56,707 nucleotides of DNA from Reclinomonas americana ATCC 50394 (Eukaryota), in assembly GCA_048213135.1 (NCBI GenBank), contig PS015044.1, forward strand, positions 109,604-166,310, read 5' to 3'. How positions within the stretch are numbered: position 1 is the first letter of the stretch; every line of letters begins with the position of its first letter. Made by a program: the position numbers and the translations under genes. Below, piece after piece: positions 1 through 56,707 of this stretch. The notes under the pieces are model-generated. The model was not told the origin of the DNA, did not search any database, and saw only the letters and a list, made by a program, of their open reading frames with translations.

Positions 1-3000
1 ACCTGCCACATTCGAGCGCAAACTGGTGCCATTGATGTTGAACGATGCTTGATTCGTGCCACCCGTGATGGTGTACGTCAGGGTCTGACCCGTGTTGACA
101 TCTGTCGACGCAAGCGTGCCGATCACGCCATTCAGCGCGAGTGGAGGCGTGAATGTCGATGAAGACAGGGTCGGCGCAGTCGGATTCACGTTTGCTGCCG
201 TGGTCAATCGAATGAGTCAGAGAGCAAACACATAACATCACTCACAAATTCTCGCGCTCACCTTCGTTGATGGTGAAAGTTGTCGTCGCCGTCAGCGTCC
301 CGTCACTGACGCGCACAATCACTTGCAATCCGTTGCCCGTGAGGCCGGCCACATTCGATCGCAGACTGGTTCCACTGATGTTGAAGGAGGCTTGATTCGT
401 GCCGCCCGTGATGGTATACGTCAGAGTCTGACCGGTGTTGGGGTCGGTCGAAGCCAGAGTGCCGATCACGCCATTCAGAGCCAAAGGCGGTGTGTATGTG
501 GACGGTGAGAGTGTTGGTGCCGTCGGTGCAACATTGACTGTGTATCACAAAACAGAATTAATCACGACACACATACTACTCTGTCTTTGAAAGTTCTAAA
601 GCACAACGCACCTTCGCTGATGGTGAATGTGGCACTCGCTGTGCCACCTGCTCCATCACTCACTTGTACAATCACTTGCAGATTGTTGCCGGTGAGACCA
701 GCCACATTCGACCGCAGACTGGTGCCACTAATGTTGAACGAAGCCGAGTTGGCACCACCGGTGATGGTGTACGTCAGTGTTTGACCCGTGTTTGCGTCGG
801 TCGACGCCAGAGTGCCGATTGCGCCATTCAGCGCGAGCGGAGGCGTGTACGTTGACGAAGACAAGGTCGGCGCAGTGGGGTTAACATTGACTGTGACGCG
901 CGATGAGTACGCACAACCCAGCAACACGAGTAGGAATCAACAAGTACCTTCGCTGATGGTAAATGTCGTGGTTGCCGTTCCGCCTGCTCCATCGCTCACT
1001 TGAACAATCACTTGCAGACTGCTGCCCGTCAGACCAGCGACGTTGGAACGGAGACTCGTGCCGCTGATGTTGAACGACACCGCGTTTGCGCCGCCCGATA
1101 TTGTGTACGTCAGTGTCTGACCAGTGTTGATATCTGTCGACGCCAGAGTGCCGATCACGCCGTTCAGAGCCAAAGGCGGAGTGTATGTGGATGGAGAGAG
1201 CGTCGGAGCAGTCGGCGCCACATTGGCTATGAGGGAAAAAAGGCAACATTGTTAACTAAAAAGACGTACTGAGCTAAAAAAGGACTACTCAAAATGCACC
1301 ACAATGTGATCAAGGCTAGGAGCAGATAAAGGGAAGATGGGATTGCAGAACAAAATAGAGAGAGAGAGAGAGAGCGACGAAGGAAAGGAGAGATAGAGTG
1401 AGAAAGAGAGAGAGAGAGAGGAGAAGAAGAAGTAGAAGAGGAAGAAGAAATGAAAGTGACGTTGAAGACAGACTGAAGAAGGAATAGAGAGTGTGAAGAA
1501 ACAAGAAAGAGAGAGAGAGAGAGAAATAGGAAGAGAGAGAGAGAGTGAAGAAGGGAGAGAGAAGAAGGAAGAAATGAAATTGACGTTGAAGAAGGAATAG
1601 AGAGTGTGAAGAAAGAAGAAAGTGAGAGAGAGAGAGAAAGAGAGAGAGAGAAATAGGAAGAGAGAGAGAGAGAGAGAGAGAAGAAGGAGAGAGAGTAGAA
1701 GAAGGAGAGAACGTGAGCGAAGGAGAGAGAGAGAGAGAGACAGTGAGCGATTGAAGAAAAGCGGCAGAGCAGTAATCAGATGAATTACTTGCTTTCTCAA
1801 GACGAGGGAGTGCGCGTAGTAATGCAAGGACCGATGTAATTGCCAAACAAGAACACGGACCTTCGTTGATGATAAACGTCACACTTGCCGTACCACCAGC
1901 ACCGTCGCTCACTTGAACGGTGACCTGGAGATTGTTGCCGGTGAGGCTGGCAACATTCGAACGGAGACTGGTACCACTGATGTTGAACGAAGTCGAGTTC
2001 GTGCCACCCGTGATGGAGAAAGTCAGCGTCTGGCCAGTATTGACGTCCGTCGACGACAGTGTGCCGATCACCGCGTTCATGGTCAACGGTGGAGTGTACG
2101 TGGTTGGCGACAAGGATGGCAACGTAGGGTTCACGTTCGCTGACATGGTCACAACGAATGAGTCAGAGAGCAAACACATAACATCAATCACAAATTCTCG
2201 CACACACCTTCGTTGATGGTGAAGGTTGTCGTTGCCGTCAGCGTTCCATCACTGACGCGCACAATCACTTGCAACCCGTTGCCCGTGAGGCCGGCCACAT
2301 TCGATCGCAGACTGGTTCCACTGATGTTGAAGGAGGCTTGATTCGTGCCGCCCGTGATCGTGTACGTCAGCGTCTGACCGGTGTTGGGGTCGGTCGAAGC
2401 CAGTGTGCCAATCACGCCATTCAGAGCCAAAGGCGGAGTGTATGTGGATGGTGAGAGTGTTGGTGCCGTCGGCGCAACATTAACTGTAACACAGAACAGA
2501 ATTGATTACGACACATATACTTCGCGGTCGTTGAAAGTTGTGGATCACAACGCACCTTCGCTGATGGTGAATGTGGCGCTTGCCGTTCCACCAGCTCCAT
2601 CGCTCACTTGCACGATGACTTGCAGATTGTTCCCCGTGAGACCAGCCACATTCGAGCGGAGACTGGTACCACTGATGTTGAACGAAGCCGAGTTGGTGCC
2701 ACCGGTGCTTGAGAAAGTCAGCGTCTGGCCAGTATTGGGGTCGGTTGAGGCCAGTGTGCCAATCACTCCATTCAGCGCTAGTGGCGGTGTGTAGGTGTTG
2801 CTGGACAGCGTCGGCGCAGTCGGATTTTGGTTCACTGCGCGGCAGAGCGATGAGATACAGTTGTAAAAAAAATATATCGCAGAAACGTAGTTACCTTCGC
2901 TGATGGTGAACGTCGTGCTCGCCGTTCCGCCTGCTCCGTCGCTCACTTGAACAATCACTTGCAGACTGCTGCCCGTCAGACCAGCGACGTTGGAACGGAG

Positions 3001-3173
3001 ACTCGTGCCGCTGATGTTGAACGAAGCCTGATTCGTGCCGCCGGTGATCGTGTACGTGAGGGTCTGGCCAGTATTGGGGTCAGTCGACGACAGCGTGCCA
3101 ATCACTCCGTTCAAAGCCAAAGGCGGAGTGTATGTCGACGACGATAAAGTGGGAGCAGTGGGTGGCGTATTCG
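1..3173 (-). repeat. Exon-intron tandem array (unit about 340-350 bp) of cadherin-like domains, 8 units visible
   Basis: Recurrent 279/276-nt exons ending ..ATC AGC/AAC GAA G|GT and starting AG|xx AAY, separated by 57-74 nt introns (one 634-nt intron at 1860-1227 filled with GA/CT microsatellite). Confidence 0.93.
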
Positions 3174-5448
3174 CTACGCAGCAATAAATAATGGTAAGAA
3201 ACGGCAGTGACATTCATGGAGCGAGCGCGGCAAGATGACACGCACTGACTGTGAGACTTGCGGCGCCAACGGCCTGGTACGAGCCAGTCGATGGCCTGGT
3301 TGAGGGAGAAGGGTGAGCAACAGAGAGAGAGGGAGGAAAGGAGAAGGAGACAGAAAGGAGGGTAGAAGGAAGGAAAGGAGGGATCGAGGGATTGTAGAAG
3401 AGGAAGGAGAGGAGAGTGGAGAAGAAGGAAACAGAGAAGCAGGAAGGGAGAAAGATGAAACGCACAGAGCGGAGAAGCGGTACACAGATACGAGAGGGGG
3501 GAGGAGGGGAGGGAGAGAAGGATGAGGAAGAAGGAGGAGAGGAACGCGTATGACAGATGGCTATGGAGATGGACAACGAAGGGAGACGGGGGGTGAGTGG
3601 GAAATGAAAGATGAGAGAAAAAGGGGGGAAAGGATGAGAAGCAGAAGGACATAGAAAATGAAAAGGGGGAAGAGAGGTGACGTAAAAAGAAGAGGAAAGA
3701 AAGAAGGGAGAGACGAATGGAGATGGATAAGAGAAGGAAGACGGGGAGTGGATTGGGAAGCATGCAAGGGAGAAGGATGGGACGCGCAGAGCGGAGAAGT
3801 GGTACACAGATAACGAGAGGGGGGAGGGAGTGAGGAAGAAGGAAAGGGAGAAACAAGTAAGGAGAGACGCAGGTAGTGAAGAAAAGGGATATGGAGAACG
3901 AGAAGGGAACAAGGACTAGGGCACGAACGGAGAGGGATAAAGAAGCAAGACGACGAGTGAGTGGGAAGACAAGGATGAGAGAAACAGGGAGAAAGGATGA
4001 GGACAACGAGAATGAGAAGGGGGGAGATGGATTGAGAAGGAAGACAGGGAGTGAGTGGGGAAGGAGGAAGAAGAGAAACAGGGAGAAAGCATGAGACGCA
4101 GAGAGGAGTCGCGGGAATTTAGCAACGATGGGAGAGGAGAATGGTGAATGCAATGAGTAAGCGCGAGGGGCGAGAAGCGAGAGAGACGTAAAAATGAGGA
4201 AGGGAAAACGGATGAAGCTGAAGCATATCAGAGTTAAAGTGGAGAAAAAGTAAAAAGCAAGAAAGAAAGAGAGAGAAAGGTAAATGCTGACAGGAGGAAG
4301 GTGAAAGAATAAGTGCCACGACTGAATACGAATGCAGAAGAAAGGGTGCGTGAGAGAGAGAGAGAACGAAAGCGGAAGAAGGCAATACAGAGGGATAGAG
4401 ATTAAGCCTCTTTCCCGAATCGCGAAACCGACAACAACGTACCACCGCGCACAGACTTTGTAGGTTGTACCAGGAGGAATGGACGATGCGTTGACCGTTA
4501 TCACCACCGTAGTAAATGGGGTCACTGGAGCCACCGATGTGGTCGAGCCGACAGCCGTTGGCGACGTGCAGGCGGTGCTGGAGATGATGTAGGCTGCCGA
4601 GTCGCCTGATGCATTCTGCAAGTTGGTACCCGTGACAGTAATCGCCACGCCGCTGACGGAGCCGATCGAAGTTGGCGAGAAGCTGGTGTACGTGGGCGCG
4701 GCAGACACTGTGACTGTCGTAGTCGTCACAGCATTTGTCGATCCCGGCACGGTGAACTTGAGGGAGAACGATCCGGTGCCAGTGATGCCCAAATTCGAAA
4801 AGGTCGCAAGCCCAGACGCATTCGTCGTCGCTGTTGCCGTGCCGCTCACAGACCCAGTACCGCTCTGAATCGCGGCCGTCACGACAACTCCGCTGACCGC
4901 CACACCGGCCGCATCGACGAGCAGGATGATGGGTTGAGTGGCAAAGGCAGAACCGGAGGCAGATGTCGTCGAAGGCTGCGTCTGAATCGACAGCACCGGC
5001 GCTCGGTACCGCACAATGACGATGCCAGAGCCACCGTCACCACCAGAAGCCGCTGGCGCAGTGTTGGCGTCACCTCCGGCGGCACCACCACCACCACCCG
5101 TGTTGGCGGCGCAGTCGCTTCCATTGGCTTTGCCGTTTGGTGCATTTCCACCCACACCGCTTCCGCCAGTACCACCACTACCGCCGGCGAGATCGTAACC
5201 ACCGCCGCCGCCGCCACCGCCGTAGAATGTTGCGGTGCCGCTAATGGAAGATGAGACACCAGGACCACCGTTGCCACCAGAGGTCGACGTGCCGTTCGAA
5301 CCGTTGCCGCCAGCGCCGCCACCGCCGCCTGAGAGTGGGAATAAGGGGGAGGGAAAAGAGGAAAGGGAGGGGGAGGAGAGGGAGGGAGGATGAGAGGGGA
5401 AAGGAGGAGAGGGAGGGGGAGGAGAGGGAGGGGAGAGAAAGGAGAGAA

Positions 5449-5479
<31 letters not shown>

Positions 5480-7450
5480 CGAAGGGGAAGAGACNNNNNN
5501 NNNNNNNNNNNNNNNNNNNNNNNNNNNNNNNNNNNNNNNNNNNNNNNNNNNNNNNNNNNNNNNNNNNNNNNNNNNNNNNNNNNNNNNNNNNNNNNNNNNN
5601 NNNNNNNNNNNNNNNNNNNNNNNNNNNNNNNNNNNNNNNNNNNNNNNNNNNNNNNNNNNNNNNNNNNNNNNNNNNNNNNNNNNNNNNNNNNNNNNNNNNN
5701 NNNNNNNNNNNNNNNNNNNNNNNNNNNNNNNNNNNNNNNNNNNNNNNNNNNNNNNNNNNNNNNNNNNNNNNNNNNNNNNNNNNNNNNNNNNNNNNNNNNN
5801 NNNNNNNNNNNNNNNNNNNNNNNNNNNNNNNNNNNNNNNNNNNNNNNNNNNNNNNNNNNNNNNNNNNNNNNNNNNNNNNNNNNNNNNNNNNNNNNNNNNN
5901 NNNNNNNNNNNNNNNNNNNNNNNNNNNNNNNNNNNNNNNNNNNNNNNNNNNNNNNNNNNNNNNNNNNNNNNNNNNNNNNNNNNNNNNNNNNNNNNNNNNN
6001 NNNNNNNNNNNNNNNNNNNNNNNNNNNNNNNNNNNNNNNNNNNNNNNNNNNNNNNNNNNNNNNNNNNNNNNNNNNNNNNNNNNNNNNNNNNNNNNNNNNN
6101 NNNNNNNNNNNNNNNNNNNNNNNNNNNNNNNNNNNNNNNNNNNNNNNNNNNNNNNNNNNNNNNNNNNNNNNNNNNNNNNNNNNNNNNNNNNNNNNNNNNN
6201 NNNNNNNNNNNNNNNNNNNNNNNNNNNNNNNNNNNNNNNNNNNNNNNNNNNNNNNNNNNNNNNNNNNNNNNNNNNNNNNNNNNNNNNNNNNNNNNNNNNN
6301 NNNNNNNNNNNNNNNNNNNNNNNNNNNNNNNNNNNNNNNNNNNNNNNNNNNNNNNNNNNNNNNNNNNNNNNNNNNNNNNNNNNNNNNNNNNNNNNNNNNN
6401 NNNNNNNNNNNNGAGCGAGGGGGAAGAGCAAGGGGGGAAGAGCAAGGGGGAAGAAATGGCGGAAGAGATGGGGGAAGAGATGGTGGAAGAGATGGGGGAG
6501 ATGGGGGAGATGGGGGAAGAGCGAAGAGAGGGGAGAGCAAATGGAGGAGAGCAAGGGGGAAGAGCAAGAAGGAGAGCAAAGGGGTGAATATAGGGGAAGT
6601 GAAGGCGAGGAAAGGAAAATAAGAGAAAGAGAGAGGGAGAGACGAAGGTAAGATAAAATGGAAACGTGACAGCAGTGGCAGCGAGACAGGAGGTAAAGAG
6701 GCACATAGGTGAGAAACGAAGACCGAGCAATAATAATGCGACGAGTAATCCAGACAGTAGAAAACATCTACATCACATGCCCCATATCCTCGGTGATAAT
6801 CGAACCTCCGGTGCGCGACGAGGTGTTGCCTTGACCACCGTTGCCGCCTTCGCCAGCTGTACCCAGCCCTCCAGCAGCGCTCGTGCCTCCAGGATTACCA
6901 CCACCACTGCCGCCTGTATTACCAGCGGTGTTTCCGCCAGAACCGCCACCACCGCCGCCACCGTTGCACGTCACCACGGCGCCGATAGACGAGTCGCCGC
7001 CGTCCGTGCCGTTGCCGCTGCTGGCGGCTCCCGTACCACCCGCGCCAACAGTAACGGTATACGTCGCGCCAGCAGCCACTGTGTTGGAACCGGAGCGCAC
7101 ACCTCCTCCTCCACCGCCACCGCGACCAAAATAATTGTTTCCGCTGGAAGCTCCGCCGCCGCCACCTCCGCCAGCCACCACCAAGTGCTCGCGATTGATG
7201 CTGCCGGCGGGTATGCTCAGTGTGCCGCTGCTGGTGAATGTGTGCACGGTGTAGGTGAAGCCGCTGGCAACTACGGTGGATATGGTGCCACCGGAGCCGA
7301 GGAGAGTAGTCTGCGCCGAGGCCAGGTCCGACATGGCCACCAGCATGAGCACCAACACGGCCATTGCTGCCACCAATAGCGACGATGGTGGGTGGTGGCG
7401 CGAGGCGAGTCGCGAGCGCGGACGTGCACGCGCGTTGTCACACGAGGTTG
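1..7450 (-). CDS. Giant surface/adhesin-like protein, copy L (hydrophobic leader, Gly-rich domain, Ig-like, IPT-like, cadherin-like repeat array); 3' end runs off the window, true start uncertain
   Basis: Spliced model with GT-AG ends and consistent phase: exons 7450-6806, 5328-4443, 3295-3246, then repeat exons 3173-2895, 2834-2556, 2483-2208, 2139-1861, 1226-948, 890-612, 537-262, 194-<1. Motifs YTVHTFTSSG..VVAGGGGGG..GGSGIVIVRY; LSIQTQPS..QP..D..GLATFSNL; PTYTSFSPTS..TVTGTNL; repeats with IGTL.STD.N..LTYTI.GG....F.I.G..L......V.VSDG. Mirror copy at 38804-56707. Confidence 0.85.
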
Positions 7451-8619
7451 CTGTGGCGCGGGGAGAGTGTGTGTGTGTGAGAGAGAGAAGAGGAGAAACA
7501 GTGTACATGGAAAAGTTAGACAATCGACCGCGGACGAGTGTGCGGGAATCATGCACACTCGCAGAGAAAGGTTGAGAAAGTGTTGTGCAGTGGAGACACG
7601 ACGCGAGGCGAGGGATATCATTGACGGAGTGCAGCGACGGAGATTGGTGGGCAATGAATCAGAGAAAATTAGACACACTGGAAAGAAGTGGTGCAGCATG
7701 AAGGGAACGTGAGGGAGGGAGGAGGATGGAAGGAGGAGGATGGCGGGTGGAGAGCGAGGAAGAGAACGAGCGAGAGAGAGAGAGGATTGCATGTGTCCTC
7801 GAACAATGACATGGGAAACTCAGACAAAAGGAGCGAAACACATGCGTGAGAGGGGAGAGGGGTGAGAGGAGAAGGATGAGGAGGTGGCGGAGTCGTGGAG
7901 AGAAGGAACATAGGAGAGAGAGAGAAAGAGAGGGAGAGATGAGATGACAGAGTTGAGAGAAGATGAATGTGCGTGAGTTTCTGAAAGCGAGAGAGAGTGT
8001 GTGGGAGAGAGGGCGGGAGAGGGGATGAGGAAGGGAGGATGACGAGCGCCTTCCATCCTTTGTGGACACAGACAGGAGATGCACGATGTGCTGGTGCAGC
8101 TTCCGCATCCGCATTTGTCAACCTCTCCCCGAATGTGTGTGCATGCATGATGGATGGACACCGGAGACGCAGGAGGAGGAGGAGGAGAAGAAGAAGAAGA
8201 AGGAGAAAGGGAAGGAGAGGGAGAAGAAGGAGGAGTGTGCGTGTGCCTTAAAACTTATACCTGCAATGAAATCTGGACATGGGATGAGATGCACTTCTCG
8301 TTGGAGAGCACGTAGCCGCATGCGCGCTTGCTATGTGTGTGTTCACAGAGAGAGAAGAACACTCAGAGCGAAGGCAGAGTCGCTCTTCACAGAAGAGAGA
8401 GAGGAGAACAAATGAGGAGTCGATGGAATGGACTGTGGATTCTACTCTTTTCTATGCAGTGCCGTCAACCGCACCGCGGCTTCTTCGTGATACAGTGGGG
8501 GGGTTGGACAACAACGAAATGACTTGAGGTGCGCATTGCCTCCTTTGTCTCTCTCTCTCTCTCTCCATCACACATTGCATTCATTTCCGGTACAACAGAA
8601 TCACATTCACTGTGTGACC
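7451..8619. promoter_or_regulatory. Putative bidirectional promoter/5'UTR region between head-to-head adhesin-like gene and ATPase (may contain an upstream exon)
   Basis: Inferred from divergent gene orientation only; conserved in the mirror arm (37626-38803). No specific promoter motif identified. Confidence 0.4.
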
Positions 8620-15249
<6,630 letters not shown>

Positions 15250-15333
15250 ACAGTGAAGAGTGATGAAGAGAGAAGGGTTTTAGACAACAACAACAGCAAT
15301 TCATTCACCAACACAATGACGACAACAACTTTA

Positions 15334-16037
15334 CTAATCCAAACAGCAACACAGCTGCATGATGATCGCCATCTTGAGTGAGCACCAGAAACTCAGACAT
15401 CACGAAAAAAGAGCGAGAAAAAGTCGAGAAGGCTAATGCTGGCGTTTCTGCAAGAGAAACCACGGCTCATGACAAGCATGGATTTGACGCCGAATTCCAA
15501 AAAGGAATGCAGAAAGATAGCAAGAGGTGTTGGTCTCAGAACACACAAGGAAAACCAAGAAAGCCAGGCAACGTGCAATTGCAAGAAAGTCCGGGAAGGA
15601 GCTAAGGTTGAGTGGTTGTCCAACAAGCAACAGCTGTCTTGATGACCAAGTTCAAGATCAACGTTAACCATATCCAAAACATCAGCACAGAGGCGCAGCA
15701 GGTTCCAAGTGTGTGTGTGTGTTCGCTCTCGGAGCTCCGAACAAGTCGAGAACTGCGATCTACAAGTTTTTCTCGTTTCTTCCAGAGGAACAGCAGTCAC
15801 AACAAACGTAACTATCACTTTTCCCGTGATGTCTGAGTTTCTGGTGCTCACTCAAGATGGTGATCATTATGCAGCTGTGTTGCTGTTTGGATTAGGGTGA
15901 AGATCGCAGTTCTCGACTTGTTCGGAGCTCCGAGAGCGAACACACACACACACAGAACCTGCTGCCTCAAGATTGGTGTCGTTGATGTTTTGGATACGGT
16001 TGAACTTGGTCATCAAGACAGCTGTTGCTTGCTTGTT
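15334..16037. repeat. Two interleaved inverted-repeat pairs (A 15334-15404 / A' 15825-15895; B 15622-15761 / B' 15901-16037)
   Basis: A and A' are 71-nt reverse complements with about 2 mismatches; B and B' are imperfect reverse complements of about 140 nt. Confidence 0.88.
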
Positions 16038-17199
16038 AATGATATTGTTGCAAAAGTCGAATCACCGCAGCGGAAATCCAGCATCTGACAACTTTTGTCG
16101 GATTGTCATGCATTTGTCTCGTCCACGCTCTCTCCTCTCCGAATGAAGCACGTCTCACATAGAGAGACATATCGATGTGCTGACAGCAGTCGATTGTGGC
16201 CAGCCTGGTCGCTGTGAATACTGTCAATCCCGCCACACAAATTCAAAATTTCATTTTCATTTGGCCTCATTTTCAATTTTCTTTCTCTCGAACGCACACA
16301 CCATGTCTGGTCGAGGAGTCCCTCCCCCTGTTGTTGGACGTCCGGTGGTGGCACCGGGAGGTATCATGGTACGTGCTGCACTCCACGTGCACCAACACTG
16401 CTTCTGCGCATGCGCACATGTTCACCAGACGAGAATTCACATCCGTGTCGCACGTGCCCTCAGCCCCGTGGTATGCCACCGCACGGCCAAACCGGCACAC
16501 CAAGCTCGGCAGTGAACAACGGCGGACGTGTCAGCGGCAAGCCATCACAGTGGAACGTGTGATCGCCTGATGTGATTTTTTGTCCGCTGTGCCCTTGCTT
16601 CGCTTCGCTGAAGATGCCCTGGTAAATCATCCTCCTGTTCTCGCATCCTACCGTGTGCACAATGTCGCCAAACTCGCCGCTTTCTTTTGTGCGAAAGAGC
16701 CGCTGCAGATCATGAGGCGGACAATATGTGTTCTTNNNNNNNNNNNNNNNNNNNNNNNNNNNNNNNNNNNNNNNNNNNNNNNNNNNNNNNNNNNNNNNNN
16801 NNNNNNNNNNNNNNNNNNNNNNNNNNNNNNNNNNNNNNNNNNNNNNNNNNNNNNNNNNNNNNNNNNNNNNNNNNNNNNNNNNNNNNNNNNNNNNNNNNNN
16901 NNNNNNNNNNNNNNNNNNNNNNNNNNNNNNNNNNNNNNNNNNNNNNNNNNNNNNNNNNNNNNNNNNNNNNNNNNNNNNNNNNNNNNNNNNNNNNNNNNNN
17001 NNNNNNNNNNNNNNNNNNNNNNNNNNNNNNNNNNNNNNNNNNNNNNNNNNNNNNNNNNNNNNNNNNNNNNNNNNNNNNNNNNNNNNNNNNNNNNNNNNNN
17101 NNNNNNNNNNNNNNNNNNNNNNNNNNNNNNNNNNNNNNNNNNNNNNNNNNNNNNNNNNNNGAGTCAGGAAGCAAGTTTTCTCAAGTACGCAAGCGGTGC

Positions 17200-18281
17200 A
17201 GTGATGATGGTGCGAAACAGTCGCGAAATGAGGTCGCCCTGGTGTGCGGCGCTGAAAAAAGACACTGGCCGTGTGATCAGCACATTGACAAGCTGCGATC
17301 TGGCGCGAAGGAGCACCTGTGCACATGGCGCAAATGCTATTTATCAGTCTCGCGCGACAAGAGATCCAACACGCATACACATTGATTCACAGAAGTCACC
17401 TTGCTGTGCACGAGATGAAACAGCATGAGCGAGCTCTGCGATGAGAACTGCTGAGAGAACATCACAATGGCCCAGTTGATAAGGCCGCGTTTGACACCCT
17501 CCCAGTCGCGTTCTCTGGCAGAGAGACGACAACAGCAGGCACAGCATCGTGGTCAGTCAGCAGCAAACAGTCTCCGCCATGGTCAAGTTGGCGGTGAGGA
17601 CGGAACTCAATGATGGCCGAATTCTGCAACTCCTCCTGCAGCTTGCCCACAATGTTGCCAAGCATCACCGACTCAATCTGACTCGCCGCCGCGCCGACAG
17701 CGGCAAAGAGCACGGCAGTGAGGAGAAGCCACTTCTCCGGACCATAGAATGGCAAGATGCGCCACAACATTCGCAGCGTGTGGAACAAGCCTGCTCCACT
17801 TCTACACGGCTGGCAGCCACAGCAGTTGGTCTCGGACGTCTCCGAATGCCTCAACAGCTGGTCCTCGCCTGCGGGGGCTTCCTGTAGCACGCAGCGAACG
17901 TCGTCAGCATCTTGAACATTCCACACTGCGGTGCGCAGCGCGCGTAACGTTTCCGGCTGCAGCATAATTCGAATCCTCGCCCCCGGAATCGTCACGGCCA
18001 GACTGAGGGGCAGGCGACTCGGGTACGAGTTTGTGGTGCACATATCCGTCTCGATCAGTGCGCAGATGAAGCCGAGTCTTTGAGGCCATGGCGACGGCAA
18101 TCAACGACTGTGTCAACAAGCCAGTGGGGCTCATGCCGACAACCTCCATGTCATGAGTCGGATATGCGAGCACAGCAGCGAGCGACCTTCGACGAGTGCG
18201 CTGTCGATCTTGATCAGCAGGATGCGGCTCCTCCTCACTGAAGCGCATGTACTGCGCTGATGACCCATCGGTGCCCTGCAT
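17200..18281 (-). CDS. ABCB-like transporter, N-terminal exons (copy L; contig probably mis-oriented)
   Basis: Splices to MQGTDG../EAPAG..LWRILPFYGPEKWLLLTAVLFAAVG../ERDWEGVKRGLINWAIV../VLLRARSQLVNVLITRPVSFFSAAHQGDLISRL, with the ABCB TMD FF....G.L.SRL motif. Confidence 0.72.
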
Positions 18282-18519
18282 GGAGTCTCCATGGAGTGAG
18301 GATGAGTTCCACTCGCGGAGAGTTGAGCAGAGAATCNNNNNNNNNNNNNNNNNNNNNNNNNNNNNNNNNNNNNNNNNNNNNNNNNNNNNNNNNNNNNNNN
18401 NNNNNNNNNNNNNNNNNNNNNNNNNNNNNNCTCACTCACTCGCCAACCCCTCCCTCCCTCCCTCCCGCTCTTCTCCCTTCTCTCTCCCTCTCGCACTGCA
18501 CACACTCACTCATTCACTG

Positions 18520-18880
18520 TCAGCAACACAACACTGGAGTCAGCGTAACGCAACAGTTGAAGACAGTCAGATTTCCTAGAGTCAACTCTGATCGAATGAC
18601 CTTCCAGATAAGCAAGAACTGGCTGATTGTTGCCATCGAGCCAGTTACCAACAGACTGAAAATGTTGGCAACCTGGTTGCCGATATACGTGTCAACTGAT
18701 CGCAGCGACAACATCGATGCCCTTTGCAACTGTTGGCACGCACCGTCGAGATTTTCAGAATACCAATGGCCACGCCATAGTGATTCTTCGCACCGGAAAA
18801 GTATCGCTGCGACTCAGAGGCCTCTCGTCCATACGCACGAATACCGCGGATTCTTCGGAGAATGTCATCGGCAATGTCGC
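18520..18880 (-). CDS. ABCB-like transporter, internal TMD exons (contig probably mis-oriented)
   Basis: DIADDILRRIRGIRAYGREASESQRY (coupling-helix-like segment) and VIRSELTLGNLTVF (G.LT.G.L..F-like). Exon boundaries approximate. Confidence 0.65.
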
Positions 18881-18970
18881 ACATTGAACCTTGTGTCTGC
18901 ACATGCACACACAAGCGCAGATGCGAAATGTCACAATCGTTGCACTCGTCNNNNNNNNNNNNNNNNNNNN

Positions 18971-19457
18971 AACAGAATTGCCTTGGCACGCGCTTTCCTG
19001 CGACGGTCGCCGATTTTGGTGATGGATGAGCCCACCAGCGCACTGAATTCAGAGAGCATACAGCTGGTGTACAATGCACTGGAGGCGGTGAGTGGGGGTC
19101 GGCAGTCTGGTGAATTATGCTGGAGCCAGTGTGAGATTTTATCTGTTCACCCCCCATCTCTAGAAGATGACGGATTTCTTTTTCTCGTTTAGCCTTACTT
19201 GGTTAATTCGTCATCTCTCTTGTGATTCTATGTGCGGAAAGGGACCCAAATCTTGCGTTGCTAATTCTCTGCTACAGTACTGCAATGACACCGGAGGAAC
19301 GCTGCTCATAATATCACACATTGCCGTACCCGCGCAGTTGTGCAATTACGTGCTGCGTCTGGAAGCTGGGCACATGCAGCGCATGTCGAGAGAGGAGTAT
19401 GCTGCGCTGACGCAGCAGCAAGAGGGGTCAAGCGATATGCCGGCAGAAGAGATGTAG
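18971..19457 (+). CDS. ABC transporter nucleotide-binding domain, C-terminal exons (copy L)
   Basis: RIALARAFLRRSPILVMDEPTSALN (Walker B/D-loop), GTGAG..CAG intron, then LLIISH (H-loop) and stop. Confidence 0.85.
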
Positions 19458-19937
19458 AATTAGCCTCTCGGGAATGGTATGAAAAGGCAAGATGTGAAGG
19501 TCGTCTAATCATAGTGGCAATTAAACTGCAAGCAGCTCTCTCACCAGCGTTGGCCACCAGAGCACACGGACTGCAAAGAGATGACAATGTAACGCAAGTG
19601 TGATCGGCGCACGCATCTGCACGTCATTGCCGCCGTGCCCGCAATACGCCGCGGTGCGTTGCAGAACAAGTTGCACTACGCGATACAACGATCAAGGGTT
19701 GAGGGTGGAGGAGAGACGCTGATCGATATCACACGCACATTCAGAAGGGGTTGACACATGGATGAAATAAGGCCCTGTTACACGCACCGGCGCCGGGCGG
19801 TAGTTTGATCGTTTTCACGTGCCCTCGCTTCCTTCTCTCTTTCACATGTGTATAGCTCCCACGAGTGTGTCAAGATCTCAGTAATTCGATTGCTGCGGAC
19901 TCTCCCTTCTCAGCGCGCTAGTTGTGCTTTGCTACAC

Positions 19938-22868
19938 TCACAGCTCTCGACCACTATCTTCGCTGCCACGAAGCAGCGGTATCCCGAGTTCACCGCCGGC
20001 CAGTGACTTCTTGTCTGCATCCCGGGGCATCATTTCAGTGGCCTGCTGATCGACTTGGTCTGCGCAAAACACATTAGGAATGTCAACAACAGAGATGCGC
20101 AAACACATATGCGCACCAACGGCATTGTCGTTCCCGACATCAAGTGTGGAGCGCCGTCGTCGGCGAAGCCAAAGGCAACAGCCTATAATTTCCCGCCATG
20201 CAGACCATAGAATCGGCGACGCCAGCACGATACCAGTGAGAACCAAAACGACGATGCAGGAGACGACCTTGAACTGGGATTGCACTTGAGACGCAAAGAC
20301 GGTGGACACCACCACCAAGCTGCCTAATCCAATCGCCTGTAATGCAAGAAGCAACTCAATAAGTGTAAGAAGCAGCACAAAAGAATCTCTCTCTCTCTCT
20401 GATTCTCCCTGACACCAGCTCCCCACCTCCCCCCTCTCTCCCCCAATGGAGGGCGTCGCAGTAAGCGAACTTGTGATTGAGCGTGAACCACACTGCCCGC
20501 AGTCTCATTCTAGCACCATTCTATTTTTTTGGCTTTCGCCACTGAACCACTGCATGCATCTCCCGCTCTGTGTCACTGCCTACTGCTCATGCACATCAAA
20601 CTCTCCTGCATTGACTTCCGTCATTTCCCACGTGGCTGACACGACAACGAAGGCGTTTAGTGTCAAGTGCAATCTAGTGTGTTACCACGCGAATTCGGAG
20701 AGTTGCTCACTCTTCCTCACCGATGACGAACATCACTCACCTCGAGAATGTTGTACAGTGGTCGCGAGTACGGTCGCACGATCAGGTGTACTGTTAAGAA
20801 GCCGACGCACACCAACCACAACACAAGCGGCAGAGTGGCGAGCTGATCGGCAGCTGCCAGTGGAAAGAGAGTGCTCACAATCACCAGTCGACGAGTGAGT
20901 TGGTACGCTGTACAGTGATTCATCGAATGGTACAGCAGTCAGTCACATCAGTGCGTATTGCATATGAAAAAACACGCACTGCTGCAGAGCATCTTCGTTG
21001 ACTACAAATCACCTTGATACCACACCACTGGCGGTCGATAGTGGTTGTACAAAGTACCTAGACTACGGCGCACCGATTCGTCATCAAGCCTACGTTGTCG
21101 ACGCAAGCGAACAGTCCACCACACAATTGCCACGGGTGAGGCAAGCAGAAGCGCCCCCAGAATAGCAAACAGCGGGACCAACTGCAACCATCTGCACCCG
21201 TGTACGTGACACGCACAAGTCAACATATTAAAATTGGGAAGCAGCTAACAGAAGAAACTCTCGGACTATATCTGAAACCGCTCAGGGAGGCTGTCAAACT
21301 CTCTCCCTCCCTCCCTCTCACTCTCTCTCTCTCTCTCTCTCTATTTTCGTGACAAACATTATCTCTTCCACAGTCTCCGTTCCCTGCTGGCCACCCAACG
21401 CAACACTCCAGTGTAGCACACGATACTCGGCGAGAAGAGCACGACATGCTGCTGACCAACTGCCGTGCATGAGAAGAGAAACGTAACCACAGCCTCCGTT
21501 ACGCCCTCGTAGGCTGACAGCAGGAGGACAACAGTTGTCATCACGTAGCGAGACGGTACCGCAAACCGTCCAAACCACTGCACAAACTGTCCGCGCCAAC
21601 CAACGCGCTGGAATCGCCCAACAGGGTAACAGCAACGCGCCATCATAAACGCAAGCAACTTGTGCAGGCCAAAGAATGACCACAGAAGTGCCAGGTACAC
21701 CAAGGGTGACACAACACGGGCAAGCATGTCTCCGACTGCGTCCAGATGCAGGGGGCAACCCACGTTGAAGAATGCCGGCACCCAGCCCTTTAGGAGGCGG
21801 CTGACAGAGAGCAACTCCACATTGGGGTAAAACATCAGAGTCATGGTCTGCAGAGTGAAGATGATCATTTCGGCCGAGGCTGTTGAGCAAGTGATAGTCA
21901 GTCCAACGTCCCAGTACATAATCGACACAATACCAGAGAGGAACATATAAAATTGAGACTGTGCGTGCGGCGAGAGTTAAAGGTGCAGCGCCTCACACCC
22001 CTTGACAACATACAGTGCGATTTCACGGCGTTATAAAAGACACCCCCAACAACAACAAACAGCACAGCATTTCGTCTCTCGTACATACAGAAGCAAATGC
22101 AAATCAAGGAGAGTACACAAGTCCTCTCTAGAATTGCCTAACTCTATGCCCAACCCCGCCACTCACCTCCACCAGCTGCGACCTGGAAGAAAATGTGCAA
22201 CACGAGGACATATGCCGCCATCTTGAGAATCACGACAAGCCGGGCAACATTCGAGGTGCTGGTGCACTCTATGCATTGCCCCTCCCAGTACGAGTAATTT
22301 TCCTGTGAGCGACGGTCATCATTCGGCACCAGTCTCACTCACCACCATGTACACGAACCTTGCACGCGCCACAAAGTGGTGACAGCGGGTCTCGATGGAG
22401 CTTGCTATTGCAGAAATCGAACACTCCCTCGTTGCTCAGTTCGACCGGCTCCGGCCGCTGACAAAACTCATACGGGCACGTGTACATCACGATAAAATCA
22501 GACGGGGGCGGCATGATGGTGATGTCACCAGCTTGAATCGGTGCCGTGGTCCAGTGGAGAGATAACGGGAACGTCCAGAATGTAGACTCGACAAACAAGT
22601 TCGAACCACCGAGGCAGGCAAGTCCCGTGGAGCACAGCTGGCATGTTTGATTAAACGAAGGCGATGACAGTGAGTACTGTCCACCAGGACAGTCGGTACA
22701 ACCGCCGGAGTCGCTTGCAAAATGCTTGCCGGCCGGGCACGGCGAGAGTGGAACTGCAAGCGGCGGCGGCGGCTTGACAAAGTGACCGCCACCACTGATC
22801 GACACTGTGATGTTGAAGACTGACTGCGGCGGTATATCCGCAGAGCGCGCATGCGCAGCCACATTGCC
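19938..22868 (-). CDS. Cys-rich, multi-pass membrane protein (paralogue A of 23205-27949); 5' part lost in gap
   Basis: Exons about 22868-22359, 22302-22167, 21879-21405, 21192-21012, 20908-20741, 20336-20117, 20060-19938 (last boundaries approximate). CPAG..C..C..G.Y....C..C..G..C.GG Cys-rich module, SPLCGACK, several hydrophobic segments, LGTLY.HYRP.VVWYQ motif. Confidence 0.78.
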
Positions 22869-23204
22869 NNNNNNNNNNNNNNNNNNNNNNNNNNNNNNNN
22901 NNNNNNNNNNNNNNNNNNNNNNNNNNNNNNNNNNNNNNNNNNNNNNNNNNNNNNNNNNNNNNNNNNNNNNNNNNNNNNNNNNNNNNNNNNNNNNNNNNNN
23001 NNNNNNNNNNNNNNNNNNNNNNNNNNNNNNNNNNNNNNNNNNNNNNNNNNNNNNNNNNNNNNNNNNNNNNNNNNNNNNNNNNNNNNNNNNNNNNNNNNNN
23101 NNNNNNNNNNNNNNNNNNNNNNNNNNNNNNNNNNNNNNNNNNNNNNNNNNNNNNNNNNNNNNNNNNNNNNNNNNNNNNNNNNNNNNNNNNNNNNNNNNNN
23201 NNNN

Positions 23205-26200
23205 GGAAACGGGTGGTGGTGGCGTGGCCATGAGCGGACAGGGCTGCAAGATTATGGACTCTTTCGTCAAGTCCAACTCAGCGCCTGACGGATATGGCGG
23301 TGGAGTGGTGCTCAGCGAGGTGGCCACCACAGCCACAATCAGCAACACCACAGTCTCCAGCAACACGGCGCTGTATGGTGGTGGACTTGCTGTGCGTGCC
23401 GAACAGGCAAGCTTGCAGATTCAATCGCAATCTGTTGTGGACAGCAATCAGGCAACGCAGAACGGTGGCGGTGTGTATCTCACTGCCACCGCCACGCTTG
23501 CCGTGTCGAGTGGCTCTTGTGTGCAGAACAACAAGGCACTCCATTTCGGTGGTGGAATGTTTGCCGACCTGCAGTCCTCGTCTTCTTGGTTGGATTCGTT
23601 TATTGTTGGCAATTCTGCACCCTTCGGCAGTGGCCTGTTCACTGACCAGAACAGCAAGCACACACTGACGGGTACGTCTGTCAGCAACAATCAGGCGACG
23701 GCAGATGGTGGTGGCGTGTATGCCGACGGCGTGTCGCAGGTCAGTCTCGCCAACTGCTATTTGGCGGCCAACAATGCCACCCTGGCCGGAGGCGGCATGT
23801 ACGTGTCCCAAACGGCCAACGTCACATCGTCCACAAACCAGTTCCAGAGCAACACAGCAGCCACCTCTGGTGGACATGTGACTGCACAGGGACTGGGAAT
23901 GTGGACGGATACGGGCAGCACACTGAGTGCTGGCCTGGCACAGTTGTGGGGCGGTGCATTTTATGCTGCTGGCAGCTCAAGCACCACAATGTGGGGATCC
24001 CGACTGCTCGCCAATCGTGTCGCTGGTGGTGGCGGTGGTGGAGTGTCGGCGGCGGAGACTGCGCAAGTGGTGATGACTGCGGTGATAGTGGAAGGCAATC
24101 AGGCTGACAACGGAGGTGGTGTATACACGCGCACGGACAACAATCCACAAGTGAACATCACTGGCTCGCTGCTGAAGAACAACACGGCGACAACAGTTGG
24201 TGGCGGTCTCTTTGCCGGAGGCTCTGCCAACGTCACCAGCTCGAACACTCGCTTTGTAGGCAACACGGCCGAGCGAGGTGATGGTGGTGGAGCATCGGTG
24301 GTGGACACGACAACGACTTCCTTTGTCTCAACGACATTTGCTGACAACTGGAGTGGAGCACGCGGTGGCGGTCTGGCCGTTAACATCACTCAATCGACAG
24401 TGGGTTCCGTCGGTGTGCTCCTGTATAGTGTGTCAGTGTTTGGCAATCAAGCGGTGGCACCTCTGGGTCAACCCCGCTTGGTTGGCGAAGGAGCCGGTGG
24501 CGGCATCTTTTGGAACGGTGGTGGCAATCCGTCGACGCTTGCCGCTGTGTCGCAGTCATTCGCTGCTGCTGGTGGATGGTCATCGTGGATGCAGCAGCGG
24601 CAGTTAAACGTCACTGGTAACCTGGCCAGTAACTCGCTGGCGAATGATGTCGGCAGCAGTTGCGTTGCATGTGATGAGCACAAATATGTTTGCTTTTCTT
24701 TTTGAAGGTTCATGCTTCGCTGCAGCGCTGTACTCTGTTATGATGGACTCGACCAGCGGCGTACCATATCCATCACCACAGCAGCCACGAGTTATACAGG
24801 TGAACGCTACGGATGTCTTCGGTCAGTTCATGTCGACACTGGACAACACGCAGTTCCATGTCACTTGCTCCTCGGGTTGCAGCCCAGCGGTTTGTCGTGC
24901 TTACTCATCTCGTCTTTCAAGATTGTTCCTCGCTGACGACCCACCGCCCACTTATGCAGACAAGCTCTCAGTCCGAGTCGACCGTGGCTGGAACTGCGAC
25001 ATTCCAGTTGACGATTGTCGAGCGTGGGGCGAATCCGACCCAAGGCATTCGCGCGCATCTGCGCGACACCGGCGACTCTGTGAGCATCGGCATCACCACT
25101 GGCTCTGGCGGTGGCTTTGTCGGCCCGCAGCCTGAGCTCTCATTGCCACTGGCAGCTTGCCCTGCGGGTTACAGTTACACGGACATTGGCTGCCAGCAAT
25201 GCCCTCCTGGCGAGTACGCGTTGCCGACGAGTGCATTCAACCAGACGTGCGCGCCGTGTCCAGCCAATGCCGACTGCCTCGGCGGATTGCAGATGGCAGT
25301 GCAGTCGCAGTTCTGGACCTTCCCAGTTGATACTGACTGGCAGATTGAGGGTGTCTTGTCCAAAGGATGGGCAGGCACGCTAGTGTCGCCACCGTCTGCT
25401 GTGGTGGCATACCTCTGTCCCTATGATTACTGCGAACGCGGTGACGACTCTAGCCAAACCTTGGTGACTGTCGACGCCGAATACTGCAATGAGGAGACAA
25501 ATCGTGCGTCAGACTCGCCGCTGTGTGGAGCGTGTAAGGTGGGTCACATGTCGGTGCAGCGAAAGATGATGGCTTTCTCACTGAAATATGCAGGAGGGCT
25601 ACTCTCAGTGGCAAGGAGTGTGCATTCCGTGCGAATCAACATCAGGATGGGCGCGCTTGTGGACATTCACCAAGATGCTTGCCTTTGTGCTATTCATCCA
25701 CGTCTTCTTCCAGATTGATGTTGGTGGAGGTGTGTAATCCGGGAGAAGAGACGGGAAACGCGAAAGTGAGAATAGAAGAGATGGGAAAGGCGAGGGCGAG
25801 AAGAGCAATGGAGAGACGAGCGAGTCCCAGAGGAAGGGAGACAGGAAAGGCGTGAGAGGAGCGATGAGGGAAGCCGCACTCATTGCGGAACACAGCGAGT
25901 GGGAGAGAGATGGTAACACGACGCAGTCGAAGGAGAGACAGCAAGTGAGGAGAGGAGACATGAAGCAAGAGGAACTATAGGCAGTTAGAGAGGAAAGCAA
26001 ACACACCCGTGTTGATTGGATCAAGACTGACCCACTTGAATGTCCGCTTGCAGCATCTGCCGAAATCATCATCTTCACCCTCCAGACCACCACGCTTCTC
26101 TTCTACCCCAACGTGGAACTCATCACTCTCAACCGACTGCTCACCTTTGTCGTGCCGCGCATTCTGGATGTCGGCTGTCCGTTCAACACAGACGCTGTCG

Positions 26201-27949
26201 GTGACCTGTTGGCTCGTGTCGTATCGCCATTTGTGTCGCTGGCGATCTTGTGGGCCTGCTTTGTTCTACATTGGCTGCTTGCAAGAGCATTGGTGCGCTG
26301 CATCCACCATGGCTCGACGAGCGGACGATGGCCGCGATTCGTCACGTGGTTCAGGCTTATCGCCTCGCCGCACCACTACATCCTGACAACAGTTGTGCTG
26401 CTGCTGGGAGCGTACGAGGGCCTGGCGGAGACGGCGATTACGTTCTTCACGTGCACGGAGGTCGGCAACAGTCATGTGGTGCTCTTTTCACCCAGCATTG
26501 TGTGCTACGAGGGAGTGTTGCGTTTTATTTTGCAGCAGTGCGGTTGTCCCATTCCGTGCGCACGCTGATCAGCAAATGTGTGTGCGCAGGTGGCATCGAC
26601 TAATTCCGCTCTTTGCCGTGCTGCTGGCAGCCACTCTCAGTGTGCCAGTGTTGGTAGTGTGGTGGACCGTGCGCTTGCGTCGGCAAAAGAGATTACATGA
26701 CGAGAAGGTCGGTGGTGGCAAGTAATCAGCTTGAGATGACATAGTCTCATTCTTGTGCGACAGACTCGGCGACGATTCGGTGTGTTGTACGATCACTTCC
26801 GACCCCCGGTGGTATGGTATCAAGGTGAGTGGCGCGAAGGGGAGGACGGGAGAGAGAGATAGAGAGTTAGATCTGCACAAGGGTAGATGTATTCTTTGCG
26901 TCACGCTTTCGTGTGCATGATAAGGTATTGCACTGGGTGCGCACAGCAAATCAAGCCCAACGGTTGCTGAGAGCAGTGAGGTCAGAATGCATACGGGCGC
27001 ACTGATGTTTGATTGTTTGCTTCTCCGCTGCACTGGCTGTGTCACTCTTTCACATATTTGCACTACGCACAGCGAATAGTTGCACCAATGCCACTTATCG
27101 TCGAAAAGAGTCTCGTACGCGCACAACAGACTTAGGGGCAAGAAGGCACACAGTGAGGCGATGCTGATCGCCACAATATATGCAATAGAATTACACTGCC
27201 CCACCATCAGTGTCACAGATGATGGTCGTCACCGCACCGAGCATTACTTCTCACTGTTCCATTTGGGTACATCAGGCTATCAACTATGTCGACGTCTGAT
27301 CGTCCTCGCCGTGCTCTTCCCTCTCGCCGCCACGGGATCAATCGACATCCTTCCACTGGCGCTGTGGGTGGTGTGTGTCGCCTTCCTCGCGGTGCACCTC
27401 GTCGTTCGCGCCTATGAACACCTCTTGTACAACGTGCTGGAGGTGAGTCGTGCACTGTGAGTGCGGACACACATGCATTCTCATTCTGTGTGCTTGGCAG
27501 GCCATCGGGCTCGGCTCCCTGGTTATCATCTCCACCGTGTTCGCATCACACGCATCTCCGCGCTTCAAAGTCGTCACGTGCATCGTGGTGCTCTCGCTTG
27601 CTGGCGCAGTGTTGGTGGGCCCAGTAGTGCTGTCTGGTATCAAGGCCGCGGTGGCGTTTTGCAGACGTCGGCAGAGGCGAGGATCGGCAACCTCTGATGG
27701 TGCGCGTCGTCTGAGATGCAGGGATTCTCGATGCAGAGCACTCCCTTTGCCTCTCTCTCTCTCTCACTCATTCTTTTTATCTCTGTATTCTTCTCTCTCG
27801 CTCATACAACAGAAATCGAGATGCAAGTGGGTGCAAGCCGTCACGTGCAAGTCACCAGTGTTTCCACGCTCCATGCGCCGCTCCTGGAGGCTGCCGACGA
27901 GGATGACAACAGACTGGAGCGTCGCGGCATGGTCACCGGAGCTGTTTGA
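23205..27949 (+). CDS. PMP-like/right-handed beta-helix repeat protein with Cys-rich module and multi-TM C-terminus (paralogue B); 5' end lost in gap
   Basis: Many N.A..GGG(V/L/M/A) and F..N motifs in 23205-24658, then exons 24726-24889, 24960-25538, 25594-25729, 26054-26516, 26590-26707, 26764-26824, 27276-27442, 27501-27699, 27813-27949, all GT-AG and phase-consistent. Confidence 0.82.
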
Positions 27950-28093
27950 TTCACTGTACCGTGCAACAGCGTTGAATCCCTCTCAGTGACCTGGTGGCCA
28001 ACGCTGGTGAGAGAGCTGCTTGCAGTTTAATTGCCACTATGATTAGACGACCTTCACATCTTGCCTGTTCATACCATTCTCGAGAGGCTAATT

Positions 28094-30990
28094 CTACATC
28101 TCTCCTGCCGGCATATCGCTCGACTCCTCTTGCTGCTGCGTCAGCGCAGCATACTCCTCTCTCGACATGCGCTGCACGTGCCCTGCTTCCAGACGCAGCA
28201 CGTAATTGCACAACTGCGCGGGTACGGCAATGTGTGATATTATGAGCAGCGTTCCTCCGGTGTCGTTGCAGTACTGTTGCAGAGAATTAGCAACGCAAGC
28301 TTTGGGTCCCTTTCCGCACATAGAATCACAAGAGAGAAGACGAATTAACCAAGAAAGGCTAAACGAGAAAAAGAAATTCGTCATCTTCTAGAGATGGGGG
28401 GTGAACAGATAAAATCTCACACTGGCTCCAGCATAATTCACCAGACTGCCGACCCCCACTCACCGCCTCCAGTGCATTGTACACCAGCTGTATGCTCTCT
28501 GAATTCAGTGCGCTGGTGGGCTCATCCATCACCAAAATCGGCGACCGTCGCAGGAAAGCACGTGCCAAGGCAATACTGTTNNNNNNNNNNNNNNNNNNNN
28601 GAGAGAGAGAGAGAAAAGAGAACAAAGCAGCATCCACCAGTATGGTCTCGGTTCCTTGGCCATTGGGAGACTTTGCTTCGTCCTTTCGCATTCCCGTCTC
28701 TTTTTCCATACGCTGCCTCTGTCTCCCTCGTTTCTTCGATCCCACTCGACCGCACGCACCAATGTATCGCCAGCGCTCATCGAGGTCCTCTTGCCTCGTA
28801 ACGCTCCGTCACTTCCTTTGTTGTCAACCTCCTTGAGCTTCAAACGTGGAACGCCCTCCTGTAGGCAAAGTGAGCCAGCAAATAGCTCTAATACATATGC
28901 ATGATGCCACATGCAACGACGAACTCCATCGCCAGCCGGCAGCAAGAGGATTTCGTAAATGTCCTCAATGCCACCCACGGTTTGCATGAGATTGGAGAAC
29001 GAATCACTGGCCACACTGATTGAACCAAGCGCAGAAGCGGAAACGGCTGCAGTGCGGCGTCGCATGTGTATGTCAGTCGGACGTGCACACAGACGCACAC
29101 ATGCACAAACACACCCCCACAGACGCCACACACACCACACACACTCTCTTATTCACTCACTCACTCACTCACTCACTCACTCACTCTCTCTCCCACTCAC
29201 TCACTCTCTCTCTCTCTCTCTCTTATTCACTCACTCACTCACTCACNNNNNNNNNNNNNNNNNNNNNNNNNNNNNNNNNNNNNNNNNNNNNNNNNNNNNN
29301 NNNNNNNNNNNNNNNNNNNNNNNNNNNNNNNNNNNNNNNNNNNNNNNNNNNNNNNNNNNNNNNNNNNNNNNNNNNNNNNNNNNNNNNNNNNNNNNNNNNN
29401 NNNNNNNNNNNNNNNNNNNNNNNNNNNNNNNNNNNNNNNNNNNNNNNNNNNNNNNNNNNNNNNNNNNNNNNNNNNNNNNNNNNNNNNNNNNNNNNNNNNN
29501 NNNNNNNNNNNNNNNNNNNNNNNNNNNNNNNNNNNNNNNNNNNNNNNNNNNNNNNNNNNNNNNNNNNNNNNNNNNNNNNNNNNNNNNNNNNNNNNNNNNN
29601 NNNNNNNNNNNNNNNNNNNNNNNNNNNNNNNNNNNNNNNNNNNNNNNNNNNNNNNNNNNNNNNNNNNNNNNNNNNNNNNNNNNNNNNNNNNNNNNNNNNN
29701 NNNNNNNNNNNNNNNNNNNNNNNNNNNNNNNNNNNNNNNNNNNNNNNNNNNNNNNNNNNNNNNNNNNNNNNNNNNNNNNNNNNNNNNNNNNNNNNNNNNN
29801 NNNNNNNNNNNNNNNNNNNNNNNNNNNNNNNNNNNNNNNNNNNNNNNNNNNNNNNNNNNNNNNGAGTCAGGCAGCAGGTTTTCTCAAGTACGCAAGCGGT
29901 GCAGTGATGGTGCGAAACAGTCGCGAAATGAGGTCGCCCTGGTGTGCGGCGCTGAAAAAAGACACTGGCCGTGTGATCAGCACATTGACAAGCTGCGATC
30001 TGGCGCGAAGGAGCACCTGTGCACATGACGCAAATGCTATTTATCAGTCTCGTGCGACAAGAGATCCAACTCGCATACACATTGATTCACAGAAGTCACC
30101 TTGCTGTGCACGAGATGAAACAGCATGAGCGAGCTCTGTGATGAGAACTGCTGAGAGAACATCACAATGGCCCAGTTGATAAGGCCGCGTTTGACACCCT
30201 CCCAGTCGCGTTCTCTGGCAGAGAGACGACAACAGCAAGCACAGCATCGTGGTCAGTCAGCAGCAAACAGTCTCCGCCATGGTTAAGCTGGCGGTGAGGA
30301 CGGAACTCAATGATGGCCGAATTCTGCAACTCCTCCTGCAGCTTGCCCACAATGTTGCCAAGCATCACCGACTCAATCTGACTCGCCGCCGCGCCGACAG
30401 CGGCAAAGAGCACGGCAGTGATGAGAAGCCACTTCTCCGGACCATAGAATGGCAAGATGCGCCACAACATTCGCAGCGTGTGGAACAAGCCTGCTCCACT
30501 TCTACACGGCTGGCAGCCACAGCAGTTGGTCTCGGACGTCTCCGAATGCCTCAACAGCTGGTCCTCGCCTGCGGTGGCTTCCTGTAGCACGCAGCGGACG
30601 TCGTCAACACATCTTGAACATTCAACACTGCGGTGCGCAGCGCGCAGCGCGCGTAACGTTTCCGGCTACAGCATAATTCGAATCCTTGCCCCCGGAATCG
30701 TCACGGCCAGACTGAGGGGCAGGCGACTCGGGTACGAGTTTGTGGTGCACATATCCGTCTCGATCAGTGCGCAGATGAAGCCGAGTCTTGGAGGCCATGG
30801 CGACGGCAATCAACGACTGTGTCAACAAGCCAGTGGGGCTCATGCCGACAACCTCCATGTCATGAGTCGGATATGCGAGCACAGCAGCGAGCGACCCTCG
30901 ACGAGTGCGCTGTCGATCTTGATCAGCAGGATGCGGCTCCTCCTCACTGAAGCGCAGGTACTGCGCTGATGACCCATCGGTGCCCTGCAT
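28094..30990 (-). CDS. ABCB-like ABC transporter (one TMD + one NBD seen), copy R, interrupted by gaps
   Basis: Exons 30990-30658, 30581-30307, 30214-30100, 30016-about 29919; gap; exons within about 29050-28750 (..DSFSNLMQTVGGIEDIYEILLLP..); gap; NBD end 28580-28463 and about 28274-28094. All on the minus strand in the expected domain order. Confidence 0.8.
29150..29246 (+). repeat. (CACT)n/(CT)n microsatellite in ABC intron
   Basis: Directly visible, abuts a gap. Confidence 0.9.
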
Positions 30991-31757
30991 GGAGTCTCCA
31001 TGGAGTGAGGATGAGTTCCACTCGCGGAGAGTTGAGCAGAGAACCNNNNNNNNNNNNNNNNNNNNATGAACACATATTGTCCGCCTCATGATCTGCAGCG
31101 GCTCTTTCGCACAAAAGAAAGCGGCGAGTTTGGCGACATTGTGCACACGGTAGGATGCGAGAACAGGAGGATGATTTACCAGGGCATCTTCAGCGAAGCG
31201 AAGCAAGCACAAAGCAGGTACAGCGGACAAAAAAATCACATCAGGCGATCACACGTTCCACTGTGATGGTTTGCCGCTGACACGTCCGCCGTTGTTCACT
31301 GCCGAGCTTGGCGTGCCGGTTTGGCCGTGCGGTGGCATACCACGGGGCTGAGGGCACGTGCGACACGGATGTGAATTCTCGTCTGGTGAACATGTGCGCA
31401 GAAGCAGTGTTGGTGCACGTGGAGTGCAGCACGTACCATGATACCTCCCGGTGCCACCACCGGACGTCCAACAACAGGGGGAGGGACTCCTCGACCAGAC
31501 ATGGAGTGTGCGTTCGAGAGAAAGAAAATTGAAAATGAAAATGAAATTTTGAATTTGTGTGGCGGGATTGACAGTATTCACAGCGACTAGGCTGGCCACA
31601 ATCGACTGCTGTCAGCACATCGATATGTCTCTCTATGTGAGACGTGCTCCATTCGGAGAGGAGAGAGCGTGGACGAGACAAATGCATGACAATCCGACAA
31701 AACTTGTCAGATGCTGGATTTCCGGTGATTCGACTTTTGCAACAATTGCAACAAAAA

Positions 31758-32021
31758 ATTCACTAACAAGCAAGCAACAGCTATCTTGATGACCAAGTTC
31801 AACCGTATCCAAAACATCAACGACACCAATGAGGCAGCAGGTTCCTTGTGATGCGGTGAAGATCGCAGTTCTCGATCGCGACTTGTTCGGATCCGGAGCT
31901 CCGAATGCGAATACCCACGCCCGAGGAACCTGCTGCTGCCCCACGATTGGTGTCTGTGTTGATGTTTTGAATATGGTTGAACTTGGTCATCAAGACAGCT
32001 GTTGCTTGTTTGTTGGTGAAT
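31758..32021. repeat. Imperfect fold-back (arms about 31758-31846 and 31924-32021), MITE-like
   Basis: AACAAGCAAGCAACAGCTATCTTGATGACCAAGTTCAACC..GCAGCAGGTTCC is the near reverse complement of GGAACCTGCTGC..GGTTGAACTTGGTCATCAAGACAGCTGTTGCTTG. Confidence 0.8.
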
Positions 32022-32293
32022 GAATTTGTTGTTGTTGTTGTTGTTGTTGGTCAACCACGCTTACGCGGTGGAGCCGTGGTTTCTCTTGCAGAAACGCCAG
32101 CATTAGCCGTCTCGACTTTTTCTCGCTCTTTTTTCGTGATGTCTGAGTTTTTGGTGCTCACTCAAGATGGTGATCATCATGCAGCTGTGTTGCTGTTTGG
32201 ATTAGTAAAGTTGTTGTTATTGTTGTTGGTGAATGAAATGCTGTTGTTGTTGTCTAAAACAGTCGTCTTTCTCTCTCCATCGCTCTTCACTGT

Positions 32294-37625
<5,332 letters not shown>

Positions 37626-38803
37626 GGTCACACAGTGAATGTGATTCTGTTGTACCGGAAATGAATGCAATGTGAGAGAGGCAAAGGAGGCAATGCGCAC
37701 CTCAAGTCATCTCGTTGTTGTCAACCCCCCCACTGCACCACGAAGAAGCCGCGGTGGTTGACGGCACTGCATACAAATGAATACAATCCACAGTCCATTC
37801 CATCGACTCCTCATTCTTCTCCTCTCTCTCGTCTGTGAAGAGCGACTCTGCCTTCGCTCTGAGTGTTCTCCTCTCTTTGTGAACACACACACACACAGAC
37901 GTACACATAGCAAGCGCGCATGCGGCTACGTGCTCTCCAACGAGAAGTGCAACTCATCCCATGTCCAGATTTCATTGCAGGTTAAGTTTTAAGGCACACG
38001 CACACTCCTCCTTCTTCTCCCTCTCCTTCCCTTTCTCCTTCTCCTCCTCCTCCTCCTCCTCCTCCTCCTCCTCCTGCGTCTCCGGTGTCCATCCATCATG
38101 CATGCACACACATTCGGGGGGAGGTTGACAAATGCGGATGCGGAAGCTGCACCAGCACATCGTGCATCTCCTGTCTGTGTCCACAAAGGATGGAAGGCGC
38201 TCGTCATCCTCCCTTCCTCCTCTCCTCTCCCGCCCTCTCTCCTCTTCCGCCCACTCTCTCTCTCTCATACAAACTCACGCACATTCATCGTCTCTCGTCT
38301 CTGTCATCTCATCTCTCTCTCTCCATTTCTCTCTCTCTCTCTCTCCTCTGTTCCTTCTCTCCACGACTCCGCCACCTCCTCATCCTTCTCTCACTCCCCT
38401 CTCACGCATCGTGTTTCGCTCCTTTTGTCTGAGTTTCCCTTGTCGTTGTTCGTGGACACATGCAATCCTCTCTCTCTCCCTCGTTCTCTCCCTCGCTCTC
38501 TCCCTCGCTCTCCACCCTCCATCCTCCACCCTCCCTCGCGTTCCCTTCATGCTGCACCACTTCGTTCCAGTGTGTCTAATTTTCACAGATTCATTACCCA
38601 CCTATCTCCGTCGCTGCACTCCGTCAATGATATCCCGCGCCTCGCGTCGTGTCTCCACTGCACAACACTCTCTCAACCTTTCTCTGCGTGTGTGTGCATG
38701 ATTCCCGCACACTCGTCCGCGGTCGATTGTCTAACTTTTCAATGTACACTGTTTTCTCTTCTTCTCTCTCTCTCTGCTCTCATTCTCCCCGCGCGCGACA
38801 CAG

Positions 38804-41800
38804 CAACCTCGCGTGACGACGCGCGCGCACGTCCGCGCTCGCGACTCGCCTCGCACCACCACCCACCATTGTCGCTGTTGGTGGCAGCGACGGCCGTGTT
38901 GGTGCTCATGCTGGTGGCCATGTCGGACCTGGCCTCGGCGCAGACCACTCTCCTCGGCTCCGGTGGCACCATATCCACCGTGGTTTCCGGCGGCTTCACC
39001 TACACCGTGCACACATTCACCAGCAGCGGCACACTGAACATACCCGCCGGCAGCATCAATCGCGAGCACTTGGTGGTGGCCGGCGGTGGCGGAGGCGGCG
39101 GATGTTCCAGCGGAAACAATTACTATGGTCGCGGTGGCGGTGGAGGAGGAGGTGTGCGCTCCGGTTCCAACACGGTGGCTGCTGGCGCGACATATGCCAT
39201 TACCGTTGGCGCTGGCGGCCTGGGAGCCACCAGCAGCGGAAACGGCAATTCCGGCGGCGGCTCTTCCATCGGCGCCGTGGTGACGTGCAACGGTGGTGGC
39301 GGTGGCGGCGGTGCTGGTGGGAATACCGCTGGTAATACAGGCGGCAGTGGCGGCGGCAATCCTGGAGGCACGAGCGCTGCGGGTGGTCTGGGCACAGCTG
39401 GCGAAGGCAGCAATGGTGGTCAAGGCAACACCTCGTCGCGTACTGCAGGTTCGATTATCACCGAGGATGTGGGGCAAGTAGGGTAGATGTGGTATACAGG
39501 ATCATTCGCCGCGTTATTTTTAAAATCGGTCTTCTTTGTCTCGCTGCCACTGCTGTCCATCTTTTCTTGCGTTCCTGCTTCTCCCTCTCTTTCTCTTATT
39601 TTCCTTTCCTCGCCTTCACTTCCCCTATATTCACCCCTTTGCTCTCCTTCTTGCTCTTCCCCCTTGCTCTTCCCCCTTGCTCTTCCCCCTTGCTCTTNNN
39701 NNNNNNNNNNNNNNNNNNNNNNNNNNNNNNNNNNNNNNNNNNNNNNNNNNNNNNNNNNNNNNNNNNNNNNNNNNNNNNNNNNNNNNNNNNNNNNNNNNNN
39801 NNNNNNNNNNNNNNNNNNNNNNNNNNNNNNNNNNNNNNNNNNNNNNNNNNNNNNNNNNNNNNNNNNNNNNNNNNNNNNNNNNNNNNNNNNNNNNNNNNNN
39901 NNNNNNNNNNNNNNNNNNNNNNNNNNNNNNNNNNNNNNNNNNNNNNNNNNNNNNNNNNNNNNNNNNNNNNNNNNNNNNNNNNNNNNNNNNNNNNNNNNNN
40001 NNNNNNNNNNNNNNNNNNNNNNNNNNNNNNNNNNNNNNNNNNNNNNNNNNNNNNNNNNNNNNNNNNNNNNNNNNNNNNNNNNNNNNNNNNNNNNNNNNNN
40101 NNNNNNNNNNNNNNNNNNNNNNNNNNNNNNNNNNNNNNNNNNNNNNNNNNNNNNNNNNNNNNNNNNNNNNNNNNNNNNNNNNNNNNNNNNNNNNNNNNNN
40201 NNNNNNNNNNNNNNNNNNNNNNNNNNNNNNNNNNNNNNNNNNNNNNNNNNNNNNNNNNNNNNNNNNNNNNNNNNNNNNNNNNNNNNNNNNNNNNNNNNNN
40301 NNNNNNNNNNNNNNNNNNNNNNNNNNNNNNNNNNNNNNNNNNNNNNNNNNNNNNNNNNNNNNNNNNNNNNNNNNNNNNNNNNNNNNNNNNNNNNNNNNNN
40401 NNNNNNNNNNNNNNNNNNNNNNNCTCTTCCCCCTTGCTCTTCCCCCTTGCTCTTCCCCCTTGCTCTTCCCCCCTTGCTCTTCCCCCCTTGCTCTTCCCCC
40501 TTGCTCTTCCCCCCTTGCTCTTCCCCCTTGCTCTTCCCCCCTTGCTCTTCCCCCCTTGCTTTTCCCCCCTTGCTCTTCTCCCCTTGCTCTTCCCCCTTGC
40601 TCTTTCCCCCTTGCTCTTCCCCCCTCATTCCCCCTCCTTCCCCTCTCCTTCCCCCTCTTTCCCCTCTCCCGCTTTGCTCTCTCCCCCATGTTCTCCCCCT
40701 TTCCTCTCCTTTCCTCTTCCCCCTTTCCTCTTCCCCCTTGCTCTTCCCCTTTCCTCTTCCCCCTTTCCTCTTTCCCCCTCGCTCTTCCCCCCTTTGCTCC
40801 CCCTCCCTCTCCTTCTTCCCCCTCTCATCCTCCTTCCCTTTATTCCCTCTCTCAGGCGGCGGCGGTGGCGCTGGCGGCAACGGTGCGAACGGCACTTCGA
40901 CCTCTGGCGGCAACGGTGGTGCTGGCGTGTCATCCTCCATTAGCGGCGTCGCAACATTCTACGGTGGTGGCGGCGGCGGTGGCGGTTTCAACATCTCCGG
41001 TGGCAGTGGTGGTACTGGCGGCAGCGGTGTGGGTGGCAATGCACCCAACGGCAAAGCAAATGGGTCCGACTGCGCTGCAAACACGGGTGGTGGCGGTGGC
41101 GGCGCCGGTGGTGATCCAAGCAGCACACCGGCCTCGTCTGGTGGCGACGGCGGCTCTGGCATCGTCATTGTGCGGTACCGAGCACCGGTGCTGTCCATTC
41201 AGACGCAGCCTTCGACGACATCTGCTTCCGGTTCTGCCTTTGCCACGCAACCCGTCATCCTGCTCGTCGATGCGGCCGGTGTGGCGGTCAGCGGAGTTGT
41301 CGTGACGGCTGCGATTCAGAGCGGTACTGGGTCTGTGAGTGGCACGGCGACGGCGACGACGAATGCGTCTGGGCTTGCCACCTTTACGAATTTGGGCATC
41401 ACTGGCACAGGATCGTTCTCCCTCAACTTTACCGTTCCTGGATCCACTAATTCTGTTACCACTACAACGATCACGGTCTCTACCGCGCCCACGTACGCCA
41501 GCTTCTCGCCTACTTCCATCGGCTCCGTCAGCGGCGTGGCGATGACGGTCACGGGTACCAACTTGCAGAATGCGTCAGGCGACTCGGCAGCCTACATCAT
41601 CTCCAGCACCGCCTGCACGTCGCCAACGGCTGTCGGCTCGACCACATCGGTGGCTCCAGTGGCCCCGTTTACTACGGTGGTGATAACGGTCAACGCATCG
41701 TCCATTCCTCCTGGTACAACCTACAAAGTCTGTGCGCGGTGGTACGTTGTTGTTGGTTTCGCAATTCGGGAAATAGGCTCAATCTCTAGCCCTCTGTATT

Positions 41801-44800
41801 CCTTTCTTCCGCTTTCGTTCTCTCTCTCTCTCTCTCTCACCCTTTCTTCTGCATTCGTATTCAGTCACGACACTTATTCTTTCACCGTCCTTCTTTCAGT
41901 GTTTACCTTTCTCACTCTATCTTTCTTGCCTTCAACTTTTCCCACCTTTTCTCTGATATGCCTCAGCATGTTCCATTTTCTCTTCCTCATTTTCCGTCTC
42001 TCTTGCTTCTCGACTCTCGCGCTTACTCATTGCATTCACCATTTTCTTCTCCCGTCGTTCTAAATTCCCATGTCTCCTATCTGCGTCGATGCTTTCTCCT
42101 TGTTTCTCTTTTTCCTCCTTCCCCACTCACTCCCTGTCTTCCTTCTCAATCCATCTCCCCCTTCTCATTCTCGTTGTCCTCATCCTTTCTCCCTGTTTCT
42201 CTCACACTTGTCTGCCCACTCACTCGTCGTCTTACTTCTTTATCCGTCTCACTCGTACCTGTTCCCGTCTCTTCTCCATATCCCTCTTCTCCTCTACCTG
42301 CGTCTCTCCTTACTTGTTTCTCCCGTTCCTTCTTCCTCACTCCCTCCCCTTCTTCCCCCTCTCGTTATCTGTGTACCACTTCTCCGCTCTGTGCGTTTTA
42401 TCTTTCTCCCTTCCTGCTTCTCTGTTTTCTTGTTCTCTCCTCTCCTCTCCTTCCTCTTCTACAATCCCTCGATCCCTCCTTTCCTTCCTTTCTCCATTCT
42501 TTCCCCTTCTTCTTTCCTCCCTCCTTTTCCTTGTCTCCCCTCTCTCTCTGTTGCTCACCCTTCTCCCTCAACCAGGCCATCGACTGGCTCGTACCAGGCC
42601 GTTGGCGCCGCAAGTCTCACAGTCAGTGCGTGTCATCTCCCCGCGCTCGCTCCATGAAGGTCACTGCCATCTCTTACCCTTTTTAAATTGCTGCGTAGCG
42701 AATACGCCACCCACTGCACCCACTCTGTCGTCGTCGACATACACTCCGCCTTTGGCTTTGAACGGAGTGATTGGCACGCTGTCGTCCACCGATCCGAACA
42801 CTGGCCAGACACTGACGTACACGATCACCGGTGGCACAAACCAAGCCTCCTTCAACATCAGTGGCACGAGTCTGCGATCCAATGTGTCTGGTCTCACCGG
42901 TAACAACTTGCAAGTAATTGTGCAAGTGAGCGATGGAGCAGGCGGAACGGCAAGCACCACGTTCACGATCAGCGAAGGTCTGTGTTGCTAGTTGACCGGG
43001 GAGACCGTCCGATTTCATCGCAGTTCCCTTACTTTTCGTATTCGTTGCAGTCAATGTGAATCCGACTGCACCGACGCTGTCCTCCTCAACGTACACGCCG
43101 CCACTTGCATCGAATGGAGTGATCGGCACTCTCGCCTCAACAGACGCCAACACGGGTCAGACTCTCACGTACACCATCACCGGTGGCACCAACTCGGCCT
43201 CCTTCAACATCAGTGGCACGAGTTTGCGGTCAAATGTGGCTGGTCTCACGGGAAACAATCTGCAAGTGACTGTGCAAGTGAGCGATGGAGCAGGTGGTAC
43301 GGCAAGCACGACTTTCACGATCAACGAGGGTTTGTGTTGCTGGTTGACTGGGAGATGATGTCATCGCGGTTTTCTTACTCTTCGTATCCGTTGCAGCGAA
43401 CGTGATTCCGACTGCGCCGACCCTGTCTTCATCGACATACACTCCGCCACTCGCGCTGAATGGCGTGATTGGCACTCTGGCCTCGACTGACCCCAACACG
43501 GGCCAGACACTGACGTACACAATCACCGGTGGCGCCAACTCGGCCTCATTCAACATCAGTGGCACGAGTTTGCGCTCCAATGTGGCCGGTCTCACGGGAA
43601 ACAATCTGCAAGTGATTGTTCAAGTGAGCGATGGAGCGGGCGGAACGGCGAGCGCTACATTTATAATTAGCGAAGGTCTATGTTGTTGATTGGCTTGAGC
43701 ACGAGTCCGTCGCGGTTGGTCACTCTTCGCTTTCGTTGCAGCGAACGTGAATCCGACTGCGCCGACCTTGTCGTCATCGACATACACGCCTCCACTCGCG
43801 CTGAACGGCGTGATTGGCACACTGGCGTCAACCGATGTGAACACGGGTCAGACCCTGACGTACACGATCACCGGTGGTACCAACTCGGCTTCGTTCAACA
43901 TCAGTGGAACGAGTTTGCGATCGAATGTGGCTGGTCTCACGGGGAACAATCTGCAAGTCATCGTGCAAGTGAGCGATGGAGCAGGTGGCACAGCGAGTGC
44001 CACTTTCACCATCAGCGAAGGTGCGCTGTGCTGCACAAGCTTTCAACAAGAGAGTAGCGTGCGTNNNNNNNNNNNNNNNNNNNNNNNNNNNNNNNNNNNN
44101 NNNNNNNNNNNNNNNNNNNNNNNNNNNNNNNNNNNNNNNNNNNNNNNNNNNNNNNNNNNNNNNNNNNNNNNNNNNNNNNNNNNNNNNNNNNNNNNNNNNN
44201 NNNNNNNNNNNNNNNNNNNNNNNNNNNNNNNNNNNNNNNNNNNNNNNNNNNNNNNNNNNNNNNNNNNNNNNNNNNNNNNNNNNNNNNNNNNNNNNNNNNN
44301 NNNNNNNNNNNNNNNNNNNNNNNNNNNNNNNNNNNNNNNNNNNNNNNNNNNNNNNNNNNNNNNNNNNNNNNNNNNNNNNNNNNNNNNNNNNNNNNNNNNN
44401 NNNNNNNNNNNNNNNNNNNNNNNNNNNNNNNNGGGTCGGCGCAGTCGGATTCACGTTCGCTGACATGGTCACGACGAATGAGTCACATACCAAACATACA
44501 ACATCACTCACAAATTCTCGCGCACACCTTCGTTGATGGTAAAGGTTGTCGTCGCCGTCAGCGTTCCATCACTGACGCGCACAATCACTTGCAACCCGTT
44601 GCCCGTAAGACCGGCCACATTCGATCGCAAGCTCGTGCCGTTGATGTTGAAAGAGGCTTGATTCGTGCCGCCCGTGATCGTGTACGTGAGAGTCTGACCA
44701 GTGTTGGGGTCGGTCGAAGCCAGTGTGCCAATCACGCCATTTACAGCCAAAGGCGGAGTGTATGTCGACGAAGAAAGCGTCGGCGCCGTCGGCGCAACAT

Positions 44801-47800
44801 TGACTGTAAAACAAGCAGGATAAGTCAGGNNNNNNNNNNNNNNNNNNNNNNNNNNNNNNNNNNNNNNNNNNNNNNNNNNNNNNNNNNNNNNNNNNNNNNN
44901 NNNNNNNNNNNNNNNNNNNNNNNNNNNNNNNNNNNNNNNNNNNNNNNNNNNNNNNNNNNNNNNNNNNNNNNNNNNNNNNNNNNNNNNNNNNNNNNNNNNN
45001 NNNNNNNNNNNNNNNNNNNNNNNNNNNNNNNNNNNNNNNNNNNNNNNNNNNNNNNNNNNNNNNNNNNNNNNNNNNNNNNNNNNNNNNNNNNNNNNNNNNN
45101 NNNNNNNNNNNNNNNNNNNNNNNNNNNNNNNNNNNNNNNNNNNNNNNNNNNNNNNNNNNNNNNNNNNNNNNNNNNNNNNNNNNNNNNNNNNNNNNNNNNN
45201 NNNNNNNNNTGTCTTCGTCGACATACACTCCGCCTTTGGCTTTGAATGGCGTGATCGGCACTCTGGCATCGACCGACCCCAACACTGGTCAGACGCTGAC
45301 GTACACCATCACGGGTGGCACAAATCAAGCATCGTTCAACATCAACGGCACGAATTTGCGCTCGAATGTGGCTGGCCTCACGGGTAACAATTTGCAAGTG
45401 ATTGTTCAAGTGAGCGATGGAGCAGGCGGAACGGCAACCACGACATTTACCATCAGCGAAGGTACTTGTTGATTCGTACTCGTGTTGCAGGGTTGTGCGT
45501 ACTCATCGCCCGTCACAGTCAATGTTAACCCCACTGCGCCGACCTTGTCTTCGTCAACGTACACACCTCCGCTCGCGCTGAATGGAGCAATCGGCACTCT
45601 GGCGTCAACAGATGCCAACACTGGCCAGACTCTCACCTATACAATCACGGGCGGTACGAATCAGGCATCGTTCAACATCAGTGGTACCAGCTTGCGCTCC
45701 AATGTGGCCGGCCTCACCGGCAACAATCTGCAAGTCATCGTGCAAGTGAGTGATGGAGCAGGTGGAACTGCAAGCGCCACGTTCACCATTAGCGAAGGTG
45801 GGTGATGTCACGGCTTGCTTGCCGGAGTATTTTGGTTTTGCATGACCAATTCTTTTCCTCGCAGTCAATGTTGCGCCAACGGCACCAACACTCTCACCAT
45901 CCACATACACTCCGCCTTTGGCTCTGAATGGCGTGATCGGCACACTGGCTTCGACGGATCCCAACACTGGTCAGACACTGACGTACACCATCACGGGCGG
46001 CACGAATCAAGCCTCTTTCAACATCAGTGGAACCAGTCTGCGATCAAATGTGGCCGGTCTTACTGGCAACGGGTTGCAAGTGATTGTGCGCGTCAGTGAC
46101 GGAACGCTGACGGCAACGACAACCTTCACCATCAACGAAGGTGTGCGCGAGAATTTGTGAGTGATGTGATGTATTTGCTCTCTGACTCATTCGTCGTGAC
46201 CATATCAGCGAACGTGAATCCGACTGCGCCGACACTGTCTTCATCGACATACACGCCTCCACTTGCGCTGAATGGAGTGATCGGCACGCTTGCGTCGACA
46301 GATGTCAACACGGGTCAGACTCTCACCTATACCATCACCGGTGGCACCAACTCGGCATCGTTCAACATCAGTGGCACCAGTCTGCGATCCAACATTGCTG
46401 GNNNNNNNNNNNNNNNNNNNNNNNNNNNNNNNNNNNNNNNNNNNNNNNNNNNNNNNNNNNNNNNNNNNNNNNNNNNNNNNNNNNNNNNNNNNNNNNNNNN
46501 NNNNNNNNNNNNNNNNNNNNNNNNNNNNNNNNNNNNNNNNNNNNNNNNNNNNNNNNNNNNNNNNNNNNNNNNNNNNNNNNNNNNNNNNNNNNNNNNNNNN
46601 NNNNNNNNNNNNNNNNNNNNNNNNNNNNNNNNNNNNNNNNNNNNNNNNNNNNNNNNNNNNNNNNNNNNNNNNNNNNNNNNNNNNNNNNNNNNNNNNNNNN
46701 NNNNNNNNNNNNNNNNNNNNNNNNNNNNNNNNNNNNNNNNNNNNNNNNNNNNNNNNNNNNNNNNNNNNNNNNNNNNNNNNNNNNNNNNNNNNNNNNNNNN
46801 NNNNNNNNNNNNNNNNNNNNNNNNNNNNNNNNNNNNNNNNNNNNNNNNNNNNNNNNNNNNNNNNNNNNNNCAAACACTGGCCAAACTCTCACCTACACCA
46901 TCACGGGCGGCACGAATCAGGCATCGTTCAACATCAGTGGTACCAGCTTGCGCTCCAATGTGGCCGGTCTCACGGGGAACAATCTGCAAGTCATCGTGCA
47001 AGTGAGCGATGGAGCAGGTGGAACGGCAAGCGCGACGTTCACCATCAGCGAAAGTTCGTTGTGATCCACCAGCTTCAACGACCGAGTAGTATGTGTCGTG
47101 ATTAATTCTGTTTTGTGTTCCAGTCAACGTTGCGCCCACCGCACCAACTCTGTCGCCATCCACATACACTCCGCCTTTGGCTCTGAACGGCGTGGTCGGC
47201 ACTCTGGCGTCGACCGACCCCAACACCGGTCAGACTCTCACCTACACTATCACGGGCGGCACGAATCAAGCCTCCTTCAACATCAACGGCACTAGCTTGC
47301 GATCAAATGTCGCTAGCCTGTCGGGTAACGGGCTGCAAGTTATCGTTCAAGTGAGCGACGGAACGCTGACGGCGACCACAACATTTACCATCAACGAAGG
47401 TGATGTTTGAGCTTGTTTTGACTCGTCGTGTGACGTATTCTCACGATGCTTCTTGCTCTCAAATCAGCCAACGTGAATCCGACGACACCGACGTTATCAC
47501 CGACAACTTACACTCCGCCGCTTTCCATGAACAATGTGATTGGCACTCTGGCGTCAACAGATGTGAACACCGGTCAGACGCTGACGTACACCATCACCGG
47601 TGGTACCAACTCGGCTTCGTTCAACATCAGTGGCACCAGTTTGAGGTCAAACCTTCTCAGCTTCACGGGTAGCAATCTGCAAGTGATTGTGCAAGTGAGC
47701 GATGGGGCTGGTGGAACAGCAAGTGCCACTTTCACGATCAACGAAGGCATGTTGGCTTGATGTTGTTTTCATGTCGTTACCTCCTGATAACGAAGTTGTT

Positions 47801-50800
47801 ACAGTCAATGTTAACCCAACTGCGCCGACCTTGTCGTCGTCGACGTACACGCCTCCGCTCGCGCTGAATGGCGCAATCGGCACTCTGGCATCCACGGACG
47901 CAAACACAGGTCAGACCCTGACGTACACGATCACCGGTGGCACCAACTCGGCATCGTTCAACATCAGTGGCACCAGTCTGCGCTCGAATGTGGCTGGTCT
48001 CACCGGCAACAATCTGCAAGTGATTGTGCAAGTGAGTGATGGAGCAGGTGGAACGGCAAGCACGACGTTCACCATCAGCGAAGGTGCGTTGTGCTCCACA
48101 AGCTTGCAACGACCGCGAAGTATATGTGTCGTGTTAATTTTGTTTTTTTGTTACAGTTAATGTTGCGCCAACGGCACCAACACTCTCACCATCCACATAC
48201 ACTCCGCCTTTGGCTCTGAATGGCGTGATTGGCACACTGACTTCGACCGACCCCAACACTGGTCAGACGCTGACGTACACGATCACGGGCGGCACGAATC
48301 AAGCCTCTTTCAACATCAGTGGAACCAGCTTGCGATCGAATGTGGCCGGCCTCACGGGCAACAATCTGCAAGTGATTGTGCGAGTGAGTGACGGAACGCT
48401 GACGGCAACGACAACCTTCACCATCAACGAAGGTGTGCGCGAGACCCCGTGTGTGATGTCATGTGTTTGCTCTGTGACTCATTCGTCGTGACCATGTCAG
48501 CGAACGTGAATCCGACTGCACCGACCTTGTCTTCATCGACATACACTCCGCCGCTTGCCTCGAATGGAGTTATCGGCACTCTGGCGTCGACTGATGCCAA
48601 CACGGGTCAGACACTGACGTACACCATCACCGGTGGCGCGAATCAAGCGTCGTTCAACATCAGCGGCACCAGTTTGCGATCGAATGTAGCAGGTCTTACG
48701 GGTAACAATCTGCAAGTGATTGTGCAAGTGAGCGATGGAGCAGGAGGAACGGCAAGCACGACGTTCACGATCAATGAGGGTCTGTGTTATCGGTTGTTAT
48801 GGAGAACGAGTTCATCGCGGTTTGCTTACTCTTTGTATCCGTTGCAGCGAACGTGAATCCAACTGCACCGACCCTGTCGTCATCGACATACACTCCACCA
48901 CTTGCCTCGAATGGAGTGATAGGCACTCTGGCGTCGACTGATGTCAACACTGGTCAGACGTTTACGTATACGATCACCGGCGGCACCAACTCGGCTTCGT
49001 TCAACATCAGTGGCACCAGTCTGCGATCCAGCATTGCTGGTCTTACTGGCAACAATCTGCAAGTGATTGTGCAAGTGAGCGATGGGGCTGGTGGAACAGC
49101 AAGTGCCACTTTCACGATCAACGAAGGCATGTTGGCTTGATCTCGTATTCTTGTCGTCGCATCCTCTTGACAATGTCGTTACAGTCAATGTTAACCCTAC
49201 TGCGCCGACCTTGTCGTCGTCGACGTACACGCCTCCGCTCGCGCTGAATGGCGCAATCGGCACTCTGGCATCCACGGACGCAAACACGGGTCAGACCCTG
49301 ACGTACACGATCACCGGTGGCACCAACTCGGCATCGTTCAACATCAGTGGCACCAGTCTGCGCTCGAATGTGGCCGGCCTCACCGGCAACAATCTGCAAG
49401 TCATCGTGCAAGTGAGTGATGGAGCAGGTGGAACTGCAAGCGCCACGTTCACCATTAGCGAAGGTGGGTGATGTCACGGCTTGCTTGCCGGAGTATTTTG
49501 GTTTTGCATGACCAATTCTTTTCCTCGCAGTCAATGTTGCGCCAACGGCACCAACACTCTCACCATCCACATACACTCCGCCTTTGGCGCTGAATGGCGT
49601 GATTGGCACACTGGCTTCGACCGACCCCAACACTGGTCAGACGCTGACGTACACGATCACGGGCGGCACGAATCAAGCCTCTTTCAACATCAGTGGAACC
49701 AGCTTGCGATCGAATGTGGCCGGCCTCACGGGCAACAATCTGCAAGTGATTGTGCGAGTGAGTGACGGAACGCTGACGGCAACGACAACCTTCACCATCA
49801 ACGAAGGTGTGCGCGAGACCCCGTGATTAATGATGTTCTGTGTTTGCTCTGTGACTCATTCGTCGTGACCATGTCAGCGAACGTGAATCCGACTGCACCG
49901 ACCCTGTCTTCGTCAACGTACACGCCGCCTTTGGCTTTGAATGGAGTGATCGGCACTCTGGCGTCGACTGATGTGAACACTGGTCAGACTCTGACGTACA
50001 CGATCACTGGCGGCACGAATCAAGCCTCCTTCAACATCAACGGCACCAGTTTGCGATCCAGCATTGCTGGCCTCACTGGCAACAATCTGCAAGTGATTGT
50101 GCAAGTGAGCGACGGAGCAGGCGGAACGGCAAGTACGACATTCACGATCAATGAGGGTCTGTTAGTGGTTGATTGATTTGGGAACGAGTTTATTGTGGTT
50201 TGCTTACTCTTTGTATCCGTTGCAGCGAACGTGAATCCAACTGCACCGACCTTGTCTTCGTCAACGTACACTCCGCCTTTGGCTTTGAATGGAGTTATCG
50301 GCACTCTGGCGTCGACTGATGTCAACACTGGTCAGACGTTTACGTATACGATCACCGGCGGCACGAATCAGGCTTCATTCAACATCAGCGGCACCAGTCT
50401 GCGATCCAACATTGCTGGCCTCACTGGCAACAATCTGCAAGTGATTGTGCAAGTGAGCGACGGAGCAGGTGGAACTGCGAGCACCACGTTTACGATCAAT
50501 GAGGGTTTGTTGTTGTTGATTGAATTGGGGACAAGTTCATCGCAATTTGCTCACTCTTCGTATTTGTTGCAGCGAACGTGAATCCGACTGCGCCGACCCT
50601 GTCTTCGTCGACATACACTCCGCCGCTTGCCTCGAATGGAGTGATCGGCACTCTGGCATCGACGGATGCCAACACTGGTCAGACACTGACGTACACCATC
50701 ACGGGTGGCACGAATCAAGCGTCATTCAACATCAGCGGCACCAGTTTACGATCCAACATTGCTGGCCTCACTGGCAACAATCTGCAAGTGATTGTGCAAG

Positions 50801-53800
50801 TGAGCGACGGAGTAGGTGGAACAGCAAGCACCACGTTTACGATCAATGAGGGTCTGCGTTATTTGGTGATATGGGGGGAACGAGTTCATCGCGATTTGCT
50901 CACTCTTCGTATTTGTTGCAGCGAACGTGAATCCGACTGCGCCGACCCTGTCTTCGTCGACATACACTCCGCCGCTTGCCTCGAATGGAGTGATCGGCAC
51001 TCTGGCATCGACGGATGCCAACACGGGTCAGACCCTGACGTACACCATCACCGGCGGCACGAATCAGGCATCATTCAACATTAATGGCACCAGTTTACGA
51101 TCCAACATTGCTGGCCTCACTGGCAACAACTTGCAAGTGATTGTGCAAGTGAGCGACGGAGCAGGTGGCACAGCGAGTGCCACTTTCACGATCAGCGAAG
51201 GCATGTTGGCTTTATGTTCTTTCTACTCATCTCGTCGCCTCCTGATAACATAGTTGTTACAGTCAATGTTAACCCTACTGCGCCGACCTTGTCGTCATCG
51301 ACATACACGCCTCCACTCGCGCTGAACGGCGTGATTGGCACACTGGCGTCAACAGATGTGAACACGGGTCAGACCCTGACGTACACCATCACCGGCGGCA
51401 CGAATCAGGCATCATTCAACATTAATGGCACCAGTTTACGATCCAACATTGCTGGCCTCACTGGCAACAACTTGCAAGTGATTGTTCAAGTGAGCGATGG
51501 AGCAGGTGGCACAGCGAGTGCCACTTTNNNNNNNNNNNNNNNNNNNNNNNNNNNNNNNNNNNNNNNNNNNNNNNNNNNNNNNNNNNNNNNNNNNNNNNNN
51601 NNNNNNNNNNNNNNNNNNNNNNNNNNNNNNNNNNNNNNNNNNNNNNNNNNNNNNNNNNNNNNNNNNNNNNNNNNNNNNNNNNNNNNNNNNNNNNNNNNNN
51701 NNNNNNNNNNNNNNNNNNNNNNNNNNNNNNNNNNNNNNNNNNNNNNNNNNNNNNNNNNNNNNNNNNNNNNNNNNNNNNNNNNNNNNNNNNNNNNNNNNNN
51801 NNNNNNNNNNNNNNNNNNNNNNNNNNNNNNNNNNNNNNNNNNNNNNNNNNNNNNNNNNNNNNNNNNNNNNNNNNNNNNNNNNNNNNNNNNNNNNNNNNNN
51901 NNNNNNNNNNNNNNNNNNNNNNNNNNNNNNNNNNNNNNNNNNNNNNNNNNNNNNNNNNNNNNNNNNNNNNNNNNNNNNNNNNNNNNNNNNNNNNNNNNNN
52001 NNNNNNNNNNNNNNNNNNNNNNNNNNNNNNNNNNNNNNNNNNNNNNNNNNNNNNNNNNNNNNNNNNNNNNNNNNNNNNNNNNNNNNNNNNNNNNNNNNNN
52101 NNNNNNNNNNNNNNNNNNNNNNNNNNNNNNNNNNNNNNNNNNNNNNNNNNNNNNNNNNNNNNNNNNNNNNNNNNNNNNNNNNNNNNNNNNNNNNNNNNNN
52201 NNNNNNNNNNNNNNNNNNNNNNNNNNNNNNNNNNNNNNNNNNNNNNNNNNNNNNNNNNNNNNNNNNNNNNNNNNNNNNNNNNNNNNNNNNNNNNNNNNNN
52301 NNNNNNNNNNNNNNNNNNNNNNNNNNNNNNNNTTTCTTCGTCGACATACACTCCGCCGCTTGCCTCGAATGGAGTGATCGGCACCCTGTCATCGACGGAT
52401 GTCAACACTGGTCAGACGCTGACGTACACCATCACGGGTGGCACGAATCAGGCCTCCTTCAACATCAGCGGCACCAGCTTGCGATCCAGCATTGCTGGCC
52501 TCACTGGCAACAATCTGCAAGTGATTGTGCAAGTGAGTGANNNNNNNNNNNNNNNNNNNNNNNNNNNNNNNNNNNNNNNNNNNNNNNNNNNNNNNNNNNN
52601 NNNNNNNNNNNNNNNNNNNNNNNNNNNNNNNNNNNNNNNNNNNNNNNNNNNNNNNNNNNNNNNNNNNNNNNNNNNNNNNNNNNNNNNNNNNNNNNNNNNN
52701 NNNNNNNNNNNNNNNNNNNNNNNNNNNNNNNNNNNNNNNNNNNNNNNNNNNNNNNNNNNNNNNNNNNNNNNNNNNNNNNNNNNNNNNNNNNNNNNNNNNN
52801 NNNNNNNNNNNNNNNNNNNNNNNNNNNNNNNNNNNNNNNNNNNNNNNNNNNNNNNNNNNNNNNNNNNNNNNNNNNNNNNNNNNNNNNNNNNNNNNNNNNN
52901 NNNNNNNNNNNNNNNNNNNNNNNNNNNNNNNNNNNNNNNNNNNNNNNNNNNNNNNNNNNNNNNNNNNNNNNNNNNNNNNNNNNNNNNNNNNNNNNNNNNN
53001 NNNNNNNNNNNNNNNNNNNNNNNNNNNNNNNNNNNNNNNNNNNNNNNNNNNNNNNNNNNNNNNNNNNNNNNNNNNNNNNNNNNNNNNNNNNNNNNNNNNN
53101 NNNNNNNNNNNNNNNNNNNNNNNNNNNNNNNNNNNNNNNNNNNNNNNNNNNCGGAGCAGGTGGAACGGCAAGCACCACGTTCACGATCAATGAGGGTCTG
53201 CGTTATTTGGTGATATGGGGGGAACGAGTTCATCGCGATTTGCTCACTCTCGTATCTGTTGCAGCGAACGTGAATCCGACTGCGCCGACCCTGTCTTCGT
53301 CGACATACACTCCGCCGCTTGCCTCGAATGGTGTGATCGGCACTCTGGCATCGACGGATGTCAACACGGGTCAGACGCTGACGTACACCATCACGGGTGG
53401 CACGAATCAGGCATCATTCAACATCAGCGGCTCCAGCTTGCGATCCAGCATTGCTGGCCTCACTGGCAACAATCTGCAAGTGATTGTGCAAGTGAGCGAC
53501 GGAGCAGGTGGAACAGCAAGCACCACGTTCACGATCAATGAGGGTCTGCGTTATTTGGTGATATGGGGGGAACGAGTTCATCGCGATTTGCTCACTCTTC
53601 GTATCTGTTGCAGCGAACGTGAATCCGACTGCGCCGACCTTGTCGTCATCGACATACACGCCTCCACTCGCGCTGAACGGTGTGATTGGCACACTGGCGT
53701 CAACCGATGTGAACACGGGTCAGACCCTGACGTACACGATCACCGGTGGTACCAACTCGGCTTCGTTCAACATCAGTGGCACCAGTCTGCGCTCGAATGT

Positions 53801-56707
53801 GGCTGGCCTCACGGGGAACAATCTGCAAGTGATTGTTCAAGTGAGCGATGGAGCAGGTGGCACAGCGAGTGCCACATTNNNNNNNNNNNNNNNNNNNNNN
53901 NNNNNNNNNNNNNNNNNNNNNNNNNNNNNNNNNNNNNNNNNNNNNNNNNNNNNNNNNNNNNNNNNNNNNNNNNNNNNNNNNNNNNNNNNNNNNNNNNNNN
54001 NNNNNNNNNNNNNNNNNNNNNNNNNNNNNNNNNNNNNNNNNNNNNNNNNNNNNNNNNNNNNNNNNNNNNNNNNNNNNNNNNNNNNNNNNNNNNNNNNNNN
54101 NNNNNNNNNNNNNNNNNNNNNNNNNNNNNNNNNNNNNNNNNNNNNNNNNNNNNNNNNNNNNNNNNNNNNNNNNNNNNNNNNNNNNNNNNNNNNNNNNNNN
54201 NNNNNNNNNNNNNNNNNNNNNNNNNNNNNNNNNNNNNNNNNNNNNNNNNNNNNNNNNNNNNNNNNNNNNNNNNNNNNNNNNNNNNNNNNNNNNNNNNNNN
54301 NNNNNNNNNNNNNNNNNNNNNNNNNNNNNNNNNNNNNNNNNNNNNNNNNNNNNNNNNNNNNNNNNNNNNNNNNNNNNNNNNNNNNNNNNNNNNNNNNNNN
54401 NNNNNNNNNNNNNNNNNNNNNNNNNNNNNNNNNNNNNNNNNNNNNNNNNNNNNNTGGAGCAGGCGGAACAGCAAGCACGACATTCACGATCAACGAGGGT
54501 GCGTGTACGCTCCGCTTTTTAAGCCGTTCAGTGTGACATATGTATGGTTTATGTCCTCACCATTTCGCAGCTAATGTTGCGCCGAGTGCTCCGACGCTGT
54601 CCTCCTCGACGTACACTCCGCCGCGCGTTCTCAACGGAACAATTGGCACGCTGTCGTCTACGGACCCCAACACTGGCCAGACGCTGACTTACACGATCAC
54701 GGGTGGCACGAATCAAGCATCATTCAACATCAGTGGCACGAGTTTGCAATCGAATGTGTCCGGTCTCACGGGTAACAATCTGCAAGTGATTGTGCAAGTG
54801 AGCGATGGAGCAGGTGGAACAGCAAGTGCCACATTCACCATCAGCGAAGGTGAGCATGCCTTCGAGTACTTCATGCTGTGCTTACCTGTCTCAGTCGCTG
54901 ACGCCGCGCTGCACAGCCAACGTGGTCCCCACTGCTCCGGCTCTGTCATCGACCACGTACACCCCGCCTCTCGCTTTGAATGGTGTGATTGGCACATTGT
55001 CGTCGACAGACCCGAACACGGGTCAGACACTCGTATTTTCCATTGTTGGTGGCACCAACTCTGCCTCGTTCAACATCAGCGGCACCAACCTGCGATCCAA
55101 TGTGGCAGGCCTCACTGGCAACAGCCTGCAAGTGATTGTGCAAGTGAGCGACGGTGCCGGTGGTGTGAATACGACAACGTTCAACATGTCTGAAGGTAAG
55201 GCGATGCATTTGTTGTTCACTCTTACTCCAGTGCATCACACGCGTTTATGAGCGCAGTCAATGTGGTACCCACTGCGCCGACACTCTCCACCAACTTGTA
55301 CGTGGCGCCGCTCGCGCTGAACGGAGTAATTGGCACTCTGGCGTCAACCGATGTCAACACCGGTCAGACACTGACCTTCTCCATCACCGGCGGCACCAAC
55401 TCGGCATCATTCAACATCAGCGGCACGAGTCTACGCTCAAGTGTGTCTGGCCTCACCGGTAACGGACTGCAAGTGATTGTCACTGTCAGCGACGGTGCTG
55501 GCGGAACTCGCTCGTCCACATTCAACATCTCGGAAGGTTCGTGTGACGCAGATGACTTATTAAGAGATCGCCCTTGGTGCGCTGACTCTCCTCCTGCAGC
55601 CAACATGAGCCCTACGGTCCCCGTCTTGTCGACAACGCTGTACACGCCGCCGCGTGCTCTGAATGGCGTGATTGGCACTCTCTCCGCAACACCTGCCGTG
55701 GCTGGTGACACGCTCACATTCTCGATCACTGGTGGCGCCAACCAAGCATCCTTCAACATTAGTGGCACGGACCTGCGTTCCAACGTCGCGGGCCTTGTCG
55801 GGAACAACTTGCATGTTGAGATCACTGTCACGGCCAGCTCCGGTGGCACGAACTCCTTCGTATTCGACATTGATGAGCGTTGCGTCTGTTGATCCTGTTC
55901 CTTATTTGTTTATCTGTGTTGTTGTTCACCGCCGTGGCTGCAGTCAACGTGATACCAACTGCACCAACGCTGTCGTCGTCGACATATGTGCCGCCACTGG
56001 CACTTGGCGGCGTCATTGGCATGCTGTCGTCGACAGACCCAAACTCGGGGCAGTCGTTGACTTACTATGTCTCTGGCGGCACCAATCAGTCTCTGTTTTC
56101 AGTCAGTGGTGGGAACAGCCTCGTGACAGCAGTGTCGAATCTGACGGGCAACAGCCTGCAAGTGATCGTCACAGTCGACGATGGAGCAGGCGGCACCAAC
56201 ACTGCGACATTCCTCATCAACGAAGGTTGGAGCGACGCGCACTGCGCTCGTCTCTCTTGTCCTCACTGACCCATCGTTCTTGTGTCTTACGTAGCTAATG
56301 TGAACCCGACGGCGCCCACTCTGTCAAGCAGCACTTACACCCCACCACTCGCCACAAATGGCGTCATTGGCACTCTCGCCTCGACAGACGCCAACACGGG
56401 CCAGACGCTGACGTACACCATCACGGGCGGCACGAACTCGGGATCGTTCAACATCAGCGGCAGCAGCTTGCGGTCGAATGTGGCAGGACTCACCGGCAAC
56501 AGCCTGCAAGTGATTGTGCAAGTGAGCGATGGAGCAGGTGGCACCAACACGTCCACGTTCACCATCAGCGAAGGTCCGTGTGGTGGCTTGTTCCTTTGCT
56601 TCTTCCCTTTTGCACCCGCTCATTCGCACACTCTGTTGCCTTTGTGACAGCCAACGTTGTGCCGACGCCGCCGACTCTATCCACCTCGACGTACACTCCA
56701 CCACTGG
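38804..56707 (+). CDS. Giant surface/adhesin-like protein, copy R, with roughly 34 cadherin-like repeats visible; 3' end off the window, start uncertain
   Basis: Exons 38804-39448, 40856-41741, 42576-42625, then repeat exons starting at 42699, 43051, 43397, 43742, (44803 and 44459 on a flipped contig), 45519, 45865, 46209, 47124, 47468, 47805, 48157, 48501, 48848, 49185, 49531, 49878, 50226, 50573, 50922, 51263, 53265, 53614, 54571, 54917, 55258, 55600, 55944, 56295, 56651, plus gap-truncated units. No in-exon stop seen. Confidence 0.86.
39650..40625 (+). repeat. Intronic 12-13 bp minisatellite (CCCC[C]TTGCTCTT)n spanning a gap
   Basis: Visible on both sides of the gap; related GGGGAAGAGCAA/GGGGAGAT units at 6412-6570 in the mirror arm. 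Confidence 0.88.
42699..56707 (+). repeat. Exon-intron tandem array of cadherin-like domains (unit about 340-350 bp)
   Basis: 279/276-nt (once 282-nt) exons separated by 57-77 nt introns belonging to a few recurring sequence families. Confidence 0.95.

What the first reader, a model, noticed from the sequence alone, without database searches (positions are those of the whole stretch)
19561..27990. Identity collapses at the centre, yet homologous receptor-like genes occupy mirror positions
Seen: arm identity stops abruptly about 100 bp past the ABC stop, but each side continues into the 3' end of a related gene (shared SPLCGACK, ASAE.IIFTLQT, VGCP...DAVGD.LARVVSP, VVLFSPSIVCY.GV, RPPVVWYQ, AIGLGSLV) with mostly shared intron positions and no evident intron similarity. 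Inference: either an old duplication whose arms alone are homogenised, or two hyper-divergent alleles (idiomorph-like) of a surface receptor within near-identical flanks, the pattern expected of self/non-self recognition or mating-type-like loci under balancing selection.
Basis: partly seen in the sequence, partly recalled or inferred. Interest (0 to 1): 0.74.

Follow-up and report, generated by a model that had tools for sequence, protein, structure and literature searches.

The report
Old gene pair inside inverted repeat
Two anciently diverged copies of a large surface-membrane protein gene sit back to back between two younger mirror-image DNA arms in a gapped draft scaffold of an unidentified protist, and the data cannot yet say whether they are neighbours on one chromosome or two very different alleles.

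Summary
Mirror-image arms (about 3757-19560 and 27991-42420) stop matching at 19560/27991, 103 bp after the ABC transporter stop codon. Each side then runs into the 3' end of a related gene: A on the minus strand, B on the plus strand.

A and B are 51% identical in protein (312 of 611 aligned residues). They share five predicted intron positions and phases. Their introns cannot be aligned, and B has one extra intron.

Two points change the picture.
- **The centre is a gap.** It is a 336-N run (22869-23204) in a scaffold with two wrongly oriented contigs, so the link between A and B is not sequence-verified.
- **The arms are not near-identical.** Synonymous divergence rises outward: about 0.03 (ABC), 0.057 (ATPase), 0.24 (glycine-rich gene). 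The A/B pair is saturated (pS 0.72).

A and B are therefore far older than the arms now look. My best reading (about 0.5) is a real inverted repeat, partly homogenised near its centre, whose unique spacer holds an old head-to-head paralogue pair. The main rival (about 0.27) is two haplotypes joined by mis-scaffolding, which would make A and B hyperdivergent alleles.

The proteins belong to a sparse, unnamed protist family: beta-helix, Ig-like and Cys-rich ectodomain, then about nine membrane helices. Nothing tested shows a recognition or mating role.

The parts
3757..19560 (.). Left arm of the inverted repeat. Homology to the right side in fact continues to window base 1 through a tandem-repeat gene.
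   Evidence: blastn of left against right half. Substitutions by block: 10% (3757-5491), 4.0% (6764-10700), 2.6%, 1.6%, 1.6% and 2.5% (18971-19560).
27991..42420 (.). Right arm of the inverted repeat
8620..15276 (+). P-type cation ATPase, left copy (several exons; ENA/Ca-type by its best hits)
   Evidence: tblastn with P0021-P0031. Best database relative is only 56% identical. Against the right copy, 984 codons give dS 0.057 and dN 0.007.
32267..37673 (-). P-type cation ATPase, right copy
   Evidence: The apparent frameshift near 9880 is a 1-bp indel inside an intron.
17161..19457 (+). ABC transporter, left copy. Stop TAG at 19455-19457. Contigs 17161-18336 and 18431-18950 carry its exons on the wrong strand.
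   Evidence: ORFs. ABC_tran hit is sub-threshold: E 0.0021, 19.1 bits against a cut-off of 25. Orientation argument rests.
28094..31045 (-). ABC transporter, right copy; its pieces are consistently oriented
   Evidence: Against the left copy, 240 codons give dS about 0.03 (5 synonymous differences).
19938..22868 (-). Gene A, 5'-truncated by the gap. Predicted exons: 22868-22359, 22302-22167, 21879-21372, 21191-21013, 20907-20741, 20336-19938 (stop). 632 codons with no internal stop.
22869..23204 (.). 336-N run at the centre of symmetry, between the 5'-truncated ends of A and B
   Evidence: The length is not trustworthy: a 20-N run hides at least about 0.4 kb of ABC coding sequence in both arms (inference).
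23206..27989 (+). Gene B, 5'-truncated by the gap. Predicted exons: 23206-24616 (beta-helix repeats), 24708-24889, 24960-25538, 25594-25729, 26054-26537, 26590-26707, 26764-26824, 27276-27442, 27501-27989. 1208 codons.
   Evidence: Pfam Beta_helix PF13229: E 2.3e-14, 53.7 bits against a cut-off of 25.9.
26708..26763 (+). 56-nt predicted intron present in B only. A reads through the homologous codons.

Best explanation
The window holds a real large inverted repeat on one chromosome. Its unique spacer of about 8.4 kb or more carries two divergently transcribed, anciently separated paralogues (A and B) of a protist membrane-protein family.

The arms carry a repeat-protein gene, a glycine-rich protein gene, a P-type ATPase and an ABC transporter. 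They are either a much younger inverted (fold-back type) duplication, or have been repeatedly homogenised by arm-to-arm gene conversion, most effectively next to the spacer. A and B lie outside the converting tract, so they kept diverging to saturation.

**Shown:** the inverted arms, the sharp inner boundary, A/B homology, shared intron positions, saturated synonymous divergence of A/B, and the outward rise of arm divergence.

**Inferred:** physical linkage across the N gap, gene conversion, and the order of events.

**Likely protein function (inferred from domains only):** a surface-exposed adhesin-like or sensor ectodomain coupled to a multi-pass, possibly channel-like, membrane domain.
For: - **Consistent gene order.** Each half is internally consistent and ends 3'-to-3' against A or B.
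- **Age contrast.** A/B have pS 0.72 (335 of 465 synonymous sites), four-fold site identity 0.355 over 183 sites, and dN 0.48. The ATPase pair has pS 0.055 (42 of 762). Fisher p = 4e-140.
- **Gene-structure differences.** One intron is present in B only. Paired intron lengths differ widely: 451/105, 58/404 and 52/180 nt. This is more usual for paralogues than for alleles (my judgement).
- **Non-uniform arm divergence.** Arm dS rises from about 0.03 to 0.057 to 0.24 going outward. ATPase against the glycine-rich gene gives p = 1e-16. Four pairs of contig ends coincide within 2 bp in the two arms, as expected if identical stretches collapsed and dropped out. Both points fit patchy gene conversion.
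- **The flipped contig.** Contig 17161-18336 has the orientation of its right-arm twin 29864-31045 (97.4% identical). Mates mis-assigned between truly inverted copies would produce exactly this error (inference).
- **Allelic divergence would be extreme.** dS of 0.24 in the glycine-rich gene would be unusually high for alleles.
Against: - The join between A and B is an N run, and no sequence crosses it.
- A gap between duplicated copies on one scaffold is a listed hallmark of false heterotype duplications (PMC9516828, passages read).
- Two of six left-arm contigs are mis-oriented, so this scaffold is demonstrably unreliable.
- If both genes are complete, the gap must hold several kb (A lacks its whole beta-helix half), not 336 bp.
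- The mirror placement of A and B against the arms follows automatically if they are alleles. Under a late duplication it needs two well-placed breakpoints.
- The low dN/dS of the ATPase pair (0.12) fits alleles as well as it fits retained duplicates.
Confidence: 0.5

Rival explanations
1. The scaffold is a false join of two haplotypes of a single locus (...ATPase > ABC > < gene). A and B are then hyperdivergent alleles (idiomorph-like) of one surface-protein gene, lying in flanks that differ by ordinary but high heterozygosity.
For: - An N gap sits exactly between the two copies.
- Gaps between duplicates on one scaffold are a stated hallmark of false heterotype duplications, which were highest in Sanger-based assemblies (PMC9516828, passages read).
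- The scaffold has two flipped contigs.
- A and B occupy the same position and orientation relative to ABC, with a single sharp boundary.
- Both arms keep intact, purifying-selected genes (ATPase dN/dS 0.12).
- Coalescence time that varies along a recombining haplotype pair would also give uneven arm divergence.
Against: - A head-to-head join is not what mates between parallel haplotypes would support (reasoning, not tested). The word 'inverted' does not occur in the main text of PMC9516828.
- Divergence is lowest right beside the supposed balanced locus and rises away from it. That is the opposite of the usual hitch-hiking signature.
- An intron presence/absence difference, unalignable introns and saturated dS are extreme for alleles.
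- dS of 0.24 in the glycine-rich gene would demand a hyperdiverse species.
Confidence: 0.27
2. One ancient inverted duplication created both the arms and the A/B pair. Since then arm-to-arm gene conversion has kept the arms alike, while the central genes escaped and diverged.
For: - Mirror placement follows by construction.
- The dS gradient in the arms and the coincident contig ends suggest ongoing or past conversion.
- The boundary is sharp, as at the arm/spacer borders of known converting repeats (the comparison is recalled).
Against: - There is no gradient inside A/B. Synonymous sites are saturated in the ectodomain (pS 0.73), the membrane domain (0.70) and the tail (0.78), right up to the boundary where the arms differ by only 2.5%.
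- Initially identical central copies would have been converted together with the arms, so an extra escape mechanism must be assumed.
- Arms at 88-98% identity are far less alike than in actively converting palindromes (recalled: over 99.9% on the human Y).
Confidence: 0.15
3. The palindrome is a purely technical chimera, for example an amplification or cloning artefact or a scaffolder error unrelated to haplotypes, and A and B are unlinked family members.
For: - Draft quality is poor: 16 N runs, 6618 N in total, and flipped contigs.
Against: - Fold-back artefacts of amplification give identical arms. These arms differ by 1.6-10% with many indels.
- Both halves carry the same four neighbouring genes in the same order.
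Confidence: 0.05

Closest known systems
Large palindromes with a unique spacer maintained by arm-to-arm gene conversion (e.g. sex-chromosome palindromes; recalled, not looked up)
   Same: Two inverted arms of at least 16 kb carrying intact genes, a unique spacer, a sharp arm/spacer border, and uneven arm divergence compatible with conversion.
   Different: Arm identity is only about 88-98% rather than near-perfect. The spacer holds two homologous genes in mirror orientation. Linkage across the centre is unverified.
False heterotype duplications in draft assemblies (Ko et al. 2022, PMC9516828; abstract and passages read)
   Same: Duplicated copies on one scaffold separated by an assembly gap, with the copies differing at a level that could be heterozygosity.
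   Different: Here the copies are inverted and each consists of several ordered contigs. Read depth, k-mer and read-pair criteria could not be tested.
Idiomorphs and hyperdivergent allele loci under balancing selection (fungal mating-type and het loci; recalled)
   Same: An abrupt switch from similar flank to unalignable or highly diverged sequence at a defined point. The genes encode surface-type proteins.
   Different: Only one boundary is visible. Allelism is unproven. A and B remain clearly homologous (51% identity) with the same exon plan.
Dictyostelium tgrB1-tgrC1 allorecognition pair (search listing and abstract starts only: PMC11088635, PMC12745789)
   Same: Two related polymorphic membrane-protein genes acting as a pair. 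If the scaffold is right, A and B are likewise adjacent paralogues. That tgrB1/tgrC1 are head to head is recalled, not read.
   Different: Unrelated architecture (multi-pass membrane domain and beta-helix repeats here). No polymorphism or functional data.
Pfam PF06011 'TRP' domain membrane proteins (fungal Flc1/TrpR-type; search listing and abstract starts only: PMC9600462, PMC8618638)
   Same: An extracellular N-terminal region followed by a multi-helix membrane domain. Sub-threshold PF06011 hits in 2 of 19 family members (best E 2.9e-5). Atlas neighbour clusters carry TRP and Ephrin_rec_like in a minority or majority of members.
   Different: No member reaches the Pfam cut-off. A and B exons give no hit. 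No structural match to any solved membrane protein.
Fold-back inverted duplications with a short single-copy spacer (recalled)
   Same: The geometry arm-spacer-inverted arm, with breakpoints in intergenic DNA, is what one fold-back priming event would give.
   Different: A single event predicts uniform arm age, but arm dS varies eight-fold. No junction microhomology beyond a few bases was evident.

Membership tests
Converting palindrome (inverted arms plus unique spacer, in cis) | Two arms in inverted orientation flanking a unique spacer | tested here: met
   No A/B-like sequence lies outside 19561-27990 (24 of 24 tblastn rows fall in the centre).
Converting palindrome (inverted arms plus unique spacer, in cis) | Near-perfect arm-to-arm identity | tested here: not met
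   407 mismatches in 9438 aligned bases; 1.6-10% by block, plus many indels.
Converting palindrome (inverted arms plus unique spacer, in cis) | Both arms on one DNA molecule | not testable with these tools
   The centre is 336 N. No genome is held. No sequencing run was listed.
Converting palindrome (inverted arms plus unique spacer, in cis) | Signs of gene conversion between arms | tested here: inconclusive
   dS of 0.03, 0.057 and 0.24 from inside outward and coincident contig ends. Allelic recombination would look the same.
False heterotype duplication (criteria of PMC9516828) | Gap between the duplicated copies on the same scaffold | tested here: met
   N run 22869-23204 between the two halves; criterion read.
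False heterotype duplication (criteria of PMC9516828) | Half read depth, haplotype-specific k-mers, discordant read pairs | not testable with these tools
   The look-up of sequencing runs listed none.
Idiomorph / balanced hyperdivergent alleles | Abrupt boundary between similar flanks and dissimilar core on both sides | tested here: inconclusive
   The 3' boundary is sharp. The 5' boundary lies in the gap.
Idiomorph / balanced hyperdivergent alleles | The two forms occupy the same locus in different haplotypes and segregate | not testable with these tools
   No reads, isolates or whole genome are available.
Right-handed beta-helix repeat proteins (Pfam PF13229) | Pfam hit above the gathering score | tested here: met
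   B exon 23206-24705: 53.7 bits against a cut-off of 25.9, E 2.3e-14. Gene A's equivalent part is missing in the gap.
Chlamydia PMP repeat (Pfam PF02415) | Pfam hit above the gathering score | tested here: not met
   15.2 bits against a cut-off of 20.6 for B. 4 of 19 family members hit, best E 0.01.
PF06011 TRP-domain membrane proteins | Pfam hit above the gathering score | tested here: not met
   2 of 19 members hit, best E 2.9e-5. P0018 scores 18.1 bits against a cut-off of 28.5. No hit for A or B exons.
PF06011 TRP-domain membrane proteins | Fold match to a solved member | tested here: inconclusive
   Models of P0018 (pLDDT 79) and P0007 (pLDDT 70) gave no membrane-domain match above helical background. 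Best Z was 9.3; Foldseek gave none at E of 0.001 or better for P0007.
Unnamed protist family (beta-helix + Ig-like + Cys-rich + about 9 TM) | Significant sequence similarity of the membrane exon and the shared Cys-rich motif | tested here: met
   A profile of the A/B exon found 20 proteins at E of 0.001 or better, 6 at 1e-10 or better. Relatives align to the same exons of A and B. Full-length members have 1057-1415 aa, two of them from Gefionella okellyi transcripts.

The most novel reading that the evidence does not exclude
A and B are two ancient allelic lineages (idiomorph-like) of one surface-exposed beta-helix/Cys-rich/multi-pass membrane protein. They are kept by balancing selection as a self/non-self or mating-compatibility marker in a poorly sampled protist lineage. 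The palindromic scaffold is simply the two haplotypes laid end to end.
Probability: 0.15. Interest if true: 0.75.

Novelty: new member of a known kind. Interest (0 to 1): 0.33.

Why it matters
If the cis reading is right, this is an ordinary large inverted repeat with a unique spacer. It is useful mainly as a documented case of uneven arm homogenisation next to a gene pair that escaped it.

If the allelic reading is right, it would be one of very few hyperdivergent recognition-type loci known outside animals, fungi, plants and Dictyostelium. It would also be directly testable by PCR.

Either way, the analysis marks this scaffold as unreliable: it has a central gap and flipped contigs. It also defines a sparse, unnamed protist membrane-protein family whose membrane domain has no solved structural relative among those searched.

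Tried and rejected
- **Whole genome:** none is held.
- **Sequencing runs:** none was listed for B. No RNA holder was listed, so depth, phasing and expression could not be examined, and read laying was not used.
- **Word-based protein searches with the membrane exon:** no hit among longer proteins; only P0001 among near-length proteins.
- **Metagenome scans:** a family pattern gave 23 pattern matches, none confirmed by tblastn. A 28-nt exact stretch at the edge of contig A gave 0 matches.
- **Other family members:** The only close outside relative, P0001, is more distant from each (46% to A, 52% to B) than they are from each other (about 60% on that exon).
- **Membrane-domain fold:** Foldseek and VIA-align on two models gave no match above background. 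The ectodomain matched Ig-like/invasin-type sandwiches (Z 9.3, rmsd 3.2, 95 residues).
- **PDB sequence profile search:** only weak ephrin-receptor Cys-rich hits (E 0.018).
- **Apparent ATPase frameshift in the left arm:** rejected; it is a 1-bp indel inside an intron.
- **The 336-N length as an argument against a cis arrangement:** dropped. A 20-N run in both arms hides part of the ABC nucleotide-binding domain, so N lengths are unreliable.
- **Organism identity:** not established. The best ATPase relative is 56% identical and unnamed.
- **First literature search on inverted haplotig misassemblies:** gave nothing usable.


Full report
**What the window is.** The 56,707-base window is a gapped draft scaffold of a eukaryote with GT-AG introns. 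It has 16 N runs totalling 6618 N, which divide it into 17 contigs. No whole genome is held. The best database relative of its P-type ATPase is only 56% identical and unnamed, so the organism is not identified and its own proteins are not in the collections searched.

**The inverted repeat.** An inverted repeat dominates the window. The left side (about 3757-19560, with repeat homology out to base 1) matches the reverse complement of 27991-42420 and beyond. Each half carries the same genes in the same order:
- a tandem-repeat gene
- a glycine-rich protein gene (Pfam Gly_rich_2, 38.7 and 47.5 bits against a cut-off of 24.3)
- a P-type ATPase
- an ABC transporter (ABC_tran only sub-threshold on the fragment tested)

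**The observation.** Base-level alignment shows about 97% identity up to 19560/27991 and nothing alignable after.

Inside, gene A runs on the minus strand from a stop at 19938 up to the N run at 22869. Gene B runs on the plus strand from 23205 to 27989. tblastn gives seven in-frame exon blocks at 41-66% identity, with E values down to 4e-57.

I built gene models from GT-AG sites that keep frame and match between the two genes:
- A has 632 codons in six exons.
- B has 1208 codons in nine exons.
- Neither has an internal stop.
- Five introns lie at the same codon and phase (0, 1, 2, 1, 0).
- One 56-nt intron (26708-26763) exists only in B.

These introns are predictions, because no RNA data were available. 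Intron pairs differ greatly in length (451/105, 58/404, 52/180 nt). They score no better than shuffles apart from splice signals, and so do the 3' flanks (z at most 3.5).

The centre of symmetry is a 336-N run (22869-23204). It is not placed symmetrically. A is cut at a point homologous to about 25041 in B, so B has about 1.8 kb more 5' sequence, including a 1.4-kb beta-helix exon.

The scaffold is also faulty. Contigs 17161-18336 and 18431-18950 carry ABC exons on the strand opposite to the ABC 3' end. The first has the same orientation as its right-arm twin 29864-31045 (97.4% identical).

Four pairs of contig ends coincide within 2 bp in the two arms: 16735/31066, 17161/29864, 18336/31045 and 18971/28580. 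A 20-N run stands at the same homologous base in both arms. The ABC nucleotide-binding domain is largely missing there, so N-run lengths cannot be trusted (the last step is inference).

**How old is what.** Over 611 aligned codons, A and B are 51% identical (312/611). pS is 0.72 (dS about 2.4, saturated) and dN is 0.48. At 183 four-fold sites identity is 0.355. Saturation is the same in the ectodomain (pS 0.73), the membrane domain (0.70) and the tail (0.78). Protein identity in those three parts is 45%, 60% and 22%.

| Pair | Codons | Synonymous differences / sites | dS | dN |
|---|---|---|---|---|
| ABC (inner arm) | 240 | 5 / 172 | about 0.03 | 0.019 |
| ATPase (mid arm) | 984 | 42 / 762 | 0.057 | 0.007 |
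| Glycine-rich gene (outer arm) | 649 | 112 / 544 | 0.24 | 0.068 |
| A / B (centre) | 611 | 335 / 465 | about 2.4 (saturated) | 0.48 |

Fisher tests give p = 1e-16 for ATPase against the glycine-rich gene and p = 0.18 for ABC against ATPase. Raw substitutions rise the same way, from 1.6-2.5% near the centre to 10% at 3757-5491.

So the flanks are not near-identical, and they are not of uniform apparent age. The central pair is at least forty times more diverged at silent sites than the adjacent arm.

**Interpretation.** Silent-site saturation and unalignable introns cannot come from selection on the protein. A and B therefore separated long before the arms reached their present similarity. Three histories fit.

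- **(a) Cis, younger or homogenised arms.** A real inverted repeat has a spacer holding an old head-to-head paralogue pair. The arms were either duplicated later (fold-back type) or kept alike by gene conversion that is strongest near the spacer.
- **(b) Strict single-event palindrome.** One ancient palindrome made both the arms and A/B, and only the arms were homogenised.
- **(c) Two haplotypes.** Two haplotypes of one locus were mis-scaffolded head to head, which would make A and B hyperdivergent alleles.

I favour the cis reading for four reasons:
- The uneven arm age and the coincident contig ends point to exchange between two similar copies.
- The flipped contig has exactly the orientation of its twin in the other arm. 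That is the error expected when mates are mis-assigned between truly inverted copies (inference).
- The intron gain or loss and the large intron length changes are more typical of paralogues.
- Allelic dS of 0.24 in a neighbouring gene would need a hyperdiverse species.

Against the cis reading:
- The only link between the halves is a gap.
- Gaps between duplicates are a stated hallmark of false heterotype duplications, which were most frequent in older assemblies (PMC9516828, passages read).
- The mirror placement of A and B follows automatically if they are alleles.

I put the cis readings together at about 0.65: 0.5 for the broad form and 0.15 for the strict single-event form. I put the allelic artefact at about 0.27 and other artefacts at about 0.05.

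**What the genes encode.** Pfam recognises only the right-handed beta-helix in B's first exon. A profile of the A/B membrane exon, searched against 1.84 billion representatives, found 20 proteins at E of 0.001 or better. They are mostly unnamed fragments from public assemblies. Full-length members have 1057-1415 aa, and two of them are Gefionella okellyi transcripts. These share the architecture.

An AlphaFold model of relative P0018 (pLDDT 79.1, pTM 0.68, 19-row alignment) shows:
- an Ig-like sandwich, matching invasin/intimin-type and glycosidase accessory domains (Z 9.3, rmsd 3.2, 95 residues)
- a Cys-rich module
- about nine to ten long helices

Hydropathy gives the same count of segments in A and B. 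The membrane domain has no convincing solved relative. For a second model (P0007, pLDDT 70.1) the best Z was 9.3, below the helical background, and Foldseek gave nothing at E of 0.001 or better.

There are two weak leads:
- Sub-threshold PF06011 'TRP' hits in 2 of 19 members (best E 2.9e-5).
- Atlas neighbour clusters carrying Ephrin_rec_like, TRP or DUF7630.

PF06011 proteins are described as fungal TRP-like calcium channel or Flc1-type proteins in the abstracts listed. 'Receptor-like surface protein' is therefore a fair description. 'Possibly channel-like' is a lead only.

**Novelty and verdict.** The geometry is real in the sequence and statistically beyond chance. It belongs to known kinds: either an inverted repeat with a unique spacer, or a haplotype duplication artefact. 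No evidence bears on recognition or mating function. The most novel reading still open is the allelic one. It can be settled by one long-range PCR or by a read-depth check.

Noticed in passing
window 1-3500 and 42700-56707: Tandem array with a period of about 336-349 bp (for example 46873-51509: 13.4 copies, 75% matches). Each unit is an open exon of about 95 aa (…NVNPTAPTLSSSTYTPPLALNGVIGTLASTD…TYTITGG…) plus a short intron-like stretch. It therefore looks like one very long gene of repeated extracellular domains, present on both sides in mirror orientation. One unit gave no Pfam hit.
   Followed up: partly
window 4139-7658 (- strand) and 38800-42044 (+ strand): Glycine-rich protein gene (Pfam Gly_rich_2). 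Its two copies differ far more than the rest of the arms: dS 0.24 and dN 0.068 over 649 codons.
   Followed up: partly
window 17161-18336 and 18431-18950: Two contigs of the left arm carry ABC transporter exons on the wrong strand relative to the gene's 3' end. The 520-bp contig 18431-18950 and the 646-bp contig 28601-29246 have no counterpart in the other arm.
   Followed up: yes
window 18951-18970 and 28581-28600: Identical 20-N runs stand at the same homologous base in both arms, next to a CT microsatellite inside an ABC intron. The first part of the ABC nucleotide-binding domain is missing from both copies, so these N runs hide real sequence.
   Followed up: partly
window 27987-27989: The open frame of gene B's last exon ends one base before the right arm begins (27991). 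Its last ~100 codons include CT-repeat-coded low-complexity sequence, so the true 3' end may involve a further intron or a junction-created tail.
   Followed up: no
window 12377-12608 and 33404-34054: Long (GA)n/(TC)n microsatellites (119 and 325 copies) inside the ATPase gene region. One of them ends a contig.
   Followed up: no
window 8620-15276: The P-type ATPase's closest relatives are a taxonomically mixed set (unnamed, Tetraselmis, Chromera, Andalucia, kinetoplastids) at 56% identity or less. This suggests a poorly sampled eukaryotic lineage.
   Followed up: partly

Follow-up and report, generated by a model that had tools for sequence, protein, structure and literature searches.

The 56,707-nucleotide stretch of Reclinomonas americana DNA that we analysed (hereafter, the window) contains two paralogous, intron-rich eukaryotic genes, each of which probably encodes a giant secreted or surface protein whose modules are all of bacterial type. 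The plus-strand gene encodes, in this order, a hydrophobic leader, a Gly_rich_2 domain, an intimin-like Ig domain, a putative IPT-like domain and at least 32 visible cadherin-like repeats, each of which occupies one exon. We consider it probable, if far from certain, that these modules are bacterial in origin, were acquired by an old transfer, were intronised and duplicated, and now form a putative surface adhesin. Table 1 gives the coordinates of the features.

Table 1. Predicted features of the two paralogous loci, in window coordinates.
Feature	Position	Strand	Description
Exon 1	38804..39448	+	Hydrophobic leader and N-terminal half of Gly_rich_2 (sequence, translation, Pfam)
Intron 1	39449..40855	+	GT-AG; C/T-rich; interrupts Gly_rich_2
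Exon 2	40856..41741	+	C-terminal half of Gly_rich_2, Ig domain, most of IPT-like domain
Intron 2	41742..42575	+	Donor GTACGT, phase 2; C/T-rich
Exon 3	42576..42625	+	50 bases (..PSTGSYQAVGAASLTV..); would end the IPT-like domain (inferred from sequence)
Intron 3	42626-42698	+	Between exon 3 and first repeat
Repeat array	42699..56707	+	32 visible units (tblastn with unit 1); continues beyond window end
Reversed piece	44433..44829	-	One repeat unit between two N gaps; tblastn match 44801..44565
Paralogous gene	1..7552	-	Same exon order; ~91% identical; extends past window start
ENA-type P-type cation ATPase gene	32297..37706	-	Has introns; head-to-head neighbour of the adhesin-like gene
Duplicate ATPase gene	8491-15246	+	Other arm of the inverted duplication

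The original prediction, which placed an intron-containing gene for a horizontally acquired adhesin at 38804..42977, was borne out in part. All motifs that it quoted were found in the frames it gave: YTVHTFTSSG, VVAGGGGG and ITVGAGG are encoded in exon 1, while GGSGIVIVRY, LSIQTQPS, FATQPV and NASGLATFTNL are encoded in exon 2. Its borders are exact exon ends (base 38804 is directly 3′ of a pyrimidine tract and CACAG, and 42977 is the final base of the first repeat exon, with GT next), but they enclose only the head of a far larger gene. The introns are of the GT-AG or GC-AG type and their phases are compatible, in agreement with a eukaryotic gene. The exon 1 donor (G/GTTCGA at 39448/39449) is in phase 1, and the exon 1 frame is closed by an in-frame TAG (39484-39486) 36 bases into intron 1; exons 1 and 2 join without loss on Pfam Gly_rich_2, on phrog_2295 and on the bacterial protein P0018. 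Intron 1 (C+T of 0.74-0.94) contains a 14-base CTCTTCCCCCTTG-type microsatellite, detected by tandem repeat search, and an N gap (39698-40423). Within exon 2, the Gly_rich_2, Ig and IPT-like parts span ~40856-41181, ~41185-41487 and 41488-41741, respectively. Exon 3 is flanked by a CAG acceptor (42573-42575) and a GTGCGT donor at 42626, and its phases are compatible with phase 2 of exon 2 and phase 1 of the first repeat. The leader is hydrophobic, as predicted (Kyte-Doolittle mean of 2.95 over LLVAATAVLVLMLVA). The earliest in-frame ATG of exon 1, at 38908, would leave a leader of MLVAMSDLASA only; the true start may be located in an upstream exon joined to the CACAG acceptor at 38799-38803. 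The splicing pattern, start codon and expression of the gene are predictions from the DNA sequence.

In the paralogue, tblastn matched the leader/Gly exon at 7552-6957, exon 2 maps to 5328-4443, and eight repeat units extend from 3171 to 1, where the gene runs off the window start. The search gave 84% identity for an exon 1 query that included a non-coding upstream part and 93% for exon 2; coding DNA identity is 90.8% and 90.6%, respectively, and the 541 and 886 exon bases compared are free of indels. At the exon 1 border, indels are present directly upstream of 38804 and absent from that base on. Intron 2 is 87.4% identical with 47 gapped bases, compared to 0 gaps in exon 2, and both genes share their donor and acceptor sites. 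Ka/Ks between the paralogues is 0.205 for exon 1 and 0.15 for exon 2, and comparison of repeats gave a median Ka of 0.046 and a median Ks of 0.93 (105 pairs). Ratios of 0.15-0.2 between paralogues and of ~0.05 among repeats argue that the gene is functional. Inverted arms at 3757-15468 and 42420-32071 are 85-93% identical, and both match Pfam E1-E2_ATPase, Cation_ATPase_N, Cation_ATPase and Cation_ATPase_C. The ATPase gene that flanks the adhesin-like gene is eukaryote-like and has introns; its best outside homologue is 54% identical, and its named homologues are eukaryotic or fungal ENA-type pumps.

The predicted glycine-rich domain belongs to Pfam Gly_rich_2 (PF21722), since exon 1 (E = 3e-8, 34.4 bits, profile positions 3-148) and exon 2 (E = 1.1e-5, 26.0 bits, positions 135-226) both match above the 24.3-bit cut-off. 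Its likeness to phage tail fibres was likewise upheld by PHROGs and by fold. The two exons align to positions 556-732 and 738-870 of phrog_2295, and exon 1 also matched PHROGs tail-fibre families 863, 6202 and 454. An AlphaFold model of the bacterial homologue P0018, used in place of the window protein, has pLDDT >90 across the Gly-rich domain. It matched the fibre of cyanophage Pam3 (7ypx_A; 35% identity, Z 15.2 and an rmsd of 2.4 Å over 176 residues) and, from mycobacteriophage Bxb1, the tail tip (9D93; Z 14.2-14.6). By homology, the head would be a TNF-like β-sandwich bearing a lattice of glycine-rich extended strands, as in receptor-binding tips of phage fibres, with the same fold as Pam3 gp24 (7YPX) and Bxb1. 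PMC9608196 describes a conserved glycine-rich stem in Pam3 with a variable distal tip proposed to bind the host receptor, names Salmonella phage S16 gp38 as a further tip of this type, and reports a structurally related TNF-like and glycine-rich module in animal ALK. S16 gp38 is not among the structural matches listed for the head. The phage tips form short, trimeric ends of fibres and possess a helical docking domain at the N-terminus; the window protein has no such helix, and its Gly-rich domain sits as a head at the N-terminus of a giant repeat protein of monomer-like build. Since the ligand-binding module of ALK/LTK has the same kind of fold, the window protein would be a second eukaryotic extracellular case. 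The window domain itself falls in the Gly_rich_2 family of bacteria and phages, and no direct link to ALK/LTK was found: neither chain is among the structural matches listed for the head, and Gly_rich, which we take to be the ALK-type Pfam family, is absent from the Pfam matches of the protein at E ≤ 1.

The Ig domain (residues 110-210) was modelled by AlphaFold with a pLDDT of ~90. Among solved structures, intimin domains matched it best, namely intimin D0-D1 (6tpl_B; Z 11.7, rmsd 2.2 Å, 94 residues) and intimin 1f02 (Z 11.1); Velvet, Runt and Rel-homology folds scored less than 1 Z unit from intimin, so that fold alone leaves the Ig class undecided. The proposed Big-1-like character thus holds at the level of an intimin/invasin kind of fold, but not at the level of the profile: in Pfam, the window Ig domain matches only DUF7382 (E = 7.6e-4) and MG4 (E = 0.18), neither of which reaches its cut-off, and not Big_1, while the Ig repeats homologous to it in bacterial P0008 match Big_1 at E = 2e-10. 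The IPT-like assignment found no confirmation, as there is no Pfam TIG match at E ≤ 1, model confidence is low, and comparison with a true TIG domain by hhalign is weak (E = 0.0016, probability only 16%). A further, putative β-sandwich follows the Ig domain.

A repeat unit consists of one exon of about 276 bases and a phase-1 intron of 61-75 bases; two of these introns are GC-AG and the remainder GT-AG. The array is broken by six N gaps, and its reversed piece is most likely a small contig set backwards in the scaffold. An alignment of 21 units has a mean column identity of 89%, and its profile retrieved eight chains from the PDB at E ≤ 1, of which seven belong to the cadherin superfamily, led by protocadherin-15 (E = 1.9e-4), and the eighth is a phage virion protein (E = 0.47), which agrees with the cadherin-like repeats proposed originally. 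A single window unit gave no Pfam Cadherin match at E ≤ 1; its best match, Big_9 (E = 1.3e-3), is below cut-off. The units are nearest to those of bacterial cadherin-domain proteins, at 38-53% identity (unit length of ~92-100 residues), examples being P0390, P0391 and P0392, the last of which matches Pfam Cadherin at E = 1.9e-61. P0390 and P0391 end in a gliding-motility-associated domain, and P0392 carries S-layer homology domains. Unlike bacterial repeats, the window units are separate exons, and the acidic linker of the former (TD.D.G, VTDVNE) corresponds to TD.NTG and NVNPTAP in the latter. By eye, the acidic calcium-binding motifs of classical cadherins seem partly replaced in the window consensus, so the stalk may not act like a cadherin.

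The repeats also bear on function. An extracellular product other than a ligand-binding adhesin could build a coat, scale, sheath or matrix, or could act in self-recognition or mating; the glycine-rich head would then be a stable cap and not a receptor-binding tip. Near uniformity of the repeats and very strong purifying selection on them (Ka/Ks ~0.05) fit a structural polymer; the S-layer homology domains of P0392, the closest bacterial cadherin-repeat protein, point the same way, as does the range of unrelated roles, among them antifreeze proteins and enzymes, that bioRxiv 10.1101/2023.11.25.568672 gives for glycine-rich polyproline-II bundles. Yet among solved folds, those nearest to the head are host-recognition tips of phages, and the Ig domain is of the type found in intimin/invasin adhesins. 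In addition, amino-acid differences between the paralogues are more frequent in the head (28/277 residues) than in the Ig and IPT-like region (9/186; Fisher p = 0.053), a weak indication of a specificity-determining tip. We regard a non-adhesive role as unlikely.

Relatives of the head and Ig domain point to bacteria. The bacterial proteins keep the order of leader, GSGGT..Y.(V/I)HT(F/Y)T, Gly_rich_2, GGSGIVI(V/I)RY(K/R)AP and Ig, with 41-47% identity in the multiple alignment and 46-55% by BLASTP over ~210 residues. They include P0014, P0017-P0019 and proteins of a Chitinophagaceae MAG (L003) and a Pseudomonadales MAG (P0008, the same as L009), and their Ig domain is also of the TQPS type. 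The bacterial genes are uninterrupted and run on to additional Ig repeats or to short C-terminal domains of another type, whereas the window genes have introns, a putative IPT-like domain and the long cadherin-like array, and lie in a eukaryotic genome. The 120 listed homologues of exon 2 include none from the eukprot source, and all eight with an organism name are bacterial; the protein databases searched are prokaryote-dominated and lack the host proteome (as the 54% for the ATPase illustrates), so that homologues in eukaryotes close to the host may have escaped the search. Among prokaryote genomes, the confirmed loci were bacterial in 18 of 18 cases (Chitinophagaceae/Bacteroidota, Pseudohongiella, Pseudomonadales and others). 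All named relatives of the repeats are bacterial except one, labelled as the eukaryote Aduncisulcus paluster. A tree of 35 rows places the two window copies together (98/95) within a bacterial radiation. The pair has no supported bacterial sister in this tree (the nearest is P0043, 91/71) and lies ~1.3 changes per site from the nearest bacterial rows. The horizontal acquisition proposed originally is therefore favoured by the bacterial relatives of known origin and by the tree nesting, but has no supported donor sister.

An old, vertically inherited eukaryotic family, or transfer from eukaryotes to bacteria, would produce the same picture if the bacterial look came from poor sampling of protists. 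The repeat Ks is near saturation and a long branch separates the pair from the nearest bacterial sequences, indicating that the gene has long resided in the lineage; the databases searched lack the host lineage, the A. paluster relative is labelled as a metamonad, and ALK has its related module. Against this stand the absence of the eukaryote collection from the listed homologues, the order of leader, Gly_rich_2 and Ig common to several bacterial phyla, the position of the window pair within bacterial diversity rather than outside it, and a metagenome scan with nothing closer than 59% identity. The Gly-domain family has 6010 representatives at E ≤ 1e-3 which, with its presence in phage tail-fibre families, indicates a prokaryotic and phage home. 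On the evidence of these mostly prokaryotic databases, we judge vertical descent or the reverse transfer decidedly unlikely. Bacterial contamination or a scaffold chimera fused to eukaryotic DNA, suggested by the bacterial appearance of every domain, the 16 N gaps in the scaffold and the misoriented repeat piece, is highly improbable, since introns must be spliced out to regain a frame colinear with bacterial proteins, each repeat is its own exon with splice signals, no N gap interrupts 31066 to 39697, where the gene, its conserved upstream region and the intron-bearing eukaryote-type ATPase gene are continuous, and two diverged copies are both under purifying selection.

Returning to acquisition from bacteria, we find it well supported that the head-plus-Ig cassette probably came from bacteria and then gained introns and expanded in the eukaryote; the transfer was probably old rather than recent. 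The cassette, and probably also the cadherin unit, would have entered the eukaryotic lineage long ago, and the transferred modules would have acquired spliceosomal introns. The exon-plus-intron repeat unit would then have multiplied inside the eukaryote, and the whole locus, with the adjacent ATPase gene, would later have been duplicated in inverted orientation. If the C-terminus, which lies outside the window, is anchored, the long stalk would carry the Gly-rich head well away from the cell, where the variable loop ends of the head might bind a surface ligand, like phage fibre tips. By analogy with such tips, the gene product is now probably a surface adhesin, which, if the head does bind a ligand, would serve for attachment to surfaces, other cells or bacterial prey.

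The exon-intron structure of the adhesin-like gene was derived on the + strand from stop-to-stop frames and from the raw sequence of the window, which carries 16 N gaps in its 56,707 bases. The intron-containing gene that the original prediction had placed at 38804-42977 is present as described and extends well past this interval. We infer from the DNA that it is spliced and expressed.

Exons and introns of the adhesin-like gene in window coordinates
Feature	Positions	Strand	Details
Exon 1	38804..39448	+	donor G/GTTCGA, phase 1
Intron 1	39449..40855	+	C/T-rich; holds 14-base microsatellite and N gap 39698-40423
Exon 2	40856-41741	+	donor GTACGT, phase 2
Intron 2	41742-42575	+	
Exon 3	42576-42625	+	50 bases, phase 1
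Intron 3	42626-42698	+	73 bases
Repeat exons	from 42699 on	+	~276 bases each, each followed by a phase-1 intron of 61-75 bases

A pyrimidine tract and CACAG precede the 5′ boundary of exon 1, which is probably a genuine splice acceptor, because the indels that separate this gene from its paralogue, the second copy on the other arm of an inverted duplication, cease exactly at 38804. The first in-frame ATG downstream is found at 38908. An ATG at 38698 was excluded as a start, since the paralogue carries frame-shifting indels between 38698 and 38803, and an upstream mini-exon (ATG in CAATGATATCC, donor CTGC/GTGTGT) was rejected, neither its donor nor its phase being conserved in the paralogue as judged by eye. 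The core of the leader (..RSRLASHHHPPLSLLVAATAVLVLMLVAMSDLASA/QTT) is hydrophobic, its 15 residues averaging 2.95 on the Kyte-Doolittle scale. In the paralogue, an in-frame ATG (..VAAMAVLVLMLVAM.., 7360-7364, − strand) stands where the + strand copy has ACG (..VAATAVLV.., 38890-38894), so that the start codons of the two copies may differ if translation begins within this exon. Upstream of the head exon, the segment 38300-38697 (7951-7553 in the other arm) is 94.0% identical between the copies, compared to 90.8% for the coding exon and 86.7% for the intron, which points to a promoter, 5′ UTR or short upstream exon common to both, or else to gene conversion in the recent past.

Intron 1 consists mostly of a CTCTTCCCCCTTG microsatellite (period 14, ~28 copies, C+T 0.94), which occupies 40424-40799 and 39600-39697 on the two sides of the N gap and is probably the reason why the assembly broke at this point; the paralogue has a gap of its own at the equivalent place (5495-6412). 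The possibility that intron 1 is read through as a Pro/Leu/Ser-rich linker can be dismissed, given the in-frame TAG at 39484-39486 and the colinearity of the exons with bacterial proteins. A search of the whole window against Rfam retrieved no families, and NCBIfam contained no family for any of three pieces of the gene.

The glycine-rich domain had been proposed to be of phage or bacterial type, and profile searches bear this out. Pfam Gly_rich_2 (PF21722) matched exon 1 with E=3e-8 (34.4 bits, profile positions 3-148 of 226) and exon 2 with E=1.1e-5 (26.0 bits, positions 135-226 of 226), both scores exceeding the curated gathering score of 24.3 bits. Likewise, the PHROGs family phrog_2295 was matched over positions 556-732 in exon 1 and 738-870 in exon 2, and exon 1 also matched three tail-fibre families of the same collection (phrog_863, 6202 and 454). 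When aligned with P0018, a bacterial homologue that has the same order of leader, Gly_rich_2 and Ig domains, the end of exon 1 and the start of exon 2 fall on adjacent columns with no segment missing. Therefore, intron 1 interrupts a single complete domain, no part of which is concealed in the N gap. By profile, the window protein is thus a Gly_rich_2 member in which the whole domain, more than a glycine-rich fragment, is present and colinear. When 50,697 phage records were searched by tblastn with the head part of exon 1, no match was obtained; as this exon is matched by PHROGs profiles, low-complexity filtering is probably the reason.

With exon 2 as a query, no usable match was retrieved from the ESM Atlas, and nothing was found in a sequence search of the PDB; the same PDB search with the bacterial homologue gave just a weak match to protocadherin-10 (E=0.0023). 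P0018, which is 37% identical to the window protein over exon 1 and 46% over exon 2, was folded from an alignment of 40 rows, both window exons among them. The mean pLDDT of the model was 80.6, with values of 90-98 across the glycine-rich domain. Among ~48,000 representative PDB chains, the fibre of cyanophage Pam3 (7ypx_A; Z 15.2, rmsd 2.4 Å over 176 residues, 35% identity) and the tail tip of mycobacteriophage Bxb1 (9d93; Z 14.2-14.6) stood clear of every other match, intimin coming next on the Ig domain. The fold of the head, a β-sandwich with a lattice of glycine-rich extended strands, is thus modelled on P0018 and not on the window protein. Exon 2 of the window gene, when folded alone, gave low confidence over its half of the Gly_rich_2 domain.

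The Ig domain (exon 2 residues 110-210) was modelled with a pLDDT of ~90, and its best structural matches were chains of intimin (6tpl_B, Z 11.7, rmsd 2.2 Å over 94 residues; 1f02, Z 11.1). Intimin chains rank first, with Z of 11.1-12.0, but velvet, Runt and NF-kB folds lie within one Z unit, so that the fold by itself does not single out the intimin type. The proposed likeness to Big-1 domains did not extend to the Pfam profile: Big_1 was absent from the exon 2 matches at E<=1, where the window Ig matched DUF7382 (19.7 bits, cut-off 27.4) and MG4 only. Big_1 does match the homologous Ig repeats of P0008, another bacterial homologue. The IPT-like domain could not be confirmed. IPT/TIG (PF01833) gave no Pfam match at E<=1, the stretch was modelled with a pLDDT of about 40-57, and no relevant PDB match was retrieved by sequence; an hhalign comparison with the TIG domain of the bacterial homologue P0043 showed 42% identity over 60 columns with E=0.0016 and a probability of just 16%.

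Downstream of these domains, a tblastn search with the first repeat unit located 32 units from 42701 to the end of the window, all on the + strand. One further unit is reversed; it sits on a 397-base piece bounded by two N gaps, probably a misplaced contig. The six N gaps within the array (3,209 bases in total, their sizes being estimates) would leave room for ~9 more units. For a single unit, Pfam gave Big_9 at E=1.3e-3 and Cadherin_CELSR2_9th at E=0.053, and no PF00028 match at E<=1. The predicted cadherin-like nature of the repeats is nevertheless favoured by two comparisons. A profile built from 21 units retrieved cadherin-superfamily chains in seven of the eight PDB matches at E<=1 (the best being protocadherin-15, E=1.9e-4), and a window unit is 45% identical to units of P0392, a bacterial cadherin-repeat protein with PF00028 at E=1.9e-61. 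Membership of the window protein in Big_1, TIG and Cadherin is thus not established by Pfam, and the domain assignments of the original prediction are mostly confirmed. Junctions between cadherin domains bind calcium through acidic motifs of the DxD and DxNDN type. On inspection by eye, TD.D.G and TDVNE of the bacterial relatives correspond to TD.NTG and NVNPTAP in the repeat consensus, which thus appears to be without part of their acidic junction motifs.

Two of the repeat introns (in 48850-49200 and 50924-51270) start with GC rather than GT (GAAG/GCATGTTGG), a GC-AG variant that was copied within the array. A higher-order pattern can also be seen: units ending in VSDGTLTATTTFTINEG and particular intron sequences recur with their order kept (45512-46400, 48150-48850 and 49178-49871), which indicates duplication of multi-unit blocks. 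Pairwise comparison of 15 complete units (105 pairs) gave a median Ka of 0.046 and a median Ks of 0.93. Since the units are ~90% identical as proteins despite nearly saturated synonymous sites, the array is old and under strong purifying selection.

Homologues of the N-terminal part were searched for in several collections. With exon 2 (the end of the head, the Ig and the IPT-like domain) as a query, 349 of the longer proteins matched at E<=1e-3. Among the 120 matches listed, all eight that carry an organism name are bacterial, and none came from the eukaryote collection, although that collection did yield matches for the neighbouring ATPase. With exon 1 (the mature head), an HMMER search of 1.84 billion representatives retrieved 6010 proteins at E<=1e-3, the best at 49% identity. 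At 46-55% identity (BLASTP), the complete N-terminal arrangement recurs in several bacterial proteins: a leader, a Y.(V/I)HT(F/Y)T strand region, a glycine-rich lattice, a GGSGIVI(V/I)RY(K/R)AP junction and a TQPS-type Ig domain. In a collection with one genome per prokaryotic species, which names candidates and has no bearing on eukaryotes, all 18 confirmed loci were bacterial; the best were from Chitinophagaceae/Bacteroidota (53-55%) and from Pseudohongiella, Pseudomonadales and other Gammaproteobacteria (45-55%). Viral contigs contributed three loci, which match the glycine-rich part only, and metagenome contigs 34, nearly all matching the Ig part only and none exceeding 59% identity.

In a maximum-likelihood tree of 35 rows and 222 columns, the two window copies pair (98/95) within a bacterial radiation. 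The pair has no supported sister in this tree; the nearest row, P0043, which combines Gly_rich_2 with TIG, is joined at 91/71, and the path from the pair to the nearest bacterial rows amounts to ~1.3 changes per site. The search with the repeat unit retrieved 57 proteins, 13 of them organism-named: 12 bacterial and one from the metamonad Aduncisulcus paluster. The latter protein (P0420) is partial and without a Pfam family, and its cadherin-like unit is 46% identical to the window repeat; it could mean that a second eukaryote carries the bacterial-type repeat, or that bacterial sequence contaminates that assembly.

By sequence comparison, then, the closest relatives appear to be prokaryotic and the gene to be nested in prokaryotic diversity, as sampled in databases where eukaryotes are thinly represented. 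The gene has introns, and continuous sequence joins it to an intron-containing ENA-type ATPase gene, so it is, as assembled, physically integrated in a eukaryotic chromosome. The nesting among bacterial relatives, the introns and the eukaryotic linkage together lend good support to the proposal of a horizontally acquired, intronised gene of bacterial origin for a putative adhesin, with the qualification that the transfer was old, and that intron gain and multiplication of the repeat unit followed in the eukaryote. The unit would have multiplied inside the eukaryote because the introns belong to the repeated unit.

The paralogue has an identical exon order and extends on the − strand from 7552 down to base 1. 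The inverted duplication aligns 3757-15468 with 42420-32071 at 85-93% identity, and each arm contains an adhesin-like gene head to head with an intron-containing gene for an ENA-type P-type cation ATPase. Between the arms lie ~16.6 kb of unique sequence, and the long open frames in it are without a Pfam family. The arrangement could reflect a genuine palindromic segmental duplication, or else two pieces of diverged haplotypes scaffolded together. Between the copies, the exons contain no gaps in 541 and 886 bases, compared to 68 gapped positions of 176 and 47 of 834 in the introns, and Ka/Ks is 0.205 in exon 1 (Ks 0.24) and 0.15 in exon 2 (Ks 0.27). Residue differences, which fall in short runs, number 28 of 277 in the head and nine of 186 in the Ig and IPT-like domains (Fisher p=0.053); greater divergence of the head is thus only suggestive. 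The best relative of the ATPase is 54% identical, followed by proteins of Tetraselmis, Chromera and Andalucia at 39-48%; no relative exceeds 54%, and the host lineage is unsampled in protein databases. GC3 in the head exons (0.65) comes near the values for the ATPase gene (0.72-0.77).

The closest known proteins to that of the window are of three kinds: bacterial surface proteins with Gly_rich_2 and Ig domains, phage fibre tips, and bacterial cadherin-repeat proteins. The first of these contain the same cassette, but their genes are without introns and their C-terminal parts are different. Phage fibre tips share the fold of the head, as modelled on P0018, and probably a similar task, but differ in assembly. 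In the structural study of Pam3 gp24 (PMC9608196), a TNF-like sandwich continues as a lattice that comprises twelve glycine-rich strands in four layers, a conserved stem bears a variable distal tip proposed to bind the host receptor, and similarity to S16 gp38 and to C. elegans ALK is reported. A preprint on polyproline-II bundles (10.1101/2023.11.25.568672) gives the same small set of natural examples. Chains of S16 gp38 and of ALK/LTK were absent among the Foldseek and VIA-align matches listed for our models and could stand further down. The Pam3 gp24 and S16 gp38 tips are defined by an N-terminal helical docking domain and by trimer assembly. The window protein, in which the hydrophobic leader directly precedes the Gly_rich_2 domain, has no docking helix and is therefore not a phage fibre protein; at most, it would work like a fibre tip.

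Transfer of bacterial genes into protists with subsequent gain of introns is a known process. Among open-access papers and preprints, we found no paper on a eukaryotic Gly_rich_2 protein, none naming Gly_rich_2 or PF21722, and no report of a giant surface protein that is encoded by many exons and consists wholly of bacterial modules. Such a protein, all the more with a head of the glycine-rich lattice kind by which phages grip their hosts, is a different case from known transfers. The locus offers a clean natural example of an uninterrupted bacterial domain that gained an intron at a precise point, of a domain turned into a symmetrical phase-1 exon open to multiplication, and of how such a module could be reused for eukaryotic surface recognition.

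By homology, a Pam3-like head would stand at the mature N-terminus, with the Ig domain and another sandwich beneath it and then a long stalk of cadherin-like units; the head would be held far from the cell if the unseen C-terminus is anchored. A cadherin-like unit is ~4.5 nm long, and ~40 units would give a stalk of ~150-200 nm. We consider it rather unlikely, as a complete scenario, that a protist which is bacterivorous or lives on surfaces took over the receptor-binding module with which phages and bacteria recognise bacterial envelopes and uses it on this stalk as an organelle of prey recognition or capture, with the paralogous heads, whose differences lie mainly in short runs of loops in the glycine-rich domain, directed at different targets. 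If true, the paralogous heads would parallel, in a eukaryote, the host-range variation of phages, and the fold with a TNF-like and a glycine-rich part would have entered eukaryotic surface biology a second time, independently of ALK/LTK. The interest of the locus is moderate at present and would rise sharply if the head recognises bacterial surfaces: binding of this kind would link phage host recognition with protist feeding and provide a tractable eukaryotic system for an unusual fold.

Follow-up and report, generated by a model that had tools for sequence, protein, structure and literature searches.

The locus described here most probably (roughly 70%) represents the stalk-encoding part of a gene for a giant secreted or surface protein of an intron-bearing microbial eukaryote, the length of the stalk being tuned by recombination of repeat units and not by splicing. 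In the window, i.e. the whole stretch of 56,707 nucleotides that was analysed, this gene is recognised by a tandem array of exons each of which is predicted to encode one cadherin-type domain, preceded in frame by a glycine-rich head.

Exon-intron structure of the array

Between position 42699 and the end of the window, 25 complete exons were delimited on the + strand, with lengths of 279 nt (n = 20), 276 nt (n = 4) or 282 nt (n = 1) and without any stop or frameshift. Nine further pieces are truncated by N gaps or the window boundary. The total of 34 pieces corresponds to the "about 34+" cassettes of the preliminary description, but copy number and unit order are uncertain due to six N gaps and one misoriented contig in the array. 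The components of the right array are as follows.

42699..42977, +, cadherin exon 1, 279 nt
43051..43329, +, cadherin exon, 279 nt, "a"-type unit without counterpart in the left copy
43397..43675, +, cadherin exon, 279 nt, "a"-type unit without counterpart in the left copy
43742..44020, +, cadherin exon, 279 nt, N gap reached within the 3' intron
44528..44803, −, cadherin exon, 276-nt variant in opposite orientation, on the 397-nt contig 44433-44829
45210..45461, +, partial cadherin exon, 5' end in gap
45519..45797, +, cadherin exon, 279 nt
45865..46140, +, cadherin exon, 276-nt variant, shorter by one codon
46209..46401, +, partial cadherin exon, 3' end in gap
46871..47053, +, partial cadherin exon, 5' end in gap, donor A/GT
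47124..47399, +, cadherin exon, 276-nt variant
47468..47746, +, cadherin exon, 279 nt, N-terminal part more diverged, GC donor
47805..48083, +, cadherin exon, 279 nt
48157..48432, +, cadherin exon, 276-nt variant
48501..48779, +, cadherin exon, 279 nt
48848..49126, +, cadherin exon, 279 nt, GC donor
49185..49463, +, cadherin exon, 279 nt
49531..49806, +, cadherin exon, 276-nt variant
49878..50156, +, cadherin exon, 279 nt
50226..50504, +, cadherin exon, 279 nt
50573..50851, +, cadherin exon, 279 nt
50922..51200, +, cadherin exon, 279 nt, GC donor
51263..51527, +, partial cadherin exon, 3' end in gap
52333..52540, +, partial cadherin exon, gaps at 5' and 3' ends
53152..53195, +, partial cadherin exon, final 44 nt visible
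53265..53543, +, cadherin exon, 279 nt
53614..53878, +, partial cadherin exon, 3' end in gap
54455..54498, +, partial cadherin exon, final 44 nt visible
54571..54849, +, cadherin exon, 279 nt
54917..55195, +, cadherin exon, 279 nt, diverged (82% amino acid identity to exon 1)
55258..55536, +, cadherin exon, 279 nt, diverged, precedes a 63-nt intron that is open in frame
55600..55878, +, cadherin exon, 279 nt, the most diverged of the array (64% amino acid identity to exon 1)
55944..56225, +, cadherin exon, 282 nt, longer by one codon
56295..56573, +, cadherin exon, 279 nt
56651..56707, +, start of a cadherin exon whose remainder is cut off by the window end; the gene runs on

Each exon encodes a repeat of 91-93 residues, and the coding sequence visible in the right array comes to 2,825 aa, less than the more than 3000 aa announced in the preliminary description. 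The exon lengths and the flanking phase-1 introns given there were confirmed: an AG acceptor was found at all 29 exon starts examined in the right array, the 25 donors are either GT (22) or GC (three, at 47747, 49127 and 51201), and at all array junctions the codon is split behind its first base. All 25 complete exons thus comprise a whole domain with a phase-1 intron on each side, as in class 1-1 modules. Tandem Repeats Finder (TRF) periods of 336-349 nt correspond to one exon plus one intron.

The 24 introns measured in the right array are 58-77 nt long, and in 20 of them the length is not a multiple of three. When 22 introns were read through, only the 63-nt intron 55537-55599 was open in frame. 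Since the introns are mostly out of frame or closed to read-through, splicing is required for an unbroken reading frame. In agreement with the splice sites, a branch-like CTNAY motif is present in 19 of the 24 introns (mean of 5.3 and maximum of 12 in shuffled introns), while G occupies donor position +5 in 21 and C acceptor position -3 in 23 of them.

According to a tblastn search with the first repeat (41 HSPs) the cadherin module is confined to two paralogous arrays in the window, with 32 HSPs on the + strand (42701-56706), one on the − strand at 44565-44801 and eight on the − strand at 1-3171. The array protein is devoid of Lys, Cys and Trp, and Thr, Ser, Gly and Asn together make up 53% of its residues. 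A conserved N-I-S sequon, a potential glycosylation site, occurs in 21 of 25 repeats.

The 5' part of the gene

Upstream of the array the following elements were recognised, whose junctions and signal peptide were read by eye and not by a predictor.

38890..39449, +, exon A, hydrophobic signal-like N-terminus and first part of a glycine-rich domain (direct reading)
39450..40855, +, inferred phase-1 intron, 1,406 nt, CT-rich, containing the N gap 39698-40423
40856..41741, +, exon B, end of the glycine-rich domain, followed by Ser/Thr-rich, strand-rich sequence
41742..42575, +, inferred phase-2 intron, 834 nt, CT-rich, donor TG/GTACGT, acceptor AACCAG/G
42576..42625, +, inferred 50-nt mini-exon, phase 2 to phase 1, connecting head and array (direct reading)
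42626..42698, +, phase-1 intron of 73 nt ahead of cadherin exon 1, donor GTGCGT, branch-like CTTAC, acceptor TAG

Exon A matches the Pfam family Gly_rich_2 (PF21722) over profile positions 3-149 (E-value 1.9e-8, 35.1 bits) and exon B over positions 134-226 (E-value 7.6e-6, 26.5 bits), the cut-off being 24.3 bits in both cases. The donor G/GTTCGA and the acceptor CTCAG/GC of the intervening intron keep the Gly_rich_2 frame. Since this profile is split over exons A and B, and since the junctions from exon A via exon B and the mini-exon to the array are in frame, head and array presumably form one gene. The giant adhesin proposed in the preliminary description is thereby supported as far as a giant secreted protein is concerned, given that the N-terminal head appears to be in frame with the array.

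The glycine-rich head is also related to phage tail-fibre families of the PHROG collection: exon A matched phrog_2295 (8.3e-22) and phrog_863 (2.9e-14), exon B matched phrog_2295 (4.9e-18), and phrog_6202 and phrog_454 were further tail-fibre matches of the head. Its Ser/Thr-rich segment, which lies in exon B, is probably Ig/IPT-like; exon B gave a weak match to the Pfam family DUF7382, and its AF2 model was unusable (pLDDT 36.5). Neither the head nor the repeat matched NCBIfam, and a scan of genome contigs with the glycine-rich head, which is based on few exact peptide patterns, yielded no loci.

The inverted left copy

A second, inverted copy of the gene occupies the left end of the window.

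1..3173, −, left-copy array of eight units, AG acceptors in 8 of 8 cases and GT donors in 7 of 7 measurable cases
3174..7364, −, 5' part of the left copy, comprising the ATG codon (7364-7362), exon A, an intron interrupted by a gap, exon B (5328-4443) and the region of the mini-exon

The mini-exon of the right copy is 93% identical to positions 3295-3174 of the left copy. One intron of the left array (1860-1227) is swollen to 634 nt by CT microsatellites. Intron types a-g were distinguished by eye and by pairwise identity values, and on this basis the order e, d, g, e, d of the left copy recurs in the right copy. Automatic clustering of the introns was too permissive, as shuffled introns reached up to 0.67 identity. 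Compared to the left copy, the right copy contains two extra exon-intron "a" units (43051-43675), and this two-unit difference indicates that an in-frame gain or loss of units has occurred.

The two copies could be regarded as haplotypes which were joined head to head by the assembly, the number and order of the units then being unreliable. The inverted arms are 86-97% identical, and the window contains 16 N runs, six of which lie within the right array and account for 3,209 N bases there. Moreover, the 397-nt contig 44433-44829, which is flanked by two N gaps and is about 90% identical to the d-type units of both arrays, lies in inverted orientation; if turned round, it would match unit 3 of the left copy, and its orientation is most likely a scaffolding error. 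However, the paralogues in the central part of the inverted structure share a protein identity of only 60%, and in unique coding sequence the arms differ by a dS of 0.23-0.27, both far above usual allelic divergence. In addition, the N-free contigs 40424-44064 and 46871-51527 themselves show the exon-intron architecture, so that scaffolding is not involved. An assembly product therefore seems rather unlikely.

It is slightly less probable still that the right copy is a decaying duplicate and the left copy alone is functional. At 38890-38892, the counterpart of the left-copy ATG, the right copy reads ACG, and it may be impaired or start elsewhere. The next in-frame ATG follows only 18 nt downstream (38908), which would leave a short hydrophobic leader, and the one-base difference may be an error of the draft assembly. 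Decay is furthermore at odds with the 25 complete exons lacking stops and frameshifts and with the dN/dS values between the two copies, which amount to 0.15-0.21 for the head and 0.02-0.11 for cadherin exons 1-4.

Divergence, constraint and turnover of the repeats

The repeats are about 90% identical at the protein level. For 120 exon pairs the medians were 0.91 for dS, 0.046 for dN and 0.058 for dN/dS, and the variable columns at codon positions 1, 2 and 3 numbered 25, 19 and 80 (each of 92), a distribution clearly characteristic of coding sequence. Identity within the most similar long block of the array is only 89%, and a strict blastn search for recent block duplications (identity of 88% or more, length of 450 nt or more) detected a single pair (50461-51183 and 53152-53875). 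Given the median dS and the low identity of the best long block, the repeats are mostly old and strongly constrained, and the visible array is without rapid churning, although the gaps are most prone to hide near-identical units and may bias this view of the array towards "old and stable".

The self-comparison revealed an identity of 80% over 3.3 kb at a shift of 1,382 nt (four units) compared to 76% at one unit, which is weak evidence of a higher-order repeat of four units. The preliminary description had suggested that the length of the stalk varies by crossover between units. In-frame changes by whole units are supported by the two extra units of the right copy and, weakly, by the four-unit repeat, whereas the mostly old repeats speak against frequent variation.

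Alternative splicing, by which cells would choose subsets of exons and so vary stalk length and composition as in Dscam or titin, is an improbable source of such variation. The symmetric phase 1-1 of all exons would preserve the frame after any skip, and the GC donors of three introns are weaker than GT donors. Introns of 58-77 nt, however, favour intron definition, under which exon skipping is uncommon and intron retention is the usual variant, and retention would disrupt the reading frame at 21 of the 22 introns that were read through. Since the repeats are so alike in protein sequence, the choice of exons would also alter little beyond length. With introns this short, alternative splicing seems unlikely.

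Fold and kinship of the repeat

The AF2 model of one repeat reached a pLDDT of 88.7 and a pTM of 0.79, with pLDDT above 80 in only two of five models. All PDB matches listed by Foldseek were EC domains of the cadherin family (probability 1.00, TMq 0.47-0.73), the best E-value being 1.8e-3 without any match at E ≤ 1e-3. Each exon is thus predicted to encode one cadherin-fold β-sandwich, which is in line with the cadherin-like character assumed in the preliminary description.

The comparison of single repeats with the cadherin HMM PF00028, which had also been suggested there, gave no match at E ≤ 1 in any of the four repeats searched, and a 222-aa read-through piece containing two repeats lacked a PF00028 match at E ≤ 1e-3. 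The bacterial Ig-domain model Big_9 (PF17963, cut-off 23.6 bits) scored 24.9, 20.0 and 19.9 bits in three of these repeats, did not match the fourth, and reached 30.2 bits on the two-repeat piece. Sequence homology to bona fide PF00028 repeats is evident from a profile search against the PDB, in which the repeat matched protocadherin-15 (E-value 1.9e-4), and from a BLASTP comparison with the library protein P0241 (36-41% identity over 95-98 columns, best E-value 7e-13). P0241 (4,098 aa) contains 27 PF00028 stretches (E-value 6.2e-229) and matches Big_9 alongside PF00028, so that the two models overlap on this repeat type.

At E ≤ 1e-3 the repeat matched 6,780 library proteins, of which the best 150 by total score were considered; short fragments with a single near-identical repeat could escape this ranking. 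P0241, with 34 matched stretches, was the best match among those listed. Three of the top matches bear informative names, namely a "gliding motility-associated-like protein" and cadherin-domain proteins from Chitinophagales (accession MEZ4885108.1) and Silvanigrellaceae MAGs; other bacterial relatives are proteins of Rhodopirellula sallentina and Stieleria sp. Judging from these alignments, bacterial giant cadherin adhesins appear to be the closest relatives among the matches listed, with 37-48% identity per repeat, and the sequence kinship is far closer to bacterial than to animal cadherin repeats. The "bacterial-style" repeat of the preliminary description is therefore borne out. Scans based on few exact peptide patterns detected one locus each in metagenomes with the repeat (49% identity) and in genome contigs with the repeat alignment (43%), and the ESM Atlas provided no usable match.

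In cadherins calcium is bound by the linker motifs XEX, DXD, DRE-like, XDX and DXNDN-like. The alignment with P0241 shows that most of the calcium-ligand positions retained by the bacterial relatives are changed in the array: the residues substituted or missing are E in "AEN", the second of the two D in "DQD", both acidic residues (D, E) of "LDFE" and E in "NVNEAP", whereas Asp in "STD" and in "SDG" is preserved, as are the Asn residues of the linkers. A calcium-stiffened stalk is consequently not assured, and calcium stiffening appears doubtful.

Despite the kinship of repeat and glycine-rich head to bacterial or phage proteins, bacterial DNA (a contamination or a very recent insertion with degenerate spacers posing as introns) is extremely improbable, since the splice signals are regular, the reading frame is broken by the spacers, the array is continuous with introns rich in CT microsatellites and adjoins an intron-bearing P-type ATPase gene whose named best relatives are eukaryotic (for its exon an ENA protein with 54% as best match, Tetraselmis 48%, Chromera velia 47%), and identity to the bacterial relatives is no more than 37-48%. 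Neither an Rfam scan nor a tRNA scan of the whole window produced a hit.

Proposed origin and function

From these data we propose a protein that would consist, in this order, of a signal-like N-terminus, a glycine-rich domain of the phage tail-fibre type, a Ser/Thr-rich, strand-rich segment and at least 34 domains of the cadherin superfamily. It may function as an adhesin-like fibre whose glycine-rich head is held far from the cell. The amplified unit was presumably an exon plus its intron (about 346 bp), which would explain why each domain lies in its own exon bounded by phase-1 introns, and all introns of the array would be copies of one original intron. Under this proposal the introns are spliced constitutively, whole units are gained or lost in frame, and it is unequal recombination, not splicing, that adjusts the stalk in the course of evolution.

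The repeat type may be of bacterial origin. More specifically, it is conceivable, though doubtful, that a bacterial or phage-type adhesin, its glycine-rich tail-fibre head carried by a stalk of cadherin repeats, reached the protist by horizontal transfer and gained one intron in a linker between domains, the number of introns then rising more than 30-fold as the exon-intron unit was amplified. If this transfer took place, the near-saturated dS together with the protein identity of about 90% would reflect long-term selection for like modules, and there might have been possible selection for DNA unlike enough to limit recombination.

A bacterial origin, if true, would mean that a prokaryotic fibre gene became an intron-rich eukaryotic gene in which a single intron was copied dozens of times. 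The transfer would further provide a direct and datable example of introns multiplying through tandem duplication, and of a prokaryotic fibre remade as a phase-1 cassette gene of a eukaryote. Having two diverged copies in the same window allows an internal comparison, with one in-frame difference of two units so far. The strong constraint (dN/dS about 0.06 at a dS of about 0.9) raises the question of which function needs more than 30 near-identical domains.

Comparison with known systems

The array gene shares with the bacterial giant cadherin adhesins the repeat family, the dozens of tandem repeats of about 92-100 residues and the very large extracellular protein. The latter are predicted single proteins of up to 4,098 aa which keep the acidic calcium-ligand positions, whereas the array gene has a separate exon for each repeat, replacements at most ligand positions and a Gly_rich_2 head. 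Unlike the uninterrupted genes of type IX/RTX bacterial cadherin adhesins, it carries an intron at every repeat. The bacterial protein P0244 ends in a type IX secretion domain, while the C-terminus of the array gene lies beyond the window. Bacterial RTX adhesins likewise keep their binding region off the cell surface by a tandem β-sandwich extender, but their stiffening reportedly needs Ca2+ in every linker (PMC7493085), and the ligand positions of the array are mostly changed.

Titin and Dscam also possess tandem exons for similar domains that keep the frame; they are animal genes with regulated splicing and long introns, in contrast to the introns of 58-77 nt in the array. Exons encoding a domain bounded by introns of the same phase are known as the class 1-1 exon-shuffling modules of Patthy. 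The principle of symmetric phase-1 domain exons is known, and with the bacterial-type cadherin repeats of a protist it takes a new form; a literature word search of limited reach did not find an array with one cadherin domain per exon in a protist.

The aggregation factors (AqAFs) of the sponge Amphimedon are comparable as large extracellular repeat proteins with symmetric phase-1 exons. Of 155 AqAF introns 154 are in phase 1, and the authors of the study discuss frame-safe shuffling and possible alternative splicing (PMC5400394). AqAFs are animal genes with Calx-beta and Wreath domains, three exons for most domains and a mean intron length of 172 nt (PMC5400394). In the array, by contrast, each exon holds a single domain of cadherin type, the introns measure about 68 nt and the genome is of unicellular type.

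The EC repeats of metazoan protocadherin-15, cadherin-23 and CELSR1 resemble the array repeats in fold, with weak profile similarity (best E-value 1.9e-4). In animal cadherin genes exon junctions in domain linkers are significantly rarer than expected (PMC1553488), so that linkers are avoided there, in contrast to the intron in every linker of the array. Symmetric phase-1 domain exons are the classical exon-shuffling signature of animal extracellular proteins. Animal cadherins are a noted exception (PMC1553488). The array follows the phase-1 rule perfectly for cadherin-type domains, in a unicellular-type genome and with bacterial proteins as nearest relatives.

Gene structure and the array of one-domain exons

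The gene under study, as modelled from the sequence, consists of a two-exon head, a mini-exon and an array of cadherin-like exons, and has a paralogous copy in inverted orientation at the left window end (1-7364, minus strand). The elements upstream of the array in the right copy are as follows.

38890-39449, plus strand: exon A, open reading frame with a hydrophobic leader at its start, matching positions 3-149 of the Pfam profile Gly_rich_2
after 39449: intron between exons A and B, phase 1, containing an N gap
40856-41741, plus strand: exon B, open reading frame continuing the Gly_rich_2 profile (positions 134-226)
after 41741: intron between exon B and the mini-exon, phase 2
42576-42625, plus strand: mini-exon, 50 nt
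between mini-exon and array: intron of 73 nt, phase 1, followed by cadherin exon 1 from 42699 onwards

The junctions from exon A to the array and the signal peptide appear to form a consistent model, obtained by reading the sequence and not as predictor output. Both head reading frames also hit PHROG families with a tail-fibre annotation, and the structure model of exon B was unusable (pLDDT 36.5). The right copy begins with ACG (38890-38892) where the left copy has an ATG (7364-7362) opening a good hydrophobic leader; the next in-frame ATG of the right copy lies 18 nt downstream of the ACG, at 38908. The ACG may mean that the right copy has truly lost its start codon, or that the draft sequence is wrong at this base.

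A tblastn search of the window with the first repeat returned 41 HSPs, 32 of them on the plus strand (42701-56706), one on the minus strand (44565-44801) and eight on the minus strand at the left end (1-3171). According to the reading of the flanks, the plus-strand array comprises 25 complete exons (20 of 279 nt, four of 276 nt and one of 282 nt) and nine further pieces truncated by N gaps or the window end, 34 pieces in total. The exon lengths and phase-1 introns of the preliminary description were thereby confirmed. Its estimate of more than 3000 visible amino acids proved too high, as the visible coding sequence amounts to 2,825 aa, interrupted by 3,209 N bases. While its exon architecture holds, its account of the array had to be corrected for the second array at the left window end and for one repeat on the opposite strand, a 276-nt variant exon on a 397-nt contig (44433-44829) between two N gaps. 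This contig is probably misoriented in the scaffold, since, once flipped, it agrees with the order of units in the left array, where it corresponds to unit 3.

AG precedes the exon start in all 29 cases examined, donors are GT in 22 and GC in three of 25, G occupies donor position +5 in 21 and C acceptor position -3 in 23 of 24 introns, and in 19 of 24 a branch-like CTNAY motif is found 8-45 nt before the 3' end (mean 5.3, maximum 12 in 500 shuffles). Since many introns are copies of each other, these counts are interdependent. The 24 measured introns span 58-77 nt (median 68 among the first 22), and in 20 the length is not a multiple of three. When 22 introns were read through, the sole one open in frame was that at 55537-55599 (63 nt). 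When the 16 most similar exons of 279 nt are compared, 25, 19 and 80 of 92 columns vary at codon positions 1, 2 and 3, respectively; this concentration at the third position indicates that the reading frame is real.

Identity of the repeat

The repeat belongs to the cadherin superfamily, is of bacterial type and has a degenerate putative calcium site, as follows from database searches, the predicted fold, the alignment of the ligand positions and the repeat composition. Repeats searched singly gave no match to the Pfam Cadherin profile PF00028 even at E<=1; Big_9 alone matched, weakly, and of four repeats one exceeded its cut-off. A profile of the repeat identified protocadherin-15 in the PDB (E 1.9e-4), and cadherins made up six of the seven sequences matched at E<=1. 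The AlphaFold model based on the repeat alignment reached a pLDDT of 88.7 (above 80 in only two of five models) and a pTM of 0.79. Among the Foldseek matches listed against the PDB only cadherin-family EC domains were found (probability 1.00, TMq 0.47-0.73), the best E value being 1.8e-3 and none reaching 1e-3. The cadherin-like assignment of the preliminary description is therefore borne out by the fold, but not by the family profile.

Its notion of a bacterial-style repeat agrees with the relatives: 196 longer proteins match at E<=1e-3, and among the best 120 of these every named organism is bacterial (Rhodopirellula, Stieleria, Bacteroidota and others) and none of the proteins derives from the eukaryote source met with in other searches. 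An exhaustive search of 1.84 billion representatives yielded 6,780 matches at E<=1e-3. Informative names were carried by three of the ten top matches, namely a 'gliding motility-associated-like protein' and cadherin-domain proteins from Chitinophagales and Silvanigrellaceae MAGs. The best representative was P0241, a giant bacterial cadherin adhesin of 4,098 aa (786 bits over 34 matched stretches, or about 23 per repeat), which contains 27 PF00028 stretches and shares 36-41% identity with a window repeat.

In the alignment with P0241 the bacterial repeats retain the acidic residues at 'AEN', 'DQD', 'LDFE' and 'NVNEAP', of which we take the E of 'AEN', both D of 'DQD', the D and E of 'LDFE' and the E of 'NVNEAP' to be calcium ligands. 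Most of these are replaced or deleted in the window repeats, which retain only the Asp of 'STD', the Asp of 'SDG' and the linker Asn residues; this loss accounts for the failure of PF00028. The repeats are furthermore devoid of Lys, Cys and Trp, consist to 53% of Thr, Ser, Gly and Asn, and conserve an N-I-S sequon in 21 of 25 cases.

The inverted duplication and its two arrays

The window, with 16 N runs, long GA/CT microsatellites and about 50% G+C, looks like a draft scaffold from an intron-bearing eukaryote. It forms a large inverted duplication in which 3757-19560 pairs with 42420-27991 at 86-97% DNA identity, unevenly distributed (97% near 19000, 93% at 13814-16733, 86-92% further out). 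A haplotype mis-join of the arms is disfavoured by the paralogues in the centre (about 19560-27991), which share only 60% protein identity, and by a dS of 0.23-0.27 in unique coding sequence of the arms. Besides the arrays, the structure contains the following genes.

8656-15276, plus strand, and 37589-32306, minus strand: intron-bearing P-type cation ATPase, two copies in the arms
17462-19200 and 28359-30665, one per arm: open reading frame pieces with an ABC-transporter-like ATP-binding signature, read by eye
23206-26568, plus strand: beta-helix gene; its inverted and diverged partner lies at about 19900-22868, minus strand

The ATPase introns, packed with GA/CT microsatellites and about 1.5-2 kb in length, greatly exceed those of the array; the best relative of an ATPase exon was an ENA protein (54% identity), and the best named ones were from Tetraselmis (48%) and Chromera velia (47%). 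In the product of the beta-helix gene, the right-handed beta-helix region (Pfam Beta_helix, E 2.3e-14; weak match also to the Chlamydia PMP repeat) is followed by one Cys-rich and one hydrophobic segment; the gene looks like another surface-protein gene.

The eight-unit left array (1-3173, minus strand) has the same architecture as the right one, with AG acceptors in 8/8 and phase-1 GT donors in all seven measurable cases; its intron at 1227-1860 is expanded to 634 nt, compared to about 68 nt, and filled with CT microsatellites. Pairwise comparison of the two copies gives dN/dS values of 0.15-0.21 for the head and 0.02-0.11 for cadherin exons 1-4, indicating purifying selection on both copies. 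Left introns 2 and 3 share 89% identity with the e-type intron after 47805 and 91% with a d-type intron, respectively, and the e- and d-types recur at left introns 6 and 7. The order of intron types is equal in both copies except for two a-type units (43051-43675) without left counterpart, which documents that, after their divergence, the copies came to differ in frame by two entire units in a single instance. Cadherin exon 1 (42701-42976 versus 3171-2896) shows a dS of 0.64 and a dN of 0.015 beside head exons with a dS of 0.23-0.27 and an adjacent mini-exon and intron with 93% identity; this synonymous excess could stem from conversion by other repeats.

Growth of the array and proposed function

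Tandem Repeats Finder detected periods of 336-349 nt, corresponding to one exon plus one intron. The exons share 75-85% identity at the DNA level versus about 90% at the protein level (mean of 89% per column in 24 aligned repeats), and the several intron types can no longer be aligned with one another. The median dS of 0.91 in 120 exon pairs (dN 0.046, dN/dS 0.058) indicates that most duplications are old and that every copy was kept nearly equal at the protein level. A shift by 1,382 nt, or four units, gives 80% identity over 3.3 kb versus 76% for one unit, and the most similar long block reaches 89%; some growth thus took place by four-exon blocks, though not very recently. The units closest in sequence are probably concealed in the N gaps.

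The protein would be a long fibre, which a signal peptide (read by eye) would direct into the secretory route, with a glycine-rich tail-fibre-like head carried distally on a stalk of 34 or more beta-sandwich modules; the part beyond the window end may add an anchor or other domains. From this architecture and the bacterial relatives we infer an adhesin role. Calcium stiffening, which one account describes for bacterial RTX stalks (PMC7493085), is doubtful for the window stalk due to the changed ligand positions.

Array length would alter in frame via unequal recombination between units, and the two-unit difference between the copies indicates that such a change has occurred. The length-tunable stalk of the preliminary description is therefore partly supported, with the age of most duplications standing against it. 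Variation by splicing, which it also considered, is conceivable but seems unlikely, as introns of about 68 nt accord poorly with it. A more daring hypothesis would have the gene reach the genome horizontally from bacteria or phage, with one intron then multiplying together with the repeat unit.

Comparison with known systems

In a limited word search of the literature, no description of a one-cadherin-domain-per-exon array in a protist was found. For sponge aggregation factor genes, one study reports 154 of 155 introns in phase 1 and discusses frame-safe shuffling (PMC5400394). In animal genes, according to another, exon junctions in cadherin linkers are rarer than expected (PMC1553488), and the layout of the window array is the opposite of this. 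Symmetric phase-1 domain exons are a well-known gene organisation, and the window array represents a variant of that principle.
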